Source: Fimbriimonadaceae bacterium
Lineage (GTDB): Bacteria; Armatimonadota; Fimbriimonadia; Fimbriimonadales; Fimbriimonadaceae
Direction: 5' to 3'
Length of the DNA stretch: 60,266 bases
NCBI GenBank assembly: GCA_046597875.1
Contig: JBKJJL010000224.1
Span: forward strand, 1-60,266
The notes beneath the pieces were generated by a model. The model did no database searches. It was given only the letters and a program-made list of their open reading frames with translations, and had not been told where the DNA came from. Positions within the stretch are counted from its first letter, which is position 1; every line of letters starts with the position of its first letter. The translations under genes were made by a program, and so were the position numbers. This document shows positions 1 to 60,266 of the stretch, one piece after another.

Positions 1-164
1 ACCAGAAACACTCATCGCATATCCTCTCATTCCTGCCATGAGGCCAGACTGCCTCAGTCAGGTTTTGTTTTGACGGAAGCACTTACGCTCAGTCAGGTTT
101 CATATGAGGGAATGCGGTAGCGCAAAGACCATTCAACTGCCAAGGTATCCTGTAGGTTCCCCAA

Positions 165-1550
165 ATGCCCGAAACCCTGCTTCATCCCTCATCGCTCACC
201 CACACAAGCCGGCCCAAAGAGCGCCGGGGGACGTACTTTGTCCAAACCTGGGGTTGCCAGATGAACGAAGAAGACAGCGAGCAACTCGGGCTCCACCTTC
301 AGGCGATCGGCTTCGAGCCGACTGATTCCATCCTCGAAGCGCACGTCATTTTGCTCAACACTTGCAGCGTGCGCCGCAAGCCTGAGGACAAGGCATTTTC
401 GATGCTCGGGGAACTTGTGCCCCTTAAAGAGTTCCGGCAAGACATCGTCATTGGGGTCTGCGGTTGCATGGCTCAGCTCCGCGCGGACGAGATCAGACGT
501 CGGGCTCCCCACGTGGACTTCGTCCTCGGTACGGGCGACATTTCCAAGGTTGGCGGGCTCGTCGAAGAGGCACTCCAGGGCAGGCGATTCGCCAAGCGCA
601 TCGAACTTCCGGAGCGCAAGGGCGCGATTGTCACCGACGTCCCCGATCGCGAAGTCCATCGCATTGGGAAACTCAAGGCTTACGTTCCAATCCAATACGG
701 ATGCGATAAGTTCTGCACATTTTGTATCGTGCCCACCACCCGAGGCCGCGAGCGCAGCCGCCCCACCGAGGATATCGTCAGGGAAGTCCAGCTTCTCGTC
801 GAACGAGGCACGCGCGAAGTCACTCTCCTGGGCCAAACCGTCAACTCCTATGGCAAGAACCTCGCCGAAGGCCGCGTCCCTTTCGGCGAACTCCTTAACG
901 TACTCTCGGAAATCGAGGGTCTCCAAAGGATTCGCTATACAAGCCCTTATCCTCGGGATTTCAAGAGCGACCTCATCAACGTAATCCGTGACAACTCAAA
1001 GGTCATGGAGCATGTCCACATGCCCGCTCAGTCTGGCAATGACGAAGTCCTTCGGCGCATGAAACGCCAATACACGAGGGCAGGATTCTTGGAGATCGTG
1101 AAGAACCTACGCGAGTCTATCCCTGGGATGACGCTTACCACCGACGTCATCGTCGGATTCCCCGGTGAAACGGAAGAGCAGTTCCAAGATACGGTGTCCC
1201 TCTTCGAAGAAGTGCGCTTCGATGGCGCCTACATGTTTATCTACAGCCCTCGCCCTGGGACCCCGGCGGGCGACATGGAGCAACTCCCCCTCCACGTTCG
1301 AAAGGACCGCCTGGATCGCCTCATGGTCCTTCAGAACCAGATCACCCTCGAAGGCAACCAAGCCCTTGTTGGTAGAACGTTCGAGGTCTTGGTAGAGGGA
1401 CCTTCCCCCCGCAACGCGAGCCGCCTTCAGGGTTATTCGCGGGAATGCAAGATGATGCACTTCGAGGGCGACCCTGCGTCTGTCGGTAGCCTGGTCCAGG
1501 TGAGGGCAACTGAAGGCCATCTGTGGGGACTCTTGGGAACCCCGATCTAA
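165..1550 (+). CDS. miaB: tRNA-2-methylthio-N6-dimethylallyladenosine synthase MiaB (radical SAM methylthiotransferase)
   Basis: 461-aa ORF. N-terminal MTTase motif YFVQTWGCQMNEEDSE, radical-SAM CxxxCxxC (YGCDKFCTFCIVP) and a C-terminal TRAM-like segment (VGRTFEVLVEG). Confidence 0.9.
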   Translation: MPETLLHPSSLTHTSRPKERRGTYFVQTWGCQMNEEDSEQLGLHLQAIGFEPTDSILEAHVILLNTCSVRRKPEDKAFSMLGELVPLKEFRQDIVIGVCGCMAQLRADEIRRRAPHVDFVLGTGDISKVGGLVEEALQGRRFAKRIELPERKGAIVTDVPDREVHRIGKLKAYVPIQYGCDKFCTFCIVPTTRGRERSRPTEDIVREVQLLVERGTREVTLLGQTVNSYGKNLAEGRVPFGELLNVLSEIEGLQRIRYTSPYPRDFKSDLINVIRDNSKVMEHVHMPAQSGNDEVLRRMKRQYTRAGFLEIVKNLRESIPGMTLTTDVIVGFPGETEEQFQDTVSLFEEVRFDGAYMFIYSPRPGTPAGDMEQLPLHVRKDRLDRLMVLQNQITLEGNQALVGRTFEVLVEGPSPRNASRLQGYSRECKMMHFEGDPASVGSLVQVRATEGHLWGLLGTPI

Positions 1551-1750
1551 GGGCACGGAATAGTGCTGACCCGTTGATTCTACGGGAGGCTCGCACAGGC
1601 GCGGAGTTTGTCTGTGCTGTTCCTGACCATGTGCCGCTCGCCCTTTACGATTTCCTTACGGATCAGACGCGGTGACTTATGTTTGCGTGCGCTGTTCCCG
1701 CGTCATCCGATGTAATGGGCACGAAGAAGAGCCCGAAAAGGAGAAATCAA

Positions 1751-2131
1751 ATGCCAGAACCTACAGATAATCGACAACAAGGCGGACAAAACTTCGGAGA
1801 CATGGGGACCTCGAAGCAAGGCGAAGGAGAGCGCTTCAATCCGGGACCAGAAGAGCAGACGACTAACAATCAGGGTGACGAGTGGAGCGGTCTTCCGGGA
1901 ACAGAGAAGAACCCAAGTAAAGAGAGCAATCAGTGGGAAGGAGAGCCCCTCCAAAAGGATAATGAGGACAAACCTCAGAACGAGGACCGAACTGGAAACC
2001 AAGGCCATACAGGAAAGCAATGGGACGGGCAAACCGGCACAAAGGAGAGCGGCTGGCAGAACCAGGACGCCAAATCTGGCGGGCAACGCCAAGACGCCGA
2101 AGCGGGCAAGGCACGAAACGGGCCCGAGTAA
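1751..2131 (+). CDS. hypothetical highly hydrophilic G/Q/N/E/K-rich protein, probably disordered
   Basis: ATG at 1751 has AAGGAG 8 nt upstream; the longer track ORF from 1679 has no such RBS. 126 aa with no hydrophobic core and four W-x-G/N motifs (DEWSG, NQWEG, KQWDG, SGWQN). No family recognised. Confidence 0.45.
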   Translation: MPEPTDNRQQGGQNFGDMGTSKQGEGERFNPGPEEQTTNNQGDEWSGLPGTEKNPSKESNQWEGEPLQKDNEDKPQNEDRTGNQGHTGKQWDGQTGTKESGWQNQDAKSGGQRQDAEAGKARNGPE

Positions 2132-2220
2132 CAGGGAGTGACCTCTCTACCCCACGAGAAAGGCCACGGCACAAGCCGTGGCCTCTTCGTAACATCGACC
2201 CTCCAACATCACACTTAGCA

Positions 2221-3729
2221 ATGAGTCTCCAAAATAACGAATCAATCTGGATAAGTTCGACCGACCAGCCGGAAACGCCCAACTCAAAGTCTCAGGGGAC
2301 GTATGACGTTGTCATCGTGGGCGCCGGCATCGTTGGCGTCAGCCTCGCGTACCGCCTTCGCAAGAGTGGAAGTCGGGTACTTCTTGTGGAAGCGCTGAAC
2401 GTGTTGCGCGGTGTCACGGGCTTCACTACCGGGAAGCTTACGGCCCAACATGGACTGATCTACTCCAAAGTTCGCAAGAGCCAAGGCGATGATACTGCCC
2501 GTACTTATAACCAGGCCCAACAGTGGGCGATTGAGCAAGTTGACTCGCTCGTACGCGAACATGCGATCGCGTGTGATCTCTGCGTGGATGATGCTCACAT
2601 TTACTCCACTGAGGAAGCAAATGATGCCTCTATGGAGGAGGAATCGGCAGCGTATCGAGATTTAGGAATCGAGGGAGAACTGGTCGCACCAACTGGCTGT
2701 CCAGAAGGAGCGCGCAAGCTGTTGAGAATGCGGAATCAGCGGCACTTTCACCCGCGCAATTTTTTGCTAAAATTGCTCGAACTCGCTATCGCTGACGGCG
2801 TCCATGTAATTTCAAAGAATCGAGTGCTCAAGGTAACCGAAGAGCAAGATTGTTGCGTCATTGAAACTGAAAGGGGAACGATACGTGCGCAGCAGGTCGC
2901 GGTCACTTCGCATTATCCGGTGCACGATTCAGGGCTATTCATCGCAAAACTCTCGCCGATTCGATCCTATGCCGCCGCTTTCCGTTATGGTTCCGACCGA
3001 TCCGAAGGTATGTTCATTACCCACGATGATGAACCTCTCCGATCTTGGAGGCCGGCAAAGTTTTACAACGAGGATGTGCTCATCGTTGGCTCGGTCCATC
3101 ATAAAGTCGGTGAAGCACCCGACGAAGGCGACGCTTACGCAGAACTTGAAGCATGGGCCAGGAAAACGTTCACTCTAAAGGAGCGTGTAGCGCGCTGGTC
3201 AACGCAAGATAACTGGACGCCCGATGATCTTCCTTTCATAGGCAAATCGCCGAATCGCGAGCGAGTTCTCCTTGCCGCCGGTTTTGGTGGTTGGGGAATG
3301 ACGAACGGAATTGTGGCGTCTCACTTGCTGGCGGATGCAGTTGAGGGTCGTGATAATCCTTGGGCAGACGTGTTCAGCCCCGGCCGTCTGAATCTCGGTA
3401 TGGTTCCCAAGCTTGTAAAGGAAAACCTCGGAACTGTTTCGCATTTAGTGGGCGATAAGGTTGCACGGGTTCCGGAACTAGATCCAGACTCGGTTCCAGT
3501 TGGCGAAGGAGCGATCGGTATGATTGGCTCTAACCGGCGCGCGATTTACAATGACCCGCATGATGGAGTGTGCATTCTCAATCCCCGTTGCACCCATATG
3601 GGTTGTCAGCTGATGTGGAACACGTTAGAAAGTACGTGGGATTGCCCGTGTCACGGTTCGCGGTTTACCGCCACTGGAGAGGTGATACACGGACCCGCGG
3701 TAACTGCCCTCGAGTTGATCGTGGCCTAG
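2221..3729 (+). CDS. FAD-dependent oxidoreductase fused to a C-terminal Rieske [2Fe-2S] domain
   Basis: ATG at 2221 (MSLQNNES) preferred over the track start at 2020, which overlaps the upstream gene. Rossmann GxGxxG (YDVVIVGAGIVGVS) and Rieske CxH...CxxH (CTHMGCQL...CPCHGSRF). Confidence 0.8.
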   Translation: MSLQNNESIWISSTDQPETPNSKSQGTYDVVIVGAGIVGVSLAYRLRKSGSRVLLVEALNVLRGVTGFTTGKLTAQHGLIYSKVRKSQGDDTARTYNQAQQWAIEQVDSLVREHAIACDLCVDDAHIYSTEEANDASMEEESAAYRDLGIEGELVAPTGCPEGARKLLRMRNQRHFHPRNFLLKLLELAIADGVHVISKNRVLKVTEEQDCCVIETERGTIRAQQVAVTSHYPVHDSGLFIAKLSPIRSYAAAFRYGSDRSEGMFITHDDEPLRSWRPAKFYNEDVLIVGSVHHKVGEAPDEGDAYAELEAWARKTFTLKERVARWSTQDNWTPDDLPFIGKSPNRERVLLAAGFGGWGMTNGIVASHLLADAVEGRDNPWADVFSPGRLNLGMVPKLVKENLGTVSHLVGDKVARVPELDPDSVPVGEGAIGMIGSNRRAIYNDPHDGVCILNPRCTHMGCQLMWNTLESTWDCPCHGSRFTATGEVIHGPAVTALELIVA

Positions 3730-3741
3730 AGGAGATAGCGA

Positions 3742-4152
3742 ATGAAACTAATGGACAAATTTCAAAAAGTCGCCCGAGCAGTCGCAAACGTGGCTGGATC
3801 GCCGTGGGGATTCTTGAGTGCGAGCCTCATCGTCATCGTTTGGGGATTGACCGGACCGCTATTCGGATACTCAGACACCTGGCAACTGGTCATCAATACC
3901 GGGACGACCATTGTCACTTTTCTCATGGTGTTTCTCATCCAATCAACTCAGAATCGTGACGGGGAAGCCATGCAGCTGAAACTTGACGAACTCATACGCG
4001 CGATTGGAACTGCCCGCAACGAGCTCTTCGATTTAGAGAACATGAGCGAGGCAGAGGTGGCAAAAGTCCGAGCGGACTTTGACAGGGATCGCAAGAGCAA
4101 TGCGGACGGTGCCGCTGTTTCCGAGGGTCCGCCTCCCGTGGTCTCGCCCTGA
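3742..4152 (+). CDS. low-affinity iron permease family protein (Fet4-like small membrane protein)
   Basis: 136 aa. Near-consensus family block GSPWGFLSASLIVIVWGLTGPLFGYSDTWQLVINTGTTIVTFLMVFLIQSTQNRD...LKLDELIRA. Confidence 0.8.
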   Translation: MKLMDKFQKVARAVANVAGSPWGFLSASLIVIVWGLTGPLFGYSDTWQLVINTGTTIVTFLMVFLIQSTQNRDGEAMQLKLDELIRAIGTARNELFDLENMSEAEVAKVRADFDRDRKSNADGAAVSEGPPPVVSP

Positions 4153-4158
4153 GGAACC

Positions 4159-6639
4159 TCATTTTCCGCTAGGCGTCACGTATTTCATCAACCACGGGAC
4201 CCATCTGGACCACATATCTTGAAGCGTCTCCTTCGCGATCTGGCCGTGGTCTTCATAAGGATACATGTAGAGGGCGGCGGGTTTGCCGATGCTTTCTAGC
4301 ACGTGGAACATCCGCTCGGAGTTGATTGGATTGGTGCCGACGTTCTGATCCTCCATGCCGCAATACATGAGCAAAGCGCCGGTTATGTTCTCCGCGTAGA
4401 GCATCGCCGACATGTTCATGTAGGTCTCACGCGCCTCAAAGAGGGTGCGGGTTTCGCTTTGGAAGGACATCGGCGTGAGCGAGCGGTTGTAGTTGCCCGC
4501 GCCTGCAATGCCGGCCTTAAAGAAGGGCGTGTGGACGAGCGCGTTGCCGGTGCTGAACCCGCCGTAGCTATGGCCCCCGATTGCAAGCTTGGATCTATCA
4601 ATGAGGCCCCGACGCTCTAGCTCGTCGATTGTGGCCGACAGGTTGTTTCTCAGGTCGTTCACGTAAAAGTCGTTCATACGGCCCGCGGGACCGACGATGG
4701 GGCAATCGGGCTCCACGAACGCGTATCCGTATCGGGTGAGCAGGCTCATGCTATTCGGCGACACGTTAGGAAACAGGTTCTTGTTGTAAGTTCTTTGTCC
4801 GCGATCGTAGGCGGCTTGGTCGGTGAACTCGCCGGGATAGAACCAGAACATGGCAGGGAGTTTCATTCCTTCGAATCCCCACTTGGGAGCGGTGACTTTG
4901 ACCCAAAACTTGAAGCCGTCCGGACGGGTGACCTGAATGCGATACCGCTTCGCCGCGGTGATGTCGGGCGCGTAATCCTTGTTGTCGGTCAGTTTCCGAG
5001 CCTTCGCGTTGTTCTCGAAGAGGTAGGAGTTGCTGATTTCAGTTGGCGACTGGCGATCCACGATGAGCATCGCTCCGTCCTCACTGAGGAACGAGCTTGC
5101 GGTCTCATAGGCATCGGCAGGGCTTTCGAAGATGCGCGTGGTTTTTGCATTGGCCACATCGACTCTGTCGAGAAACGGTCTTGGAGCGTCCTTCATCGGA
5201 TCGGCTGGTGTTACGCTTCCGCGCAAGAAAACCATGCCGTTTGCTTCTCGCACGACCGGCCTCCCCAATGGGCCATCTCGTAGAACGAGACTGCCCGGAT
5301 TCTTCCCCGTTTCGCTGGTTCGATAGCTGTACACCGGCTTCTTACTGATCCCGAAGATCTGATTCAGCGTCTCGGTTCCGCTCACGGTTTCGGAAATGTA
5401 AAGGGTTTTTCCGTCCGCCGAGTACTGAACCGAGCCAATCCCGGTATCACTTTGGTAAATCGTTTTGATGTCGTCTTTTCCGAAAGGCGCGACCCACTGG
5501 ACAAGTTTTTCCTTCCGTGGAGCCGTCGCAGCCTGGCCTCCTCTGCCCCGACCTCCTTGCTCGTCATCATCCTCACTTCTCGGAGTTGGAACCGGTGCGG
5601 CTGCGGGGCCGTCGGCGGCGATGTAACCAAGACCATTGCCATCGGGTCGCCAGGCCAAACCACGCCGAGGATCAGCGGCGGGAGTTGGCGTGTCGGTATC
5701 GGCAAAGGTTAGACGTCGGTTTGACAGTTCCACAAGCATCTTGCCGTCCATATCCCAAATCTCTTCCTTCGATCCAAAGCCGGAGACGGGAACGAGGTAG
5801 GAGAAGGGCTTCTGAATCATCGTTACGCGCACGAAATCGCCCTTTGGAGAGGGGTCAAACGATCGAATCATCGCGGGCGCGCCAATCGATTTGGTCTTGC
5901 CGGTTGAAACGTCGACTTTGACAAGCTGGCCGAGCGCGTAGTACTCGAGAATCCCTTCATCTTCCTTGGTCGACATCAGATTGCGATACGTACGCAGACG
6001 ATTCTTGGCGGCATCGGATACATGCACGCGGGGTTGGGACGCCACTTCTGGACGCGCAGGAGCTTTTCCTCGCTTTTCCGGAATCGCGACCAGGAAAATC
6101 GACTGCCCATCGCCGCTCCAAGCGTAGCGAGCGAACGTCCCCAGCACTGGGCGATCCACAAGACGACGCGATTTTCCTGAGTCCAAATCGTATACAAAAA
6201 CCTGAGTTGAATCCACGAAATGGATGGAGTAGGCGATGCGTGTACTGTCGCTCGACCAATCTGCGTCGCCAATACGCCCGCCCCGAGGAGCTTCAATGCG
6301 TTTGCGTGTCCAGTCGGACGAATCGACAATGGTCAACGCTACTGCACCCCGTAAAGTGTCAGCACGTTCACGATCCGCAGTAAAGTCAACTTGCACGCCG
6401 CCAAGATTGTAGTTGGGTTTGGCCAGATCGGCCAGACGCGGCATGCCAGCAGATTCGCTCAACAGGAAATACCGATCGTTCGGGCTCTGATTGGTCATCA
6501 GGGTATTCAAATGCCGAGGAGCATCGAGGAACGATTGAATCTCCTTCGGAGCAGGCTGATAGCTTTGAGCATCCAGCGGCCCCGACTGGGCATTCGACAG
6601 ACCGGCAACGAAAACGACAAAAAGAGCGAAACTGCGCAC
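4159..6639 (-). CDS. secreted S9 family (prolyl oligopeptidase-type) serine peptidase
   Basis: 826 aa. Signal peptide MRSFALFVVFVAGLSNAQS, propeller-like N-terminal half, C-terminal alpha/beta-hydrolase with nucleophile elbow GGHSYGG and a late ...YPYEDHG. Confidence 0.85.
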   Translation of the reverse strand: MRSFALFVVFVAGLSNAQSGPLDAQSYQPAPKEIQSFLDAPRHLNTLMTNQSPNDRYFLLSESAGMPRLADLAKPNYNLGGVQVDFTADRERADTLRGAVALTIVDSSDWTRKRIEAPRGGRIGDADWSSDSTRIAYSIHFVDSTQVFVYDLDSGKSRRLVDRPVLGTFARYAWSGDGQSIFLVAIPEKRGKAPARPEVASQPRVHVSDAAKNRLRTYRNLMSTKEDEGILEYYALGQLVKVDVSTGKTKSIGAPAMIRSFDPSPKGDFVRVTMIQKPFSYLVPVSGFGSKEEIWDMDGKMLVELSNRRLTFADTDTPTPAADPRRGLAWRPDGNGLGYIAADGPAAAPVPTPRSEDDDEQGGRGRGGQAATAPRKEKLVQWVAPFGKDDIKTIYQSDTGIGSVQYSADGKTLYISETVSGTETLNQIFGISKKPVYSYRTSETGKNPGSLVLRDGPLGRPVVREANGMVFLRGSVTPADPMKDAPRPFLDRVDVANAKTTRIFESPADAYETASSFLSEDGAMLIVDRQSPTEISNSYLFENNAKARKLTDNKDYAPDITAAKRYRIQVTRPDGFKFWVKVTAPKWGFEGMKLPAMFWFYPGEFTDQAAYDRGQRTYNKNLFPNVSPNSMSLLTRYGYAFVEPDCPIVGPAGRMNDFYVNDLRNNLSATIDELERRGLIDRSKLAIGGHSYGGFSTGNALVHTPFFKAGIAGAGNYNRSLTPMSFQSETRTLFEARETYMNMSAMLYAENITGALLMYCGMEDQNVGTNPINSERMFHVLESIGKPAALYMYPYEDHGQIAKETLQDMWSRWVPWLMKYVTPSGK

Positions 6640-6743
6640 GCCTATTTATAGCACTTCTTCACTGAAGGTTCTTGATCCTGTCCTCCTTTTGTTTCTCCGA
6701 TCGTTATGAAACATAGAGGTTGCGACGATGCGTCCTAAGCTGT

Positions 6744-7634
6744 ATGAAGCGATTGGCTCTCGGAATCGTCGCCATGGTGGGAGTTGCAGTTGGGACCGCT
6801 TGTCTGTCGGCCGTAGGCTCGCAATACCCCATGGTCCACGTCGCCTCCGAAGAAGTCGCGATCATTTATGATGCACGTACTCAAACAGAACACTTCATCC
6901 GGAAGGCGAAATTTGATAGCGAGGCGCCCGATTTCGCGTTTGTGGCCCCGACTCCTTCTCGGCCCGAACTTGGGGAGGCGGATTCGGCGTTATTCACACT
7001 CCTGAGGAAGTTCGTCCCGCCGCCACCGCGAAACGAGGGCGGCGGGTTGGATCGCCGAGCGGGCGGGGGCAGAGAACCTGCCGTGCAAGTAATCGAGACC
7101 AAGGATGTCGCTGGAATGCGGGCCACGATCCTGAAGGCTCGCAAAGCCGCGGACCTTCAGAAGTGGCTCCGGGCGAACGGCTACGCAACGCCGGTTGGGT
7201 TTACCGATTGGGTCCGCCCCTACCTGGTCGGCGATTGGCACCTAACCGCGTTCAAGTTTATCAAGAAAGGCGAGAGCGCGGACGTGAGCACCAAGTCGAT
7301 ACGGCTGAGCTTCAAAACGGATCGTCCCTACTATCCTTATCGGATACCGAAGGGAGAAAACCCATTCGGGCGCGACCTACGCATCTATGTCGTCGCTCCG
7401 TTTCCAGTAGACGCAAAGACGGGCAACATGCCCAGAACTCGCCAGCTATTTCATGCGGGCGCACTGCCCGATGAGACCTACCTTCGTCTGCTTGCACTGG
7501 GGCAAATCGACCCGGATCTCGCGGGACCACGGGCCGTGCTGACGATCTTTAGCGACAGCGGAGACGAACGCGCAGGGGCGGATGACCTCTGGTTTACCGC
7601 TTCTTCATCATCCGCCAGCCGGTCTTTGCCTTAA
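6744..7634 (+). CDS. hypothetical secreted protein (DUF2330-like)
   Basis: Start taken at MKRLALGIVAMVGVAVG (signal-like). Block EEVAIIYDARTQTEHFIRKAKFDSEAPDFAFVAPTPSRPEL resembles DUF2330 proteins; the assignment is by memory only. The last ~40 nt overlap the tail of the convergent GNAT pseudogene. Confidence 0.5.
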   Translation: MKRLALGIVAMVGVAVGTACLSAVGSQYPMVHVASEEVAIIYDARTQTEHFIRKAKFDSEAPDFAFVAPTPSRPELGEADSALFTLLRKFVPPPPRNEGGGLDRRAGGGREPAVQVIETKDVAGMRATILKARKAADLQKWLRANGYATPVGFTDWVRPYLVGDWHLTAFKFIKKGESADVSTKSIRLSFKTDRPYYPYRIPKGENPFGRDLRIYVVAPFPVDAKTGNMPRTRQLFHAGALPDETYLRLLALGQIDPDLAGPRAVLTIFSDSGDERAGADDLWFTASSSSASRSLP

Positions 7635-8020
7635 ATCCCAGCTTCGCGTTGATGGCTCGCATGGGTGCGTTTCGATCGTCGTTGAATGTGTGCATGCGAA
7701 GGCCACCTTCCGCCTTAGGCCCAGCGAATGCCTATCTTGAGGGGCCTCGCTGACCTCGATCAGGCGTCTTCCGAGTACTTGTCGCTGCGACGCATCAGCA
7801 ACCTCCGCGCGCACCATAAAAAATCTTCTTCTCGACTGGCACGTGGACCGAGTTCGCATAGGCGACGACGGCCCCCTGCGAAACCTCAAGAACCCATCTG
7901 GCGAACGGGAACTCCTTCGGAATAGCGCTCGGGGGATGATGGCTTTTCTCCTCTTCGTTGAAAGGATTTGGTAGCAAGGAATCTTTCTTTGGCCGGGCCA
8001 AACGGCGTAGACCGCCTGCT
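7594..8020 (-). pseudogene. decayed paralogue of the GNAT gene at 9810..10742 (frameshifted, ~480-bp internal deletion)
   Basis: Nucleotides 7579-7730 align to 9795-9946 (first 47 nt identical, ~90% overall by eye) and ~7735-7975 align to ~10425-10660. Homologous peptide is split over two frames (KEFPFARWVLEVSQGAVVAYANSVH in ORF 7795..8067; VRAEVADASQRQVLGRRLIEV in ORF 7608..8153). The 5' limit is approximate. Confidence 0.75.
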
Positions 8021-8038
8021 CGGGAATGAGCACATTGT

Positions 8039-8698
8039 TTAGTAGTAAGAAGGAAATATCCAAGCAATTCGTGAGAGGCCGCCGGTCGTCACCCTCTCCT
8101 TTGTCAGCAGACGATATTTCCCATCTGCCGAAATCTTTTCGACGACTAGGCACAAATTCCCAAGACTTGGAATCGTGGGAAGCGGAAGCATTAAAAGCCT
8201 TCGCACGTAGAAATGACCATCCTTGCCGGTCCAGGTAACTGATCCTGTGGGCTTAAGCGAGTCTCCCACCACGCCGCAGTACCCGTTAGGGCTATCTTTG
8301 AGAGAAGCTAAAAGTAGCTGGTCACCGTAAGTCCAGTCTAAGCCCAGGCTGCCACGGGATCTCACTTCGATCCCCATCGTATTTCCTAAGCAATGGGCCG
8401 TGCGAGGCGTTGTGAACAGCCGAACGTACCTCAAGGCTTCGGCTGCATCCCGCAAAGTGACATGCCCTGCCAATAAGTTAGGGAACGAAACTTCCGTGCG
8501 CCGTTTTGACCCTATCAGGATTAACTTCTCTGAGGCCTCTTGTGGTGAGCTTGGTGAATAGGAAATCACGAGCTTCCCTTTTAGGCTTAACTTCGCCGCA
8601 ATGGGTTCTGTCTGCGTCATGCTTTCGAGGAGAGCTCGGCGCGAAAGTGTTTGAGAGTTCAAGGCGAAAGTATGCAGGGCAAGGGTTAGTAGCAGCAT
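8039..8698 (-). CDS. hypothetical exported protein; candidate immunity partner of the upstream Rhs tip
   Basis: 219 aa. The ATG lies 6 nt after the Rhs-tip stop, and the GGAGG in the last Rhs codons is placed as its RBS. Hydrophobic N-terminus MLLLTLALHTFA. No family recognised. GC is lower than the flanks. Confidence 0.5.
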   Translation of the reverse strand: MLLLTLALHTFALNSQTLSRRALLESMTQTEPIAAKLSLKGKLVISYSPSSPQEASEKLILIGSKRRTEVSFPNLLAGHVTLRDAAEALRYVRLFTTPRTAHCLGNTMGIEVRSRGSLGLDWTYGDQLLLASLKDSPNGYCGVVGDSLKPTGSVTWTGKDGHFYVRRLLMLPLPTIPSLGNLCLVVEKISADGKYRLLTKERVTTGGLSRIAWIFPSYY

Positions 8699-8704
8699 TA
8701 GAAT

Positions 8705-9652
8705 TTAGCCTCCACTCGCGGACCCCTGCTTGAATTTAAACTTGCATTCGGGGAGCGGATTATCTGGGTTCGTTTTCCACGGTGCCGGCAACTCATTGCA
8801 TATTTTTTTTATCTGCCGGGCATCGCTGTCATAATGGCTAATAAGTGTTCTGCACATAAGGTCCGTTGACTTCCTCGTACATTTTTTTCTCCTGATGGTT
8901 TCCTCGAAACACCGCCGGGAAACCTTATAAGCACGGCATTCCGAGATTAGATTGGCTTGCTTAAACCAAACGAGGTACGTGTTTGTGCATTCGAAGCCCC
9001 CCGGGAGAATCAGGCCATTCGGAAGCATAAAGGAATCTAGGCATTCCTTTAACTTCATACAACATGCAGCATAATCTGTCCTATGCTGTTCTTCGTGTTG
9101 TACGATGCAATTGTTCAGGTAATGCGTCTTGGGTAAGCATATCCAGGCATAAGGGATTCCGGTGTCTGAGTTGCAGGCCGTAACGGCGATTCCGGTTGTC
9201 GGTTCCGCTCTGATAGGTATTCCGATAGAGTAACATCGGGGCACCTTTTGTTCCCCAACCGGGTCGAGGTCAGTGGTCGGATTGTTTCCGACATAGCCAT
9301 ATGGTGCCTCTCTCGGCCATAAAGAATCGCGCGTAGTCCAACCGGCACTCTCCGATCCATAATGCCGAGCCAAATTGTACTGTTCAGCGTGAGCAAGGCC
9401 ACTTGCCCGGCTCCCGGTATCCCCCGCCCACAGAAACTTGGGATCCGGCCCGCCTCCCGTTTTGGCAAGAAGGGCTCCAAATGGCTTGTGGCGGTAGGTA
9501 TTGACAACATCCGCATTCGAATCAACCGTCGCTGTGATACTGCCAAGGCCGTCCGTGAGGTAGTTGGTCCTCACGCCGTTCGTTGTCTCTCCCCTAAGCT
9601 TGCCGTTGACTGTGTGGTAGTTGGTTACGGGCACTGTATCTTCTCCTACCAT
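8705..9652 (-). CDS. RHS repeat-associated core domain protein with Cys-rich HExxH C-terminal tip (orphan Rhs/YD toxin module)
   Basis: 315 aa. Rhs core pattern YLTDGLGSITATVD..NTYRHKPFGALL..FLWAGDTG..YNLARHYGSESAGWTTRDSLWP..YGYVGNNPTTDLDPVG. This is followed by ~180 aa with 14 Cys and HEEQH. No YD-repeat shell or N-terminal domain is present. Confidence 0.75.
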   Translation of the reverse strand: MVGEDTVPVTNYHTVNGKLRGETTNGVRTNYLTDGLGSITATVDSNADVVNTYRHKPFGALLAKTGGGPDPKFLWAGDTGSRASGLAHAEQYNLARHYGSESAGWTTRDSLWPREAPYGYVGNNPTTDLDPVGEQKVPRCYSIGIPIRAEPTTGIAVTACNSDTGIPYAWICLPKTHYLNNCIVQHEEQHRTDYAACCMKLKECLDSFMLPNGLILPGGFECTNTYLVWFKQANLISECRAYKVSRRCFEETIRRKKCTRKSTDLMCRTLISHYDSDARQIKKICNELPAPWKTNPDNPLPECKFKFKQGSASGG

Positions 9653-9809
9653 CGGACATTACCACAATGTTTCCCTCGCTGATACTTTATTTTTTCCGCA
9701 GCATTGCGGCGTTTGCTCGGAATTTGGTTGTTCTTTTGCGAGGTCAAGTTGTCGAGGCCCAAGTCAGTCATGCTGGAGCATCGATGGCCTGGAGCGGATG
9801 ACCTCTGGT

Positions 9810-10742
9810 TTACCGCTTCTTCATCATCCGCCAGCCGGTCTTCGCTTCAAATCCCAGCTTCGCGTTGATGGCTCGCATGGGGGCGTTTCGGTCATCGTTG
9901 AACGTGTGCATGCGAAGGCATCCTTCCACGTTCGCCCAGCGGATGCCGGCCACCTTGAGCGCCATCGCAATGCCTCTTCCGCGGTGGCTTTGTACAACAC
10001 CAGTGAAGTCGGTCGTAAAATCGCCTCCCGACAGCGGACCCACCAGCGAAAGCCCAACCCAATCCCCATCGGCTCCAACCGCGATGATGCACCCCTCCGG
10101 GCGGAACCATCTCGCGTTGAAGATCGAAGGCTCCCATTCGTCAAACCCCGATTGTCCCCAAAGTTCTATTCCAGGCGTGTCCGAATCCGTTGAATAGTAG
10201 AGGTCAAACAGTTTCCGCCGGTTTGCCGGAGTATCACCTTGGACTTGCCATGAAGTCAGGTTTGCGCCGGGCCGGCTGGGATCCGTCCAGTTCTGGATAT
10301 CCAGCTCAACTCCATACAAGTGCTGTTCTTGCTCGTAGCCCGCGGCTTCTAGAAACCGGCGTTCCCGGTCGAGGTCGTCGCGGACCTTCGACATGAGCCA
10401 CTCCGCCTCGTGCTCCCTCGCGAATGCTTCTGCGACTTCGATCAGTCGCCTGCCTATGCCCTGTCGCTGCCATGGATCAGCAACCTCGGCGCGTACGAGG
10501 AAAATCTTCTTGTCGACCTGCGCGTGTACCGAGTTTGCATAGGCGACGACGTCCCCGGTCGAGTTTTCAAGGACCCACCGCGCGACCGGAAACTCCTTCG
10601 GATATCGCTCAAACCGGGCGCTCAAGGAATCTGGCGTCTCGGGCTCTTGCTCGAATCGGTTGAAGAGATCTGCCACTGTCGCCGCATCCCGGACTTCGTA
10701 CGGCCGAAGTCGAAGCCCTAATGGGAACTCATTTGAACTCAT
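9810..10742 (-). CDS. two-domain GNAT family N-acetyltransferase
   Basis: Start at MSSNEFPLGLRLRPYE (10742). Two acetyl-CoA-binding cores: VADPWQRQGIGRRLIE and VQSHRGRGIAMALK. Confidence 0.8.
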   Translation of the reverse strand: MSSNEFPLGLRLRPYEVRDAATVADLFNRFEQEPETPDSLSARFERYPKEFPVARWVLENSTGDVVAYANSVHAQVDKKIFLVRAEVADPWQRQGIGRRLIEVAEAFAREHEAEWLMSKVRDDLDRERRFLEAAGYEQEQHLYGVELDIQNWTDPSRPGANLTSWQVQGDTPANRRKLFDLYYSTDSDTPGIELWGQSGFDEWEPSIFNARWFRPEGCIIAVGADGDWVGLSLVGPLSGGDFTTDFTGVVQSHRGRGIAMALKVAGIRWANVEGCLRMHTFNDDRNAPMRAINAKLGFEAKTGWRMMKKR

Positions 10743-10786
10743 AAGCTCTATTGTGTCTGGTCGAATGTGCCGATAGGAATAATGAT

Positions 10787-11242
10787 ATGTTGGGCTTGTT
10801 CTTCTATACGGCAATGGCAGCGATCGCATCGGTGCTGCTTACGTTCATCTACTCGATGTTTCGGACGGTGAAATCGCGGGATGAATACAAGTCGTGGAAG
10901 ATCATGGTGATCTTCTTCGCGCTCGTCTTCTTCGGTCCTTATGGATACAACGAGTTTCTGACTCGCAAACTTGGGCCGGGCCTCAAGTCAGCGGTCGCGG
11001 ATGCTCTCTATGACGCGGGCGTCAACGGGAAAATCAACTATTTCAGAGTCGTCTCGACCAAAGGTGATACGGCCCGAGTGGTGGCGGTGACAACAGAGAA
11101 TCAAGACTGGGGCGGCACCGAGCGGCCAGTCGTGGCGGTCACGGTGAAGAAAGACCCGAAAGGCTGGAAGTCCGACACCTACATCGTGGTCAACTCAATA
11201 AGCCGCAATGCGGACAGTTATACGTTTCCGCCTTACTTTTGA
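10787..11242 (+). CDS. hypothetical membrane protein (two N-terminal TM helices)
   Basis: Start at MLGLFFYTAMAAIASVLLTFIY. Second TM segment WKIMVIFFALVFFGPYGY. No family recognised. Confidence 0.5.
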   Translation: MLGLFFYTAMAAIASVLLTFIYSMFRTVKSRDEYKSWKIMVIFFALVFFGPYGYNEFLTRKLGPGLKSAVADALYDAGVNGKINYFRVVSTKGDTARVVAVTTENQDWGGTERPVVAVTVKKDPKGWKSDTYIVVNSISRNADSYTFPPYF

Positions 11243-11248
11243 GCTGAT

Positions 11249-11281
11249 CGATAGGACCTATAAGACTTATAAGTCCTATCG
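11249..11281. repeat. 33-bp near-perfect AT-rich palindrome (possible operator or weak terminator)
   Basis: CGATAGGACCTATAAGACTTATAAGTCCTATCG has one central mismatch. It starts 7 nt after the stop of 10787..11242. No T-tract follows it. Confidence 0.5.
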
Positions 11282-11324
11282 GACCGATCCGTCCGATTCC
11301 CTTTCAGGCTAAACTAGTTTTACG

Positions 11325-11720
11325 ATGGACGGCGGGTTATTCGCGCTTTGGGTCGTCGCGTTGGCGTTTCTCACCTTTTGGCTGAGCCTCTATGTGTACG
11401 TTCTGTACGCCTTCGGCAAGAAGCTAGCGGGACGGTTTCGGCTCGCCGTTTCGCCTTTGCCCGCGGCAGTTGTCATCTCGGCATTGTCCCTTCTGATACC
11501 ACTGGCCGTTATCCCGTTTGACCTTCAGGCCCTCCCCAAGTTGACACTCATGTTTGGGTTGTGGCTCATTCATGCTCAAGCAATCTCGATCGGCTACTGG
11601 TCAGGCTACGATATCCTTCGAAAGCTGGACGAGGAACGGTGGGAACGCAACGCAGAGGAGTGGGTAACCGACTACGAAGAGCGTCCGCCAGAGTTTATGA
11701 AGGACTTTGAAGACCGGTAG
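11325..11720 (+). CDS. hypothetical multi-pass membrane protein
   Basis: 131 aa with 3-4 hydrophobic helices and an acidic C-terminal tail. No family recognised. Confidence 0.5.
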   Translation: MDGGLFALWVVALAFLTFWLSLYVYVLYAFGKKLAGRFRLAVSPLPAAVVISALSLLIPLAVIPFDLQALPKLTLMFGLWLIHAQAISIGYWSGYDILRKLDEERWERNAEEWVTDYEERPPEFMKDFEDR

Positions 11721-11722
11721 GC

Positions 11723-13078
11723 CTAAGCTTCCTCAGCGGCTACCTTTTTCTTCGCCGCGGGTTTCTTGTTCCGCGCGACAGGAGCTTCCGGGGCGCCGGC
11801 AATCTCGACTTCTTCAATCGTCGCGTGGGAGTTCAAGAAGTTCATTACTCGCCGATTGATTGACCTATGCGTCAGCTCTTGCAGGGCATTGTTTCGCTTC
11901 AATTCGTTAAACAATTCTTCGGGTGAAATCTTGAACTCGACCGCCATTTCCGTCAGTTCTAGGTTCAAATCTTGATCGTTGAGCTTCATCTCCTCTTTCA
12001 AGAAGATCTCTTGAATCGCCTGCGCTCGCTGCACAAACAACTTGGCTTCCGTCTTAACGGCCTCGACCAACTGATCGACCGTCATCCCGTTGTCCTCGGC
12101 GAACTGCTCGATCGTTTTCTTCTTTTCCTGCTGCTCCTTCGCGATGTCTTGGAGACGCTGATAGGCGACCTGCTCCCACATCGGATCTGGCACATGGATC
12201 GTGCTGGCACTGAGCAAATTATCGAGAAGCTGCTCGTTTACAAACTGTTGGGTTTGCTCAAGCTTTGCGGTCAGCATGACTTCCTTCAGTCGTGATTTGA
12301 GTTCGTTGATATTGCCAAGCTGGTACTGTTGCGCGAATGTGTCGTCCAGTTCCGGCATCTTAACCGAACTCACCGAGCGCACGGTGACTTGGCAGTGGTG
12401 TTTTTTGCCCGCCCAATCCTTCTCCTGGAAGCTGTCGGGGAAGGTTAAATCCGCGCTCTTCATGTCCTCGGCGTTCATTCCCAGGAGCATCGCGTCGAGA
12501 TCGGGGAACGTCTGTCCAGCGATGGTCATAAACGTTCGGCCATCCCCCGACTCACCGTCGGCTCGAATGTTCACTACCGTAACATCGCCTTCGCGAACGC
12601 CTCTATCGGTCACCGCTTCGCGGGTGGATTTGCGCTGGCGCATTTCTTCAACCTGGTGCTCGACCTCGGCGTCGTCGACGTCGATTTTGGTTCGCTGCGC
12701 TTTGAGGCTCTTGTAATCACCCAGTTCGACTTGTGGCTTCAATGGCACTTTGGCGGTGAACTCACATTCTTTCGCGTCCTCATCCAGCTTGCTGATTTCC
12801 ACCGCGGGACGGAGGAACGGCTCAAGTTCTTGCTCTTTAAGCGCAAGTTTGAAGGTAGCGTTGACGATGTGATCGGCCGCGGATTCGTAGAGGGCTTCTT
12901 TGTCTACGCTCTGTTTGACAAGATGTCTGGGCGCGTGGCCGGGACGAAAACCGGGGACCCGGACTTTCTTTCCGGCGTCCTTGTAGGCGCGATCGAATCC
13001 AGTCGTAACTTGCTCGGGGGCACAGACGATGTTCAAGCGAACGGTGCAAGGGTTCAGTTCTTCGCGGGTAACGGTCAT
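11723..13078 (-). CDS. tig: trigger factor (ribosome-associated chaperone/PPIase)
   Basis: Start set at MTVTREELNPCTVRLNIV (13078), matching the canonical trigger-factor N-terminus. Ribosome-binding signature VPGFRPGHAPRHLV. Lys/Ala-rich C-terminal tail. The track ORF extends to 13189. Confidence 0.9.
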   Translation of the reverse strand: MTVTREELNPCTVRLNIVCAPEQVTTGFDRAYKDAGKKVRVPGFRPGHAPRHLVKQSVDKEALYESAADHIVNATFKLALKEQELEPFLRPAVEISKLDEDAKECEFTAKVPLKPQVELGDYKSLKAQRTKIDVDDAEVEHQVEEMRQRKSTREAVTDRGVREGDVTVVNIRADGESGDGRTFMTIAGQTFPDLDAMLLGMNAEDMKSADLTFPDSFQEKDWAGKKHHCQVTVRSVSSVKMPELDDTFAQQYQLGNINELKSRLKEVMLTAKLEQTQQFVNEQLLDNLLSASTIHVPDPMWEQVAYQRLQDIAKEQQEKKKTIEQFAEDNGMTVDQLVEAVKTEAKLFVQRAQAIQEIFLKEEMKLNDQDLNLELTEMAVEFKISPEELFNELKRNNALQELTHRSINRRVMNFLNSHATIEEVEIAGAPEAPVARNKKPAAKKKVAAEEA

Positions 13079-13224
13079 GGGGCACTCAAAGACGCATTGA
13101 GCGTCGGTTGGAACCCAAGAGTTTACCCCCGCGCGAAGCGATTCGGGGCCCTGCAATGTCCTAATCTCATCTGGAGCCACGAAGTTCATAGACCCAGTTT
13201 GGAATCCTGATGTAAGATAAGCTC

Positions 13225-13902
13225 ATGCGCAAAGTCATTGTCCCCCTTAGTTCGTTGCTCGCCATTCTGGTAATTCTCGCCTGCGGAGGTGCGGGCGATC
13301 AACTCGGCGCGGTTCTGACCGCACCCGCCGTTCCATCTGGTGTCAGCGGAGCACCGGGGGCGGGCCAAGCCCAGCTTTCGTGGAATGCCAGTAATGGGGC
13401 GACTCACTACAATGTAAAGCGTTCAACCATCAGTGGAGGGCCGTACACCATCGTTGCAAACCCACCTGTACCAAGTTTCACGGACACGGGCCTGACAAAC
13501 GGAACCCCATATTTTTATGTCGTCAGCTCGGAGAATTTGGCGGGTGAAAGTTCAAACTCGGCGCAGGTGACCGTAACCCCGGCAACTGTTCCTGGTCCGG
13601 TCGACGTCAGCATCAACGCAAACTTCGCTCCCGTCACGATCCAAGCAAAGGCGGGGCAGGTTGTTCGGTGGACGAATAACGACTTCGCCGCCCATTCTGT
13701 CACAAACGACTTTGCGGGGGGTCCAGACAGCGAGGCCGCTCATCCGGGTGGAATGGCGGCAGGCATGGTCTACTCGTGGACCGTCCCCGCCGCGGCGGTT
13801 GTGGGGCGCAAGTACTTCTACCACTGCAGGTTCCACGGTGCCGCAGGCAATGGAGTCTCGCTGGGCCTGGGAATGGCGGGAGTTGTTCAGGTCATTCCCT
13901 GA
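13225..13902 (+). CDS. lipoprotein with FN3-like domain and C-terminal cupredoxin (plastocyanin/azurin-like) domain
   Basis: Lipobox LACGG. FN3-like segment PSGVSGAPGAGQAQLSWNASNGATHYNVKRS..GTPYFYVV. Cupredoxin ligand pattern H (AAHSV), C-x2-H (YHCRFHG) and M (LGMAG). Confidence 0.6.
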   Translation: MRKVIVPLSSLLAILVILACGGAGDQLGAVLTAPAVPSGVSGAPGAGQAQLSWNASNGATHYNVKRSTISGGPYTIVANPPVPSFTDTGLTNGTPYFYVVSSENLAGESSNSAQVTVTPATVPGPVDVSINANFAPVTIQAKAGQVVRWTNNDFAAHSVTNDFAGGPDSEAAHPGGMAAGMVYSWTVPAAAVVGRKYFYHCRFHGAAGNGVSLGLGMAGVVQVIP

Positions 13903-13929
13903 GGACGCAAACTGCGGTAGAACGGGCAT

Positions 13930-14781
13930 ATGCGACTTGCAGTTGTTCAGGCCGACGTCGTTTACGGTGATCCCAACGCGAACGTGGATCGGCTAGAGCG
14001 GGAGTTGGCCGTGCTGGATTCCCAGCACGTCGACTTAGCCGTCTTTCCCGAAGCGTTCTTGACTGGATATTGCGCCAACAGTAGGGAAGAAGCCCTGCGA
14101 ATCGCCCTACCATCGGCATGGGACAACCGCATCGAAGAAACGAGTGCCCCCCGTGCGGGGGCGGACATTTGGGATCGGATCGAAGGGTGCGTGCGGCGGT
14201 ATGGAGTTGGCGTAGTCGTCGGTTACGCTTCGAAGACGGATTCATTCCTTAGCAACGCGGCGACGATGTTGCTCCCGGGGAAAACTCCGATGACCTATCG
14301 GAAGACTCATCTTCCGTTTATGGGGATGGATCGCTTTGCATCGGCGGGATCGTACCTTCCGATTTTCGAGACGCCGTGGGGCAGGGTTGGAGTTCTAATC
14401 TGTTATGATCTCCGCCCTCCAGAGCCTTGCCGAGTTTTGGCGTTGGAAGGCGCAGATCTCATCCTTCTCCCCACCAACTGGCCCCGAAGCCAGACTGCTG
14501 ACCACTACACAATCGTGCGTTCAAGTGAAAACAAGGTCTTTCTCGCCGCGTGCAATCGGGTGGGAACGGAGAACGGAACGTCTTTTGTTGGTCTGTCAGG
14601 CGTTTACGATCCGTACGGCGCAGTTCTCGCTAAAGCTGGAGATCAGGAAGAGACATTGATCGTTGACATTGACCTGTCACAGGCTCGGGACAAGCGGAAC
14701 GTGATCGAACCCGGAGAGTACGAACTGGACCTTTGGGGGTGTCGCCAACCGCATCTTTACGGCACGATCGGGAAGTCTTAG
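13930..14781 (+). CDS. carbon-nitrogen hydrolase (nitrilase superfamily amidohydrolase)
   Basis: 283 aa. MRLAVVQ start, catalytic Glu context VFPEAF, Lys (YRKTHL) and Cys (GVLICYD). Confidence 0.85.
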   Translation: MRLAVVQADVVYGDPNANVDRLERELAVLDSQHVDLAVFPEAFLTGYCANSREEALRIALPSAWDNRIEETSAPRAGADIWDRIEGCVRRYGVGVVVGYASKTDSFLSNAATMLLPGKTPMTYRKTHLPFMGMDRFASAGSYLPIFETPWGRVGVLICYDLRPPEPCRVLALEGADLILLPTNWPRSQTADHYTIVRSSENKVFLAACNRVGTENGTSFVGLSGVYDPYGAVLAKAGDQEETLIVDIDLSQARDKRNVIEPGEYELDLWGCRQPHLYGTIGKS

Positions 14782-14877
14782 CCGAGAACCGTTTATCCAA
14801 CCGCACAAGTTCGTCCGTTCCGACTCAAGGAACAACTGACTCTGGTTAGAAACCGAAAGGTACAACGCATCTACAAC

Positions 14878-15624
14878 ATGTCCGACACCCTGGAACTGCT
14901 TGAAGCCACGTTGTTGCGGGGCTTGAAGCTATCGCGCACGCGACTTGATTCGGGTCCATTTTCCATTCTGTGGGTCGCGGATGATTCAACGGTTTGGATG
15001 AACTATGCGATGCCCATCGGCCCCGCGACAGCCGTTGACGTCGAAACTATGATTGAGTCGTTCAAATCTATCGGGCGTACGCCGAGGCTCGAGTTCTTCC
15101 AAGACCTGCATCCTGGCTTGGAAGCCCTGTTAGCCGGGAAGGGCTTTCAAACTGACCATTCCGCGCCGATCATGACGATGCCCTCAACGGTGTGGAAGGG
15201 AAGCCAGAGCGCCATTCCTATCTCGGTCGCCGGCCCGAGCGATGCCAAGATCCTCCTCACGCTCATGAACGCGGCCTTCGGGATGGAGGAGGCGAATACG
15301 AACGACACGCATACCGTTCAGGCGATCGCGGAGGGTAGGTACTTGGGGGCCGTGGCAAGCTGCGAAGGCGTGCCCGTGGCAGGAGGCTTTGCGGTAGGCG
15401 ATCGCCGGGTTCGTGAGATCGCGGGCATTGCGACCCTCGAATCTCACCGTCGGCGAGGGTACGGTGGCGCGATTATTGAGCACTTACTATCACGTTTCTT
15501 CGGGGACGGGGGCGAGGTTGCTTGGCTCACTCCTGGCGATGCGGGGGCGGAATCGCTGTACACAAAACTCGGATTTAAGCCGACCGGAACCCAACTCATC
15601 ATGTCGCTCCCGCCCTGCGAGTAG
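14878..15624 (+). CDS. GNAT family N-acetyltransferase
   Basis: 248 aa with a C-terminal acetyl-CoA-binding core LESHRRRGYGGAIIEHL. Confidence 0.75.
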   Translation: MSDTLELLEATLLRGLKLSRTRLDSGPFSILWVADDSTVWMNYAMPIGPATAVDVETMIESFKSIGRTPRLEFFQDLHPGLEALLAGKGFQTDHSAPIMTMPSTVWKGSQSAIPISVAGPSDAKILLTLMNAAFGMEEANTNDTHTVQAIAEGRYLGAVASCEGVPVAGGFAVGDRRVREIAGIATLESHRRRGYGGAIIEHLLSRFFGDGGEVAWLTPGDAGAESLYTKLGFKPTGTQLIMSLPPCE

Positions 15625-15633
15625 GTACAACCA

Positions 15634-16791
15634 ATGGCAATGAAGCAAAGGCTTAACGTCGGACTAATTGGATATCAGTTCATGGGCAAAGCCCACAGTA
15701 ACGCCTATCGCCAGGTCAATCGATTCTTCGATCTACCGATCGAGATCGGCATGCGCACGATCTGCGGCCGCAACGTTGGCGGGGTTAAGAAAGCTCAAGA
15801 GACACTGGGCTGGGACCAATATGAGACTGACTGGCGCAAGGTGATCGCAGACCCTGATATTCACATCATTGATGTAGTCACTCCTGGCAACACACATTGC
15901 GAAATCGTGTGTGCCGCTGCGGCAGCCGGAAAAATCGTCTTTTGCGAGAAACCAATCGGCAACACCCTCGCCGAGGCAAAACAGATGTTGGACGCCGTCG
16001 AAAAAGCAGGCGTCGCCAATGCGGTGTTTCATAGCTATCGCAAGGCCCCCGCCGTCGCCCTTGCAAAGAGAATGATTGAGGAGGGCCGGCTGGGCGAGAT
16101 TCATCACATGCGAGCGGTGTACCTTCAGGATTGGATCGCCGATCCCAAGTTCCCGCTCGTTTGGCGTCTCCAGAAGGAAATCGCGGGGAGTGGAGCTCAC
16201 GGCGACATCTGCGCCCACATCATTGACCTCGGGCGTCACTTGGTGGGGGAGTTCAACGAGCTAAGCGGGATGCTGCATACGTTCGTCAAGCGGCGGCCTC
16301 TCGTCGGTGCAACGGATGGAGGCCTCGCCGCAATCGCGAGTACCGAAATGGGCGATGTGACTGTTGATGATGCATCCAGCTTCATCTGCAACTTCAAGAA
16401 TGGGGCGATCGGCACGTTCGAGGCGACGCGTTTTGCAGTTGGACGAAAGAACCATAACCGGTTTGAAATTAATGGGTCCAAGGGATCGATCGTCTTTAAC
16501 TGCGAGCGAATGAACGAGCTTGAGTTCTTTGACAGCGCCGCTCCCGAGGGTTTGCAGGGTTTCACGCTCATCCAGGCCACCGAGAGTGCCCATCCGTATG
16601 CTGGTCACTATTGGCCGGCTGGACACATCATTGGTTACGAACACACGTTCGTTAACTTGATCGCGGACGCCCTGACCGCCATTGCCAAGGGTGAAGCGCC
16701 CTCTCCGAATATGAGGGACGGGTACGAGAACCAAAGGGTCCTTGACGCGGTTGAGCGCAGTTGGGCGGAGCGACGCTGGATCAGCTTGTAA
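15634..16791 (+). CDS. Gfo/Idh/MocA family NAD(P)-dependent oxidoreductase
   Basis: 385 aa. N-terminal Rossmann LNVGLIGYQFMGKAHSNAY, with EKP motif (FCEKPIG). Confidence 0.85.
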   Translation: MAMKQRLNVGLIGYQFMGKAHSNAYRQVNRFFDLPIEIGMRTICGRNVGGVKKAQETLGWDQYETDWRKVIADPDIHIIDVVTPGNTHCEIVCAAAAAGKIVFCEKPIGNTLAEAKQMLDAVEKAGVANAVFHSYRKAPAVALAKRMIEEGRLGEIHHMRAVYLQDWIADPKFPLVWRLQKEIAGSGAHGDICAHIIDLGRHLVGEFNELSGMLHTFVKRRPLVGATDGGLAAIASTEMGDVTVDDASSFICNFKNGAIGTFEATRFAVGRKNHNRFEINGSKGSIVFNCERMNELEFFDSAAPEGLQGFTLIQATESAHPYAGHYWPAGHIIGYEHTFVNLIADALTAIAKGEAPSPNMRDGYENQRVLDAVERSWAERRWISL

Positions 16792-16796
16792 AGCTG

Positions 16797-16835
16797 CAAA
16801 GAAAAGTGCCCCGCCAGTTACTACTGGCAGGGCAC
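16797..16835 (-). terminator. Rho-independent terminator of the PEP-CTERM gene (weaker in the + direction)
   Basis: On the minus strand: GUGCCCUGCCAG-UAGUAA-CUGGCGGGGCAC (12-bp stem with one G.U pair), followed by UUUUCUUUG. Confidence 0.7.
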
Positions 16836-16854
16836 ATTGAGTGGAGGATTAGCG

Positions 16855-17439
16855 TTACTTGTTTCGACGATTGCGCCGAAGCAAAGCGAGCGCGGGCAAA
16901 CCCAAGGCCAGCATCGTAGCGGGCTCGGGCACCGGCGAAGAAATGTTGTCCCAAACAACTGAGTTGCCGTTCGGCGTCGCACTTGTGCCACCAATGATGT
17001 AAGCGATGTTTGACCCCAGGACGGTTAACGACTGAGCAGGGAGCGTGGTGCCCCTGAAAACCGAACTCGAACCCACCACGGCATTGCTTGCGGTGTATGC
17101 GGTGAGTGTCACGGTGCCGTCATCGTCCGTGCCGTTATCGCCAAACCACACGGTGATGTCCGTCAGAGCCATGGAGAAGTCAATACGGATTGGCTTCCAG
17201 CTATTACTCGGAGCCGACACGCCACCTGCGAGCGAGATCGTGCCAAACGGAAGCGCCGCGGCACCGGCGGGATTGATGGCTGTCACCAATCCGCCAACGC
17301 CCGTCGCAGTTGCGGTGACGCCAGAGACAGTTTGAGCGTAAGACGCCGATGTCCCAGCCGTCAGATTTTCCCAGTTAAAAGTGACCGCATGCGATACGCC
17401 AACGACCAACAGACCTAAACCAATTAAAGTAAGTTTCAT
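16855..17439 (-). CDS. PEP-CTERM sorting domain-containing secreted protein
   Basis: Signal peptide MKLTLIGLGLLVVGVSHA. C-terminal VPEPATMLALGLPALALLRRNRRNK (PEP motif, TM helix, basic tail). Confidence 0.85.
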   Translation of the reverse strand: MKLTLIGLGLLVVGVSHAVTFNWENLTAGTSASYAQTVSGVTATATGVGGLVTAINPAGAAALPFGTISLAGGVSAPSNSWKPIRIDFSMALTDITVWFGDNGTDDDGTVTLTAYTASNAVVGSSSVFRGTTLPAQSLTVLGSNIAYIIGGTSATPNGNSVVWDNISSPVPEPATMLALGLPALALLRRNRRNK

Positions 17440-18231
17440 TTAAAGCCTCTCCTCAAAGGCAAAACGTAGTATACAGGGGATTCCAAAATCTCTAGCTCGT
17501 AAAATTACTGGTTTTGAAAGGGAAGTCCTGAATATCTGATCATCATGGATGGAGGTAAGAGTCCTATGAACCTGACGCGGCTCATAAACTGGAACCCGCC
17601 GGAAGAATCCAGCCAAAGATGCCCAGCCCAAGAAAGTCAGTGCGACAAAGAGGCAGAAAGAGATTTTCATCACAGCCGCTTGGGCTCGTTCTGTTCCTGC
17701 GAAAGCCCCTCGCTTGCCGAATGTCCAAAGTCCGTAGGACAAGTGGTAACTTGCGGTTAGAACTCCCAGGGCGTAGATGCCAAGAATAACATAGCCACTA
17801 CTCGAAAGCTGGGCCTGCATAGCGGCATAGTTGACCACTTCTGGATTGTTCCCGCGCAGCTTTACTTGGAGCGTGGTCGTGCAAAAGTGAAAGATCACAA
17901 AAACAGCCAGAAAAACGCCCGCGATCTTCTGCAACAGGACAATGCGGTGGTGACGCTTGTCTTCGTTGCTCTCTTGGCGGCTTGCAATAATGACTCCATA
18001 AATCATGTGGAAGGCCAGCGGCACCCACACGAGGAGAGCCTCTAATCCAATCTGAATGGATACGGGGACGCGGTAGAGAAATCTATTAACTCGGTCGTAT
18101 GTCTCGGGGCCGGAAAGGCTAAAGCTAAGGACGCCCAGATGATAAATCGTAAAGATCCCCAGGGGCACAACTCCTGCGATGGAGTGCAGTTTCTGCCAGA
18201 AGGATAGCTCTCGACCATGGGCAGATGCCAC
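17440..18231 (-). CDS. succinate dehydrogenase/fumarate reductase cytochrome b558-family membrane subunit-like protein
   Basis: Five TM helices. Four His in the positions of B. subtilis SdhC haem ligands (TIYHLG, FHMIYG, IFHFC, YHLSYGLW). The stop abuts the start of the PEP-CTERM gene. No sdhA/sdhB in the window. Confidence 0.55.
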   Translation of the reverse strand: MASAHGRELSFWQKLHSIAGVVPLGIFTIYHLGVLSFSLSGPETYDRVNRFLYRVPVSIQIGLEALLVWVPLAFHMIYGVIIASRQESNEDKRHHRIVLLQKIAGVFLAVFVIFHFCTTTLQVKLRGNNPEVVNYAAMQAQLSSSGYVILGIYALGVLTASYHLSYGLWTFGKRGAFAGTERAQAAVMKISFCLFVALTFLGWASLAGFFRRVPVYEPRQVHRTLTSIHDDQIFRTSLSKPVILRARDFGIPCILRFAFEERL

Positions 18232-18416
18232 CCAAGGATGTTACCGTTTTGGCCAGTTGACCGCTTCGTTCGTGAGCCGTGCTCGTACACTCACCCAGCC
18301 AGACCCTTCCGTAGACCTCGGGATGAAGATTTCGATGGCGCATGCACAACTGTCGAAACTCATCGTTGTTGGCTCCGGACGAAAGGACGGCGGCCGTAGC
18401 GTGCCTGCGGCAAGGA

Positions 18417-19070
18417 TTACCCCTTTGAAACGGAGCCCGCGCCTTCTATCGACTTCTTCACACTCGCGCCGCCCCGATACCGAATGTCCCCGGCCCCATT
18501 GATCTCCGCGTCGAGGTCGGTGTCGGCGTGCAGCTCAATCGTGCCCGCGCCATTGATGCTTGCGCTCACCTTCGATGACTTCAGATCGAACGCATGAATA
18601 TCGCCCGCTCCATCGATTCCCAGCTTCACCGAGTTCGCCCGTCCGGTTAGGTCGATCGTGCCCGCTCCGTCAATTTGAGCCACGAACGTAGCCCCTTCGA
18701 TCCCCGAGATTTTCGCATCCCCCGCGCCATCGATTCCAAACTCGGACAGCGACGGAGTCGTAATGACCACCTTTAGTTTGGTGGGGTTGACCGACTTATC
18801 GGTGGATATGATCAACTGGTCATTCTTCACCGTTGTCTTCAAGTGCTTTTCCAGATTGTCATCAATCGTGACCTCGATCGAGGTCGTTTTGCCAACCGTA
18901 ATCTGAACGTCCGCGGGACCCTCGCTGAGAACCTTCGAGAAGGCTCCAACGGATCGTTTGACCGTCGTCAGCTTGCCAGAACCTGGCGTCCCGCTTCCAA
19001 AATGGGATAGGGCGCATCCGCCGAGGGACATCGAGCAAAGAAGAAGGAGTGCGAGCTTCATGCGTTCCAT
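18417..19070 (-). CDS. GIN-domain (DUF2807) lipoprotein
   Basis: Start at MERMKLALLLLCSMSLGGCA (lipobox). Repeated beta-helix motifs GAGD/GAGT (IDGAGDAKI, IDGAGTIDL, IDGAGDIHA, INGAGTIEL, INGAGDIRY). Confidence 0.8.
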   Translation of the reverse strand: MERMKLALLLLCSMSLGGCALSHFGSGTPGSGKLTTVKRSVGAFSKVLSEGPADVQITVGKTTSIEVTIDDNLEKHLKTTVKNDQLIISTDKSVNPTKLKVVITTPSLSEFGIDGAGDAKISGIEGATFVAQIDGAGTIDLTGRANSVKLGIDGAGDIHAFDLKSSKVSASINGAGTIELHADTDLDAEINGAGDIRYRGGASVKKSIEGAGSVSKG

Positions 19071-19133
19071 GATATTCGGTCCCAGGACCGAAGGCCTAGG
19101 ACTACTGACGGGTTCCAAACACGGGCTGCCCCG

Positions 19134-19154
19134 GGTATTGGGTATTGGGTATTA
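19134..19154. repeat. 3 x 7-bp tandem repeat GGTATTG, flanked by CCCC and GGGGG
   Basis: GGTATTG GGTATTG GGTATTA lies in the intergenic region upstream of the GIN-domain gene. The motif is related to the GGTGTT/AATACC octamers at 36567-36673. Confidence 0.6.
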
Positions 19155-19170
19155 GGGGGAAGGTATATCC

Positions 19171-19202
19171 AAAAAATGCCTCCATCCGAATCGGATGGAG
19201 GC
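19171..19202 (-). terminator. Rho-independent terminator of the prepilin-like gene 19221..20042
   Basis: On the minus strand: GCCUCCAUCCG-AUU-CGGAUGGAGGC followed by AUUUUUU, 18 nt after the stop codon. Confidence 0.8.
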
Positions 19203-19220
19203 TGTCAGAACCCATACTGA

Positions 19221-20042
19221 TCAGGTTCGGGGTTCGCCGTTGAAGTCCGGAATACCGTTCAGATCATACGGCAACTCGAAACACTCGATGATGTTCGCTG
19301 GATTCGCCGAATCCGGGCCAGTACCATACAGCTTGGCGTTCGACTTGAACCACTTGCTGTGGCTGTCCGCGAAGTTCACGCAGATTCCCTTCGTGTAGCG
19401 AGGAAAGCCAGCAAAGTTCGTCCGATCAAGGGGACCAGCCGGGGTTCGGTAGGCCGCGCGATAGGGATAGAGTGGATCGGCGGTCGCGGGAACGTTCTCG
19501 TTCACGACGCCTGCCTTCTGATACCTTGAGTCGAAGAACATCGGGGTGCCCGAAACGTCATTCAATGCGCCTTCGCTGACCACGGGGTCGTTGCCGAAAA
19601 GGTTCGGAGCAACCGCAGGATCCTCGAACAGGGCGAAGTTGAACGCGAACCCAGCGCGCTCGATTCTCTCGGCGGGCGTCATGCCAATCGCCGCTAGAAT
19701 CGACTTCCATTTGATCGCGTCCTCGTCGCCAGGTGCCATTAAGATGTCCTTGTTCTTCGCGTAAGGCTGCAACGCATCATAGATTGCGAAGACCCGCGCG
19801 CCGGGCATCACGATGCCGTTGGGGGTATTCAGCGAATAGGCGCTTTGGCCAAAGTATCCGTCGTAATCCGTATTGTACAAAAGTACAGAGGTGGCGTTTT
19901 GCTTGAGGTTGCTCAAAGCAGCCGTTTTCTTGGCAGCTTCCTTGGCCTGGGCAAACACCGGGAACAGGATCGCGGCGAGGATTGCGATAATCGCAATCAC
20001 AACCAGCAACTCAATGAGCGTAAATGCAGCTCTTTTTGTCAT
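19221..20042 (-). CDS. prepilin-type N-terminal cleavage/methylation domain protein (pseudopilin-like, DUF1559-like)
   Basis: Start at [34 protein letters not shown] (20042). C-terminal ...[13 protein letters not shown]. Confidence 0.85.
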
Positions 20043-20249
20043 ACAAAGTCCTCCATCATCAAGAAAGCGACGCATCATTGACGTCGCCCCCGGGCCGAAT
20101 CAATCACTCGGCAAAGAATGATAGCTCATTGCCTCATGTTAAACCAAGGTTAGCCCTAACAGGTTTTGTGAAGTTTTCCACATGGGCATTTATGGAGTTC
20201 CAAATCGTCGACCGCCCGGTACAATCGTTGCAAGGTGACGCAGGTTCAA

Positions 20250-20981
20250 ATGGGGGCGAGGGACACTTTGACGCTTCTAGGGGTGCCGATTGATCGTGTT
20301 ACGATGGCCGAGGCGTTGGCTCGTATCGAGGCTTTCATCGCTTCTGGGGAACCCCACTTCGTCGCCACCGCCGATGCCAGTATGCTGGTGGACGCGCATG
20401 ACCTTGGTTCCTTTGGAGACCTGCTGAGATCAGCGGCGCTGGTAACGCCCGACAGTGCGGGCATCCTCTGGGCGGCGAAGAGAGCGGGGAAGCCCATCGG
20501 AGCTAAAGTGAGCGGCGTGGAACTGGTGGACCAGATTTGCCGGCTCAGCGCGGAAAAGGGGTACCGCATTTACTTCCTCGGGGCAGCACCCGGAGTTGCG
20601 GAAATGGCGGCCGATCGGCTTCGCCTTCGCCATCCGGGGTGCAACATTGTCGGAGCACGCCACGGTTACTTCCCGGCGAGCGATGATGAACTCATTGCAA
20701 CAGAGGTCGCGGAATCGAAACCCAATGTCCTTTTCGTCGCGATGGGTATCCCCCGGCAAGAGCAGTTCATTGAGAAGACTCAATCCATCATTGGCGCGCA
20801 GGTCGCAATGGGGGTCGGAGGTTCCCTCGACGTGTATAGCGGGAAGGTGAAACGCGCTCCTCTTGCGTTTCAGAAGTTGCGGCTGGAATGGCTGTGGCGG
20901 CTTCTGCTCAATCCAAGCAAGTGGCGCAAGGCGATGAAGCTGCCGCGATTTGTGATGATGATTCTGAGGTCCCCGAAGTGA
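20250..20981 (+). CDS. WecB/TagA/CpsF family glycosyltransferase
   Basis: Motifs LLGVPIDRVT, VTPDSAGILWAAK, RIYFLGAAPG and VLFVAMGIPRQE. ATG at 20250 has AGGTGA upstream; a GTG at 20235 is the alternative start. Confidence 0.85.
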   Translation: MGARDTLTLLGVPIDRVTMAEALARIEAFIASGEPHFVATADASMLVDAHDLGSFGDLLRSAALVTPDSAGILWAAKRAGKPIGAKVSGVELVDQICRLSAEKGYRIYFLGAAPGVAEMAADRLRLRHPGCNIVGARHGYFPASDDELIATEVAESKPNVLFVAMGIPRQEQFIEKTQSIIGAQVAMGVGGSLDVYSGKVKRAPLAFQKLRLEWLWRLLLNPSKWRKAMKLPRFVMMILRSPK

Positions 20982-21523
20982 AGATCTACACAAAAACGGG
21001 GGACGACGGGACGACCGGCCTGGTGGGCGGGAGCAGGATTCGGAAGGAAGATGCCCGGATTGAGGCGATCGGATGCGTAGACGAGCTTAACGCGGCGATC
21101 GGCTGGTCGCGCGTCGCGGGACTGCCGGTGCCGATTGAGGAGGTCCTATGTGAGGTTCAAAGTCGGCTTTTCGACGTCGGGGCGGAGCTGGCTACTTTGC
21201 CCGATGGGCGATTTACCAATGCGTCCCTGGGTCAGGAAGATATTGAGCAACTGGAGTCCTCGATGGACTTCCAAACCGAGACATTGGCCCCGCTGAAGAA
21301 CTTCATCCTGCCTGGGGGAACCGAAGCCGCCTCGCGTTTGCATCTTGCTCGAACGATTTGTCGGCGAGCCGAGCGCCACGTTTTAAGGATTGACCCGACT
21401 CCAAGGCCCGAAATCGTTCATTATCTAAACCGACTGTCCGATTGGCTATTCGTCGCCGCGCGAACCACCAACGCAACATCAAACGTCGAAGATATCAAGT
21501 GGTCCTCTCAAGGAGGCTCGTAA
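20978..21523 (+). CDS. PduO-type ATP:cob(I)alamin adenosyltransferase
   Basis: GTG at 20978 overlaps the tagA-like stop (GTGA) and gives the canonical N-terminus (M)KIYTKTGDDGTTGL. The track ORF from 20888 adds a non-homologous extension. Confidence 0.85.
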   Translation: MKIYTKTGDDGTTGLVGGSRIRKEDARIEAIGCVDELNAAIGWSRVAGLPVPIEEVLCEVQSRLFDVGAELATLPDGRFTNASLGQEDIEQLESSMDFQTETLAPLKNFILPGGTEAASRLHLARTICRRAERHVLRIDPTPRPEIVHYLNRLSDWLFVAARTTNATSNVEDIKWSSQGGS

Positions 21524-21527
21524 AGTT

Positions 21528-22277
21528 ATGCATGCTCTGATCGCCAGTCTCGTCGCTTTCACTTTTCAAGGGGGCGCCGCTCAAACGGAAGCTCCCCAAA
21601 CGGAGACCGCGGGTCAAACCGTCTCCAAAATGATGGCCCACTACTACGGGGCCAAAGTACTGATTGGCACGATCATCCTTAACCAGCGATCGGGGAGCAA
21701 GGTGGCGACAATCGCGACTCAGCTTCAGGTTCAGAGCCCCAATAGAGTTTTTCTTCGGCAAAGGCTCGACGCATCCTATGGCCAAGTCGAATGGCTCGTG
21801 ACTTCAGACGGGAACTCGTTTACATACGATCCTCCTAAGGGGATCGAAGGCAAGCGCCTGATGGAATCGTGTTGGCAGAACGGGATTTCATTTACCTATC
21901 GGAACGTGTACCAGGCGGTCGTTCAAAGTCTAGGGGATCGCTCGACACCACTCGATCTTGTTATGGGTCGGCGCGAGGACTTGGAGTATCGGAGGCTACA
22001 GTGGGCGACGCTCACCAAACTCGGCGATTCGAAACTGGGCGATGTCCCGGTAACCGTGGTCGGGGGCAAGCTTCGGGACTACGGCAAGGCGCCGGTCAGC
22101 GGACAATACGAAATGTACATCGACGCCAAGTATCAACTTTTGCGCTACGTCGAGCACGAGTCGGTCGCCGTTAAGGTGAATGGGCAGGATGTCGTTCAGG
22201 CCGTCGAGTCGGTCTGGGATGTGAACATCGCGATTGATGGGACGGTTGATCCCGCGCTATTCAAGGTCATTCGGTAA
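21528..22277 (+). CDS. hypothetical secreted protein (LolA-like / lipoprotein-sorting-like fold suspected)
   Basis: 249 aa with a signal-like N-terminus and beta-rich composition. The family assignment is tentative. Confidence 0.4.
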   Translation: MHALIASLVAFTFQGGAAQTEAPQTETAGQTVSKMMAHYYGAKVLIGTIILNQRSGSKVATIATQLQVQSPNRVFLRQRLDASYGQVEWLVTSDGNSFTYDPPKGIEGKRLMESCWQNGISFTYRNVYQAVVQSLGDRSTPLDLVMGRREDLEYRRLQWATLTKLGDSKLGDVPVTVVGGKLRDYGKAPVSGQYEMYIDAKYQLLRYVEHESVAVKVNGQDVVQAVESVWDVNIAIDGTVDPALFKVIR

Positions 22278-22365
22278 GGCAACGTCCCCACTTCCTTTGC
22301 TAAGAAGCAGACGCTTCGAATGGAAGGGAGCCAAGACCGGTATCCTACGCCCTTGATGGGATTCG

Positions 22366-22965
22366 ATGCGCACTAATGTTGTCCTCATTGACTACGAGAA
22401 CGTCAAAGCAGTTGACCTGCATGAACTGAAACGCCCCGACGTTCAGGTCATCGTCTTTATCGGAAGCAATCAGTTGAAGGTGCCATCGGAGTTGGCAATC
22501 CAAATGCAATCCCTTGGAGAGCGAGGGAAATACGTGCAGATTTGTGGAAATGGGTCCAATGCATTGGACTTTCACATCGCGTTCACGATAGGTGAAATGT
22601 GCTCGGCCGAAGTTCCCACGTTCTTTCACATCATATCCAAAGATCAGGGTTTTGACCCGTTGATCGCCTACTTGAAGTCACGGAACATCCTTGCCGCTCG
22701 CTCCAAGTCTATCGGAGACGTGCCATTCGTGAAAGCCTCTCAGCCAAAGACGGCGGTGGCTCGAGCTGATTACCTGATTGAAAAGTTGTCTGCTCCCAAG
22801 GCGACTAAACCGCGCACCGTGAAGACGTTGGCCAACGCAGTACGGGCTGTGTTTAACCGCCAACTCTCAGACGAAGAGATCGCCGATGTTCTATCCATCC
22901 TGTCCAAGCGCCGATTCACCACAGTTGAAGGGGACAAGGTCACTTATCCTGGCCTAGTCGGCTAA
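22366..22965 (+). CDS. NYN/PIN-like nuclease domain protein with C-terminal helical (wHTH-like) extension
   Basis: Pattern VVLIDYENV ... GSNALDFHIAFTIGE ... FHIISKDQGFDPLIAYLKSRNI matches the LabA/NYN acidic-residue layout. GC is visibly lower than in the neighbours. Confidence 0.6.
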   Translation: MRTNVVLIDYENVKAVDLHELKRPDVQVIVFIGSNQLKVPSELAIQMQSLGERGKYVQICGNGSNALDFHIAFTIGEMCSAEVPTFFHIISKDQGFDPLIAYLKSRNILAARSKSIGDVPFVKASQPKTAVARADYLIEKLSAPKATKPRTVKTLANAVRAVFNRQLSDEEIADVLSILSKRRFTTVEGDKVTYPGLVG

Positions 22966-23021
22966 TGTGGTGGCACCGTTCCTGTGCCGGAACATTTGAC
23001 TTATTGTGAAACTGCCTGGGA

Positions 23022-23531
23022 TCAGCGATCAACCCGGTACTTTTCGATCAGCTGCACCGCTTCGACGACATCCTTCCAGCCGACAACTTCGACTTCCTTT
23101 TCTTCCAAGGTCTTGTACACCTCGAAAAAGTGGTTGATTTCTTTCAGTGTGTGAGGATTCAGGTCGTTCAGGGACTTGCGATTATTAAAGCGGGGGTCTC
23201 GCGTCGCTACGCAGAGGATTTTCTCGTCGGGGCCCATTTCGTCTCGCATTTCGAGCACGCCAATCGCCCGGGCTTCGACGATGCATCCGGGGAACATGGG
23301 ATGCATCGACATCACGAGGACGTCGATCGCGTCGCCGTCAAGATACAGAGTTTGCGGGATAAAGCCGTAATCGAACGGATAAAAAAGCGGAGAATAGAGC
23401 ACCCGATCGAGGCGCAGCATGCCCGATTCCTTGTCAAGTTCGTACTTATTGGTGCTCCCTTTCGGAATCTCGATAACGGTGTTAAAGATAAGCGGCGCAT
23501 TGGGGCCGATTTTTACGTTGAGCAGGGACAT
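23022..23531 (-). CDS. ppa: inorganic pyrophosphatase (family I)
   Basis: Start at MSLLNVKIG. Motifs EIPKGSTNKYELD, YGFIPQT and DGDAIDVLV. Confidence 0.9.
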   Translation of the reverse strand: MSLLNVKIGPNAPLIFNTVIEIPKGSTNKYELDKESGMLRLDRVLYSPLFYPFDYGFIPQTLYLDGDAIDVLVMSMHPMFPGCIVEARAIGVLEMRDEMGPDEKILCVATRDPRFNNRKSLNDLNPHTLKEINHFFEVYKTLEEKEVEVVGWKDVVEAVQLIEKYRVDR

Positions 23532-23596
23532 GGGTCCCGTAATGGTACCGGGACATGCCTCCACGCTGGGGAGGGTGGAGGCATGCGCAAAAGGAA

Positions 23597-24067
23597 TTAC
23601 TTCCCGTACTTCTGAACATCGCTAAGGACTTCGACCTTGCAGATTTTCCATCCCGTGGGCGTTCGCCGCCACGTGTCCACACTTTCCGACAAGCTCGTCA
23701 TCGACATTCGTTTGCCGTCCATGATCGCCGACATGTTCAGGTCGGACGAACACCGCACCCGGCACTCATTGCCCATAAACCCGAAACTGTCGTTCTTCAT
23801 GGAAACTTTGTGAAAGGTGAGGCCCTTCATCGCCATCTGCCCCGACATCATGGTCTGGAACTCCTTTCGGCCCATGGATTGACCAGAAGGGAGCACCCAT
23901 ACAAAATCGCTCGTGCAGAGCCGCATCACTCGCTCCATGTCTTTGGCAACAATAGCTACCTTCAGCTTCGCGTATTGCTTCTCGATTGCGGCGATACCGC
24001 CACTTTGGTCAGCGCTCACTTGTATGGCAACCAGGGCCATAGGGACGAGCAAAATTAATTTCTTCAT
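23597..24067 (-). CDS. secreted SnoaL-like / DUF4440 (NTF2-fold) protein
   Basis: Start at MKKLILLVPMALVAIQVSA. Body with FVWVLPSGQSMGRKEF...WRRTPTGWKI, typical for the NTF2-like fold. Confidence 0.5.
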   Translation of the reverse strand: MKKLILLVPMALVAIQVSADQSGGIAAIEKQYAKLKVAIVAKDMERVMRLCTSDFVWVLPSGQSMGRKEFQTMMSGQMAMKGLTFHKVSMKNDSFGFMGNECRVRCSSDLNMSAIMDGKRMSMTSLSESVDTWRRTPTGWKICKVEVLSDVQKYGK

Positions 24068-24124
24068 TGGAACACCCTCCGCTAAGTACGTTAGCACGAA
24101 ATGGAGCCTGGCGACCAACTAGAC

Positions 24125-25018
24125 CTATTGAGGAGGGTTTGCCAGCGGATAGCGGACAACGTGATCCGGATACTGATCTAGCCTCGCCTTGCTCCAACGC
24201 ATCCAGCGCGTGTGTCCGTCGGCATACACGTAGTTTGCGCCTTGAACATGGCGATTGAAAGATATCCAACCCTCGTTTGGTCGGCTCCCGCTGCCCCATT
24301 GAACGAGGGCCGCTTCCCCGGCCCACGTGTCGTAATCGTCTTGAGGCGGGAAATAGAAGTCGCTCGAGGGATCGGCGAATCCTGCGCTATTACGCTCGGA
24401 GAACATGATGATGTTCGGATCTTCAAGCCCCGATAGTGCCGACTCAGTCGCGAATCCACCAAGGACGTTCTCCATCGCATAACGACACGACTTGTGCGTC
24501 CAAATCGAGTTGAGAAGGTAACTCCACATGGTCAGGTTGCCCTGACTTGCTAAACACAGCTCGGAGTTAGGGTCCAAGTCGCAGCTATCGCCAACGATTT
24601 CCGATCCTCCATTAAAACCGATAATGTCTCGACTCAGAAACTTGGAGCGCGCGGCAGGGTCATTCGGGCAAAACATGAAATCGCGATTCTTCATATAGGG
24701 TTGGAAGAAGATCGCCCACGGCTTCTCCGCCTGACTGTTCCCGAATCCCCCACCCTCACACTCAGCGGCGGTTGCAGGTAGGTTGGTGATCAGCGAACCG
24801 TCGTCAAGAACCCAGTCGTCGTGGTGCCGAAAAAGTGCACCGTCGTTATCTCCCAAGTACAGTTGGCTCGAAAGCGCGAGCTGACGAAGGTTAGAAATGC
24901 ACTGGGTCTTTTTCGCCGCTTGCTTGGTTTGGGCGAAGACAGGAAAGAGAATCGCAGCAAGAATGGTGATAATCGCAATGACGACCAGGAGTTCAATAAG
25001 GGTGAAGGCACGTCGCAT
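24125..25018 (-). CDS. prepilin-type N-terminal cleavage/methylation domain, H-X9-DG protein
   Basis: [33 protein letters not shown]-terminal [12 protein letters not shown] (H-X9-DG). Confidence 0.85.
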
Positions 25019-25084
25019 GCGTAAAAGGTAGGGCCTCGACCTTTACGAAAGATGGTTGCCTTCTGAATGCTCGATGAAAACGGC

Positions 25085-25519
25085 TTAACCGAGGGCTTTC
25101 CGCTTCTTCTTTCGCCATTTCTTCAGTTCGCGGTCAAACTCTTCGCCCGTCGTAGACCACGCTGCTATGGCGTGGGACACCAGGCTGATTCCCCAACCTA
25201 AGATGACCCAGATGAACCAAGGATAGCGGGACCCGGTCATCCACCAGACGCCAACCAGGAACGCGTTCGTGCCCAGGTACGACGCGAAGTGCTGCATGAA
25301 GCCGGCTTTTCGCTCTCGTCTAAATGCTTCAATCTCGCTTCGGGTGGCGAGATCGGACGCGAACTCGGCTTCGGCGCGTTCGACTGCTTCCTTGGATATC
25401 CCCAGTTCCGCGGCAGTCTGTTCGAGTACGTGCCGCGAAAAATCGCTATTGCCATCAATGGCGGCAGCTCGCTTTAGGATCTCCTGAACCTCTCCGTCAG
25501 AGTACTCGTGTCGCGGCAT
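25085..25519 (-). CDS. 2TM domain-containing protein
   Basis: 144 aa. Soluble N-terminal helical module, then FASYLGTNAFLVGVWWMTG..YPWFIWVILGWGISLVSHAI (2TM pattern). Confidence 0.65.
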   Translation of the reverse strand: MPRHEYSDGEVQEILKRAAAIDGNSDFSRHVLEQTAAELGISKEAVERAEAEFASDLATRSEIEAFRRERKAGFMQHFASYLGTNAFLVGVWWMTGSRYPWFIWVILGWGISLVSHAIAAWSTTGEEFDRELKKWRKKKRKALG

Positions 25520-25698
25520 ATCTTCAAACTATACGCGATTCCCATTGATCGGCGTTGCATCCAATTTCCGAAAGCAGACTTTCAATATCCGAAAGGATCA
25601 CGCTTACTTTATTAAAGATATCGTAGGTATATGGTCCTATCGCGGTCCCAGACGGCCACGAACGGAGGGAATATCCCATACAATATAAAGCGAGGGAT

Positions 25699-26271
25699 AT
25701 GGTGAAACAAAACTTGACACGAGTTCTTGGATGGGAAGCCCATCTTGTAGAGCGAGCCGTCGCCGGAGAGACGGTCGCATTCGAGTTGCTAAGCGATCTC
25801 CATCGGCCTGCGTTGCAGGCGATGGCGAGCCGTATGCTCCGAAACAGCGACGACGCGAAGGACGCGGTTCAGGATACGATGCTGAAGGCGTTTCGCGCAA
25901 TCCGCGAGTTTGACGCCTCGCGGCCCATTCGGCCCTGGCTCTGCCGCATTTGTGCAAACTGTTGCGTGGATGTGGTCCGGGGCCGACGGCACTCCGGTGA
26001 GCCACTCGAAGCTCACGAATACATGCTTCAAGATCCGAGCGAACCGCTGGAAGAGCGAGCCGAGAAAGCGATGCACCAGCGCGCGATCGTTGATGCCATT
26101 CGAAGGCTCCCCGAGCGGTACCGCCGGATCATCTTCATGCGGCACTTCCGACACATGGAAGTGAATGAAATCGCCGAGGCCCTGAACGCGCCGGAAGGCA
26201 CGGTCAAGAGTTGGCTGTTCCGGGCGAGAGCGATGCTGAAGAAGGATTTGCAGGTTGCGCTCGTGGCCTAA
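25699..26271 (+). CDS. ECF-type RNA polymerase sigma-70 family factor
   Basis: 190 aa. Region 2 (DAKDAVQDTMLKAFRAIREFD..PIRPWLCRIC) and region 4 (RRIIFMRHFRHMEVNEIAEALNAPEGTVKSWLFRAR). Confidence 0.85.
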   Translation: MVKQNLTRVLGWEAHLVERAVAGETVAFELLSDLHRPALQAMASRMLRNSDDAKDAVQDTMLKAFRAIREFDASRPIRPWLCRICANCCVDVVRGRRHSGEPLEAHEYMLQDPSEPLEERAEKAMHQRAIVDAIRRLPERYRRIIFMRHFRHMEVNEIAEALNAPEGTVKSWLFRARAMLKKDLQVALVA

Positions 26272-26684
26272 GACTTCACGCTGAGTAAGTCTCGAATCTC
26301 GGTCAGCAGGGCCACATCTGCGGGAAGGGCTTCGGGCGCGGGCACTTCATCTTTAGCGCGTTGCATTTTGTTCATGGCCTTGACCATGAGGAAGATCACG
26401 AACGCGGTCACGATAAAGATAATAATGTTGCTCAAGAAGGCGCCGTAAGCGATCACGGCGCCTTCTTTCTTCGCCTCGACGAGTGTTTTCGCTGATTGTC
26501 CGGCGAGGGGAATGTACTTGTTGGCAATGTCTACGGTTCCCAGAGGAAGGGATATCACGGGCATGACGACGTCATCCACCAGCGAAGTCACGATCTTGCC
26601 AAAGGCCGCGCCAATAATGACGCCAACCGCCAAATCTACGACGTTGCCGCGGTTGATAAACTCCCTGAACTCTTTCAGCATCAA
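26268..26684 (-). CDS. mscL: large-conductance mechanosensitive channel
   Basis: MLKEFREFINRGNVVDLAVGVIIGAAFGKIVTSLVDDVVMP is near-consensus MscL. Confidence 0.92.
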   Translation of the reverse strand: MMLKEFREFINRGNVVDLAVGVIIGAAFGKIVTSLVDDVVMPVISLPLGTVDIANKYIPLAGQSAKTLVEAKKEGAVIAYGAFLSNIIIFIVTAFVIFLMVKAMNKMQRAKDEVPAPEALPADVALLTEIRDLLSVKS

Positions 26685-26702
26685 TAAAAATACGATTGGA
26701 AG

Positions 26703-27104
26703 CTAGGATTCGGCGCGCTTGAATCCGAGGCTCGCGCTATTGATGCAGTAGCGTAACCCAGTTGGCTCGGGCCCGTCGGGGAAGACATGGCCCAAATGAC
26801 CGTGGCAGGAGGCACACAGAACTTCGACCCGGCGCATTCCGTGCGTTGTATCAGAGCGCTCAAGGATGCGAGACTTGTCAACGCCCTCGTAGAAACTTGG
26901 CCATCCGCAACCGGAATCGAACTTCGCTTTGGATGTAAAGAGAACAACTCCGCATCCCTTGCAAACGTACTCGCCCGCGTCGTGGTTCTTATAGAACTCG
27001 CCCGTAAACGCGCGCTCGGTACCGGCTTCTCGAAGCACGCGAAACTCCTCGGGCGACAACTGGGCGCGCCACTCTTCGTCCGACTTTTCGACAACTGGTT
27101 CCAT
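26703..27104 (-). CDS. msrB: peptide-methionine (R)-S-oxide reductase
   Basis: Two CxxC pairs ([15 protein letters not shown]), plus GCGWPSF and RYCINS. Confidence 0.92.
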
Positions 27105-27105
27105 T

Positions 27106-27915
27106 CTATTCGACCTTCAAAAGTTCAATACGTACGTAAAAGAACGAATCTGCGTCAACACCGGTTCGTTCACTGGCCATGAAGCCGATGCGGGGCGGTA
27201 TCGCGAGTTCGCGGACTCCACCGGCTTTCATGCCCTTAAGGCCGTCCTCGATCGTGTTCAACGCTTCCTGCTGACCAATCGTGAAGACGATGGGTTTACC
27301 CATGGTCTTGGTGTCTCGGGTGTCCTGCACGAGTTTCCCGTCGACTCCCCGGACCTGATAGTGGACCGTGCACTTGCTATCGTCCTTGACCGCAGCTCCG
27401 GTGCCGAGTTTCTCATCGAAGTGCCCGTACATTAGCTCTTCCCCAAGTTTGCTGACCTCCAAAACCTGGATCGTGAAGTAAAGGTCTGTATAGGGGGGAA
27501 TCTTCGGTGGGCGACCCTGCTCCCCGTAACCAAGTTTCCAGGGAATCGAAAGTTTTCGAACTCCGCCCGGCAACATTCCGAGCACGCCTTCTTCCCAGCC
27601 CTTAATGACGCCTCCTGCTCCGACTTGGAACGTCAATGGCTTCGCGTCGGGCTTGGTTTTGGGATCGTTTCCGTCGAACTCTGCGCCATCCTTGAAGGTG
27701 CCTGTATAGATAACCCAGATCGTATCGCCTTCCGCGATCGGCTTCATTTTAGGGTTGAATCGGTTGGGCTTGCCAACGATGACGTCGTCCTTGACAAGGG
27801 AGGTGAGACCACCCTTCGGAGCGTCAGCCGGCGCGGCTTCCTTTTTGTCGTCTTTACAACCAACCAGGCAAAGCGTCAGGGCGAGGGATCCGATAAAGAG
27901 TGTGCGCATAAGCAT
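27106..27915 (-). CDS. tandem FKBP-type peptidyl-prolyl cis-trans isomerase lipoprotein
   Basis: Lipobox LVGCKD. Two FKBP cores: [14 protein letters not shown]...[15 protein letters not shown]...GGVRKLSIP, and a second VHYQVRG...[16 protein letters not shown]...GGVRELAIP. Confidence 0.85.
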
Positions 27916-27983
27916 GAGCGGGCCGAATTCTACCCGTCAGGTTCAACACCCCTCGCCGGTACAATGTTCCCTCGCCCCTATTT

Positions 27984-28463
27984 ATGGCAAAGACTAAATC
28001 CAACAAACTGCCCGATGCGCCGAAAACGATTGTCAATCGGAAGGCTCGGTTCGACTTCGAGCTTCTACAAACGTACGAGGCCGGCGTCGTCCTGCTCGGC
28101 AGCGAAGTCAAGAGTGTCTGGTTGGGAAGGGTGAACATGGTCGACGCGTACTGCCATATTTCAAACAATGAAGCCTGGCTCGTGAACTTGGACATTGAGC
28201 CTTACACCCACGCAACAAACTATCAGCCCGAAAGGCGCCGCGACCGGAAGCTCTTGTTGCACCGCAAGGAAATCGCGCTCATCAATCGAAGGTCCAAGGA
28301 AAAGGGGCTGACGATCGTGCCGACAAAGATTTACTTCAATCACGGGAAAGTGAAGGTCGAGATCGCTTTGGCCAGAGGAAAACGGGAGTACGACAAGCGA
28401 CGCTCGCTGGCCGAGAAGGACACCCGGCGAGAAGTTGAACGTGCCCGATCGCGGCTTGACTAG
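27984..28463 (+). CDS. smpB: SsrA-binding protein
   Basis: NRKARFDFELLQTYEAGVVLLGSEVKS ... LLLHRKEI ... KGLTIVPTKIYF. Confidence 0.92.
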   Translation: MAKTKSNKLPDAPKTIVNRKARFDFELLQTYEAGVVLLGSEVKSVWLGRVNMVDAYCHISNNEAWLVNLDIEPYTHATNYQPERRRDRKLLLHRKEIALINRRSKEKGLTIVPTKIYFNHGKVKVEIALARGKREYDKRRSLAEKDTRREVERARSRLD

Positions 28464-28476
28464 GTACCGTAACTTA

Positions 28477-29952
28477 ATGGGAGACCCCCTTCAAATCATC
28501 GTTGGCTATAGTGATCGTCCAGTTGCGTTGCTCGCCAAGTATGGCAACCGGCACGGACTGATTACTGGCGCTACAGGTACAGGCAAGACGGTTACGCTGC
28601 AAACCCTTGCCGAGGGCTTTTCCGACCTCGGAACGTCCGTTTTCATGGCCGACGTCAAAGGCGACCTTTCCGGGATGTGCGCGGCCGGAGGCGGAAACCC
28701 AAAAATAGACGCCCGGCTGGAGCAGCTTGGCCTCAAGGATCGCCCCTTTGGGACGTACCCAGTTACCTTTTGGGACCTTTGGGGCGTACAGGGGCATCCG
28801 ATTCGTACCACCATCTCCGAGATGGGGCCGGTGCTGCTATCGCGGCTGATGGCCTTGAACGATGTCCAGGAAGGTGTTCTGAACCTCGCCTTCAAGCTCG
28901 CGGACGACGAGGGCTTGCTACTTCTCGACCTCAAAGACCTTCGCGCCATGTTGGTGTACGTCGCGGACCATGCTCAGGAGCTCACGCACGAGTACGGCAA
29001 CGTGAGCAGCGCAACGGTGGGGACCATTCAACGCAACCTCCTGGTTCTTGAACAGCAAGGCGCGGAGCAGTTCTTCGGAGAACCCGCCTTGGTGCTTGCT
29101 GACTTCATGCGAACAAGTGCGGACGGACGTGGGATGGTGAACATCCTGGCCGCCGACAAGCTGATGGAGAACCCGCGGCTTTACTCGACATTCCTGCTTT
29201 GGCTCTTGTCGGAGCTCTTCGAAGTGCTTCCCGAGGTTGGTGATGTCGATCATCCGAAGTTGGTTTTCTTCTTCGATGAGGCGCATCTCTTGTTTTCCGA
29301 TGCTAGCCCGGCACTCGTGCAAAAGGTTGAGCAGGTTGTTCGCCTGATTCGTTCGAAGGGTGTCGGCGTGTACTGGGTGACCCAGAATCCCCTCGACATT
29401 CCGGATTCCGTGCTCGGTCAGCTCGGCAATCGAGTTCAGCACGCGTTGCGTGCGTTCACTCCGCGTGATCAGAAGGCCGTTCAAACTGCGGCGGATACTT
29501 TCAGACCAAATCCTGCGTTCAAAACGTCAGAGAAAATCACCCAACTGGGAGTCGGCCAGGCGCTGGTCTCCTGTCTGATGGATGGCGGAATCCCGATGGA
29601 AGTTCAAGACTCGCTCATCGTCCCGCCTCGCTCACGAGTAGGACCTTGCGACCCGGGGACGCGACAGCAAACTTTCAACATGAGCACGCTGGGGGCAAAG
29701 TACGATAAGACGATTGATCGGGATTCCGCATACGAAGTCCTGAAGTCGAAGGCTGAGCAAGCCGCAGTCGTGACGCAGGAAGCTCAGCAAAGGGAGGAGA
29801 TCAAGCCCGCTCCGGAACGGCGCGCCCCTGCGCGGCGATCGGACAGCATCGTGGAATCCATGGCCAAGTCGGTTGTCAGATCGGCGGGATCTCAAATCGG
29901 GCGCTCTCTCGTGCGCGGGATTCTCGGCGGGCTATTCAAGGGCCGACGCTGA
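28477..29952 (+). CDS. HerA-like / DUF853 family P-loop ATPase (YjgR-like)
   Basis: Start at MGDPLQIIVGY. NRHGLITGATGTGKTVTLQTLAEGFSDLGTSVFMADVKGDLSGM (Walker A) and KLVFFFDEAHLLF (Walker B). Confidence 0.85.
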   Translation: MGDPLQIIVGYSDRPVALLAKYGNRHGLITGATGTGKTVTLQTLAEGFSDLGTSVFMADVKGDLSGMCAAGGGNPKIDARLEQLGLKDRPFGTYPVTFWDLWGVQGHPIRTTISEMGPVLLSRLMALNDVQEGVLNLAFKLADDEGLLLLDLKDLRAMLVYVADHAQELTHEYGNVSSATVGTIQRNLLVLEQQGAEQFFGEPALVLADFMRTSADGRGMVNILAADKLMENPRLYSTFLLWLLSELFEVLPEVGDVDHPKLVFFFDEAHLLFSDASPALVQKVEQVVRLIRSKGVGVYWVTQNPLDIPDSVLGQLGNRVQHALRAFTPRDQKAVQTAADTFRPNPAFKTSEKITQLGVGQALVSCLMDGGIPMEVQDSLIVPPRSRVGPCDPGTRQQTFNMSTLGAKYDKTIDRDSAYEVLKSKAEQAAVVTQEAQQREEIKPAPERRAPARRSDSIVESMAKSVVRSAGSQIGRSLVRGILGGLFKGRR

Positions 29953-30245
29953 TGATGGAGGTTCTCTGGAGCCTCGTTAAGGAGATTCCCGCCGGTCGTT
30001 GTGCCACTTATGGCGAACTTGGGCGCGCCTTGCCCAACCCGGTGAGCGGGAAGATTATCGGAGGATGGATGGCCCAGGCGCCCGAGGGGGTGCCTTGGTG
30101 GAGGGTCATTGCGAAGGCGGGCGGGTTCCCGATCGCCAAGCGCGATCCGAGTTTGGGGCTAACGCAACGGCAGCTTTTGGAGCAAGAAGGCGTTCCATTC
30201 GTAGGCGATGTCGTTGACCTCACGAAATGCGAGTGGACATGCTAG
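29952..30245 (+). CDS. alkyltransferase-like (ATL) protein, MGMT-family DNA-binding domain lacking the acceptor Cys
   Basis: IPAGRCATYGELGRAL... The active-site PCHRV is replaced by PWWRVI, as in Atl1/YbaZ-type ATLs. The start ATG overlaps the stop of the upstream ATPase (TGATGATG). Confidence 0.75.
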   Translation: MMEVLWSLVKEIPAGRCATYGELGRALPNPVSGKIIGGWMAQAPEGVPWWRVIAKAGGFPIAKRDPSLGLTQRQLLEQEGVPFVGDVVDLTKCEWTC

Positions 30246-30257
30246 ACTTCAAAAATC

Positions 30258-32501
30258 ATGCTTGCATTGCTTGCTGCAACTCTCTTGGCTGCGCCGAATG
30301 ACCTCGCTGAGGCCTACAAACGTGCGGATGCACTCCCGGCATTGACGCGCGGGAAGGCGTTGAACCTGACCCTCGCGCCTAACTGGATTGGGACGGACGC
30401 ACTTTGGTATCGGGCAGAACGGAAAAACGGAGGGAGCGAGTACATCGTTGCCACGCTGAACGGATCCAAGCGGCCCCTCTTCGACCACACTCGCTTGGCC
30501 GACGCTTTGGCAAAGTTGGGGACGGAGAAGGTTGATTCCGCGAAACTTGCCCTTACGAACTTGGAGGTCGCTGGGGACCTTAACTCAATGGCGTTCACTT
30601 ACGCCACTAAGCGGTACACCGTCAGCTTCTCGGATTACGTTGTGAAGTTATCGGGAACGCAGAGCACGGTCCAAGAAGCGGCGTCCGAAGTGCCGGACGA
30701 GGAAGCCACGTTCACCGAGTTTCCCGTTCCGCGAGCAGGAGCCACGCTCAGCCAGCAAACCCCGCGGAGCAACGACTCCCCTGACGGTAAATGGACCGTT
30801 GCTGTCGCTGATGGCGTCGTCAAAGTGACGCCGAAAGCGGGTGGAGATGCGATCACCCTTTCCCAAACGCCAGGATTCACGCAAGCGCGTTGGTCGAGAG
30901 ATTCGAGATATCTTGTCGGGATGCGTCTGCTTCAAGGCGAGCGCAAACAAGTTCATCTATTGGCCTCTTCGCAACGTGCGGCGACCCGGGCCCAGCTTCA
31001 GAGTCGGTTCTACGATCAACCGGGAGATGTTCTGGATCGCTACGAACCGTACGTGTTCGATGTCGCCGCGAAAACCGAGAAAAAAGTGGACGTCGAACCC
31101 ATCATGGGCGGCGGGCAACCTTGGGCGGGCCCTCCCGGAGTGGATATGCGCGACGGGCGTTTCATGATGGACTACCCCGAGCGCGGTTATCAGAGGTTCC
31201 ACGTCGTCCAGGTCGATTTCGCAACTGCAAAGGCAACCCATTTGGTCGACGAATCTTCACCGACGTTCTTTGACAATACGAACGCGATTCTACGGGTCAT
31301 TGAGCCTTCGAATGAACTCCTCTGGCGTTCCGAACGTGACGGTTGGGGCCATCTGTACTTGTTAGATGGAACGACGGGAGCGGTCAAGAATCAGGTCACG
31401 AAAGGTGACTGGGTAGTCCGCTCCGTTGATAACGTCGACGAGAAAGAGCGAACCCTGACCTTTATGGCAAACGGTCGTGAACCGGGCGATCCTTACCTGC
31501 AATACCTGTACCGGGCAAACTTGGATGGCACCGATCTAAAGGTGCTGACTCCAGGACAGGGCAACCACCGGGTGGTCTGGGCGCGGGATCGAAAGAGCTT
31601 CATTGACACCTATTCTCAAATCAACGTGCCGCCCGTTCACGAATGGCGAAGGGCGGATGGAACCCTCGTCTCTGAACTGGAGAAGGCGGACATAAGCGGT
31701 CTTGCCGAGTTCAAGTTGAAACCTGCCGAACCATTCGTCGCAAAGGGCCGCGATGGAACCACCGACATTTGGGGCATCGTCGTAAAACCCACGAACTTTG
31801 ACCGGCGCAAGAAGTATCCGGTGATCGAGAACATCTACGCGGGACCGCATGATTCACACGTGCCCAAAACATACTTCCCGCTTTTGCGGATGCAGCGGCT
31901 TGCCGAGTTAGGATTCATCGTCGTCCAGATTGACGGCATGGGCACTCGAAATCGGGGCAAGAAGTTTCACGATGTTTGTTGGCAGAACCTCGCCGACGCA
32001 GGATTTCCGGATCGTATTTCCTGGATGAAAGCCTTGGCCGCCAAGGATAAATCGGTTGATATCTCGCGGGTGGGCGTCTACGGAACCTCGGCCGGGGGCC
32101 AGAATGCCGCCGCAGCTCTCCTGTTCCACCCGGACTTTTACAAGGTTGGCGTCGCCTCATGCGGGTGCCACGATAACCGGATCGACAAGCAGTGGTGGAA
32201 CGAGCAATGGATGGGCTACCCGGTGGGCCCGCATTATGCGAAGCAGTCGAATATTGATAACGCGGGGAACTTGAAAGGGAAGTTGCTCTTGATCGTTGGC
32301 GAACTCGATCGCAACGTGCCTCCAGAGTCAACGATCCGCTTTGCGGATGCTTTGCAGAAGGCGAAGAAAGAGTTTGATTTTGTCGTCATTCCGGGCGCTG
32401 ACCACACCGACGGAGGGGATTACGGCGAACGCAAGCGCAGAGATTTCTTCGTGCGGTGGCTGCTGGGTAAGGAGCCGCCAGAGTGGAACTCGGCAAAGTG
32501 A
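30258..32501 (+). CDS. S9 family peptidase, dipeptidyl-peptidase IV-like
   Basis: 747 aa with a signal-like N-terminus, a DPP-IV-type propeller half and a C-terminal hydrolase with GVYGTSAGGQNA, ...GELDRNV... and GADH. Confidence 0.85.
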   Translation: MLALLAATLLAAPNDLAEAYKRADALPALTRGKALNLTLAPNWIGTDALWYRAERKNGGSEYIVATLNGSKRPLFDHTRLADALAKLGTEKVDSAKLALTNLEVAGDLNSMAFTYATKRYTVSFSDYVVKLSGTQSTVQEAASEVPDEEATFTEFPVPRAGATLSQQTPRSNDSPDGKWTVAVADGVVKVTPKAGGDAITLSQTPGFTQARWSRDSRYLVGMRLLQGERKQVHLLASSQRAATRAQLQSRFYDQPGDVLDRYEPYVFDVAAKTEKKVDVEPIMGGGQPWAGPPGVDMRDGRFMMDYPERGYQRFHVVQVDFATAKATHLVDESSPTFFDNTNAILRVIEPSNELLWRSERDGWGHLYLLDGTTGAVKNQVTKGDWVVRSVDNVDEKERTLTFMANGREPGDPYLQYLYRANLDGTDLKVLTPGQGNHRVVWARDRKSFIDTYSQINVPPVHEWRRADGTLVSELEKADISGLAEFKLKPAEPFVAKGRDGTTDIWGIVVKPTNFDRRKKYPVIENIYAGPHDSHVPKTYFPLLRMQRLAELGFIVVQIDGMGTRNRGKKFHDVCWQNLADAGFPDRISWMKALAAKDKSVDISRVGVYGTSAGGQNAAAALLFHPDFYKVGVASCGCHDNRIDKQWWNEQWMGYPVGPHYAKQSNIDNAGNLKGKLLLIVGELDRNVPPESTIRFADALQKAKKEFDFVVIPGADHTDGGDYGERKRRDFFVRWLLGKEPPEWNSAK

Positions 32502-32515
32502 CACCACGAAGCTCC

Positions 32516-33256
32516 ATGAGGGAAGACCGCGTGTTTAGCGAGCAGGAAGTCGCCGAGATCATGCGGCGAGCGGTGACACTTCAGGAGACCGCTAAGGAAG
32601 GCGGCGCCGAATACCGACCGGGTGTTACCAAGGCCGAACTCCAACGTGCGGCGAAGGAAATGGGGGTTGATCCCGCATTCTTGGAACAAGCGATTCTTGA
32701 GAAGCTTGACGGTGTTCCCGCCAAGCATCATGGCTACTTGCCCGAGGAGCAACGCGTCGTGGAGGGCGAACTCGACCCTGCCGACTTTGACATCATCCTC
32801 GATCAAATTAAGACCCGAGCACGAAGCCGGAATCCGATTACCCAGGTTGGCAGAAGCCTGCGAGGGCAAACGTTTACCGGCTCGGGGCTCGCAAATCTGG
32901 AAATCACTTCTCGAAACGGCCGCACTCGGATTAACCTGAAGCCGTTTCCGGTATTTGAGATTTTGGGGACTTTCTATCCCGCGTTCCTGGTCAGCATGAT
33001 AGCGGGTGGTTCACTCGCCCAGCATGGCATGGGTGGCATCGCGACCGCGGTGGCGGGCGGCGCGTTTGGGCTGGCCATTCTCGGATTTCGACAGTGGATA
33101 TCGAAGTCTCGCGAGGCGACGGCCCGGCTGGCGGACAAATTGCAAAGCGCGGTCAGCGATCATGTTGGGAAAGACTTGCGAGAGAACTTGGGCGCCGTGC
33201 CTGCCGCCGAGGAATCTAAGGAGAACGCGGACATCGAACAAAATCAATCCACCTAG
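32516..33256 (+). CDS. hypothetical membrane protein
   Basis: Start at MREDRVFSEQEVAEIMRRA. Two TM helices near residues 160-215. The N-terminal module is paralogous to that of 25085..25519. Confidence 0.5.
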   Translation: MREDRVFSEQEVAEIMRRAVTLQETAKEGGAEYRPGVTKAELQRAAKEMGVDPAFLEQAILEKLDGVPAKHHGYLPEEQRVVEGELDPADFDIILDQIKTRARSRNPITQVGRSLRGQTFTGSGLANLEITSRNGRTRINLKPFPVFEILGTFYPAFLVSMIAGGSLAQHGMGGIATAVAGGAFGLAILGFRQWISKSREATARLADKLQSAVSDHVGKDLRENLGAVPAAEESKENADIEQNQST

Positions 33257-33278
33257 CGACCAAGGTAAAACGCATCCC

Positions 33279-36200
33279 ATGCGTCGCTGGCTCTTGTTGT
33301 CGCTCCTCCTCTCGTCCCTTGTCCAAGCGGACAAGATTCCTTCGCCAAAGGAGTTTCTCGGACACGACGTTTGCGAAGACTATTATCTCGCGAACTACCA
33401 AGAACTGACGGCCTACTGGAATGAGCTCGACAAGCGGAGCGATCGCTTGAGCGTTGAGAGCATCGGCAAGACGGAGGACGGACGCGATCAGCTGATGTGT
33501 GTGATCACCGACCCTGGAAACCGGCGCAACTTGCAGAGTTACCGCAAAGCCAGTGAGCGACTTGCCCGAGCAAAGGACTTCAAGAACGACGACGACGCGC
33601 GGAACTTCGCTCGCAAACAGAAGGCGATTATCTGGATCGATGGTGGGCTCCATGCCAGCGAGGTCTTGGTCGCGCAGCAGCTCATCGAAATGGCCTACCG
33701 GCTAACGACCGCGCAGGACGCGGAAACAAAGCGCATCCTGATGGACTGCGTGATCCTCCTCGCCCACGCGAACCCGGATGGTCACGACTGGGTCGCCGAC
33801 CACTATATGCGCCGATCAGACCCAAAAACTCGAAGCGCGGCGGGCTTGCCTTTTTTGTACCAGAAGTACTGCGGCCACGATAATAACCGCGATTTTTACG
33901 CCAACAACATGGCGGAAACCCGCAACATCAACCGGATTTTGTACTCGACCTGGTATCCGCAGATTGTTTACAACCACCACCAAAGCGCGCCGGCGGGGAC
34001 GATCATGTTCGTCCCTCCGTTTCGGAACCCCTTTAACTACCATATGGACCCCATGACCGCGATCGCCACCGATCTCGTGGGCACCCACATGCACCAGCGC
34101 ATGATCGCGGAAGGGAAGGCCGGTACCGCGATGCGAGGCTCAACGCTGTACTCCACGTGGTGGAATGGCGGCCTGCGGACGACGACCTATTTCCATAACA
34201 TGATCGGAATCTTGACCGAGACGTGGGGCTCGCCCAATCCCGGCCTTTTACCTTTCGTTCAGAGATTTCAGATTCCTTCAACTGACGTTCCATTTCCGGT
34301 GGAAGCGGGGAAGATGTGGCATTTGCGGGATTCCTTGGAATACGAGATCTCCGCGAACTATGCGATTTTGGATTACGCATCGCGCTATCGGGAGAGGTTG
34401 TTGTTTGACTTTTACCGGGCCGGGCGGAACTCGATTGAGAGGGGCTCGAAGGACACGTGGTCGCGCTATCCTTCTCGGCTCACGGCAGGCGGCGCGGAAT
34501 CGCTGAAGAAGGCCGAGAATCGCGACGCAAGGATGTATGTGATCCCTTCGAACCAACCCGATTTCCCGACCGCGTGCAAGTTCGTGGAAAAGTTGATGCA
34601 ATGCGGAATCGAAGTGGAGCGGATCGTGGACAGTGGCACGTCCGTCTCGGGCGTGGAATCCGGAGAGTTTCGGGTGGTGACTTCCGCAAGCAGTGGCACC
34701 GGCGTCCCGCCCGTGCGTACCACGTCCGTCCCGGGCCTGGAATCCGGAAGGCAGGACCGGGACGATCCGGCTACGCATGACCGGGACGGTCATGCCACTT
34801 GGCCGGTTGGGTCTTTTGTTATTCGGTGCGATCAGGCCTTCCGACCCCACATCCTCGACATGTTCGAGCCACAGGACCACCCAAACGACTTCCAATATCC
34901 GGGCGGCCCCCCGATTCCACCGTACGACAACGCGGGATACACCTTGGCTTACCAAATGGGAGTTAGGTTCTATAGGGTCCTCGAAAATGTACTGGTTCTC
35001 ACCGAAAGGGTCATCGAGGTTCCTCGAATCGCAAAGTTCGGGGCGCAAGAGACTCCGACACGCATTATCTTTCCCTCAGGTGAGCTCAGTGCTTTCGCAG
35101 CCGTGAACGTCGCCCTCAAGCAAGGGCTTCATGTCACTGACGCCCGAGCATTCGATCCTACGATTCGCGGTGCAAAAGGGTGGCTGAATGTTTTTGGGGA
35201 GTCTTCAGCCTTGAAGAAGTATGTCGACAATCTAAAGGGAGGAAGTGTTGGAGCCCTATTCGAGTACTGCGGGACTGAGTCGCCAGAAGCCAAGCTCGAA
35301 TCGGAAAGGTACTTTGCATTGATCAGCGCGCGCGATAAGGCTCAACCATGGCCAAATCCCATCGGAGAGCAGTCACCGGAGGTGGCACTGATGAAAAAGC
35401 CCCGCGTAGCTCTCTGGGATCGGTACGGCGGCTCAATGGAATCCGGATGGACCCGATACGTCCTTGAGCAGTTCGCGTTTGATTTCGACGTCGTGTTTCC
35501 GCCCGACCTCGATATGGGCGACTTGAACAGCAAGTACGACTGCATCATCCTGCCGAACCTCGCCGTTCCCGGGCCAGGAGGGCGCGTCGTTGGTACCGGC
35601 CCTGGGGGAGAAACAGGGGAGGACGATCCGGAACCCTCTCTATTCCCAAGGGAGACGGTCGGCGATGGCTCGCTCGCCGGGGTCAGGGTTGGGCCTTGGT
35701 TGCCTTCGCAGTGGATCTCGGGCCTTGATAGCCCTTCTCCCTTGGAAAGAGAGCAGGGGAGCCCGGTTTCCGAAACCCTCTCTCTTCCCAAGGGAGAGGG
35801 TCGGGGATGGCTCGTGCCCCGGGGTGAGGGTTGGCTTCCAACGTCCTTTGCTTCCTTTGAACAAGGAGTAATCGCGAGCCACCCCTCCTCCCCCAGCCCC
35901 TTCTCCCCTGGGAGGAGAGAAGGGGAGGCCGGAGCTGCCTTCCAAGGCGGCGGTGGAGCGCAACCTCAATCTCTCGCGCAAGACCCAACAATTCCGTACT
36001 TCTATCGCCGACGCATTGGCACCATCGGCGAAAAGACCATCAAGGAACTTCGCAAGTTTGTCGAAAACGGAGGGCATCTACTCTGTATCGGGTCAAGCTC
36101 AATCAACATCGCTCGTCAACTCAAGCTGCCCGTCGAGAGCGCTCTCGTGGATGACAAGGGCGTGGCCCTGCCCAATACGAAGTTCTACATTCCCGGATCT

Positions 36201-36566
36201 GTACTGAAGATGAAGCTGAATCCGGGGCCGCTCACCCGGGGCATGGAAGACTACGTCGACGCGATGTTTGATGAAAGTCCCGCGTTCCGGATTGCCCCAC
36301 CCCCCACCCCCCTCCCCGCGACACAAGGCATTCGCGGAGAGGGGGAGCCACTCGTCGTTAGCTTCTTCGATACCGACAGGCCGCTGCGCTCGGGTTGGGC
36401 GTGGGGACAGGAGACGTTGAAGGGAACTGCGTCCGTGGTTGATGTGCCGTTAGGGAAGGGTAGGGTCGTCCTTTACGGGCCGGAAATTCTCTTCCGAGCT
36501 CAGAGCCACGGAACGTTCAAGCTCCTGTTCAACGCGATCTTTCGGTCGGCGAACGGGAACAGGTGA
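33279..36566 (+). CDS. secreted M14 family zinc carboxypeptidase-like protein carrying two in-frame repeat-element insertions
   Basis: ATG at 33279 gives the signal peptide MRRWLLLSLLLSSLVQA. M14 zinc site context WIDGGLHASE. The single ORF stays open through the repeat segments at 34631-34799 and 35627-35930. Confidence 0.8.
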   Translation: MRRWLLLSLLLSSLVQADKIPSPKEFLGHDVCEDYYLANYQELTAYWNELDKRSDRLSVESIGKTEDGRDQLMCVITDPGNRRNLQSYRKASERLARAKDFKNDDDARNFARKQKAIIWIDGGLHASEVLVAQQLIEMAYRLTTAQDAETKRILMDCVILLAHANPDGHDWVADHYMRRSDPKTRSAAGLPFLYQKYCGHDNNRDFYANNMAETRNINRILYSTWYPQIVYNHHQSAPAGTIMFVPPFRNPFNYHMDPMTAIATDLVGTHMHQRMIAEGKAGTAMRGSTLYSTWWNGGLRTTTYFHNMIGILTETWGSPNPGLLPFVQRFQIPSTDVPFPVEAGKMWHLRDSLEYEISANYAILDYASRYRERLLFDFYRAGRNSIERGSKDTWSRYPSRLTAGGAESLKKAENRDARMYVIPSNQPDFPTACKFVEKLMQCGIEVERIVDSGTSVSGVESGEFRVVTSASSGTGVPPVRTTSVPGLESGRQDRDDPATHDRDGHATWPVGSFVIRCDQAFRPHILDMFEPQDHPNDFQYPGGPPIPPYDNAGYTLAYQMGVRFYRVLENVLVLTERVIEVPRIAKFGAQETPTRIIFPSGELSAFAAVNVALKQGLHVTDARAFDPTIRGAKGWLNVFGESSALKKYVDNLKGGSVGALFEYCGTESPEAKLESERYFALISARDKAQPWPNPIGEQSPEVALMKKPRVALWDRYGGSMESGWTRYVLEQFAFDFDVVFPPDLDMGDLNSKYDCIILPNLAVPGPGGRVVGTGPGGETGEDDPEPSLFPRETVGDGSLAGVRVGPWLPSQWISGLDSPSPLEREQGSPVSETLSLPKGEGRGWLVPRGEGWLPTSFASFEQGVIASHPSSPSPFSPGRREGEAGAAFQGGGGAQPQSLAQDPTIPYFYRRRIGTIGEKTIKELRKFVENGGHLLCIGSSSINIARQLKLPVESALVDDKGVALPNTKFYIPGSVLKMKLNPGPLTRGMEDYVDAMFDESPAFRIAPPPTPLPATQGIRGEGEPLVVSFFDTDRPLRSGWAWGQETLKGTASVVDVPLGKGRVVLYGPEILFRAQSHGTFKLLFNAIFRSANGNR
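34631..34799. repeat. GC-rich hairpin/direct-repeat insertion inside the M14 CDS
   Basis: Internal duplication CAGTGGCAC...CACGTCCGTCyCGGGCsTGGAATCCGGA (34631-34664 and 34691-34748), plus a perfect hairpin CATGACCG-GGA-CGGTCATG (34776-34794). It encodes the low-complexity ...DRDDPATHDRDGHAT. Limits are approximate. Confidence 0.6.
35627..35930. repeat. two tandem copies of the ~150-bp composite palindromic (REP/MITE-like) element, in frame inside the M14 CDS
   Basis: Copy 2 shares the 30-nt string AACCCTCTCTCTTCCCAAGGGAGAGGGTCG with the intergenic copy at 52046-52195. The same module order follows (GGGGTGAGGGTTGG..., ...CCCCTTCTCCCCTGGGAGGAGAGAAGGGGA). Limits are approximate. Confidence 0.75.
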
Positions 36567-36673
36567 GTGGTGTTGGGGTGTTACGGTGTTACGGTGTTAC
36601 GGTGTTGAATCTATGCTTAATGATCCAATACCTTAATACCCCAACACTTTAACACCATTAAACACCCCGCACA
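36567..36673. repeat. inverted arrays of 8-bp repeats (5 x nnGGTGTT, then ~6 x nnAAyACC); probable terminator structure between convergent genes
   Basis: GTGGTGTT GGGGTGTT ACGGTGTT ACGGTGTT ACGGTGTT ... CCAATACC TTAATACC CCAACACT TTAACACC ..AAACACC. The arms pair with G.U wobbles only in the + strand RNA. Confidence 0.6.
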
Positions 36674-37753
36674 TTAACAACCCGATACGAGTTCCAGAAC
36701 CGTCTCTCGGTATTTCGTGCGAAAGACTTCTTCATCGAACTTCGCCGCGTGGGCTTTTAGGGCGTTCGGGTCAAATGTCCGTCCCTCAAGTTCCTGAATC
36801 GCCTGCACAAGGGCGTCCACCGTCTGAGTCGGGAAGTGGACCCCGAACTCGGGCAAGACCGACTCCGCCGCGCCGCCTACTCCGTAGGTCACCACCGGCA
36901 GGCCCGCCGCCATCGCTTCAACGGGAACAATGCCAAAGTCTTCGTAGGCGGCAAACAGCACGGCCCGGGAGCGGCCCATGATCCGCTTCAGATCCTCGTC
37001 CGACAAGCGGCCGTGGAACACGACATTTGACAATCCCGCTGCCTGCGCGCGCAACTCCGCTTCCTGTGGACCTGAGCCAACGATGTTGAGTTTGTGGCCG
37101 GTCTTTCTCACCGCTTCGATGAGCAGATCAACCTTTTTGTATTCGATAAGTCTGCCCCAGTAAAGAAAACCTTCTTCTTCCGAAACTCGCTCCACGTCGT
37201 TCCACACCTTGGTGCGAATCGGCGGATTGATGACCCGATGAACCTCCCGACCGTAAAACTTCTTTAGTCTGTCAGCAGTCGTTTGCGAGTTGCAGAGGAG
37301 GAAGTCGGGCTGTTTCGAGGCTACCAAGTCAAGCCGTTTCAGACGCTTGGCGATCAAACGGTGCAACCACGTTCGGGACGCCCTTGGATCGATCTCAGGC
37401 ACCCAAAGGGACCGTGCAGGAGTGTGATAGTAGCAAATATGAACCGCGCCTGGAGCCTTCCGAACACCGTGAGCAAAGGAGTGCGAGCTTGACAACACGA
37501 GGTCGAACCCGGTCAGGTCTAGACTGGCGACGGCCTGCGGCATCAGCGGCGCGTACAGCCAGTGGCGTTTTTTGGCCAAGGGAAAGTTCTGCAAGAAACT
37601 GGCGCGCCACTCCATTCCGTCGAGGAACTTGCAACGATCAGGATCGACGATGGAGCCGAAAACCGTTCCAGGAAACACCTCGCACATTTGGGCGAAGACC
37701 TCTTCCGAGCCTGCCGGAACTGTAAGCCACTCGTGGACGAGAGCGACCTTCAG
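36674..37753 (-). CDS. glycosyltransferase family 4 (GT-B fold)
   Basis: C-terminal GT4 motifs GRLIEYKKVDLLIEA and FAAYEDFGIVPVEAMAAGLPVV. The frame stays open upstream of the track ATG (37687) and encodes the conserved GT4 N-terminus LKVALVHEWLTVPAGSEEVFAQ. The only candidate start is CTG at 37753, overlapping the upstream TGA. Confidence 0.8.
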   Translation of the reverse strand: MKVALVHEWLTVPAGSEEVFAQMCEVFPGTVFGSIVDPDRCKFLDGMEWRASFLQNFPLAKKRHWLYAPLMPQAVASLDLTGFDLVLSSSHSFAHGVRKAPGAVHICYYHTPARSLWVPEIDPRASRTWLHRLIAKRLKRLDLVASKQPDFLLCNSQTTADRLKKFYGREVHRVINPPIRTKVWNDVERVSEEEGFLYWGRLIEYKKVDLLIEAVRKTGHKLNIVGSGPQEAELRAQAAGLSNVVFHGRLSDEDLKRIMGRSRAVLFAAYEDFGIVPVEAMAAGLPVVTYGVGGAAESVLPEFGVHFPTQTVDALVQAIQELEGRTFDPNALKAHAAKFDEEVFRTKYRETVLELVSGC

Positions 37754-38451
37754 CGGGCGCCCCGTGCGGTGAATATGGCGAAGATCGTCTTGAAAATGAT
37801 GTAGAGATCGAACCGAAGACCTGCCTTTTGGAAATACTCCTTATCCAAAGCCACGCGCTCCTCGTAAGTCGTCGCGCTGCGACCGCCGCATTGCCAAAGG
37901 CCGGTGCAGCCGGGGCGCATCGCCATGTACATGTCCTGATCTTCACCATACTTCGCAAGCTCGGGAATGACGATTGGGCGTGGTCCGACGAGAGACATGT
38001 CGCCTTTCACGACGTTCAAAAGTTGAGGCAGTTCGTCCAGGCTCGACTTACGCAAGAAGTTGCCAACCTTTGATATCCGCGGGTCATTCTCAATCTTGAA
38101 GTTCTTTCGATATTCCTCAAGCAGCTCGGGCCGATCCTTGAGGATTTGCTCGGCATTCCGCACCATTGTTCGGAACTTGTAGATGAAAAACGGCTTTCCT
38201 CGATATCCGACGCGCTGCTGTTTGAACATCACAGGCAGGCCGCTCGACATCGCCACAAGAATCGAGACGATAAGGAAAACGGGGAAGAGGACGATCAAAG
38301 CCAAGCTCGAGGCGACAACGTCAAAGATCCGCTTGACCACGTGAAATGCGTGGCGATGGTAGCGCTTCGAGACCGGAAGCATGACGCTTCCATCGGCCGT
38401 CATCGTGCCGTCTGCATTCACTTTCGATGGATCATCAATCCCCAGCATCAA
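37750..38451 (-). CDS. undecaprenyl-phosphate sugar phosphotransferase (bacterial sugar transferase family)
   Basis: KRIFDVVASSLALIVLFPVFLIVSILV...FKQQRVGYRGKPFFIYKFRTM...DELPQLLNVVKGDMSLVGPRP. Confidence 0.88.
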   Translation of the reverse strand: MMLGIDDPSKVNADGTMTADGSVMLPVSKRYHRHAFHVVKRIFDVVASSLALIVLFPVFLIVSILVAMSSGLPVMFKQQRVGYRGKPFFIYKFRTMVRNAEQILKDRPELLEEYRKNFKIENDPRISKVGNFLRKSSLDELPQLLNVVKGDMSLVGPRPIVIPELAKYGEDQDMYMAMRPGCTGLWQCGGRSATTYEERVALDKEYFQKAGLRFDLYIIFKTIFAIFTARGAR

Positions 38452-38588
38452 TAAAAACTTCGCCCTTCAATACAATTTTCGGTACTTCGCGTGCCCGTCC
38501 CCAGGATAGACGCGCACGGTCTACTAAGGTTTACGCCAAGGACCCCGCAACAGTTTGACTCCTCGCCCCTGTGATATGATCCAGAGAG

Positions 38589-40436
38589 ATGTGCGGGATT
38601 GCTGGATATTTGGGGCCTCGGAAGGCCGTCGACGTCGTTTTCGAGCAGCTTAAGCGACTCGAATACAGGGGCTATGATAGCGCAGGAATAGCCTTTCCTG
38701 ACCACGGTGAGATCCAAATCCTCAAGAAAGCTGGCAAACTTTCGGAGCTTGGGCGGCTTTTGGAGGATCATCCGACCGATGTACGCACCGCGATGGGGCA
38801 TTCTCGATGGGCAACCCACGGGCCACCAACCGATCTAAACGCGCATCCTCATTACGACCAAACCGAGGATGTGTCGATCATTCACAACGGGATTATCGAG
38901 AACTATCTCGACTTGAAGGAAGAGTTGGCCGCGAAGGGGCATGAGTTCCAAAGCCAAACGGACACCGAAGTCGCTGCCCACGTCATTGGTGACGAGTACG
39001 CCAAGGGCGTGCCCTTGGAGGAGGCGGTGCGTCTGGCAGTAAAGCGCTTGCGGGGCGCGTATGCGCTCGTGGTCATGTCTCGCCGCGAGCCGGGCAAACT
39101 GGTCGCCACGCGCAACGCAAGCCCCCTTATCCTTGGGCTGGGCGATGGCGAGAACATGCTCGCGAGTGATATTCCGGCGCTCTTGCCGTACACCCGGGAT
39201 GTGGTCGTTTTGGAGGAGGGCCTCATTGCCGTTTTGACCGATCACAGCGTCAAAATCCAAGATAGCGAAGCGCGAGACATTCCGTACAAGCCGATGACGA
39301 TTGAATGGGACATCGCGGCGGCGGAGCGAGGCGGATATGAGCACTTCATGCTCAAAGAAATCCACGAACAGCCCGACGTGATGCGCCAGACTCTGGCGGG
39401 AAGGATCGACGAAACGAATCGGATTCGCTTTGATCAAATCTTCGCCGAGCAGATTTGGTACGACATCGACCGCGTGAACATCATCGCCTGCGGTACAGCG
39501 TATAACGCAGGGCTCATGGGCAAGCACCTCTTCGAGAGGTTGCTTAGATTGCCATGCGATGTTTACTACTCAAGCGAGTTTCGATACGGAGATCCGGTTC
39601 TTTCACCGAGGTCTCTTGCTATTTTTATCACCCAGAGCGGGGAAACCGCGGACACTTTGGCGGCTTTGCGGCTCTGCAAGCAGCGCCGAATACGAACCCT
39701 GGGCATTGTCAATGTGATGGGCTCCAGCATTTCTCGCGAATGCGATCGGACAATCTTCACGCAGGCAGGCCCCGAAATCTGCGTGGCCTCGACCAAAGCC
39801 TACACGGCTCAAGTCATGGTGCTCAATCTGCTGGCTTTGTACATTGCGCAGGTCACGGAGAAAACGGGCGTCGACGTGCCCAATATTGTTGAAGAACTGA
39901 AGCATCTGAGTGAGAAAGCGGCGATCTGCCTGGAGGACGAACCGGCGATTATCGCGATGGCAGAAAAGCTACGTCACGCCCACTTGGCGTTCTTTCTTGG
40001 ACGCGGAGCAGACGCCTACGTCGCTCTGGAGAGCGCCCTGAAACTGAAGGAAATCGCTTACATCCCCACCCAGGAGATGCCAGCCGGAGAAATGAAGCAC
40101 GGGCCGATCGCCCTCATTGAAGAGGGAGTCATCGCGGTTTTCGGAGCTACGAATGATGCGCACATTGAGGGTGCATCGATTCGTGAGAAGGTGATCTCCA
40201 ACATGCAGGAGATCAAGGCGCGGGGCGGTACGATCGTAGCGGTCACCACCCAAGAGGACACGTCGGTCGAACGCGTTGCCGAGTACGTTTTGCGCGTGCC
40301 AAAGTGCGAGAGCGACTTTCTATCCGCCTTGCTTTCCGCTATTCCCCTTCAACTTCTGTCGTATCATATCGCCCGATTGAATGGTCGGGAGATCGACCAG
40401 CCGAGGAATCTTGCGAAATCGGTTACGGTCGAGTAG
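38589..40436 (+). CDS. glmS: glutamine--fructose-6-phosphate aminotransferase (isomerizing)
   Basis: 615 aa. MCGIAGY N-terminal nucleophile, two SIS domains and the canonical C-terminus ...NLAKSVTVE. Confidence 0.95.
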   Translation: MCGIAGYLGPRKAVDVVFEQLKRLEYRGYDSAGIAFPDHGEIQILKKAGKLSELGRLLEDHPTDVRTAMGHSRWATHGPPTDLNAHPHYDQTEDVSIIHNGIIENYLDLKEELAAKGHEFQSQTDTEVAAHVIGDEYAKGVPLEEAVRLAVKRLRGAYALVVMSRREPGKLVATRNASPLILGLGDGENMLASDIPALLPYTRDVVVLEEGLIAVLTDHSVKIQDSEARDIPYKPMTIEWDIAAAERGGYEHFMLKEIHEQPDVMRQTLAGRIDETNRIRFDQIFAEQIWYDIDRVNIIACGTAYNAGLMGKHLFERLLRLPCDVYYSSEFRYGDPVLSPRSLAIFITQSGETADTLAALRLCKQRRIRTLGIVNVMGSSISRECDRTIFTQAGPEICVASTKAYTAQVMVLNLLALYIAQVTEKTGVDVPNIVEELKHLSEKAAICLEDEPAIIAMAEKLRHAHLAFFLGRGADAYVALESALKLKEIAYIPTQEMPAGEMKHGPIALIEEGVIAVFGATNDAHIEGASIREKVISNMQEIKARGGTIVAVTTQEDTSVERVAEYVLRVPKCESDFLSALLSAIPLQLLSYHIARLNGREIDQPRNLAKSVTVE

Positions 40437-41457
40437 CGGCGATTTCGCGAAACGCTTTTATCGTCAGATCGGTCATTTCGTCGTCTACGTCATTATGGAA
40501 AACGCATCGAATCCGATTGGGCGAAGGCGGAAGTGCCCAGATTCCTCGCTCTTTCAGGGCTGATAACCACGGATCGGAAGGGCCGTCAGTGGTGATCAGG
40601 ACCATATTTGTTTGTACGCTGGCGTGATTGACGGTCAAGCCCCTCACTCCGTCAAGACCGTTTGCCAATAACTTCGCGCGGGCATGATCTTCAGAAAGGC
40701 GATTCACCATTCGAGTGAGGCTCACGATTCCGCAGGCCGCTAGAATCCCGGCTTGACGCATTCCTCCTCCGAGCCGCTTTCGCCAGATCCGAGCGCGATC
40801 AATGACCTCGTGGGAACCCACCAAAACGGAGCCAACCGGCGATGCTAGACCTTTGCTCAGGCAAAAGCTCACCGAATCGCAGGTCTCAACGACCTGGCTT
40901 ATCGGCAGCCCAAGCGCGACTGAAGCATTGAATACTCGGGCGCCATCTAGGTGAACTACGATCCTGTACCGATCCGCGATCTCGCGATACGCCCGCATCA
41001 TGTCGAGGGGAAGGATGGTTCCGCCTGCTCGATTGTGGGTGTTTTCCAGACAGATCACCGCCGTGCCGGGCGTGTGGAGGGAGCGCTGCATGACGGCTCT
41101 TTCGACCAACGCGGGATCCATGACGCCTTGGTTCGAGGCCACGGTTCGCGTCATAACACCGTTCAGGACCGCGGGTGCCCCCACTTCATAGTACAAAACG
41201 TGAGCTTCCTCTTCGATGATCATCACATCACCGGGTTGGGTGTGCGAGGCCACCGCGATCTGATTGCCCATCGTTCCACTCGGCACGAAAACGGCGGCTT
41301 CCTTGCCGAGCATTTGGGCCGACATTGTTTCAAGTTTCGTGACCGTAGGGTCGTCTCCAAGGACGTCGTCTCCCAAGGGCGCGGAGGCCATCGCCTCGTA
41401 CATTGCGGGAGTTGGCCGGGTGACGGTATCGGAACGAAGGTCGACGATTGCACTCAC
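40423..41457 (-). CDS. ltaE: low-specificity L-threonine aldolase (PLP-dependent)
   Basis: [22 protein letters not shown], and PLP-lysine context [14 protein letters not shown]. Confidence 0.85.
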
Positions 41458-41481
41458 GTGGGAGAGGATACTTGGGTCGCT

Positions 41482-42984
41482 CTAGTCGGTGTTCCGATAG
41501 CCATCGGTCATGTCCCATATGCCCTGCGATGCGGCCCCTGGGGCCGCCAGATGGGTGCCTGAAGCGTGGGTCGCGATATCGGCGAGTTCTTTCGGGACTT
41601 CCGTTGAGGGAACCCAATCTGCGAACTCTCGGCCAAGAAAACCGGTGTCCATTTGTCCCGCGCGAAATGACGGATGATCCAGCACTTCCAGCAAGTAACT
41701 GATGTTAGTTTTCACGCCGAGAATGTGGAAGTCTTTAAGCGCTGTGCGTAACTTATCGATGGCCTCCGCCCTTGTTGGCGCATGCGCGATGACCTTCGCC
41801 ACCAACGAATCGTAGAATCGCGAAATCTCTCCTCCGGGCCCGAAGCCGGTATCGACCCGGATGCCCGGTGCCTTCGGCTCGGCCCAGGCCAGGATTTTGC
41901 CAACGGAGGGCAGAAATCCCTTCGCAGGATCCTCGGCGACGATGCGCACTTCGATGGCGTGTCCGTGGATGGCGCTTCGGTCACCCGCAAGGACGGCGGC
42001 GGGAACTTCAAGTGGCAATCCGGAGGCGATCCGAAGTTGTTGCTTGACCAGATCGACGCCGGAGATCGCTTCTGTCACGGTGTGCTCTACCTGGAGCCTG
42101 GCGTTAACCTCGAGGAAATAGAACTCCCCCGAAGCCTCGTCATACATAAACTCGGCAGTTCCTGCACCTGTGTATCCGGCCAGCTTAACGAGGGACGCTA
42201 CGCACTCGCGCATTTTCTCCCACACGCCCAGATTGCCGATTGCGAAGATCGGGGAAGGAGCTTCTTCAACCAGTTTCTGGTGCCTCCTTTGCAAGGAACA
42301 TTCACGCTCAAAAAGTACGGCTACATTTCTGTGAGTGTCGGCCAAAATCTGGGCTTCGATGTGCCGGGGTCGCTCGATGAGCTTTTCGACCATCATCGCG
42401 CCATCGCCAAATCCTTTCAGGGCTTCGTCACTGGCGATCGCCGCTTCTTCTAGGAACTGATCCGCGGAGCGCACGATGCGCATGCCCCTTCCGCCGCCAC
42501 CTGCGCTTGCCTTCAGCATGACGGGAAAGCCGATTCGATGCGCTTCTTCGAGTAGCTTTTCGTTCGTCGCGCCAAGTTCGAAGTATCCCGGAGTTACGGG
42601 CACGCCCGCCGAGACGGCGAGTTGCTTTGCGTCTATCTTGGCCCCAAGCTTACGCATGGCATCTGCGCTCGGACCCACGAAGGTGACTCCTGATTGCAAG
42701 CACGCCTCCGCAAAATCGGCGCGCTCAGAGAGGAAACCATAGCCAGGGTGGATCGCATCGGCGCCGGTTTGCTTGGCAGCTGCAAGGATTTTCTGGGCAT
42801 CGAGGTAGCTGGAAGTCGGTTCAGGCTCGCCAATGAAGACGGTTTCGTCGGCCAAGGCGACGTGGAGGGCGTGGCGATCGGCTTCGCTGAAGACGGCGAC
42901 GGTTCGGATCCCCATCTCCCGAGCTGCCCGGATAACGCGCACGGCGATCTCGCCTCGGTTTGCGATCAGGAGCTTGGAGATCAT
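41482..42984 (-). CDS. accC: biotin carboxylase (acetyl/acyl-CoA carboxylase biotin carboxylase subunit)
   Basis: [29 protein letters not shown]-grasp [10 protein letters not shown] and [10 protein letters not shown]-like [15 protein letters not shown]. 500 aa with no BCCP domain visible. Confidence 0.8.
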
Positions 42985-43019
42985 GTTCGAGGATTGTACT
43001 TACCGCGGGGCTTTTTGGT

Positions 43020-44018
43020 TTATCGCCAACGCGTCCGGAGGGCGTCTTTCTTGCTCTCTGAAAGGAAGGCCGCGTCCACTGCGTTGGCGTATAACTGACC
43101 GGCGATGCTTTCGTCCCACCCGAACGTGTCTGCACAACGCTGCCACTCTTGGGTCAAAGTTGTATTGAACATGGGCGGGTCGTCGGAGTTGAGGGTGACC
43201 GCGATGCCTTCGTCGATGAGCCGCTGAATAGGATGATCGGTAAGGGAAGGGAAGCCCCCGAGGCAGACATTGCTGGTTGGGCAGACCTCCAGGGTGATGC
43301 CATCTCGCTTCAGGCGGGCGACGGTAGCTGGATCGTCAAATGCGCGCACGCCGTGGCCGATGCGCTTGGCTCCGGTGACGTCCAAGGTTTCCTCGATTGA
43401 CCACGCACCCTCCGTTTCTCCGGCGTGGGCGGATACGGGAAGACCAAGAGCACGCGCTTCCTCGAAAGCTTCCTTGTACATCTTCGTGCCCCGATTTTCA
43501 AATCCTGCCAACCCCAGCGCGCACACCCCGTTTCCTCGCCACTCCGCCACCCACTCAACGACCTGCATGGCCCGTTCCGGCGAATCGCCCCGAACGATGT
43601 CGAGGATTAACTGCATGTCGACCTGTAAGGTCTCACGCCCCCACGAAACAGCCCGATTAATGGCCTCCATCTGGTCGCTCACGGAGATGCCGCAGTACTT
43701 CTCAATCGTGCAAGCAGTGAAGGTGGCCTCGCTGTACAAGATGTTCTGATCGGCCTGGCCCTGCAGGAACTCGCGGGCGATGAACTCCAGGTCATCGGCA
43801 GTTTTGATGCACTTCGTGATCGCGACGTAAACATCGACAAAGTGCGAGAAGTCGCGAAACTCGTACCACTGCCGCAATCCCTCAAGCGTGTCCGCTGGCA
43901 GGCTCACGTCGTTCTTTTTCGCCAGCGCGAGGACAGTTTCCGGGCGGATGGAGCCTTCGAGGTGAACATGCAGTTCTACCTTGGGCATCGCTGCGAGAAA
44001 CGCGGGAGACAAGGGCAT
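43020..44018 (-). CDS. add: adenosine deaminase
   Basis: PKVELHVHLEGS, SAHAGE, RIGHG and LNSDDPPMF. Confidence 0.88.
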   Translation of the reverse strand: MPLSPAFLAAMPKVELHVHLEGSIRPETVLALAKKNDVSLPADTLEGLRQWYEFRDFSHFVDVYVAITKCIKTADDLEFIAREFLQGQADQNILYSEATFTACTIEKYCGISVSDQMEAINRAVSWGRETLQVDMQLILDIVRGDSPERAMQVVEWVAEWRGNGVCALGLAGFENRGTKMYKEAFEEARALGLPVSAHAGETEGAWSIEETLDVTGAKRIGHGVRAFDDPATVARLKRDGITLEVCPTSNVCLGGFPSLTDHPIQRLIDEGIAVTLNSDDPPMFNTTLTQEWQRCADTFGWDESIAGQLYANAVDAAFLSESKKDALRTRWR

Positions 44019-44122
44019 GTTTTTAGTTTAGCTCGCGCCGGGAACGGGCGAACGGAAGAAAGGAGGAATGGGAGATGGGAAGGCGACACGTCGTTCGAAC
44101 GGCCAGAGGGTTAGATTACAGA

Positions 44123-46021
44123 CTAGACGTCGTTCGGAGTTCGCTCAGGTGCCTGAAGGAGGGCGCCCGAAGGGTGCTCAATCAGAAATGCTCCACAGCC
44201 AGGGTACTTCGCCTGTAGCGCCTTGACCCGACGTCGAAATGAAGGATGGGTTGCGGCTGTCTGGTCGAACATGTTTAGCTCGTGAACGCTGTGGCTAAAT
44301 TCAGCTATTTTGAGGAGTGCACGAATAACCACGTCGGCATCACCAACCAGTTCGGCAGCAAACTGGTCTGCCTCGAACTCGTGTTTGCGTGACCGGGGAT
44401 TGGTCCAAAAGACGCTGATCAGGGGGGAGGCAAGGCAGATCAGGAATGGCGAGTGAATGAGTGGTCCCAAGGGAGCTTCACGAGGCACGTAGCCTCGAAT
44501 GATGAAGGTCATGGCTATGATGAGTAGGATGAGGAGCAGGCTGTAGATCAGGGCGCGGAGGGGATGCCGGTAGCGAAGATGGGCGACCTCGTGGGCGGCG
44601 ATCGCGCGCACCTCGTCATCCGTTAAGTGGTCGAACAGCCCCTTGGAGAGGACGACCGACTGTGCCGCAGTGGCGAAGGCATTTGCGGAGTCGAGGTTAC
44701 TCATAAATACAGCCCTCAGTTTCACCCCTGCTTTGTCGGCAATCCGGCTGACCTCGTCGTACCACTTGTCACCTGGTCCCAAGCGGGTCCGACCGCCTAC
44801 GATCTCCCGAAATAGCAAGAACGGCATTGCCACGAGCATTCCAATACACGGAAGAAGGAGAAGCGTGGTTCTTGCTCCAAAGGGAAGCGCTCTAACAGCA
44901 GGGAGAAGGATGAGCACCGCAATATAAGCCACCGCCAATGGCACGAACCAGAGGACCACCTCATTGAAGCGGGAAGCGGTGTTCGAGGCACCCTTCAGGT
45001 CTGGATCGCGCTTGAGTATTCTCCATTCAATAAAGAATTGGGCTCCAACAATGATCATCCCACCACCAAGTATTGTAGCTATCGTAATGTGTTGAGGCAG
45101 GCTCATCAACTGCACCAAGAGTGGTGAGGACGAGAAGGCCTTATCCATGAAGGACTCAAGGGTGGCACGACCAAGAGTGAAGAACGCGACTGCGCCAATC
45201 GGCACGGCGATTGGTAGGTACTGCCAGACCTGCCGCTTTGACTGCTTGTTGTAGTCCTCCTGCCTGGTCGTGGGATCGCCTTGGACTAGTTCAGCCGCTT
45301 GGGCCGCCTCGAGCCGCCTTCTGATGGAGCGCCTTCCCATGACCGATGGTGAGGCAAGAACCAAGAGAAAAATAAATGGGCAAGAAAACCCCACGAGCCT
45401 GTGATACCCGTAGATTGTCGTATTGACTTTCAGTCCAAGCGTGTGCGTAACATCTTTGAGTCTAATCAGGGTACCGTGCGTGGGGTCTAGAGTGAGCTCC
45501 TGACCTGTAGTACGCACTTGGTCTGGTCCGCTTGATCTCAGCGACACGATCCAGGGCTTGCTGCCCAAAGCTGACTTGGAAAGTGCGGCGCAGAATTTCC
45601 CTACTGGAAACTCAAACTCCTGCCGCTCCTTCCACCAGTTGCCCTCTTTCTTGAGATAATCATTAAGCTCCAGGTCAACAAAGCGGGTCGTTGGCCGTTC
45701 ACGCCACAAATAATCGGCCTTGGGCCATCCCATCTCCTTTGCTAGGCTGGCTACTGTTTTCTTAAGCACCGCTTGCTCGATTGTCGGTCCAGATAGAAAT
45801 AGGATATCGATGTTGTTTGCGTGAGCACAGAAAATGACGAAGTACCCTTCCTCATCTTTGGATAAGTCCGGAACGTCAATTCCCAGTTTCTTACCAGCGG
45901 CAACAACGTCTCGGATGTCAAACCTGATGCCCCCTTGCTGCTCCCGGATTGACTGGGCGCTTGCGATGTGCGCGAAAAGCGCGAGCGCTAGGAGCAGTGC
46001 AAATCGGGAGCGCTTGGACAT
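44123..46021 (-). CDS. M48 family membrane metallopeptidase with a large N-terminal extracytoplasmic domain
   Basis: 632 aa. Signal peptide, multiple TM helices, and HExxH in IAAHEVAHLRYRH. Confidence 0.75.
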   Translation of the reverse strand: MSKRSRFALLLALALFAHIASAQSIREQQGGIRFDIRDVVAAGKKLGIDVPDLSKDEEGYFVIFCAHANNIDILFLSGPTIEQAVLKKTVASLAKEMGWPKADYLWRERPTTRFVDLELNDYLKKEGNWWKERQEFEFPVGKFCAALSKSALGSKPWIVSLRSSGPDQVRTTGQELTLDPTHGTLIRLKDVTHTLGLKVNTTIYGYHRLVGFSCPFIFLLVLASPSVMGRRSIRRRLEAAQAAELVQGDPTTRQEDYNKQSKRQVWQYLPIAVPIGAVAFFTLGRATLESFMDKAFSSSPLLVQLMSLPQHITIATILGGGMIIVGAQFFIEWRILKRDPDLKGASNTASRFNEVVLWFVPLAVAYIAVLILLPAVRALPFGARTTLLLLPCIGMLVAMPFLLFREIVGGRTRLGPGDKWYDEVSRIADKAGVKLRAVFMSNLDSANAFATAAQSVVLSKGLFDHLTDDEVRAIAAHEVAHLRYRHPLRALIYSLLLILLIIAMTFIIRGYVPREAPLGPLIHSPFLICLASPLISVFWTNPRSRKHEFEADQFAAELVGDADVVIRALLKIAEFSHSVHELNMFDQTAATHPSFRRRVKALQAKYPGCGAFLIEHPSGALLQAPERTPNDV

Positions 46022-46077
46022 CGCTCCTCATCATAGCAAATGTTGCGCTCAAATGCCAAGTGACCTTGCCACTACGC

Positions 46078-47181
46078 TCATAACACCGGTCTGCCTGCCT
46101 GCCCTGGAGGAGGGGCGAAGCATGACCACTCGACGGATGGAACAAGCTCACGCAAACGAATAGCGAGAACCTCGCACCCCGGATGCTCGGTGGCATAATG
46201 GCCAGCCGCGACTATTGCGATCCCGGTCTCGGACGCTTCCAGCGCGACATGCTGTCGAACCTCGCCGGTTATGTACACGTCCGCGCCGAGGCGCTGCGCC
46301 GTCTCCCATTCTCCATCTGCAGCACCCCCAACGAGGGCGACAGTCGAGATCATGCGCTGGGGATCGCCCCATGCCCAAGATCTCGTTTGCAGTCTTCCGT
46401 CAACTTGCTCAACCCATTCGGCTAGCGAAACCGGGGTGGCGAGTCGACCGATGCGGCCGCAGGGTTGTTCAGGATTGTCAGGCATGGAGTAGAAGTCGTA
46501 CGCGGCTTCTTCGTAAGGGTGAGCTTCCCGCACTGCCGTCTCAACTGCGGGTCTCAGGGAAGCGCGGAGAATCATTTCGATCCGTACTTCGGGCACTCGC
46601 TTGACTTGCCCTGCCTTACCGACTGAAGGATTGGCGAACTCGTTGCCAAGAAACGATCCCGTACCCTCCGATGAGAACGAACATCGGGAGTAGTTGCCGA
46701 TTACTCCGGCCCCAGCCTTTGCGGCAGCATCGATGATTGCTTCCGCAGCTTCAGGAGGAGCAAACACCACCAGTTTGAGCATCTGCACGAGAGCAGCGGG
46801 CCCGAACGATGTCACGTCAGCGAGACCAAGCTTCGCTGCGAGAGCGTCGTTGATTCCTCCGATCGCCGAGTCCCAGTTCGTGTGAGCGGCGGCGAAGGCG
46901 ATCCTGTTTTCGGCGAGCTTAAGGATCGTTTGCCCGACGTGGTCCTGGGTTGTGACCGTGCCGACCGGCTCAAAGATGAGCGGATGATGCGACACGAGGA
47001 TCTGCGCGCCCTGAGCAATAGACTCTTCAACCGCGGCAAGAGAGCGATCCAACGACACCACGCCCCGCGTAACCGGGGCACCAGGGTCACCGACTTGGAG
47101 GCCAACTTTGTCGAACGGAAATGCAAAGCGAGTGGGAGCCAACACCTCAAGGGCGGCAATCACATCGGAAACCGTAGCCAT
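46078..47181 (-). CDS. Nif3-like dinuclear metal centre protein (GTP cyclohydrolase 1 type 2 homologue)
   Basis: Start at MATVSDVIAALEVLAP; the track start at 47208 would abut the tRNA. Motifs DKVGLQVG, LVSHHPLIF and AAHTNWD. Confidence 0.85.
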   Translation of the reverse strand: MATVSDVIAALEVLAPTRFAFPFDKVGLQVGDPGAPVTRGVVSLDRSLAAVEESIAQGAQILVSHHPLIFEPVGTVTTQDHVGQTILKLAENRIAFAAAHTNWDSAIGGINDALAAKLGLADVTSFGPAALVQMLKLVVFAPPEAAEAIIDAAAKAGAGVIGNYSRCSFSSEGTGSFLGNEFANPSVGKAGQVKRVPEVRIEMILRASLRPAVETAVREAHPYEEAAYDFYSMPDNPEQPCGRIGRLATPVSLAEWVEQVDGRLQTRSWAWGDPQRMISTVALVGGAADGEWETAQRLGADVYITGEVRQHVALEASETGIAIVAAGHYATEHPGCEVLAIRLRELVPSVEWSCFAPPPGQAGRPVL

Positions 47182-47208
47182 GCGAACAGTTTGGCTGAAA
47201 GGCAACAT

Positions 47209-47284
47209 TGGTAGCCCGGACGGGACTCGAACCCGCGATCTCCGCCGTGAAAGGGCGGCATCCTAACCGCTAGACGACCGGGCC
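47209..47284 (-). tRNA. tRNA-Glu (anticodon UUC), CCA encoded
   Basis: The reverse complement GGCCCGGTCGTCTAGCGGTTAGGATGCCGCCCTTTCACGGCGGAGATCGCGGGTTCGAGTCCCGTCCGGGCTACCA folds as a cloverleaf. Anticodon loop is CUUUCAC, T-loop is GGTTCGAGTCC, length 76 nt. Confidence 0.92.
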
Positions 47285-47459
47285 AAATGAAGCCGCCAGT
47301 GTACCTTTTTGCTGAAAATCGGGCCAACTCAGGGCCTGGCTATTCTTGCAAGTTCCTGACATCTTCGACACGCTTCTTATTCCAACCTGGAATACCAAGT
47401 GGTCATTTCTAACGGAGAGTCTTCGGAGGGCCGCCCCGCCCTCTGAAAAGGAGAAAACT

Positions 47460-48026
47460 ATGAAAGCAAACCTAACATTTGTCCTGCTGCCGGTGCTGGC
47501 GATGTCCCTGACCCATGCAGCTCCGACGCCTCCGAAAAATGATCACCGTCACGATGGCATGAATGTCATTTCAAAGCTCAACAGTTCGGATGCCGTATTT
47601 CTCAAAAAGGCGATGGCTATCCATTTGGCCGCGATCAAGCTGGGAGAATACGCTTCCGCTAACGCTTCTGACGCTAAGGTCAAGGAGTTTGGCTCGATGA
47701 TGGTCAAGGAGCATGAACAAGGCTTAGCCGACCTGAGGCTTCTCGCTATCGCGAAGAACCACCGCTTGCCAAAGAGATTGGACATGGACCACCAAAATCT
47801 TTGGAATGAGCTCAGCGACCTTCAAGGAACGTCCTTTGACGCAAGATTTAAGGAAGAAATGTTGACTGGACACCAGAAGGCGCTCTTGCTTTTTGAACGA
47901 GCTGCTCAGTTTGGCGAAGACGCTGAAGTACGGAAGTACGCAAAGAAGTATATTCCGGCGATCAAGGAGCATTTAGACACGCTCAAGACACATTCACGTG
48001 TTGATGACGTTCTCTGCTTGCTCTAG
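47460..48026 (+). CDS. DUF4142 domain-containing secreted protein
   Basis: ATG at 47460 has AAAAGGAG upstream. Signal peptide MKANLTFVLLPVLAMSLTHA. Motifs SDAVFLKKAMAIHLAAIKLGEYA...VKEFGSMMVKEHEQ. Confidence 0.8.
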   Translation: MKANLTFVLLPVLAMSLTHAAPTPPKNDHRHDGMNVISKLNSSDAVFLKKAMAIHLAAIKLGEYASANASDAKVKEFGSMMVKEHEQGLADLRLLAIAKNHRLPKRLDMDHQNLWNELSDLQGTSFDARFKEEMLTGHQKALLLFERAAQFGEDAEVRKYAKKYIPAIKEHLDTLKTHSRVDDVLCLL

Positions 48027-48812
48027 GAGCTCCCGATAGTGTGGGCTTTTGCGGCATAAGGACACAAAGTCGCAAGTTGCACAAAGCCTCTTAGGTACTG
48101 GGTGAAACTCGTCCCAATGATGATTGCGGATCGCTTCACCCAGTTCCCTGACTGAGAACTCGAACTCATCGAGGCCCTCATCAGTCCAATCGAAATGCGC
48201 TGTTTCCTTGCTCTGGAGCGCATGAATCGTCGCGCGGATTTGATGACCCGGAAACAAATCGCGCACCATGAGAGCGTAGCTTGACATCGCGACATCATTC
48301 GCAACTTCCTCCGCTAAGATTCCTGCTCTCGAAGATTTGTAATCGACGATGTTGACAACCGGCGTTTCGATGGAGTCGATCAGGTCAATTCGGTCGGCCC
48401 TTCCGATGAGATCCCACTCCCCCATCGACTTGCGAAGGCTCTTTTCGATGAAGAGCACTCGAACCCCCAAATCCACGCCTTCAGAACGTGATTCCTCAAG
48501 ATCGTCCGCGATCCCTCCTAAAATCGCCTTTGCTTCCCCAAAGGCTGCTTGCATCTCGTCCGCGCTGCCATAGCCGGATTGAATCCAGTTCTCGTCCAGC
48601 GCGCCAAGGAGGGCCTCCCGGACATCGACGCCGGCCCCCGCATTGCGATGGAAGGTCTCCAAAGCCCGGTGCAAGGACAGTCCGAACGAAAAGTAGCTGT
48701 GCGATTTCAAGAACCACTGCCCGTGCGCGCTCTCGTAGGTCCAGTAGTACTTGTGGGGGCATGCCAAATAGCAGGTGAGTTTGCTCGGGCTCAGAGTAGG
48801 ACGGCGTGCCAC
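47994..48812 (-). CDS. PD-(D/E)XK nuclease family protein (RecB/Cas4-like, with 4-Cys cluster)
   Basis: N-terminal LSPSKLTCYLACPHKYYW, core GRADRIDLI...IVDYKS, and C-terminal CATCDFVSLC (Cx..CxxCx5C Fe-S pattern). Confidence 0.7.
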   Translation of the reverse strand: MARRPTLSPSKLTCYLACPHKYYWTYESAHGQWFLKSHSYFSFGLSLHRALETFHRNAGAGVDVREALLGALDENWIQSGYGSADEMQAAFGEAKAILGGIADDLEESRSEGVDLGVRVLFIEKSLRKSMGEWDLIGRADRIDLIDSIETPVVNIVDYKSSRAGILAEEVANDVAMSSYALMVRDLFPGHQIRATIHALQSKETAHFDWTDEGLDEFEFSVRELGEAIRNHHWDEFHPVPKRLCATCDFVSLCRKSPHYRELLEQAENVINT

Positions 48813-48949
48813 CCTCGCATTTTACGCGGCTGCAAGTATTACTGGTTTGCTGTGCCCATATCGGGATATGGCCCGAGAGGTGCAGTGACGCTACATGATT
48901 CGGAGGAAATATCATCAAGCGCATTCTAATAATCTCTGGCCTTGCAACG

Positions 48950-49441
48950 TTGGTCGCGGTCTCCACCGCCCAATCACGCAGTTCATTTTCGGTCCCTTCT
49001 TCGTTGACCGGTATCACCATCACGAAGAACAGCTCCTTGAACTTCAGCGTCGCCCTAGCGGGTAACGCTCAGATGTTCTACCAGGGCATGAACTATCAGA
49101 TCCAAGACCTCTTCGGAATCTGGCTGTTGGACAACAATGGCGATCTGCAAACGACGGGCAACAACCTAGGTTCCTGGAAATACCACGAGAACTATTCCGG
49201 GCAAGGCGGTATCGGCGGATTCAAGGCAACTCCCAACACCGGTATCCAAGCCGGCGGCGCCCAAAACTTCTCGTTCACGAGCGTGACCGGTATGAACGAA
49301 GCCTATGGGGTCCACATCCGCCTCAGGGATAGCGACACTGTCTATGTTGAAGTGCCGCTCGAACCTGTACCCGAGCCTGCCACCATGGCCGTTCTCGGCC
49401 TTGGCGTTGCAGCAATGCTTCGCAGACGCAAGAAGGCTTAA
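48950..49441 (+). CDS. PEP-CTERM sorting domain-containing secreted protein
   Basis: C-terminal VPEPATMAVLGLGVAAMLRRRKKA. The track start is TTG at 48950, but the frame stays open upstream and encodes the missing signal n-region (IIKRILIISGLATL) after GGAGG, so the true start is probably ~48911-48914 (non-ATG). Confidence 0.75.
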   Translation: MVAVSTAQSRSSFSVPSSLTGITITKNSSLNFSVALAGNAQMFYQGMNYQIQDLFGIWLLDNNGDLQTTGNNLGSWKYHENYSGQGGIGGFKATPNTGIQAGGAQNFSFTSVTGMNEAYGVHIRLRDSDTVYVEVPLEPVPEPATMAVLGLGVAAMLRRRKKA

Positions 49442-49456
49442 CCACTTCCGGGTCGC

Positions 49457-50560
49457 ATGACCAAAGAGCCGATCCGGAACTCCCGGGTCGGCTTTTCTTT
49501 TGCTCCGCTGGTAGACTCCCATACCGTGCCCAAAGGTGAATACCTCCAGTACGGTGGCCAGGCCATCATCGAAGGCGTGATGATGCGCACGCCGCGTTTC
49601 TTCGCCATATCCTGCCGTGCGCCAAACGGCGAAATCGTCACGACGACGGAGGCGATCGAGAAGACCTGGATCGGCCGCCAGAACTGGCTCAAACTTCCAT
49701 TCTTACGGGGATCTCTTGCCCTTCTGGACTCTATGGCGCTCGGAATTCGGTCCATGAAGTTTGCGTCGAGCGTTCAGCTTGACCAGAGATACCAGAAAGA
49801 GGAAGACAAAGTTGAGGCGGGAAAGGCCCCTTCTCAAAAGGTGCAAGATCTCGCGATTGCGGGGACGATGGTGTTTGCGCTCGTCTTCGGAATCGTGCTG
49901 TTCAATCTCCTGCCAAACTTGATTTCCGCCACGCTGTCGAAGCGGATGAACGTCACGAGCGATTCGGCGATCAACTTTACAACCGAAATCATCAAGGCGG
50001 TCTTCTTTCTAGGCTACATCTACTTGATCAGCCGATTGCCGGATATCCAGCGCGTGTTCCAGTATCACGGGGCCGAACACAAAGCAATCAACACGCTTGA
50101 GGCCGAGCAGGAACTGACGATGGAAAACTGTCAGGCGCAAACTCGCTTACATCCGCGTTGTGGAACCAGTTTTGCGATCGTCGTCCTCATCGTCAGCATT
50201 ATCTGCTTCACTCCGCTTCCCAGACCGACCGGTGTTAATCCCGTCATGGTTGGCTTCCTGAGATTCTTGATCGAGATTCCTTTGATGCTTATCATTGCAG
50301 GAATCAGCTATGAACTCATCCGCTTTGCCGGCAAGTTTCGCAGCTCTTCGCTCGTTATGGCGCTCTTCTTTCCGGGCTTGATGACGCAATACCTAACAAC
50401 GTCGGAGCCGGATGAGAGCCAAATCGAAGTTGCCCTGACCGCTCTAAAGGCTTGCATCGCCGCGGAGGAAGCAAGCAAAGCGGAAAAGGATCCAGAGCCT
50501 CTCATCGCTTTGGACGTTTCCGATCCCGTGGAAACGCCACACGCGTCAGAGCCGTCATAG
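49457..50560 (+). CDS. DUF1385 domain-containing membrane protein
   Basis: YGGQAIIEGVMMR, YHGAEHKAIN and several TM helices. Confidence 0.85.
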   Translation: MTKEPIRNSRVGFSFAPLVDSHTVPKGEYLQYGGQAIIEGVMMRTPRFFAISCRAPNGEIVTTTEAIEKTWIGRQNWLKLPFLRGSLALLDSMALGIRSMKFASSVQLDQRYQKEEDKVEAGKAPSQKVQDLAIAGTMVFALVFGIVLFNLLPNLISATLSKRMNVTSDSAINFTTEIIKAVFFLGYIYLISRLPDIQRVFQYHGAEHKAINTLEAEQELTMENCQAQTRLHPRCGTSFAIVVLIVSIICFTPLPRPTGVNPVMVGFLRFLIEIPLMLIIAGISYELIRFAGKFRSSSLVMALFFPGLMTQYLTTSEPDESQIEVALTALKACIAAEEASKAEKDPEPLIALDVSDPVETPHASEPS

Positions 50561-50565
50561 AAAGC

Positions 50566-51213
50566 ATGATTGCTGCTAGCATCTTTCTGCTTGCTTTTCA
50601 GTCCGGCATTTCGCTGAGCTTTCCTACCGGTGGCGAACTCGTGTATCGCGAAAGCTGGCGCATTACCGAGTCGGATGAGCAGAAAATGGTTTCTGCAGAC
50701 GCGGATCGCATCGTTCGAATGCGCGTAAAGGAAACGACCCGTGGGCGCACTCGTTTCGAAGTTAGCTTTGAGGATCTCAACGTTCGCAGCAGCGACAAGG
50801 GCCTCATTGACGATCTTCGCGGTTGGCTGGAGCAGAGTAACCGCGATCAGTGGGTCAACGACCGCGGCTACGTCGAGCGGAAAGGCGACGATATCCAGGG
50901 AAAACGTCCTTTCTTTGGCCTTGTCTTGCCGCCCCCTGCGGGAACTTTCCCCGAGGTTTGGAAGGCGAAGCTCCTTCCGCCGATCGGCTCGGACCGGGCG
51001 ACTGAGTTCGAGTTTCGAGTCGAGAGTGGCCAAAGCGACCTGCCGATTCTCGTGTCGGCGAAAGATAAATTCGGGGAGACGAAACTTGATTTAGCTGGAA
51101 GGTTGACTTTGTCGCTCAATGGCGACCTCGTCAACGGGGACCTCACCACGACGATTGTCGATTCCGACGCGAAGACGACGACGGTCATCGAATACCGCTT
51201 CCAAAAGCGATGA
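50566..51213 (+). CDS. hypothetical secreted protein
   Basis: Start at MIAASIFLLAFQSGISLSF, 6 nt after the DUF1385 stop. Beta-rich. No family recognised. Confidence 0.5.
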   Translation: MIAASIFLLAFQSGISLSFPTGGELVYRESWRITESDEQKMVSADADRIVRMRVKETTRGRTRFEVSFEDLNVRSSDKGLIDDLRGWLEQSNRDQWVNDRGYVERKGDDIQGKRPFFGLVLPPPAGTFPEVWKAKLLPPIGSDRATEFEFRVESGQSDLPILVSAKDKFGETKLDLAGRLTLSLNGDLVNGDLTTTIVDSDAKTTTVIEYRFQKR

Positions 51214-52043
51214 AGGGATTTTTGATTTTGCGCGTGTTTGCGCTCGCGGCCTTCGTTAGCCTTGGAGGTCGAAGCTTCTCGGAACCGATCCAAGATCTGC
51301 CGCGCGGGACTGAAATCAAGCTCATCCTCATGAAAGAGCTCAACTCGGGCGGAAGCGTCATCCGTGAGGAGGTTCCGTTTATGGTGTCGGAGGACGTCAT
51401 CGTCAACGGGCGCGTGATTCTTCGCGAGGGAACCATCGCGACTGGCATTGTAAAGCAAGTGCGAAGGGAAGGGGCTCTGTCGGCCGTGCTCTTTGACAAG
51501 CCCGCTCGGCTCGCTGTCGAACTTGGTTCAACGTGGGATTCTCGGGGCCGGGCCATCCCGCTATTTGCCAAGCTGAATGGCAAAGATCGAAGGCTCTATC
51601 AGTTCAATCGCGTCAACACCAAGGTGCCTCAGCCGGATGACCGCGAAGCCCACAACGCCCTGAAGTCACCCCATAAGCGACGGGTGATGGAGATGCTCGT
51701 CGATACCCTCAAAGGTTCGAGATCCATTGCCGACATCAAAGATCGGTCGGAGCGGGCCACTATTATGGAGATTGCGCAAGGCCTGCGAATGCACAACGTG
51801 GCTGAGCTTCTGCTGAACAATCGAATCCTCGATCTCGCAACCCTGGGAGCCCAGTTCAACGCTCCCGGCTTGGCGTCGATCTTCGCCGCCCGCGCCGCGG
51901 TCGGGGCCTTGCAAATCACCTTCCGCGCGGCAAAAGAGGTCGCCCACATCGCGACGCACTTTCCGGGATTCCTTTCAAGGAAGTTCGGGGGAAGGAACAT
52001 TTCGGCCCCCCTTGGCCTGGAGATCAGCGCTTTCGCGGGATGA
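51210..52043 (+). CDS. hypothetical secreted protein
   Basis: ATGA overlap with the upstream gene. Signal peptide MKGFLILRVFALAAFVSLGG. No family recognised. Confidence 0.5.
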   Translation: MKGFLILRVFALAAFVSLGGRSFSEPIQDLPRGTEIKLILMKELNSGGSVIREEVPFMVSEDVIVNGRVILREGTIATGIVKQVRREGALSAVLFDKPARLAVELGSTWDSRGRAIPLFAKLNGKDRRLYQFNRVNTKVPQPDDREAHNALKSPHKRRVMEMLVDTLKGSRSIADIKDRSERATIMEIAQGLRMHNVAELLLNNRILDLATLGAQFNAPGLASIFAARAAVGALQITFRAAKEVAHIATHFPGFLSRKFGGRNISAPLGLEISAFAG

Positions 52044-52045
52044 GT

Positions 52046-52195
52046 CCTTCGGAACCCTCTCTCTTCCCAAGGGAGAGGGTCGCGGATGTTTGTGCCGCGG
52101 GGTGTGGGTTGGGTATTGGCTACCTTCGTTTCCGGTCTCGCGGAAGCTAGGCACGGCGAGAGCCAACCCACATCCCCAGCCCCTGCTCCCTCGGG
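52046..52195. repeat. ~150-bp composite palindromic (REP/MITE-like) element, intergenic copy
   Basis: Hairpin 1: ACCCTCTC-TCTTCCCAAGG-GAGAGGGT. Hairpin 2: GGGGTGTGGGTTGG-N49-CCAACCCACATCCCC (perfect 14/15-nt arms). It ends in CAGCCCCTGCTCCC and starts 3 nt after the stop codon. Confidence 0.8.
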
Positions 52196-52230
52196 TGTTT
52201 AGACCGGGGAGATGGTGAACACCTGTTCGA

Positions 52231-52440
52231 CTCTCAGGACGAATATTAGAGCACTCAGGATGAATATTAGAACTCTATTGTTAAATATGAGAGCTCTCAG
52301 GACGAACATAAGAGCCCTCAGGACGGGTGTGAGAGCTCTGAAGATGAGTTAGAGAGCTCTCAGAATGAATATTAAACCTCTAATGCTAAGTATGAGAGCT
52401 CTCAGGACCAGCAGGAGCGCTCTCAGGACGAGTATGAGAG
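52231..52440. repeat. 10 x 21-bp perfectly phased tandem array, consensus CTCTCAGGACGAATATGAGAG (dyad CTCTCA-N9-TGAGAG)
   Basis: Ten consecutive 21-nt units were read off with no indels. Unit junctions create the 12-bp palindrome TGAGAG|CTCTCA. No ORF of 60 aa or more on either strand. Confidence 0.85.
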
Positions 52441-52644
52441 GTGGTGTTTGAACTTGGAAGGGTCACTTTGGAGCCTTCCCGGCCTTGAGTAAGCATTGGC
52501 TTGCTAGCTTGTCTAGGTCAATATCGCTCTCTCTGTCAGAGCCCCAGCGGAAGTGCACAGAGGGGCTTTAGATCCTTGCCTGTACAGCTTAAAGGATGCC
52601 GCCGCTCAAGCCGTAACTTGCGCCTTGGGCCGTAGAATGTATCC

Positions 52645-53076
52645 GTGAAGCGGCGCAAGTGGTGGTTCATTGGGTTAGGCATCATGCTAATCGGCGCCTG
52701 CATCTGGGCTTGGAAGGCGACCGAGCGGCCACCGTACGCCTTCATGGAGGGTTCGCGGCTCTGGTTCGTGGGCGAAACGTGGAGTCCAAGCGACGACGTT
52801 CTAGTCGAATACACCAGCCGAAAACCATTCGAAGAGCTCGTAGATGCAGCCAATCGCGAGGTGCCCCGTCGTTGGGAGGTGACTCGCGACGAAAACGGGA
52901 GGCTCACCCGTGCGTACACTGCCGCGTTCGACTTGAACCTATCCCGCGCAGACTACCTCGATCGTTCGAGCTATCCCCCCATTCCAGAGGATGTCACGAC
53001 CATCATCACTATTGAGCGGCTAGCTACGCCGTTGGACCGAATCCGACTGTGGATCTACGGTTTACGTTGGAAGTGA
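52645..53076 (+). CDS. hypothetical membrane-anchored protein
   Basis: GTG start. MKRRKWWFIGLGIMLIGACIWAW (N-terminal anchor) plus a ~115-aa soluble domain. No family recognised. It sits between the two repeat arrays. Confidence 0.45.
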   Translation: MKRRKWWFIGLGIMLIGACIWAWKATERPPYAFMEGSRLWFVGETWSPSDDVLVEYTSRKPFEELVDAANREVPRRWEVTRDENGRLTRAYTAAFDLNLSRADYLDRSSYPPIPEDVTTIITIERLATPLDRIRLWIYGLRWK

Positions 53077-53187
53077 ATGAGGCCATGAAGCGGTGGATCA
53101 TTAGGCCTCTCGCTCCCCGCGCGTGCCATTGGGCAAGGAGAGGGCGTTGACGGGCAAAGGGGCGCGAAATGCCCTGGTTTGAACTAA

Positions 53188-53299
53188 GGGTCGCTCACTA
53201 AACCAATCAGGGGCGTCCCCAAACAAAAAGGGGGCCTCCCCATACCAACTGGTGACGTCCCCATTTGAAAAGAGGGAGGCGACCCCGAACCTAAATGAA
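53188..53299. repeat. about five tandem units of ~21-22 bp, each a G4-N3-C4 mini-palindrome plus an A-rich spacer
   Basis: GGGTCGCTCAC.., GGGGCGTCCCCAAACAAAAA, GGGGGCCTCCCCATACCAACT, GGTGACGTCCCCATTTGAAAAGA, GGGAGGCGACCCCGAACC.. with unit starts at 53188, 53210, 53230, 53251 and 53274. Confidence 0.6.
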
Positions 53300-53308
53300 G
53301 GCTGGGAG

Positions 53309-53490
53309 TTCCGGAACCCTCTCTCATCCCAAGGGAGAGGTTCGGACGACGTTCGGGGGGTGGGTTGGGTTTTGGCTAACCTTGCCTTCGAGAGCAAAGA
53401 CTCGGCGAAAGCCAACCCTCATCCCCCTGACCCCTTCTCCCTTGGGATGGGAGAAGGGGAGTTCCGGAAACCTCTTCCTTCCGCACGAGC
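53309..53490. repeat. composite palindromic (REP/MITE-like) element, full copy plus the start of a second
   Basis: TTCCGGAACCCTCTCTCATCCCAAGGGAGAGGTTCG ... GGGGGGTGGGTTGG-N~45-CCAACCCTCATCCCC ... CCCCTTCTCCCTTGGGATGGGAGAAGGGGA, then GTTCCGGAAACCTCTTCC restarts. Same orientation as the 52046 copy. Confidence 0.8.
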
Positions 53491-53501
53491 CATCGGTTCG
53501 G

Positions 53502-56318
53502 TTATCCTCCGGGCTTCGTCAGTTCAAATCCGAAATCCTTCCCCTTGTTAATCGCTGGGACTCCTTCGACCATCCACTTCGGCGCCGGGGCGCCTTTTAG
53601 GTAGTGATCGAAGTACTGCTGCATGCGGATGGACCAGTCCTTTCGATTCTTACGCTGAACCAGGTTATGATCCTCCTCGTTGTAAACCACGAGCCAAGAC
53701 GGCTTGGATAGCCTCCTCAGCGCGGTGAACAGTTCGATGCCCTGATACCAGGGAACCGCGCCATCCTTGTCGTTCGACATGATGAGGAGCGGAGTCTTGA
53801 TCTTGTCGGCAAAGAAGATAGGCGAGTTTTCGATAAACCTAAGCGGCTTGTCCCAGATTGTCCCCGCGATGCGACTCTGACCGTGCTCGTATTGCATCTG
53901 GCGCACGAGACCCGATCCCCAGCGGATTCCGCCATAGGCCGCTACCATGTCTGAAACGGGCGCTCCCGCGCATGCCGCGGCGAACATATTGGTCTCCGTC
54001 ACCAGGTAAGCCACCTGGTAGCCGCCCCAGCTTTGGCCCTGGATCGCCAAACGCTTTGGATCGACATACCCGCGTGCGACGATGCTGTTCACTCCCGCTG
54101 TGATCGCCGACACCGCGCTCTCACCTGGGTATCCCTCTTTATAGGGAATGTCGGGGATAAAGATAAGGTAGCCATTGCTGGCGTACATCGGCAAGTTGAT
54201 CGTGCTCGCGCTTGGAGCAGGTGGGCGATACTGGTTCAGCGTGTCCGAATCGCGCTCGTAGAAGTAAGCGATCATCGGATACTTCTTCCCGTACTCGAAG
54301 TTCTCGGGCTTGATGAGAATGCCTTGGAGCTCCTCGCCATCGTTGGAGCGATAGCTGACGAGCTCTGCCTTGCCCCAGTTATAGTCCTTCTGCTGCGGGT
54401 TTGCGTCGCTTACCTGGACAGGACTGTCCATCTTCGAGTTCGTTACCCAGTAGTTGGGAAACTCGATGAAATCCTGACGGGTGATCGCCCACTTGTCGGC
54501 GTTCTTCGCCTTTCCAGAGAAGGTGAACCGCTTGTCGCCCCAGATGAGCTGCTGGTCGTTTCGACCGTCGAGGTTCACCCGATGGAATCCAGATGCCTTT
54601 GTGTTGTCGTTCGTGACGGCGGCAAGGAACGAATCGCCGATGTAATCCTGATCTGGATCGGTTCGCACGATTCGATACGCGCGTTTCGATGATCGCCCGG
54701 TGGTTATTCGATCTGGTTGCTTGGTTCCGGTAGGATCGACTCGCCAGACATCGAACTCGTCGTACACTAAGGCAGAGTCGTCGTTCGCAGTCCAACCCGC
54801 GAGCCCGTAGAGAGGCGGATAGTCGGGATTATCGAACTGGATGTTCCAGATCGGATGGGGAATCTTTGCGCTCAGACTCACTCGCTTTCGGGTCTTGACG
54901 TCAATAACGAACATGTCTTTCTTCGGCGCGTCGTATCCCCAAACATACTTGCCCGCGGTCGAAAAGCCCATGGTCCCTTCAAACTTGCTGGATAGCAACT
55001 CCGTGCCGCCGGTCTGAAGATCGACAAGGAAGAGATCGGTGAAATCCAATCCCCACGAGATTTCTCGGCGATAGGACAGATTGCTTTGGGCGAGTCCGAT
55101 CGGGCCATCCAAGTTTGCGGCGATGGTCACGGTAGCTATCTTGGGATTCTCCAACTGGACGACTTTTCCCGAATCCAGATGAACTAAGGCGTCGTAGGTT
55201 CGGTTCCGTTCAGTGGCCGCTTGGAGAAGTTGCTGCGGCATCATGAGGGGGTCGTTCCAGGACCAAACGTCCACGCTGACGCGATCTTCTTCGGGAATCG
55301 GATTGGTCTTGTCCTCGGTGGCCTTTGGCTGGGTCGCGATGAGCAGCCTTTTGCCCGATTTGGAGAAACGCAGCGTGCCAGAATCTGCGACGACGTATCC
55401 ATTTGCAATGCCTGCCGTGCCTTCCTTGGCGACGAGCTTGGGTTCCTTCGAGCCTGCTTCGTAAAGAAAAACCGACGGAGATGGCTTCTTCGCAGTGTAG
55501 TCGTCTTTGTCGGTTTGAAACGCGAGCTTCTTGCCGTCTTCGGTGAGGGTCAACTTGGTGTAGCGGCCCATCTGAGTAAAGAGTTGGGTCGTGGCCCCGG
55601 TCGCAAGATCGCGATAAACGATGCCGTCACCCGCTCCATCCTTGGTTGAAAGCGTGTAGACCAGCGCCGTTCCGGTCTTATTGAACTGGCCTGTGACGAC
55701 GAAATCGAGGCTCGTTTCTTTGCCCGTGCTGAGTTCTCGAAGAACCCAGGTGTCGCCGGGCTTGTGATCTGCCTTCTTCTTTGGCTTCTCGTCTTTCTTG
55801 GGCTCAGCCGGCTTTTCGGCTGTCTTTTCTGCGGCTGGAGCCGGCTTGACGGGCTCGGGCTTGGGTGGTTCTGGGCGATAGAGCAGCCAACCCTTATCTT
55901 CCTCAGCCATCGTGAACGAGGTGACTTTTTCTTTCTCGAACTTCTCACCCGTTGCGAGGTCAAGGACGACGAGCGAGTTCTTAGGCATGTCCTCGGGCTT
56001 CGCTTTGTCGACACGTGCTTTTTTGCTGTCGGCAAATTTCGGAATGATCGTCGCAACGAGGTACTTCGAGTCGCCGCTAAACCTGAACGTCGAGACTCGC
56101 TCGATTGTGGTCGCTTTGCCGCCGTCAAAGGGCTTGAGCTCGAGCACGGCATCGCCCTCTTGCGGGGCCATCACGTACGCAAACCACTTGCCATCATTCG
56201 TAAATGTGGCCGAGCGGACGGATTTCCATCCGTCGTAAACCGAATGATCGAGCACTTTCTTTTGCCCGACGCCAATCGCCGCGAGAACGACGATCCCTCC
56301 AACCCATGCAAGTTTCAC
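53502..56318 (-). CDS. secreted S9 family (prolyl oligopeptidase-type) serine peptidase
   Basis: 938 aa. Signal peptide MKLAWVGGIVVLAAIGV, propeller-like N-terminal part with a P/K/E-rich insert, and a C-terminal hydrolase with GQSWGGY, ...NDKDGAV... and EDHN. Confidence 0.85.
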   Translation of the reverse strand: MKLAWVGGIVVLAAIGVGQKKVLDHSVYDGWKSVRSATFTNDGKWFAYVMAPQEGDAVLELKPFDGGKATTIERVSTFRFSGDSKYLVATIIPKFADSKKARVDKAKPEDMPKNSLVVLDLATGEKFEKEKVTSFTMAEEDKGWLLYRPEPPKPEPVKPAPAAEKTAEKPAEPKKDEKPKKKADHKPGDTWVLRELSTGKETSLDFVVTGQFNKTGTALVYTLSTKDGAGDGIVYRDLATGATTQLFTQMGRYTKLTLTEDGKKLAFQTDKDDYTAKKPSPSVFLYEAGSKEPKLVAKEGTAGIANGYVVADSGTLRFSKSGKRLLIATQPKATEDKTNPIPEEDRVSVDVWSWNDPLMMPQQLLQAATERNRTYDALVHLDSGKVVQLENPKIATVTIAANLDGPIGLAQSNLSYRREISWGLDFTDLFLVDLQTGGTELLSSKFEGTMGFSTAGKYVWGYDAPKKDMFVIDVKTRKRVSLSAKIPHPIWNIQFDNPDYPPLYGLAGWTANDDSALVYDEFDVWRVDPTGTKQPDRITTGRSSKRAYRIVRTDPDQDYIGDSFLAAVTNDNTKASGFHRVNLDGRNDQQLIWGDKRFTFSGKAKNADKWAITRQDFIEFPNYWVTNSKMDSPVQVSDANPQQKDYNWGKAELVSYRSNDGEELQGILIKPENFEYGKKYPMIAYFYERDSDTLNQYRPPAPSASTINLPMYASNGYLIFIPDIPYKEGYPGESAVSAITAGVNSIVARGYVDPKRLAIQGQSWGGYQVAYLVTETNMFAAACAGAPVSDMVAAYGGIRWGSGLVRQMQYEHGQSRIAGTIWDKPLRFIENSPIFFADKIKTPLLIMSNDKDGAVPWYQGIELFTALRRLSKPSWLVVYNEEDHNLVQRKNRKDWSIRMQQYFDHYLKGAPAPKWMVEGVPAINKGKDFGFELTKPGG

Positions 56319-56388
56319 GACCGGGAGCCTACCTCAGTCACATCTTCTGGGTATAATCTCGTGTTAGCATTTTGGACTGAGTTCATCT

Positions 56389-56997
56389 ATGGCGACCTAT
56401 CGAGGAAGAAAGAACGACATCTGCCGCACCGTCGGCTTTAATATCTGGGGCCAAGCAAAGGATCCCAGCAGCAAGCGCCCGTACCCCAACGGACAGCACG
56501 GCCCCAACATGAAGGACCGTCGCCAGTCGGAGTACGGCGAGCAGCTCCTTGCGAAGCAAGTCATTCGCCGGTACTACCACATGCTGGAAAGCCAGTTCCA
56601 CACGACCTTCAAAAAGGCGCAGCGGATGCACGGCAATACAAGCATGAACTTCCTGCGATTACTTGAAATGAGGCTTCAGACCGCGATTTGGCGACTGGGC
56701 TTCGCCCGCACGGTCTTCCAGGCTCGCCAAATGGTCTCGCACTGCCACATCACGGTGAACGGCAAGATCGTGAACATTCCGAGCTACCAGGTAAAAGTTG
56801 GCGACATTATCGCGGTTCGTGATCGCGATTCTTCGAAGAGCATCGCCCGTGCGAATCACTACGAAGCAGCTGCGTTGCCTGCGTACATGGATGCCGACAT
56901 CCAGAACATGAGCGGAAAGCTTGTCGCCCTCCCGGAGCGCGAGGATTTCCCGAAGTTCTTTAAAGAACAGCAAGTAGTCGAGTTCTACGCACGTTAG
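56389..56997 (+). CDS. rpsD: 30S ribosomal protein S4
   Basis: MATYRGRKNDICRTVG..., with S4 RNA-binding domain RLQTAIWRLGFARTVFQARQMVSHCHITVNGKIVNIPSYQVKVGDII. TATAAT at 56352-56357 upstream. Confidence 0.92.
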   Translation: MATYRGRKNDICRTVGFNIWGQAKDPSSKRPYPNGQHGPNMKDRRQSEYGEQLLAKQVIRRYYHMLESQFHTTFKKAQRMHGNTSMNFLRLLEMRLQTAIWRLGFARTVFQARQMVSHCHITVNGKIVNIPSYQVKVGDIIAVRDRDSSKSIARANHYEAAALPAYMDADIQNMSGKLVALPEREDFPKFFKEQQVVEFYAR

Positions 56998-57013
56998 TTT
57001 CGTGCTTCCTTGG

Positions 57014-57050
57014 GCCCTCTCGCTTCACGGCGAGGGGGCTTTATTCTTTA
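57014..57050 (+). terminator. Rho-independent terminator of rpsD
   Basis: GCCCUCUCGC-UUCACG-GCGAGGGGGC (10-bp stem with one G.U pair), followed by UUUAUUCUUUA. Confidence 0.75.
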
Positions 57051-57787
57051 TAACCCTTTGACCGGAAGTAGTCGAGGCAGATCTTGACCGACTCCAGTGG
57101 CGGTCGCGGGCACGTATCAAGCTCGACGACTCCGTATTCGACCTTGCAAGTGTCGCATGCCTTCAAAATGCCGTCCCACTTCTGCAATCCTCTCCCAGCT
57201 TCGATCTGAACCGAACCCTTTGGATCGTCGCCGTCTTTCAGATGAACTAGGTCGACTCTCTGACCGTGCTTCTTGAGTTCGCTCGCCGGGTCATGGTTTC
57301 CGCAGTAGACCCACCAAAGGTCCATTTGAATCTTCACGAAATCTGGACAAGCAGATTCGAAGAGGATGTCGAACCCAGATCGACCCTTGACGTCAGCGAA
57401 CTCGTGGCTGTGGTTGTGGTAGGCAAATTGCTTCTTACCGCGAACGACGTTCTCCGCGATCGCTTGCAGGCGAATGCCCAGATTGTCCCATCCATTCGCG
57501 TAAGCGGAGGCGGGAGTACCCGGTACGATGACGTACTTGGCGTCCAGTATATGGGCGTCGTCCAGGATTTGACTGAGCCCATTCTCGCAGGACTCCAAAC
57601 CGACGTGCATAGAGCTTACTTTGACTCCGGAGTCATCGCAAATCTGACGGAACTCTTTCGCACTGCGGCCTGCGAGCCCTGCGGTTTCGACGTACCGGTA
57701 GCCCATCTTGCCAACCGCCCTGAGCGTGGCAACGGGATCCTTACCCATATCATCCCGCAACGTGTAGAGTTGAACGCCGATCTTCAT
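57041..57787 (-). CDS. sugar phosphate isomerase/epimerase (xylose isomerase-like TIM barrel)
   Basis: MKIGVQLYTLRD..., HNHSHEF, and DLVHLKD. ATGA overlap with the glyQ stop. Confidence 0.8.
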   Translation of the reverse strand: MKIGVQLYTLRDDMGKDPVATLRAVGKMGYRYVETAGLAGRSAKEFRQICDDSGVKVSSMHVGLESCENGLSQILDDAHILDAKYVIVPGTPASAYANGWDNLGIRLQAIAENVVRGKKQFAYHNHSHEFADVKGRSGFDILFESACPDFVKIQMDLWWVYCGNHDPASELKKHGQRVDLVHLKDGDDPKGSVQIEAGRGLQKWDGILKACDTCKVEYGVVELDTCPRPPLESVKICLDYFRSKGYKE

Positions 57788-58731
57788 GCCTTCACCGCTA
57801 CCTTACCGGCTTCGACGTACTTGAGGCAGCACGCGCGCACCCTCGCTCGGATTCGCTGAATGTAGGCTGCCCGCTGCGTCACGCCGACCGCGCCCCTCGC
57901 GTCCAGAAGATTGAACACATGCGAGCACTTGAGCGCGAGATCGAACGCCGGGTGGACAAGAGCCATCGGCCCTTCGGCAGGGAAGTCCCCCTCCTCCGCG
58001 CTTTTCACCGTCGAGAGAATGCCTTGAGCGGAGTTCCAATAGACGGGGGTTTCGATGACTCGCTTGGACTCGGCCTCGTAGATGTCGAAAAGCTGAAGCA
58101 ACATGTCGGTGCTCGCGACCTCGAAGTTATAAACGTTGTGCTGCATCTCCAACTGCCATTCGGCCTGCTTATAGGACACCGTGTCGTTCCACATGAGGTC
58201 ATCCCAGAACGAATTTTGTCCGTTGAGCATGACGACCAATCGTTCTGGCCCATAGGTGAGTTCGGCGCACACGGGATTGCACTCAATCCCCCCCATTTGC
58301 TGAAAAAAGGTGAACTGACTGATCTCGGTTCCGTCGAGCCACACTTCCCAACCTACGCCCGCGGCCCCCAAGGATGGGTTCTCCCAGTCGTCCTCTACGA
58401 GCCGTACATCATTCCTTCGGGTATCGAAGCCTAGTGCGTTTAGGGACTCCATATAGAGATCGACAACGTTCTCAGGCGAGGGCTTGAGTAAGACCTGATA
58501 CTGGTAATAGCGCTGATTTCGCATCGGATTCCGTGCGTATCGCCCATCGGCGGGGCGACGGGACGGCTGCACGTAGGCGACGTTCCAAGATTCGGGACCC
58601 AAACATTTGAGCGCGGTCGCGGGATGACTGGTGCCCGCGCCGACCTCGTTGTCGTACCCTTGGTAGATAAGGCACCCTTGGGCAGCCCAATACTCGTTCA
58701 ACCTGGCGATCAGCTTTTGCAGCGTCAACAT
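57784..58731 (-). CDS. glyQ: glycine--tRNA ligase alpha subunit
   Basis: MLTLQKLIARLNEYWAAQGCLIYQGYDNEVGAGTSHPATALKCLGPESWNVAYVQPSRRPADGRYARNP is near-consensus GlyQ. Confidence 0.93.
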   Translation of the reverse strand: MLTLQKLIARLNEYWAAQGCLIYQGYDNEVGAGTSHPATALKCLGPESWNVAYVQPSRRPADGRYARNPMRNQRYYQYQVLLKPSPENVVDLYMESLNALGFDTRRNDVRLVEDDWENPSLGAAGVGWEVWLDGTEISQFTFFQQMGGIECNPVCAELTYGPERLVVMLNGQNSFWDDLMWNDTVSYKQAEWQLEMQHNVYNFEVASTDMLLQLFDIYEAESKRVIETPVYWNSAQGILSTVKSAEEGDFPAEGPMALVHPAFDLALKCSHVFNLLDARGAVGVTQRAAYIQRIRARVRACCLKYVEAGKVAVKA

Positions 58732-58746
58732 CTGCTTGCAAGGATA

Positions 58747-59988
58747 CTAGAAGCGGTCGGGCGAGAGAAGGGAAGAGGTGACCTCTGGCGTGATCCCGGC
58801 GATCTGTTGCGCGATGAGGTAGCCCGTAGCGGGGCCAAGACTGACACCCATCATCGCATGACCGGTAGCGGCATATAGATTTGTGTACCTCGCGAAAGGG
58901 CCGATGTAGGGGATTCCGTCGGGGGAACAAGGGCGAAGGCCCTTCCAAACAGCCTGGTCCTTGAACTCCTCCGCGGAAAAGGAGGGAAGGTATCGGCAAA
59001 GAGTTTCGATGATTCCATCTACGCGTCTGCGGTCGATCGTATCGTCGATTCCAGCGAGTTCCATGGTTCCCCCAACCCGCATTTGACTGCCGAAGGGCGT
59101 AATGGCAACGCGACCCTCGACGAGGATGCTGGGAATGATGGGCTGGGAGGAGGGATTTTCCAAGGTGATTGAGTATCCCTTTCCCGCCTGAAGGGGCAGG
59201 TGTAAGCCGATGCCCCTCGCGAGATGGGCACTCCACACTCCTCCGGCCAGCACGAATGCGTCGGCTTCGATTGTCCCGGAATCGGTGGTAACAGATTGCA
59301 CGCCCTTTGAATCCACGTTGACCTTCGAGACCTCGCACCCATTCCGAACATCCTTCAGATTCGCCCGCAAGGCGCTCGTGAATCGCTTGGGGTCGAGTTG
59401 ACAGTCATCCGGGAAATAGACGCCACCGGCACACTCATACCTGACGCCCGGATCGATGTTCGATACTCCTTCGGCATCCAAAACATCTGCCGGAATTCCT
59501 AATGCCCTTGCTCTTTCGGCTTCGTGTCTTTCCCTACCAAGAGTACCGTCCTCGCGACAAATCATAAGTAGGCCACGCTGTTCAAAGCCGAAATCCTCTG
59601 CTTGTGCGATCTCCGAGTAGAGCCTTCGCGAGAGATAGCTCAAGTCCCGAAGTAACGGTCCCGCCGCGTTCACGTGAGCCTGCGTCGCGGAGCGCCAGAA
59701 CTTGAACATCCAGGAGAGCAACTCGCGGGACATCTGTGGCTTGATCCGAAACGGACTTTTCGGATTCAGAATCTGGCGAAGGCCGTAGGCGACCATTCCG
59801 GGTGCCGCGAGGGGGACGAAATGACTCGGAACCACGAGACCTGAGTTTCCCGATGAACAACGTTCACTCTCGGGCTGGTCGCGATCGAGAACCGCAACCT
59901 CATGTCCATCGCGTTCCAAATAGTACGCACAGCATAGGCCGACGACTCCGCCCCCGATCACGACCACGCGCTTAGACACAGTGAACAT
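58747..59988 (-). CDS. FAD-dependent oxidoreductase (D-amino-acid dehydrogenase-like)
   Basis: 413 aa. RVVVIGGGVVGLCCAYYLERDGHEVAVLDRD (GxGxxG plus acidic end). DAO-family layout. Confidence 0.8.
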   Translation of the reverse strand: MFTVSKRVVVIGGGVVGLCCAYYLERDGHEVAVLDRDQPESERCSSGNSGLVVPSHFVPLAAPGMVAYGLRQILNPKSPFRIKPQMSRELLSWMFKFWRSATQAHVNAAGPLLRDLSYLSRRLYSEIAQAEDFGFEQRGLLMICREDGTLGRERHEAERARALGIPADVLDAEGVSNIDPGVRYECAGGVYFPDDCQLDPKRFTSALRANLKDVRNGCEVSKVNVDSKGVQSVTTDSGTIEADAFVLAGGVWSAHLARGIGLHLPLQAGKGYSITLENPSSQPIIPSILVEGRVAITPFGSQMRVGGTMELAGIDDTIDRRRVDGIIETLCRYLPSFSAEEFKDQAVWKGLRPCSPDGIPYIGPFARYTNLYAATGHAMMGVSLGPATGYLIAQQIAGITPEVTSSLLSPDRF

Positions 59989-60036
59989 TGTGCCATCGGG
60001 AGCAAGGACTCCGTTGCCGAAACTATAATCAGGAAG

Positions 60037-60266
60037 ATGGCAGAGTTTGTACAGGTATGGGCACAGGCGTTGCCAACGATTCGCGAGGGCGTCACGGGTG
60101 TGGGCGTTTGGGCTGCCTTAAACGCGGCCCGACCCGTCGCATTGGAGGGAGGGTTCTTTGTACTCGGTTTAAGCAGCCGAGATACGGAGCTTGCCGGCCA
60201 TTTGAAGATGGCGCAGATCAAGAAGCTGGTCGAAACCGAAATGAGCAAAAGGCTCGGGACGCCGGT
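60037..60266 (+). CDS. hypothetical protein, 5' partial (runs off the window)
   Basis: ATG at 60037 directly after AGGAAG. The frame is open for 76 codons to the window end (MAEFVQVWAQALPTIREGVTGVGVWAALNAARPVALEGGFFVLGLSSRDTELAGHL...). It is not in the ORF track, presumably because no stop is reached. Confidence 0.4.
   Translation, partial: MAEFVQVWAQALPTIREGVTGVGVWAALNAARPVALEGGFFVLGLSSRDTELAGHLKMAQIKKLVETEMSKRLGTP

Follow-up and report, generated by a model that had tools for sequence, protein, structure and literature searches.

The two adjacent genes at 8705..9652 and 8039..8698 of the window (the whole stretch of DNA analysed, 60,266 nucleotides of a Fimbriimonadaceae bacterium) probably constitute a toxin-immunity cassette of a split, two-gene Rhs system typical of the Armatimonadota, the first gene supplying the proposed payload and the second the proposed immunity protein. 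Judged from sequence comparisons, the C-terminal tip of the first protein is a new toxin-domain family, and the Rhs to which it belongs is a new, split variant. That the tip is enzymatically active and that its protein assembles in trans with a shell is what we infer from these comparisons. Published accounts present Rhs toxins as single giant proteins that exchange their tips by recombination. The two genes have the following parts:

8705..9652, minus strand: core+toxin open reading frame (“mini-Rhs”), ATG at 9652 to TAA at 8705-8707, 315 aa
9643..9647, minus strand: AGGAG Shine-Dalgarno-like element, read from the sequence, 8 nt 5′ of the GTG at 9634
9254..9634, minus strand: Rhs-associated core of ~127 residues, with the last YD-type strands and the presumed aspartyl autoprotease/plug module, ending in DPVG
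9254..9265, minus strand: DPVG, boundary between constant core and variable toxin, presumed autocleavage site
8708..9253, minus strand: toxin tip of 182 aa with exactly 14 Cys and one HEEQH, a HExxH(R)xD…ECxAY domain that is probably rich in disulfides
8039..8698, minus strand: conserved partner gene, candidate exported immunity protein, 219 aa, 6 nt past the toxin stop

The core+toxin ORF runs on the minus strand, which the earlier note had not given. Because all homologues begin M-[PA]-x-T-N-Y-[YH]-T, an N-terminus conserved in 12 homologues, the true start is probably the GTG at 9634, which would give a protein of 309 aa; the database gene call for the window toxin (P0001) likewise has 309 aa. 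The protein begins at the core and carries no N-terminal trafficking domain (PAAR, signal peptide etc.). YD repeats are absent from the ORF, from its upstream region and from the rest of the 60-kb window, in which a motif scan gave one chance match and the large ORFs encode S9 and M14 peptidases. The lack of a YD shell and of an N-terminal trafficking domain, noticed earlier, is thus confirmed. Terminator and tRNA scans of the window returned nothing informative.

Matches to TIGR03696 and to PDB entries agree with the earlier recognition of an Rhs core ending in DPVG, with ~127 residues up to this motif. Residues 56-133 match NCBIfam TIGR03696 (Rhs_assc_core) with E=4.3e-7 and 30.4 bits, narrowly missing the curated cut-off of 32.5 bits, and close homologues reach 38-41 bits, above the cut-off. 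Residues 20-140 align with the C-terminal Rhs/YD region of the solved SGS1 (8fjp, E=5.8e-5) and of teneurin-like proteins. With tblastn against annotated Rhs-core proteins the alignment reaches residue 127 only, and the core residues D103, D124 and G127 are nearly invariant among homologues. The C-terminal conserved Rhs region serves as cocoon seal and aspartyl autoprotease (PMC8765631). By analogy with solved Rhs and Tc proteins, the core module would spiral into a YD cocoon, seal it and cut at DPxG as an aspartyl autoprotease. As in canonical Rhs/YD toxins such as RhsA of Pseudomonas protegens (PMC8765631), where the core ends in DPxG, a hypervariable toxin comes next and an immunity gene adjoins, the window locus appears to have its variable region directly after DPxG and a partner gene downstream. 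Compared with the canonical single polypeptide, the window gene has the TIGR03696 core and the DPxG but no YD shell in the same protein, and no known trafficking domain (PAAR, VgrG, signal peptide) was seen here.

A genome scan with the whole mini-Rhs alignment yielded 36 genome loci with this core type, and the best 27 of them were examined. These 27 all carry Armatimonadota names (Fimbriimonadaceae, Chthonomonas, Armatimonas) except one, which is labelled as a Synechococcus MAG (L009), and the core is fused to a shell at none of them. In the relatives, a YD-shell gene of ~1,070-1,320 aa lies directly 5′ of the core+toxin cistron; the latter encodes ~260-365 aa, starts “MPVTNYHT…” and often overlaps the shell gene by TAATG or TGATG. 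YD repeats are confined to the shell ORFs and TIGR03696 to the core ORFs. The shell gene ends in …VWDGxxYLQxRS-stop at at least 15 independent loci (including the metagenome loci L003, L004, L005, L045/46 and L047), and the ATG of the core+toxin gene follows the shell stop at -1 (TAATG/TGATG), 0, 1, 4, 5, 15, 69 or 190 nt. We rejected recoding and sequencing error as origins of the split, since all three stop codons are in use, both spacing and frame vary, and the arrangement is seen again in independent assemblies, one of them a complete genome. At every Armatimonadota locus examined, shell and core+toxin each have a gene of their own, in the main locus and in dispersed copies alike, which distinguishes them from canonical Rhs, and the two cistrons appear to be translationally coupled in the relatives.

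The earlier note had expected a full-length rhs partner. None emerged: no fused rhs was found in related Armatimonadota genomes, and the main locus is itself split. Fused shell-core versions exist outside Armatimonadota, and one fused relative (P0014) reads ‘…VWDGQNVLQERSVTNVRLAQYT…’ across the same shell/core junction. The relatives' shell proteins show only Pfam RHS_repeat and no recognisable signal peptide. No secretion system, PAAR or VgrG was found on or beside the shell genes, whose neighbours encode only a GT2+TPR protein, a methyltransferase-like protein and a NifU-like protein. A literature search on Rhs in Armatimonadota and on split or bipartite Rhs genes gave nothing relevant.

Judged by its sequence, the gene in the window is a complete representative of the stand-alone core+toxin class; it lies away from any shell gene and is no truncated fragment. 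No identical copy turned up in a metagenome scan. The displaced toxin module proposed earlier therefore stands in that the gene is core-only and away from any shell gene, but not in that a truncated fragment would need recombination into a full-length rhs. One related MAG holds at least 8 cassettes whose first ~300 nt are 88-100% identical; dispersed and shell-linked cassettes of this MAG have equally similar cores (88-100%). Nucleotide identity between the relatives' cassettes collapses near DPxG, to ~25% in this MAG. Multiple alternative cassettes in one genome, nearly identical in the core and unrelated in the tip, are likewise a feature of canonical Rhs and of orphan rhs-CT/rhsI modules (PMC3150448), and published orphan modules are thought to act as a reserve (PMC3150448). 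The window cassette might be silent, its toxin not deployed here but kept as raw material for recombination behind a shell, with only the immunity protein mattering as a guard against neighbours firing the same toxin. Its position away from any shell gene would suit this role, as would the result that a scan covering one promoter type found no sigma-70-like promoter for the cassette. Orphan copies in relatives also retain short ‘…VWDG..YLQGRS-stop’ remnants of the shell-gene 3′ end, which together with the near-identical cores make good recombination substrates. However, published orphan rhs-CT fragments mostly lack initiation signals (PMC3150448), whereas the window gene and nearly all dispersed relatives keep a conserved start codon of their own, a Shine-Dalgarno-like element (AGGAG in the window) and a full-length ORF. 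Recombination behind a shell would moreover leave the mode of protein production unchanged, because the shell-adjacent copy is itself a separate cistron. We therefore regard a silent reserve as rather unlikely and prefer a complete, stand-alone core+toxin cistron.

The tail behind the core, estimated before at ~180 aa with 14 Cys and one HEEQH, proved to be as described, with an exact length of 182 aa. Its placement outside every known toxin family was upheld in Pfam, NCBIfam, PADLOC, the PDB and BFVD. The window proteins and all family members gave no match to the tip in Pfam, NCBIfam or PADLOC, and a profile search against PDB sequences gave only a chance CP12 match (E=0.57). When the tip alone or the partner protein alone was compared with a k-mer index of 5.8 billion proteins, each matched only itself. 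A profile search of the 5.8-billion-protein set found only 15 unnamed proteins; an exhaustive HMMER scan gave 52 representative proteins with the tip, ~50 of them real relatives (best E=2.6e-12). The family shares the signature C..C-x3-C-x3-HExxH(R)xD-x3-CC…ECxAY…CPF, of which the window tip lacks the C-terminal CPF. In 46/46 aligned homologues the tip has H53 and E54, and nine further columns are likewise invariant; H57 is kept in at least 90% of them, conservation is also at least 90% at each of E105, C106, A108 and Y109, and it reaches at least 70% at D60. The HExxH is thus no chance occurrence, being conserved among homologues, a point the earlier note had left to be checked.

The tip domain is found behind Rhs cores and also behind eCIS (DUF4157-type) leaders in contractile-injection gene clusters. 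About half of the family carries ‘LQRxxGN’/‘QRKCACGG’ leaders or eCIS_core domains, and two members (P0058, P0059) are encoded in eCIS clusters at a place flanked by the AAA ATPase and the spike, with eCIS_core genes around them. According to Geller et al. (2021, PMC8213781), eCIS toxins are borne at the C-terminus of proteins with a DUF4157 N-terminus, and the tip family resembles these toxins in its leaders and in the two members within the eCIS cargo region. Unlike them, the window protein has an Rhs core and not an eCIS leader as its N-terminal module, and its tip is unrelated to the HExxH domain of DUF4157: PF13699 (eCIS_core/DUF4157) did not match the tip in any of 51 members, and a divergent DUF4157 was rejected as an identity for the tip (hhalign probability 1.4%, aligning the HExxH alone). 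The eCIS versions of the tip have no adjacent gene of the immunity-partner family. The tip is a putative toxin-domain family without described relatives, carried by two unrelated delivery systems, Rhs and eCIS. The novelty claimed for it holds for the family, which is undescribed, but the window tip is not isolated, being one member of a family seen in metagenomes, including in eCIS cargo positions.

The AlphaFold model of the tip, a confident one (pLDDT 90.8, pTM 0.86), shows three long helices on a small sheet, with HExxH and ECxAY on consecutive long helices:

9083..9097, minus strand: HEEQH, tip residues 53-57, followed by R58-T59-D60, candidate metal/catalytic site on predicted helix 47-74
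8927..8941, minus strand: ECRAY, tip residues 105-109 on predicted helix 85-122, with E105 as candidate third metal ligand and Y109 as candidate transition-state residue

An invariant His-Glu pair is typical of a catalytic site. Gluzincins use HExxH plus a downstream Glu, and some toxins of the type also use a Tyr; the HExxHxxD…E of the tip is reminiscent of the neprilysin/thermolysin type, which is a lead. Like gluzincin metallopeptidases, the tip has the HExxH on a predicted helix with a conserved Asp three residues on, a next helix on which a Glu and, one turn later, a Tyr are conserved (E105 and Y109 in the model), and a small beta-sheet that precedes. Unlike them, it resembles no solved zincin in sequence or fold, its helices are very long and it contains ~12 conserved cysteines in disulfide-like pairs. 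Foldseek of the model gave no match in the PDB (best E=0.6, TM <0.3) or in BFVD (best E=0.47), and the weak neighbours are only helical bundles and BAR-type domains. Across Foldseek against the PDB and BFVD, Pfam, NCBIfam and PDB profiles, neither a zincin fold nor similarity to a known peptidase family was found for the tip. It is therefore the motifs alone that suggest a peptidase, as Foldseek recognises no zincin, nor anything else.

Cys71 and Cys89 are missing jointly in 9/9 cases in the family, and Cys45 and Cys133 jointly in 3 of 3-4 cases, one of them the window protein, which would thus lack one family disulfide. Since cysteines are lost in pairs, this points to disulfides between the tip cysteines. 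Of the disulfide-rich, zincin-like effector suggested earlier, the paired cysteine loss and the HExxH on a predicted helix support the idea, but a zincin fold was not recognised. Action outside the cytoplasm, also suggested earlier, is plausible given the paired cysteine loss and the signal-peptide or lipobox-like N-termini of the partner proteins. Cargo of eCIS is generally held to work in the cytoplasm of the target, a poor match for a fold that depends on disulfides.

The same model leaves room for a non-enzymatic tip, in which a disulfide-locked helical bundle damages or binds membranes or another target and the HExxH is a structural metal site or a binding surface. Such a bundle would agree with the three long helices on a small sheet and their bundle-like neighbours, with the Gly-zipper (membrane-type) insertion present in three family members, and with one member (P0054) that lacks the second His of the HExxH. 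We consider it unlikely, as the invariance of H53 and E54 and the strong conservation of H57, E105, Y109 and D60 argue against it, and the i/i+4 spacing on two consecutive predicted helices fits a metal centre. The payload is most likely a metal-dependent hydrolase or peptidase with ~5-7 disulfides and a signature like that of gluzincins (HExxHxxD on one helix and ExxxY on the following one), which would be active in an oxidising compartment such as the target periplasm.

The partner gene is preceded by a GGAGG that falls within the last codons of the toxin gene. Its homologues lie directly 3′ of tip-family toxins at 5 other loci (L001/L002, L003, L004, L006), which bears out its role as the cognate partner. 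The partner proteins have signal-peptide or lipobox-like N-termini, judged by eye, that of the window copy being hydrophobic. A single-sequence model predicted an N-terminal helix, at an overall pLDDT of 36.5 that makes the model unusable. Because the partner is conserved and its N-terminus is signal-peptide-like, the product of 8039..8698 is likely an exported immunity protein, which would neutralise the toxin in the oxidising compartment.

The surroundings of the two genes are marked by duplicated sequence:

9635..9790, minus strand: upstream spacer, a possible decayed shell-gene 3′ remnant (…ACATTGTGG…GATGGT…) by comparison with the remnants in relatives
9791..9947, strand not applicable: right copy of the direct repeat, which takes in the 3′ end of the intact GNAT gene
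7575..7732, strand not applicable: left copy of the direct repeat, 158 bp, 90.5% identical to 9791-9947; the repeats bracket the toxin-immunity cassette
7594..7980, minus strand: GNAT acetyltransferase pseudogene copy, frameshifted and internally deleted, forming the left border of the cassette

The intact GNAT acetyltransferase gene lies at 9810..10829. We only tentatively assign a decayed shell-gene 3′ remnant to the spacer. Direct repeats around the cassette and a degraded GNAT copy on one side might indicate that it was acquired horizontally along with part of a foreign GNAT gene and is now becoming a pseudogene; the lower GC of the tip (~0.48 against 0.56 in the flanks), the GTG in place of an ATG at the conserved start and the loss of one family disulfide and of the CPF motif could be read in the same way. 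However, both ORFs are intact and tightly coupled, all candidate catalytic residues are retained, and both cysteines of the missing disulfide are gone together, as they are in other members, so that the loss has the look of tolerated variation and not of decay. A decaying relic is thus very improbable.

For the preferred split system, the first gene would be a complete stand-alone cistron in which the ~127-residue Rhs module precedes the 182-residue payload, and the functional particle would be a two-chain cocoon of shell and core+toxin. The window copy would act either in trans, by docking onto a shell that another locus of the genome encodes, or after recombination through the conserved core. 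The nearest parallel is the BC cocoon of Tc toxins, in which the orphan TcC yenC3 assembles in trans with YenB and the TcC shell contribution amounts to ~680 residues (PMC11067744). Like TcB and TcC, the cocoon proposed here from the genes would consist of two polypeptides, with core autoprotease and payload on the second chain, and alternative second chains from other loci may serve one first chain. Unlike TcC, which supplies roughly half of the cocoon shell in addition to core and payload, the second chain in Armatimonadota gives only ~127 residues, the core, before the payload. No TcA- or TcB-like genes were found in the window or beside the relatives' shells, and neither a TcA-like translocator nor a beta-propeller gatekeeper was identified.

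A more far-reaching version is possible, though we hold it as doubtful. Armatimonadota Rhs would then be obligate two-chain cocoons, with one shell plugged in trans by several core+toxin proteins of ~260-365 aa (at least 8 in one genome) that share a near-identical docking/autoprotease module of ~100 residues. The dispersed genes would be live ammunition without DNA rearrangement, and the payload a new-fold, disulfide-stapled metallohydrolase, active once oxidised outside the cytoplasm and also adopted as eCIS cargo.

Shell and core+toxin genes that are always separate and apparently translationally coupled suggest a simpler route to arsenal diversity: different plugs could be mixed onto one shell, because each genome holds many core+toxin genes with their own start codons. 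A split Rhs would extend the TcB/TcC principle to a minimal plug of ~127 residues, which would be a small and convenient module for bringing foreign cargo into Rhs cocoons. The tip is a candidate new enzyme fold and a candidate new marker for effectors in poorly studied phyla.

The core+toxin ORF lies where the earlier note had placed it, but on the minus strand. It comprises the following features:

8705..9652, minus strand: core+toxin ORF, from the ATG at 9652 to the TAA at 8705-8707, 315 aa
9254-9265, minus strand: DPVG, the core/tip boundary
8708..9253, minus strand: toxin tip, the sequence after DPVG, 182 aa with 14 Cys and one HEEQH
9083-9097, minus strand: HEEQH, within the tip

The Rhs core pattern read from the sequence up to DPVG was confirmed by database searches. 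The NCBIfam model for the Rhs-associated core, TIGR03696, matched residues 56-133 (E=4.3e-7) with 30.4 bits, slightly under its curated cut-off of 32.5 bits, and residues 20-140 aligned to the C-terminal Rhs/YD region of the solved SGS1 (8fjp, E=5.8e-5) and to teneurin-like proteins. In tblastn searches against annotated plasmids, matches stopped at residue ~127, and the matched genes carry Rhs-core or YD annotations. Within the core, an Asp pair (D103/D124) and G127 are nearly invariant. As also noted earlier, the ORF carries no YD-repeat shell; YD repeats were absent from the ORF, its upstream region and the rest of the window. The window's large ORFs encode S9 and M14 peptidases, namely three large S9-family (prolyl oligopeptidase-type) peptidases (4159-6639, 30258-32501 and 53502-56318) and an M14 carboxypeptidase-domain protein (33006-36566), which are unrelated to the Rhs cassette. 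All 12 homologues of about 290-320 aa share the start M-[PA]-x-T-N-Y-[YH]-T. This start maps to a GTG at 9634 in the window, with AGGAG 8 nt upstream, and yields a 309-aa product, the length also given by the database gene call. The description as an orphan core-only gene stands in that there is no shell in the same chain, but given its own conserved start the gene differs from a classical orphan fragment (PMC3150448).

A genome scan with an alignment of such core+toxin proteins returned 36 loci. The best 27 carry Armatimonadota names (Fimbriimonadaceae, Chthonomonas, Armatimonas), except L009, labelled as a Synechococcus MAG, and at all 27 the core is encoded without a fused shell. A separate upstream YD-repeat ORF ends in ‘…T(T)L(V/I)WDGxxYLQxRS*’, and the core+toxin ORF has its own ATG at -1 (TAATG or TGATG), 0, 1, 4, 5, 15, 69 or 190 nt after the shell stop, for which TAA, TGA and TAG all occur. 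Complete shells (1,073-1,316 aa) gave RHS_repeat/YD_repeat matches only and lacked TIGR03696; the ORFs downstream matched TIGR03696 only. Together, the two cistrons match adjoining segments of a normal Rhs protein, because P0014, a fused 632-aa Malectin+YD protein with the tip, crosses the shell/core junction in one frame (‘…VWDGQNVLQERSVTNVRLAQYT…’) and relatives from Planctomycetota and Desulfobacter also have shell and core fused. Stop codons, spacings and reading frames differ between independent assemblies, one of them a complete genome, which rules out recoding or a sequencing error as the origin of the split. This is the main departure from the earlier view of the window gene as a displaced toxin module: in this lineage Rhs is split, with an unfused core at all 27 best loci. 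Within the library searched, no paper dealt with Armatimonadota Rhs proteins or with split rhs genes, and we rate this split architecture as previously undescribed. Armatimonadota-type core+toxin genes were also seen on contigs binned to the Synechococcus MAG (L009) and to a Methanomassiliicoccales MAG (L032), probably due to binning contamination and less likely due to transfer.

Neighbours of the relatives' shells encode a GT2+TPR protein, a methyltransferase-like protein and a NifU-like protein. Neither PAAR nor VgrG nor a signal peptide turned up on or next to these shells. The glycosyltransferase family 2 + TPR gene (~1,050 aa), preceded by the methyltransferase-like gene, lies upstream of the shell in several Armatimonadota loci, among them L017 (951-4076) and L029 (2285-5497), and is also present near L004 and L008. 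This arrangement may reflect plain conservation of gene order or a functional link.

Cassettes can be numerous within one genome. The Fimbriimonadaceae MAG TGS_ARM4 carries a shell followed by four cassettes (L008 5392-14821) and four more on another contig (L006 2-6773). Over the first ~300 nt the cassettes share 88-100% identity, which drops to ~25% near DPxG; their tips are unrelated. A number of further tips in this MAG are rich in cysteine as well, one of them with ‘HEMAHCCGVGPDGGP’, which recurs in L047. Dispersed copies often retain a short remnant of the shell gene 3′ end, and the window may, tentatively, contain a decayed remnant of this kind. The complete 2.6-Mb genome of Armatimonadetes bacterium Uphvl-Ar2 (CP021424.1; L011, L013, L014) has at least six core+toxin genes and repeated partial shell fragments (193 and 430 aa) whose N-terminal stretches are identical; the regions retrieved contained no full-length shell.

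The window cassette is bracketed by two direct repeats, 7575-7732 versus 9791-9947 (158 bp, 90.5% identity) and 7752-7930 versus 10434-10610 (179 bp, 77.7% identity). The left copy is a frameshifted, internally deleted GNAT pseudogene (7594..7980), and the intact GNAT gene lies at the right (9810..10829). The two are 51-58% identical over residues 50-140 and 92% over residues 301-339. The repeat also spans the last codons of a convergent DUF2330 gene (6720..7634). The GC content of the tip is ~0.48 (8600-9200) versus ~0.56-0.60 in flanking genes, which fits a variable region that moves horizontally. Together, the bracketing repeats, the GNAT pseudogene copy and the lower tip GC suggest that the cassette was acquired by recombination at the GNAT 3′ end.

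A k-mer-indexed protein search with the window protein returned only itself. Scanning 1.84 billion cluster representatives exhaustively with HMMER gave 52 proteins at E<=1e-3 (best 2.6e-12 at 37% identity), about 50 of which were kept after setting aside the spurious-looking P0012 and P0026. The family alignment shows the tip signature C-x(17-20)-C-x3-C-x3-H-E-x-x-H-(R)-x-D-x3-C-C … E-C-x-A-Y … C … C-C … C … C-P-F. With numbering from the residue after DPVG, C27, G32, C49, H53, E54, C64, C65, C115 and C170 are invariant, and C45, H57, E105, C106, A108, Y109, C125, C133, C134 and C152 are at least 90% conserved; the HExxH is thus conserved among homologues. Three members (P0008, P0045, P0052) carry a ~40-residue glycine-zipper (membrane-type) insertion between Cys125 and the CC pair, and one of them matches Pfam Gly-zipper_YMGG.

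In 46 sequences, C71 and C89 are each absent in nine, the identical nine. Only three or four sequences lack C45 or C133, and in three of them both are absent; the window protein (Y45, M133) is one of them. Such paired loss is what disulfides predict, so the cysteines appear to behave as disulfide pairs and the ‘missing’ cysteines of the window protein as a tolerated variant, not decay.

The earlier inability to place the tip in a known toxin family proved justified. No Pfam, NCBIfam or PADLOC model covered the tip domain in any family member, and profile searching of PDB sequences gave no match for it. A confident AlphaFold2 model from the family alignment (pLDDT 90.8, pTM 0.86) predicts three strands followed by three long helices. 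HExxH lies near the start of helix 47-74, and helix 85-122 carries E105 and, one turn away, Y109. Foldseek searches of the PDB (best E=0.6, TM below 0.3) and BFVD detected no similar structure. The tip has the HExxH motif of zincins but showed no fold or sequence similarity to them, and it is unrelated to the DUF4157 HExxH domain (hhalign probability 1.4%). We rate the tip as an undescribed toxin-domain family.

About 20 members stand behind an Rhs core (12 of the ~300-aa type, P0014 and several fragments). A further ~25 have ‘LQRxxGN’ or ‘QRKCACGG’ leaders or an eCIS_core domain (PF13699, formerly DUF4157). P0058 and P0059 lie in contractile-injection clusters among eCIS_core genes, between an AAA ATPase and spike/baseplate genes. 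DUF4157 N-termini are known to carry C-terminal eCIS toxins (Geller et al., PMC8213781). Two unrelated delivery scaffolds carry this domain as their variable C-terminus, a hallmark of polymorphic toxins that marks the tip as a toxin/effector module of this kind. In a 735-aa eCIS-cluster protein (L043 6649-8856), the eCIS_core domain is preceded by a motif resembling the tip, ‘CDLDAGKM…C..DCAKVHELSHVD’, which suggests that more divergent relatives exist.

The partner ORF (8039..8698, minus strand) begins 6 nt past the toxin stop, with GGAGG inside the toxin's last codons. No database relatives of its protein were found by k-mer search. Homologues lie directly downstream of tip-family toxins in L001/L002, L003, L004 and L006, supported by BLASTP for L002 (2e-10) and by local jackhmmer and hmmsearch for the remaining loci. 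The L006 partner ORF (736-3084) encodes 782 aa, in which the immunity-like domain occurs three times in tandem. Partner N-termini have short hydrophobic stretches, two with a lipobox-like ‘…GC’ as judged by eye. A putatively exported partner and a disulfide-stapled toxin argue for toxin action outside the cytoplasm, as first guessed.

The conserved C-terminal part of Rhs proteins winds into the cocoon and closes it, and it is also the aspartyl autoprotease by which the toxin is released (PMC8765631). Two-chain cocoons (TcB + TcC) exist, and the product of an orphan TcC gene at another locus joins YenB in trans (PMC11067744); the window protein differs from TcC in supplying the core only, and from a canonical Rhs protein in having no shell or trafficking domain in the same chain. 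We propose that the ~127-residue core would dock onto the separately made shell and cleave at DPVG, with the 182-aa payload staying inside. For the window copy, this would happen in trans or follow recombination through the core. The payload would fold with disulfides in an oxidising compartment and may act as a metal-dependent hydrolase via H53, E54, H57, (D60), E105 and Y109, and the exported partner would block it in that compartment. On this reading, the window pair works like an Rhs toxin-immunity module.

Follow-up and report, generated by a model that had tools for sequence, protein, structure and literature searches.

In-frame hairpin-forming repeat insertions of three families in an M14 metallopeptidase gene of a free-living soil bacterium of Armatimonadota

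The window analyzed here is a whole stretch of 60,266 nucleotides from a free-living soil bacterium of Armatimonadota (Fimbriimonadaceae-like, 57% GC). An M14-family metallopeptidase gene of 1095 codons lies on its + strand (33279..36566) and its product carries an N-terminal signal-like peptide. Both the open frame and the family had been proposed by a sequence-only reading of this DNA and were borne out, the translation matching Pfam Peptidase_M14 (PF00246) with E 8e-20 and 72 bits (cutoff 21.6). The residues H125 and E128 of the HxxE motif are invariant across 71 sequences of the host family, and Foldseek related the fold of the host protein to carboxypeptidases T, A and B with probability 1.00. 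On this motif and fold the gene belongs to peptidase family M14 and encodes a predicted zinc carboxypeptidase. Orthologues were found in MAGs of Fimbriimonadaceae/Armatimonadota and are about 860 aa long versus 1095 aa here. In total the gene has four hairpin-forming repeat insertions of three families (A twice, B and C), all in frame, and none of the other genes of the 60-kb window carries such insertions.

Two copies of element A stand in tandem in the gene. Copy 1 (35627..35768, +) is degraded and is translated in element frame +1 as PEPSLFPRETVGDGSLAGVRVGPWLP..., and copy 2 (35769..35930, +) is largely intact and is translated in element frame 0 as SETLSLPKGEGRGWLVPRGEGWLP...SPSPFSPGRREGEA. 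Two more copies are intergenic and also on the + strand: one (52046..52195) starts 3 nt past the stop of ORF 51210-52043 and the other (53309..53460) lies between the convergent ORFs 52645-53076 (+) and 53502-56318 (-). The latter is followed head to tail by the truncated start of a further copy (TTCCGGAAACCTCTTCCTTCC, 53462..53482, +), which matches the element A 5' end at 85% (repeat search, group D7). This arrangement of the four copies of about 150 nt was first noted in the sequence-only reading and was recovered computationally; when up to 3 mismatches are allowed, the 32-mer GGAACCCTCTCTCTTCCCAAGGGAGAGGGTCG has exactly four matches (35630, 35772, 52051 and 53313, all + strand) against an expectation of 0 in 100 dinucleotide shuffles, and the repeat search placed a 5' module (group D2, 66 nt, 70-88%) and a 3' hairpin (D4) at the same four places. 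The profile built from the four copies detected no further copy across the 60-kb window. The other sequence details given at the outset were also found, namely the 30-nt run AACCCTCTCTCTTCCCAAGGGAGAGGGTCG, identical between 35774-35803 and 52053-52082, the GGGGTGAGGGTTGG motif that follows and the terminal hairpin CCCCTTCTCCC..GGGAGAAGGGG, and the quoted peptides and the unbroken frame agree with the translation. Both non-coding copies sit 3' of a gene or between convergent genes, the coding pair being the exception, and they are not gene fragments, which settles the earlier concern that the intergenic matches could derive from paralogous genes.

From 5' to 3', the approximately 150 nt of element A comprise a 5' hairpin CCCTCTCTCTTCCCAAGGGAGAGGG with a 12-bp stem, a small hairpin, a long-range stem GGGGTGAGGGTTGG...CCAACCCTCATCCCC and the 3' hairpin with a stem of 9-11 bp. 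The element A profile gives palindromic self-matches over the whole element, and the 53309-53460 copy has terminal inverted repeats (53317-53338 versus 53436-53457) of 22 nt that are 91% complementary (I14). DNA folding of the palindromic repeats, element A copies included, gave z values of -2.5 to -4.7, the 53309-53460 copy reaching -4.7. The fold of copy 1 is weak (z -1.8); its long-stem right arm is gone and its centre is 26 columns shorter. Recent local tandem duplication was rejected as the origin of the coding pair, since these copies are 71% identical to each other versus 65-73% to the intergenic copies and are thus no closer mutually than to the latter. The sequence GGGAGTTCCGGAA is present at both ends of 53309-53460, overlapping the element end and the start of the truncated next copy, and no consistent target-site duplication was seen at the other element A copies; as the flanking TTCCGGAA is itself palindromic and belongs to the element ends, no target-site duplication can be defined. 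Neither the repeat search of the 60-kb window nor a Pfam scan of eight of its ORFs revealed a transposase, a RAYT or a parent IS. The Rfam search returned no family match, only sub-threshold miRNA hairpin models that were attributed to chance.

Alignment with 70 orthologues refined the position of the insert to aa 786-883 (nt 35634-35927), in a Gly-rich linker between ...GPGGETGEDDPE and AGAAFQGGGG.... The net insert is 294 nt, or 98 residues, and the reading frame is therefore kept. None of about 70 orthologues (49-72% identical) has this segment, so it is an insertion and not ancestral protein sequence, the explanation against which the sequence-only reading had asked to be checked. Among the 24 frames of the four element A copies 13 are stop-free, and most lack stop codons because the arms are pyrimidine and purine tracts; these frames encode Pro/Ser/Leu- or Gly/Glu/Arg-rich low-complexity peptide. 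A search of billions of proteins with the insert peptide found only P0121 and P0122, short ORFs which are read-through of element A tandem arrays on another contig; the match P0123 was rejected as a false positive from an unrelated repeat protein. In the AlphaFold model the core is confident (pTM 0.82), and aa 462-495 and 768-894 have pLDDT <50 and no secondary structure. Whether the insert lies in a loop had been raised beforehand, and the model places it in a predicted disordered linker between the beta-strand aa 755-758 and the helix aa 896-900.

The sequence-only reading had missed two more in-frame palindromic families in the same gene, as well as clear precedents. Element B (34692..34799, +) is a palindromic repeat of about 110 nt that encodes ...VPPVRTTSVPGLESGRQDRDDPATHDRDGHAT and falls within a segment specific to the host protein P0001 (aa 457-502, nt 34647-34784). 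With arms of 48 nt (73% complementary) it exceeds every other local inverted repeat in the window, its DNA fold reaches -38.2 kcal/mol (z -4.3), its site has pLDDT <50 at aa 462-495 and it was not found in the orthologues. Element C is the short hairpin CCCCTCCCCGCGA..TCGCGGAGAGGGG (36309..36344, +), with the in-frame translation PPPTPLPATQGIRGEGEP at about aa 1006-1024, a fold z of -3.35 and a mean pLDDT of 54 over the 10-residue block aa 1011-1020. The segments aa 786-883 and aa 457-502 and the C-terminal hairpin segment are missing in almost all of the 70 orthologues, and all three insert sites are low-confidence AlphaFold segments without secondary structure.

Elements B and C are both multi-copy in the source soil metagenomes, with a depth of 27-35 at element B versus a baseline of about 9.4 in X1 and of 95/68 in the element C region (36250-36397) versus 8.5. 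The 5' hairpin of element A stands at about 10-30x baseline depth in these metagenomes and the remainder of the element at only 2-3x, an estimate of copy number that refers to metagenome contig depth and not to one genome. In copy 2 this hairpin reaches a depth of up to 138 versus the 9.4 baseline, and in the intergenic copy (52054-52080) a fine depth of about 192 versus 6-9. Copy 1 shows no extra depth at >=90% identity and has therefore diverged. Two other depth peaks (42.7-43.3 kb and 46.7-47.3 kb) were discarded as repeats, being due to the conserved N-terminal part of a biotin carboxylase and to a tRNA.

Related insertions were also met in orthologues and in other genomes. The orthologue P0002 carries a near-identical element C hairpin at the same site (L009:12399-12420), and an element C-like hairpin is present in intergenic DNA of L007. 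In the orthologue P0004 a module related to element A occupies a different loop, and in P0010 the loop that holds element A here contains another inverted-repeat insert. In related genomes the element A architecture is present in intergenic DNA. Enterovirga and Sandarakinorhabdus (both Alphaproteobacteria) and Anaerolineaceae share with the present Armatimonadota genome a composite made up of a hairpin of GGGAGAGGG type, a small hairpin, the long-range stem GGGGTGAGGGTTGG...CCCTCACCCC and another hairpin. A looser two-module pattern was found at 13 loci in other phyla. Three of these 13 (L010, L012 and L016) were dismissed as G-rich tandem tracts, and apparent in-gene copies in L013-L015 were dismissed because their stop-free frames are the ends of antisense shadow frames in high-GC DNA, which makes those copies intergenic. 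The exact core AACCCTCTCTNNTCCCAAGGGAGA gave 0 matches in public genome contigs and metagenome contigs, so the element A family as such is not in the scanned collections.

Element A is probably a hairpin-built repeat of REP/BIME or MITE type, about 150 nt long and non-autonomous, and its in-frame copies are probably neutral or nearly neutral passengers in permissive loops. Two copies lie head to tail in DNA coding for a Gly-rich disordered linker, and families B and C have entered two other variable loops of the M14 gene likewise. Selection would then have removed frame-breaking or fold-breaking insertions, and the permissive-loop ones would have remained. By analogy with known systems, mobilisation may proceed in trans, through a RAYT-like Y1 enzyme or a DDE enzyme acting on the terminal inverted repeats. 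No empty-site allele was seen in four soil-metagenome runs, a point against this reading. The full-length product is presumably translated.

The sequence-only reading had offered three fates for the insert, tolerated, exapted or lying in a gene that is functionally dead without a frameshift, and the first is favoured over the last because every family-invariant residue is kept and the site of the insert is a linker predicted to be disordered. Exaptation, in which the segments would function as flexible linkers or loops and be kept by selection (they might, for instance, space out or shield the enzyme's C-terminal domain after secretion), is improbable. The inserts do persist within an otherwise well conserved gene, independent inserts occur in the same loops of the orthologues P0004, P0010 and P0002, and element C occupies one site in both P0001 and P0002, which are 71% identical; permissive sites alone, however, would yield recurrent insertions in the same loops. 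Most orthologues do well insert-free, the segments are predicted to be fully disordered, and the element A copies, one read in element frame +1 and the other in frame 0, preserve no common peptide, a point in favour of neutral tolerance over selection for a peptide. That the gene is dead or dying, its C-terminal domain disrupted by the insertions and its open frame a recent accident, is still less probable. Four insertions in a single gene are unusual when no other gene of the window has any, but the 1095-codon frame is open, and copy 1 has decayed after insertion, yet without a stop or frameshift. The host protein retains 121/121 invariant family positions on either side of the inserts and 235/237 positions conserved at >=90% (conservation rank 14/71 in the 71 sequences), which makes a dead gene unlikely, and each insert falls in an unstructured, low-confidence stretch flanked by elements that are predicted with confidence.

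The tandem arrangement could also be suspected of being a repeat-induced misassembly, the true locus having one copy or another number of units. Contigs of all four independent soil-metagenome runs (Logan assemblies) in which the locus was recovered stop inside the copy 2 5' hairpin, at 35801 or 35834, and the stretch 35802-35883 rests on a 109-nt contig (2 differences) and the original assembly; short-read contigs break in copy 2, which makes the exact tandem unit count, and with it the reading frame, dependent on the assembly. On the other hand, the 3201-nt X1 contig covers 32601-35801 without mismatch and so takes in the start of the gene, element B, the whole of copy 1 and the junction between the two copies, contigs of the three other runs agree with it, and the 3' element-to-gene junction is covered by a contig (35884-36349). 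The depth is even across the flanks (9.4 and 8.5), and both insert flanks are colinear with the orthologues. An assembly artefact is accordingly judged very unlikely.

A more speculative idea, which we regard as a long shot, is that the shared architecture marks an undescribed cross-phylum superfamily of mosaic palindromic elements that spread along with a binding factor or mobilising enzyme in common. Within Fimbriimonadaceae they may favour Gly-rich linker DNA, which resembles the purine arms of the element, and if so they would systematically create new disordered loops in secreted enzymes instead of being rare survivors. On the practical side, inserts of this kind inflate protein lengths, break short-read assemblies within genes and yield spurious low-complexity "hypothetical proteins" in MAG annotation.

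As in REP/BIME sequences, the unit of element A is a short imperfect palindrome able to form a stem-loop, and its two copies outside the M14 gene have the extragenic placement of such repeats. The BIMEs and REPINs of Enterobacteria and Pseudomonas are mosaics of REP hairpins mobilised by RAYT, and BIMEs are extragenic by definition. Element A is similarly a mosaic of hairpin modules, with head-to-tail arrays and positions 3' of genes, and it is BIME-like in that its 5' hairpin is far commoner than the whole composite; it differs in its unrelated sequence and in that no RAYT gene was seen in the window. Intragenic REPs of the GTAG/CGTC superfamilies were described by Di Nocera et al. 2013 (PMC3733652), for example in uvrA of Opitutus terrae, which has double REP insertions, and intragenic REPs of Thauera offer a further precedent. 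Those REPs occur as singles, dimers or clusters, mostly 3' of genes or between convergent genes and in a minority within known genes, sometimes twice, and the authors argue that the sites are linkers or loops. They carry the GTAG/CGTC tag and the CGTC stems are A/T-started, whereas in the four element A copies GTAG is absent, CGTC/GACG is not consistently placed and the stems are not A/T-started. Most REP inserts are of 20-30 aa and come from dimers or grouped repeats, while element A, a composite of 150 nt that includes a long-range stem, gives about 50 aa per copy. A further comparison is with the MITEs of bacteria (Correia/NEMIS, ERIC, RUP, Nezha), which in some cases lie inside genes (Delihas 2007, PMC2759123). 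Element A is MITE-like in its size of about 150 nt, terminal inverted repeats, multiple copies, lack of own coding capacity and occasional in-frame fusion, but it has no clear target-site duplication, no parent IS was found and each terminal repeat is itself a hairpin.

A close parallel comes from Rickettsia, whose palindromic elements (RPE-1 to RPE-10; Ogata et al. 2000 Science 290:347; Ogata et al. 2002; Claverie & Ogata 2003) are summarised in PMC10969869. According to that summary these are palindromes of about 100-150 nt in several families, both intergenic and in frame in unrelated and apparently functional genes, at fold-compatible positions where they are read through as extra peptide. 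The inserts of the M14 gene work in the same way, as in-frame palindromes at fold-compatible sites of an intact gene. Membership of RPE by sequence homology is very unlikely given the host phylum and base composition, the RPE host being an AT-rich obligate intracellular alphaproteobacterium and the present one a free-living soil member of Armatimonadota with 57% GC. The same summary reports a conserved peptide for RPEs, whereas within the M14 protein the pair of element A copies uses two different frames; the tandem copies and the three families in one gene are further differences. The element A case is thus a new instance, in another phylum, of a known phenomenon whose principle dates from the Rickettsia elements, with no new mechanism. 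It offers a clean and well-bounded example of selfish hairpin repeats that are read through into protein, in a free-living soil host from a phylum that has been little studied, and it supports the view that bacterial proteins acquire disordered loops by the capture of repeat DNA at permissive sites.

The ORF at 33279-36566 (+) runs for 1095 codons without a stop, and its product, P0001, has a Pfam Peptidase_M14 match and an AlphaFold model resembling carboxypeptidases T, A and B. The named relatives of P0001 are from Fimbriimonadaceae/Armatimonadota metagenome-assembled genomes, the locus is present in four soil-metagenome runs of 2024, and the GC of the window is 52-59%. Two S9 peptidases and a glycosyltransferase are encoded near this gene; the peptidase-rich neighbourhood comprises 30258-32501 (DPP-IV/S9 peptidase, upstream, separated from the M14 gene by a 257-aa ORF of no known family), 33279-36566 (M14) and 53502-56318 (S9-family protein). 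Directly past the peptidase stop codon lies the 8-nt tandem repeat GGTGTTAC x 4.8 (36569-36606), followed at 36625-36656 by CCAACACCTTAACACC x 2, in part its complement; these repeats may form a terminator-like or repeat structure. Direct repeats at 7575-7921 and 9791-10602 (D3, D5, D9; 71-147 nt, 76-90% identity, about 2.2-2.7 kb apart) probably mark neighbouring paralogous genes.

When 14 and 71 sequences were aligned, aa 786-883 of P0001 (nt 35634-35927, 294 nt) had no counterpart in any orthologue, the usual orthologue length being about 860 aa. The segment falls in what is natively a Gly-rich linker whose length varies (...GPGGETGEDD / AGAAFQGGGG...DPTIP). It is thus an insertion and not ancestral protein, as the sequence-only reading had proposed, and that reading withstands the refutation by orthologues which it had itself named. 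It is occupied by two copies of element A, copy 1 at 35627-35768 and copy 2 at 35769-35930, and short-read contigs break inside copy 2. The two copies are 71% identical, which is no higher than the identity of either to the intergenic copies (65-73%), and a recent local duplication was ruled out on this basis.

The 32-mer core of element A occurs 4 times in the window against 0 expected, and no fifth copy was found there with a profile of the four. The aligned copies give a composite palindrome of about 150 nt, made of hairpin H1 (CCCTCTCTCTTCCCAAGGGAGAGGG), a small hairpin 3' of H1, a long-range stem (GGGGTGAGGGTTGG...CCAACCCTCATCCCC) enclosing a variable centre, and hairpin H4 (CCCCTTCTCCC..GGGAGAAGGGG), with H1 and H4 being mutual inverted repeats (22 nt, 91%). 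The single-strand fold beats shuffles in three copies (z -2.5, -4.7, -3.6) and is weaker in the degraded copy 1 (z -1.8). Both non-coding copies are in usual REP positions: that at 52046-52195 starts 3 nt past the stop codon of ORF 51210-52043, and that at 53309-53460 lies between the convergent ORFs 52645-53076 and 53502-56318. Just past the former is an intergenic array of about 10 tandem copies of the 21-nt unit CTCTCAGGACGAATATTAGAG (52231-52440), AT-richer than its surroundings and also showing a 105-nt super-period; just upstream of the latter is another 21-nt unit, AAACCAACAGGGGCGTCCCC x 3 (53200-53263). In the source soil metagenomes the summed contig depth of H1 was about 192 in X1 (baseline 6-9) and 83 in X2 (baseline 6-8), while the rest of element A reached just 2-3 times baseline; it is therefore H1 that is abundant, and the 150-nt element is a mosaic, as BIMEs likewise are. 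On another contig the short ORFs P0121 and P0122 read through tandem element A arrays with a 40-aa period, so head-to-tail arrays are a habit of the family.

Depth profiles and inverted repeats extended the earlier account, which had recognised the two element A copies and missed two further elements, B and C. Many other contigs pile up at three places in the gene (34696-34843, 35732-35953 and 36250-36397); elsewhere in the 60-kb window lineage-specific pile-ups occur at the two intergenic element A copies and the contig start only. The remaining depth peaks were rejected as repeats, being a tRNA and the conserved biotin carboxylase N-terminus. In the source metagenomes the contig start (1-116) is multi-copy: its depth is about 70 as against 7-9, and there is an 'opposite strands' joint at 1/53. 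Another inverted repeat probably forms this end of the contig. No local inverted repeat in the window is longer than element B (34692-34799), which has 48-nt arms and a fold of -38.2 kcal/mol (z -4.3) and lies in the P0001-specific segment aa 457-502. Element C (36309-36344), a short hairpin, is translated as PPPTPLPATQGIRGEGEP; the orthologue P0002 has a near-identical hairpin in the same place, and another is found in intergenic DNA adjoining the orthologue P0010. One gene thus holds four repeat-derived in-frame segments of three families. The hypervariable middle region has a further P0001-specific segment of 29 aa, EAKLESERYFALISARDKAQPWPNPIGEQ (aa 670-698; 35286-35372); being modelled as partly helical and lacking excess depth, it is not evidently repeat-derived.

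The translated frames bear on whether such inserts are tolerated or exapted. Copy 1 and copy 2 start 142 nt apart and are consequently translated in different element frames (PEPSLFPRETVGDG... and SETLSLPKGEGRGW...), and 13 of the 24 frame translations of the four copies are stop-free because of the pyrimidine/purine-tract arms. By our own estimate from these translations, the ORF would survive a random double insertion with a frequency of roughly (1/3) x (about 0.25). Survival by filtering is plausible and requires no selection for the peptide. Orthologues carry inserts of their own. P0004 has a lineage-specific insert of about 160 aa (aa 444-605; L001:4809-5291) in the first loop, different from the element A loop of the window, with an element-A-like module CCCTCGCCCTTCCAAGGGGAGAGGGTCGG...CCGGGGTGAGGGTTGG (L001:5033-5114, nhmmer E 1.3e-6), which marks an independent in-frame capture. 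P0010 has about 50 aa (L007:12005-12180) in the second loop, the same Gly-rich linker, bounded by a 15-nt inverted repeat (12023-12037 / 12121-12135) unlike element A in sequence. These inserts are independent hits on the same permissive loops.

P0001 retains each of the 121 positions invariant across the other 70 sequences and 235 of the 237 whose conservation is 90% or higher (rank 14 of 71), some of them downstream of every insert. In copy 1 the long stem is missing its right arm, the centre is 26 alignment columns shorter, and no excess depth was seen over it at >=90% identity in the source metagenomes, all of which indicates that it is old; no stop or frameshift has entered the ORF since. 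Confidence in the model as a whole is high (pTM 0.82). Precisely at aa 462-495 and 768-894 its pLDDT is under 50 and secondary structure is absent, and over the 10 residues aa 1011-1020, the site of element C, the pLDDT dips to 54; the element A insert is flanked by strand 755-758 and helix 896-900. Taken together, the retained positions, the old uninterrupted copy and the low-pLDDT placement of the inserts make a dead M14 gene unlikely.

The exact element A core gave 0 matches in public genome and metagenome contig collections. With a two-module pattern, for which we calculate that about 0.02 matches are expected by chance, loci were obtained from Enterovirga, Sandarakinorhabdus, Anaerolineaceae and several metagenome contigs. 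Most share features outside the pattern: H1 has its complementary left arm, the gap contains a small hairpin, CCCTCACCCC is there as partner, and a second CCCTCTCCC..GGGAGAGGG hairpin follows the same architecture. These copies all lie in intergenic DNA. The composite architecture (CCCTCTCCC-loop-GGGAGAGGG, small hairpin, GGGGTGAGGGTTGG ... CCCTCACCCC, second CCCTCTCCC..GGGAGAGGG hairpin) is seen at L002-L006, L011, L013-L015 and L017, and L006 holds an array with 444-nt spacing (3020-3220, 3465-3665, 3910-4110). These loci may represent a cross-phylum repeat superfamily. No Rfam family covers element A or the two-module loci, no transposase was found in the 60-kb window, no target-site duplication was definable at its element A copies, and no empty-site allele of the M14 locus was seen in the four metagenome runs.

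In-frame palindromic repeats typify the RPEs of Rickettsia, as reviewed in PMC10969869. Intragenic REPs were described by Di Nocera et al. in Opitutus terrae, Thauera, Thioalkalivibrio and R. conorii, including a double insertion in a single gene, at sites which those authors argue to be linkers or loops (PMC3733652). The GTAG/CGTC REP superfamilies of that study are tagged, whereas element A is without GTAG/CGTC tags, larger and composite. Element A is classed here as a new family that works like an RPE or an intragenic REP while being a member of neither.
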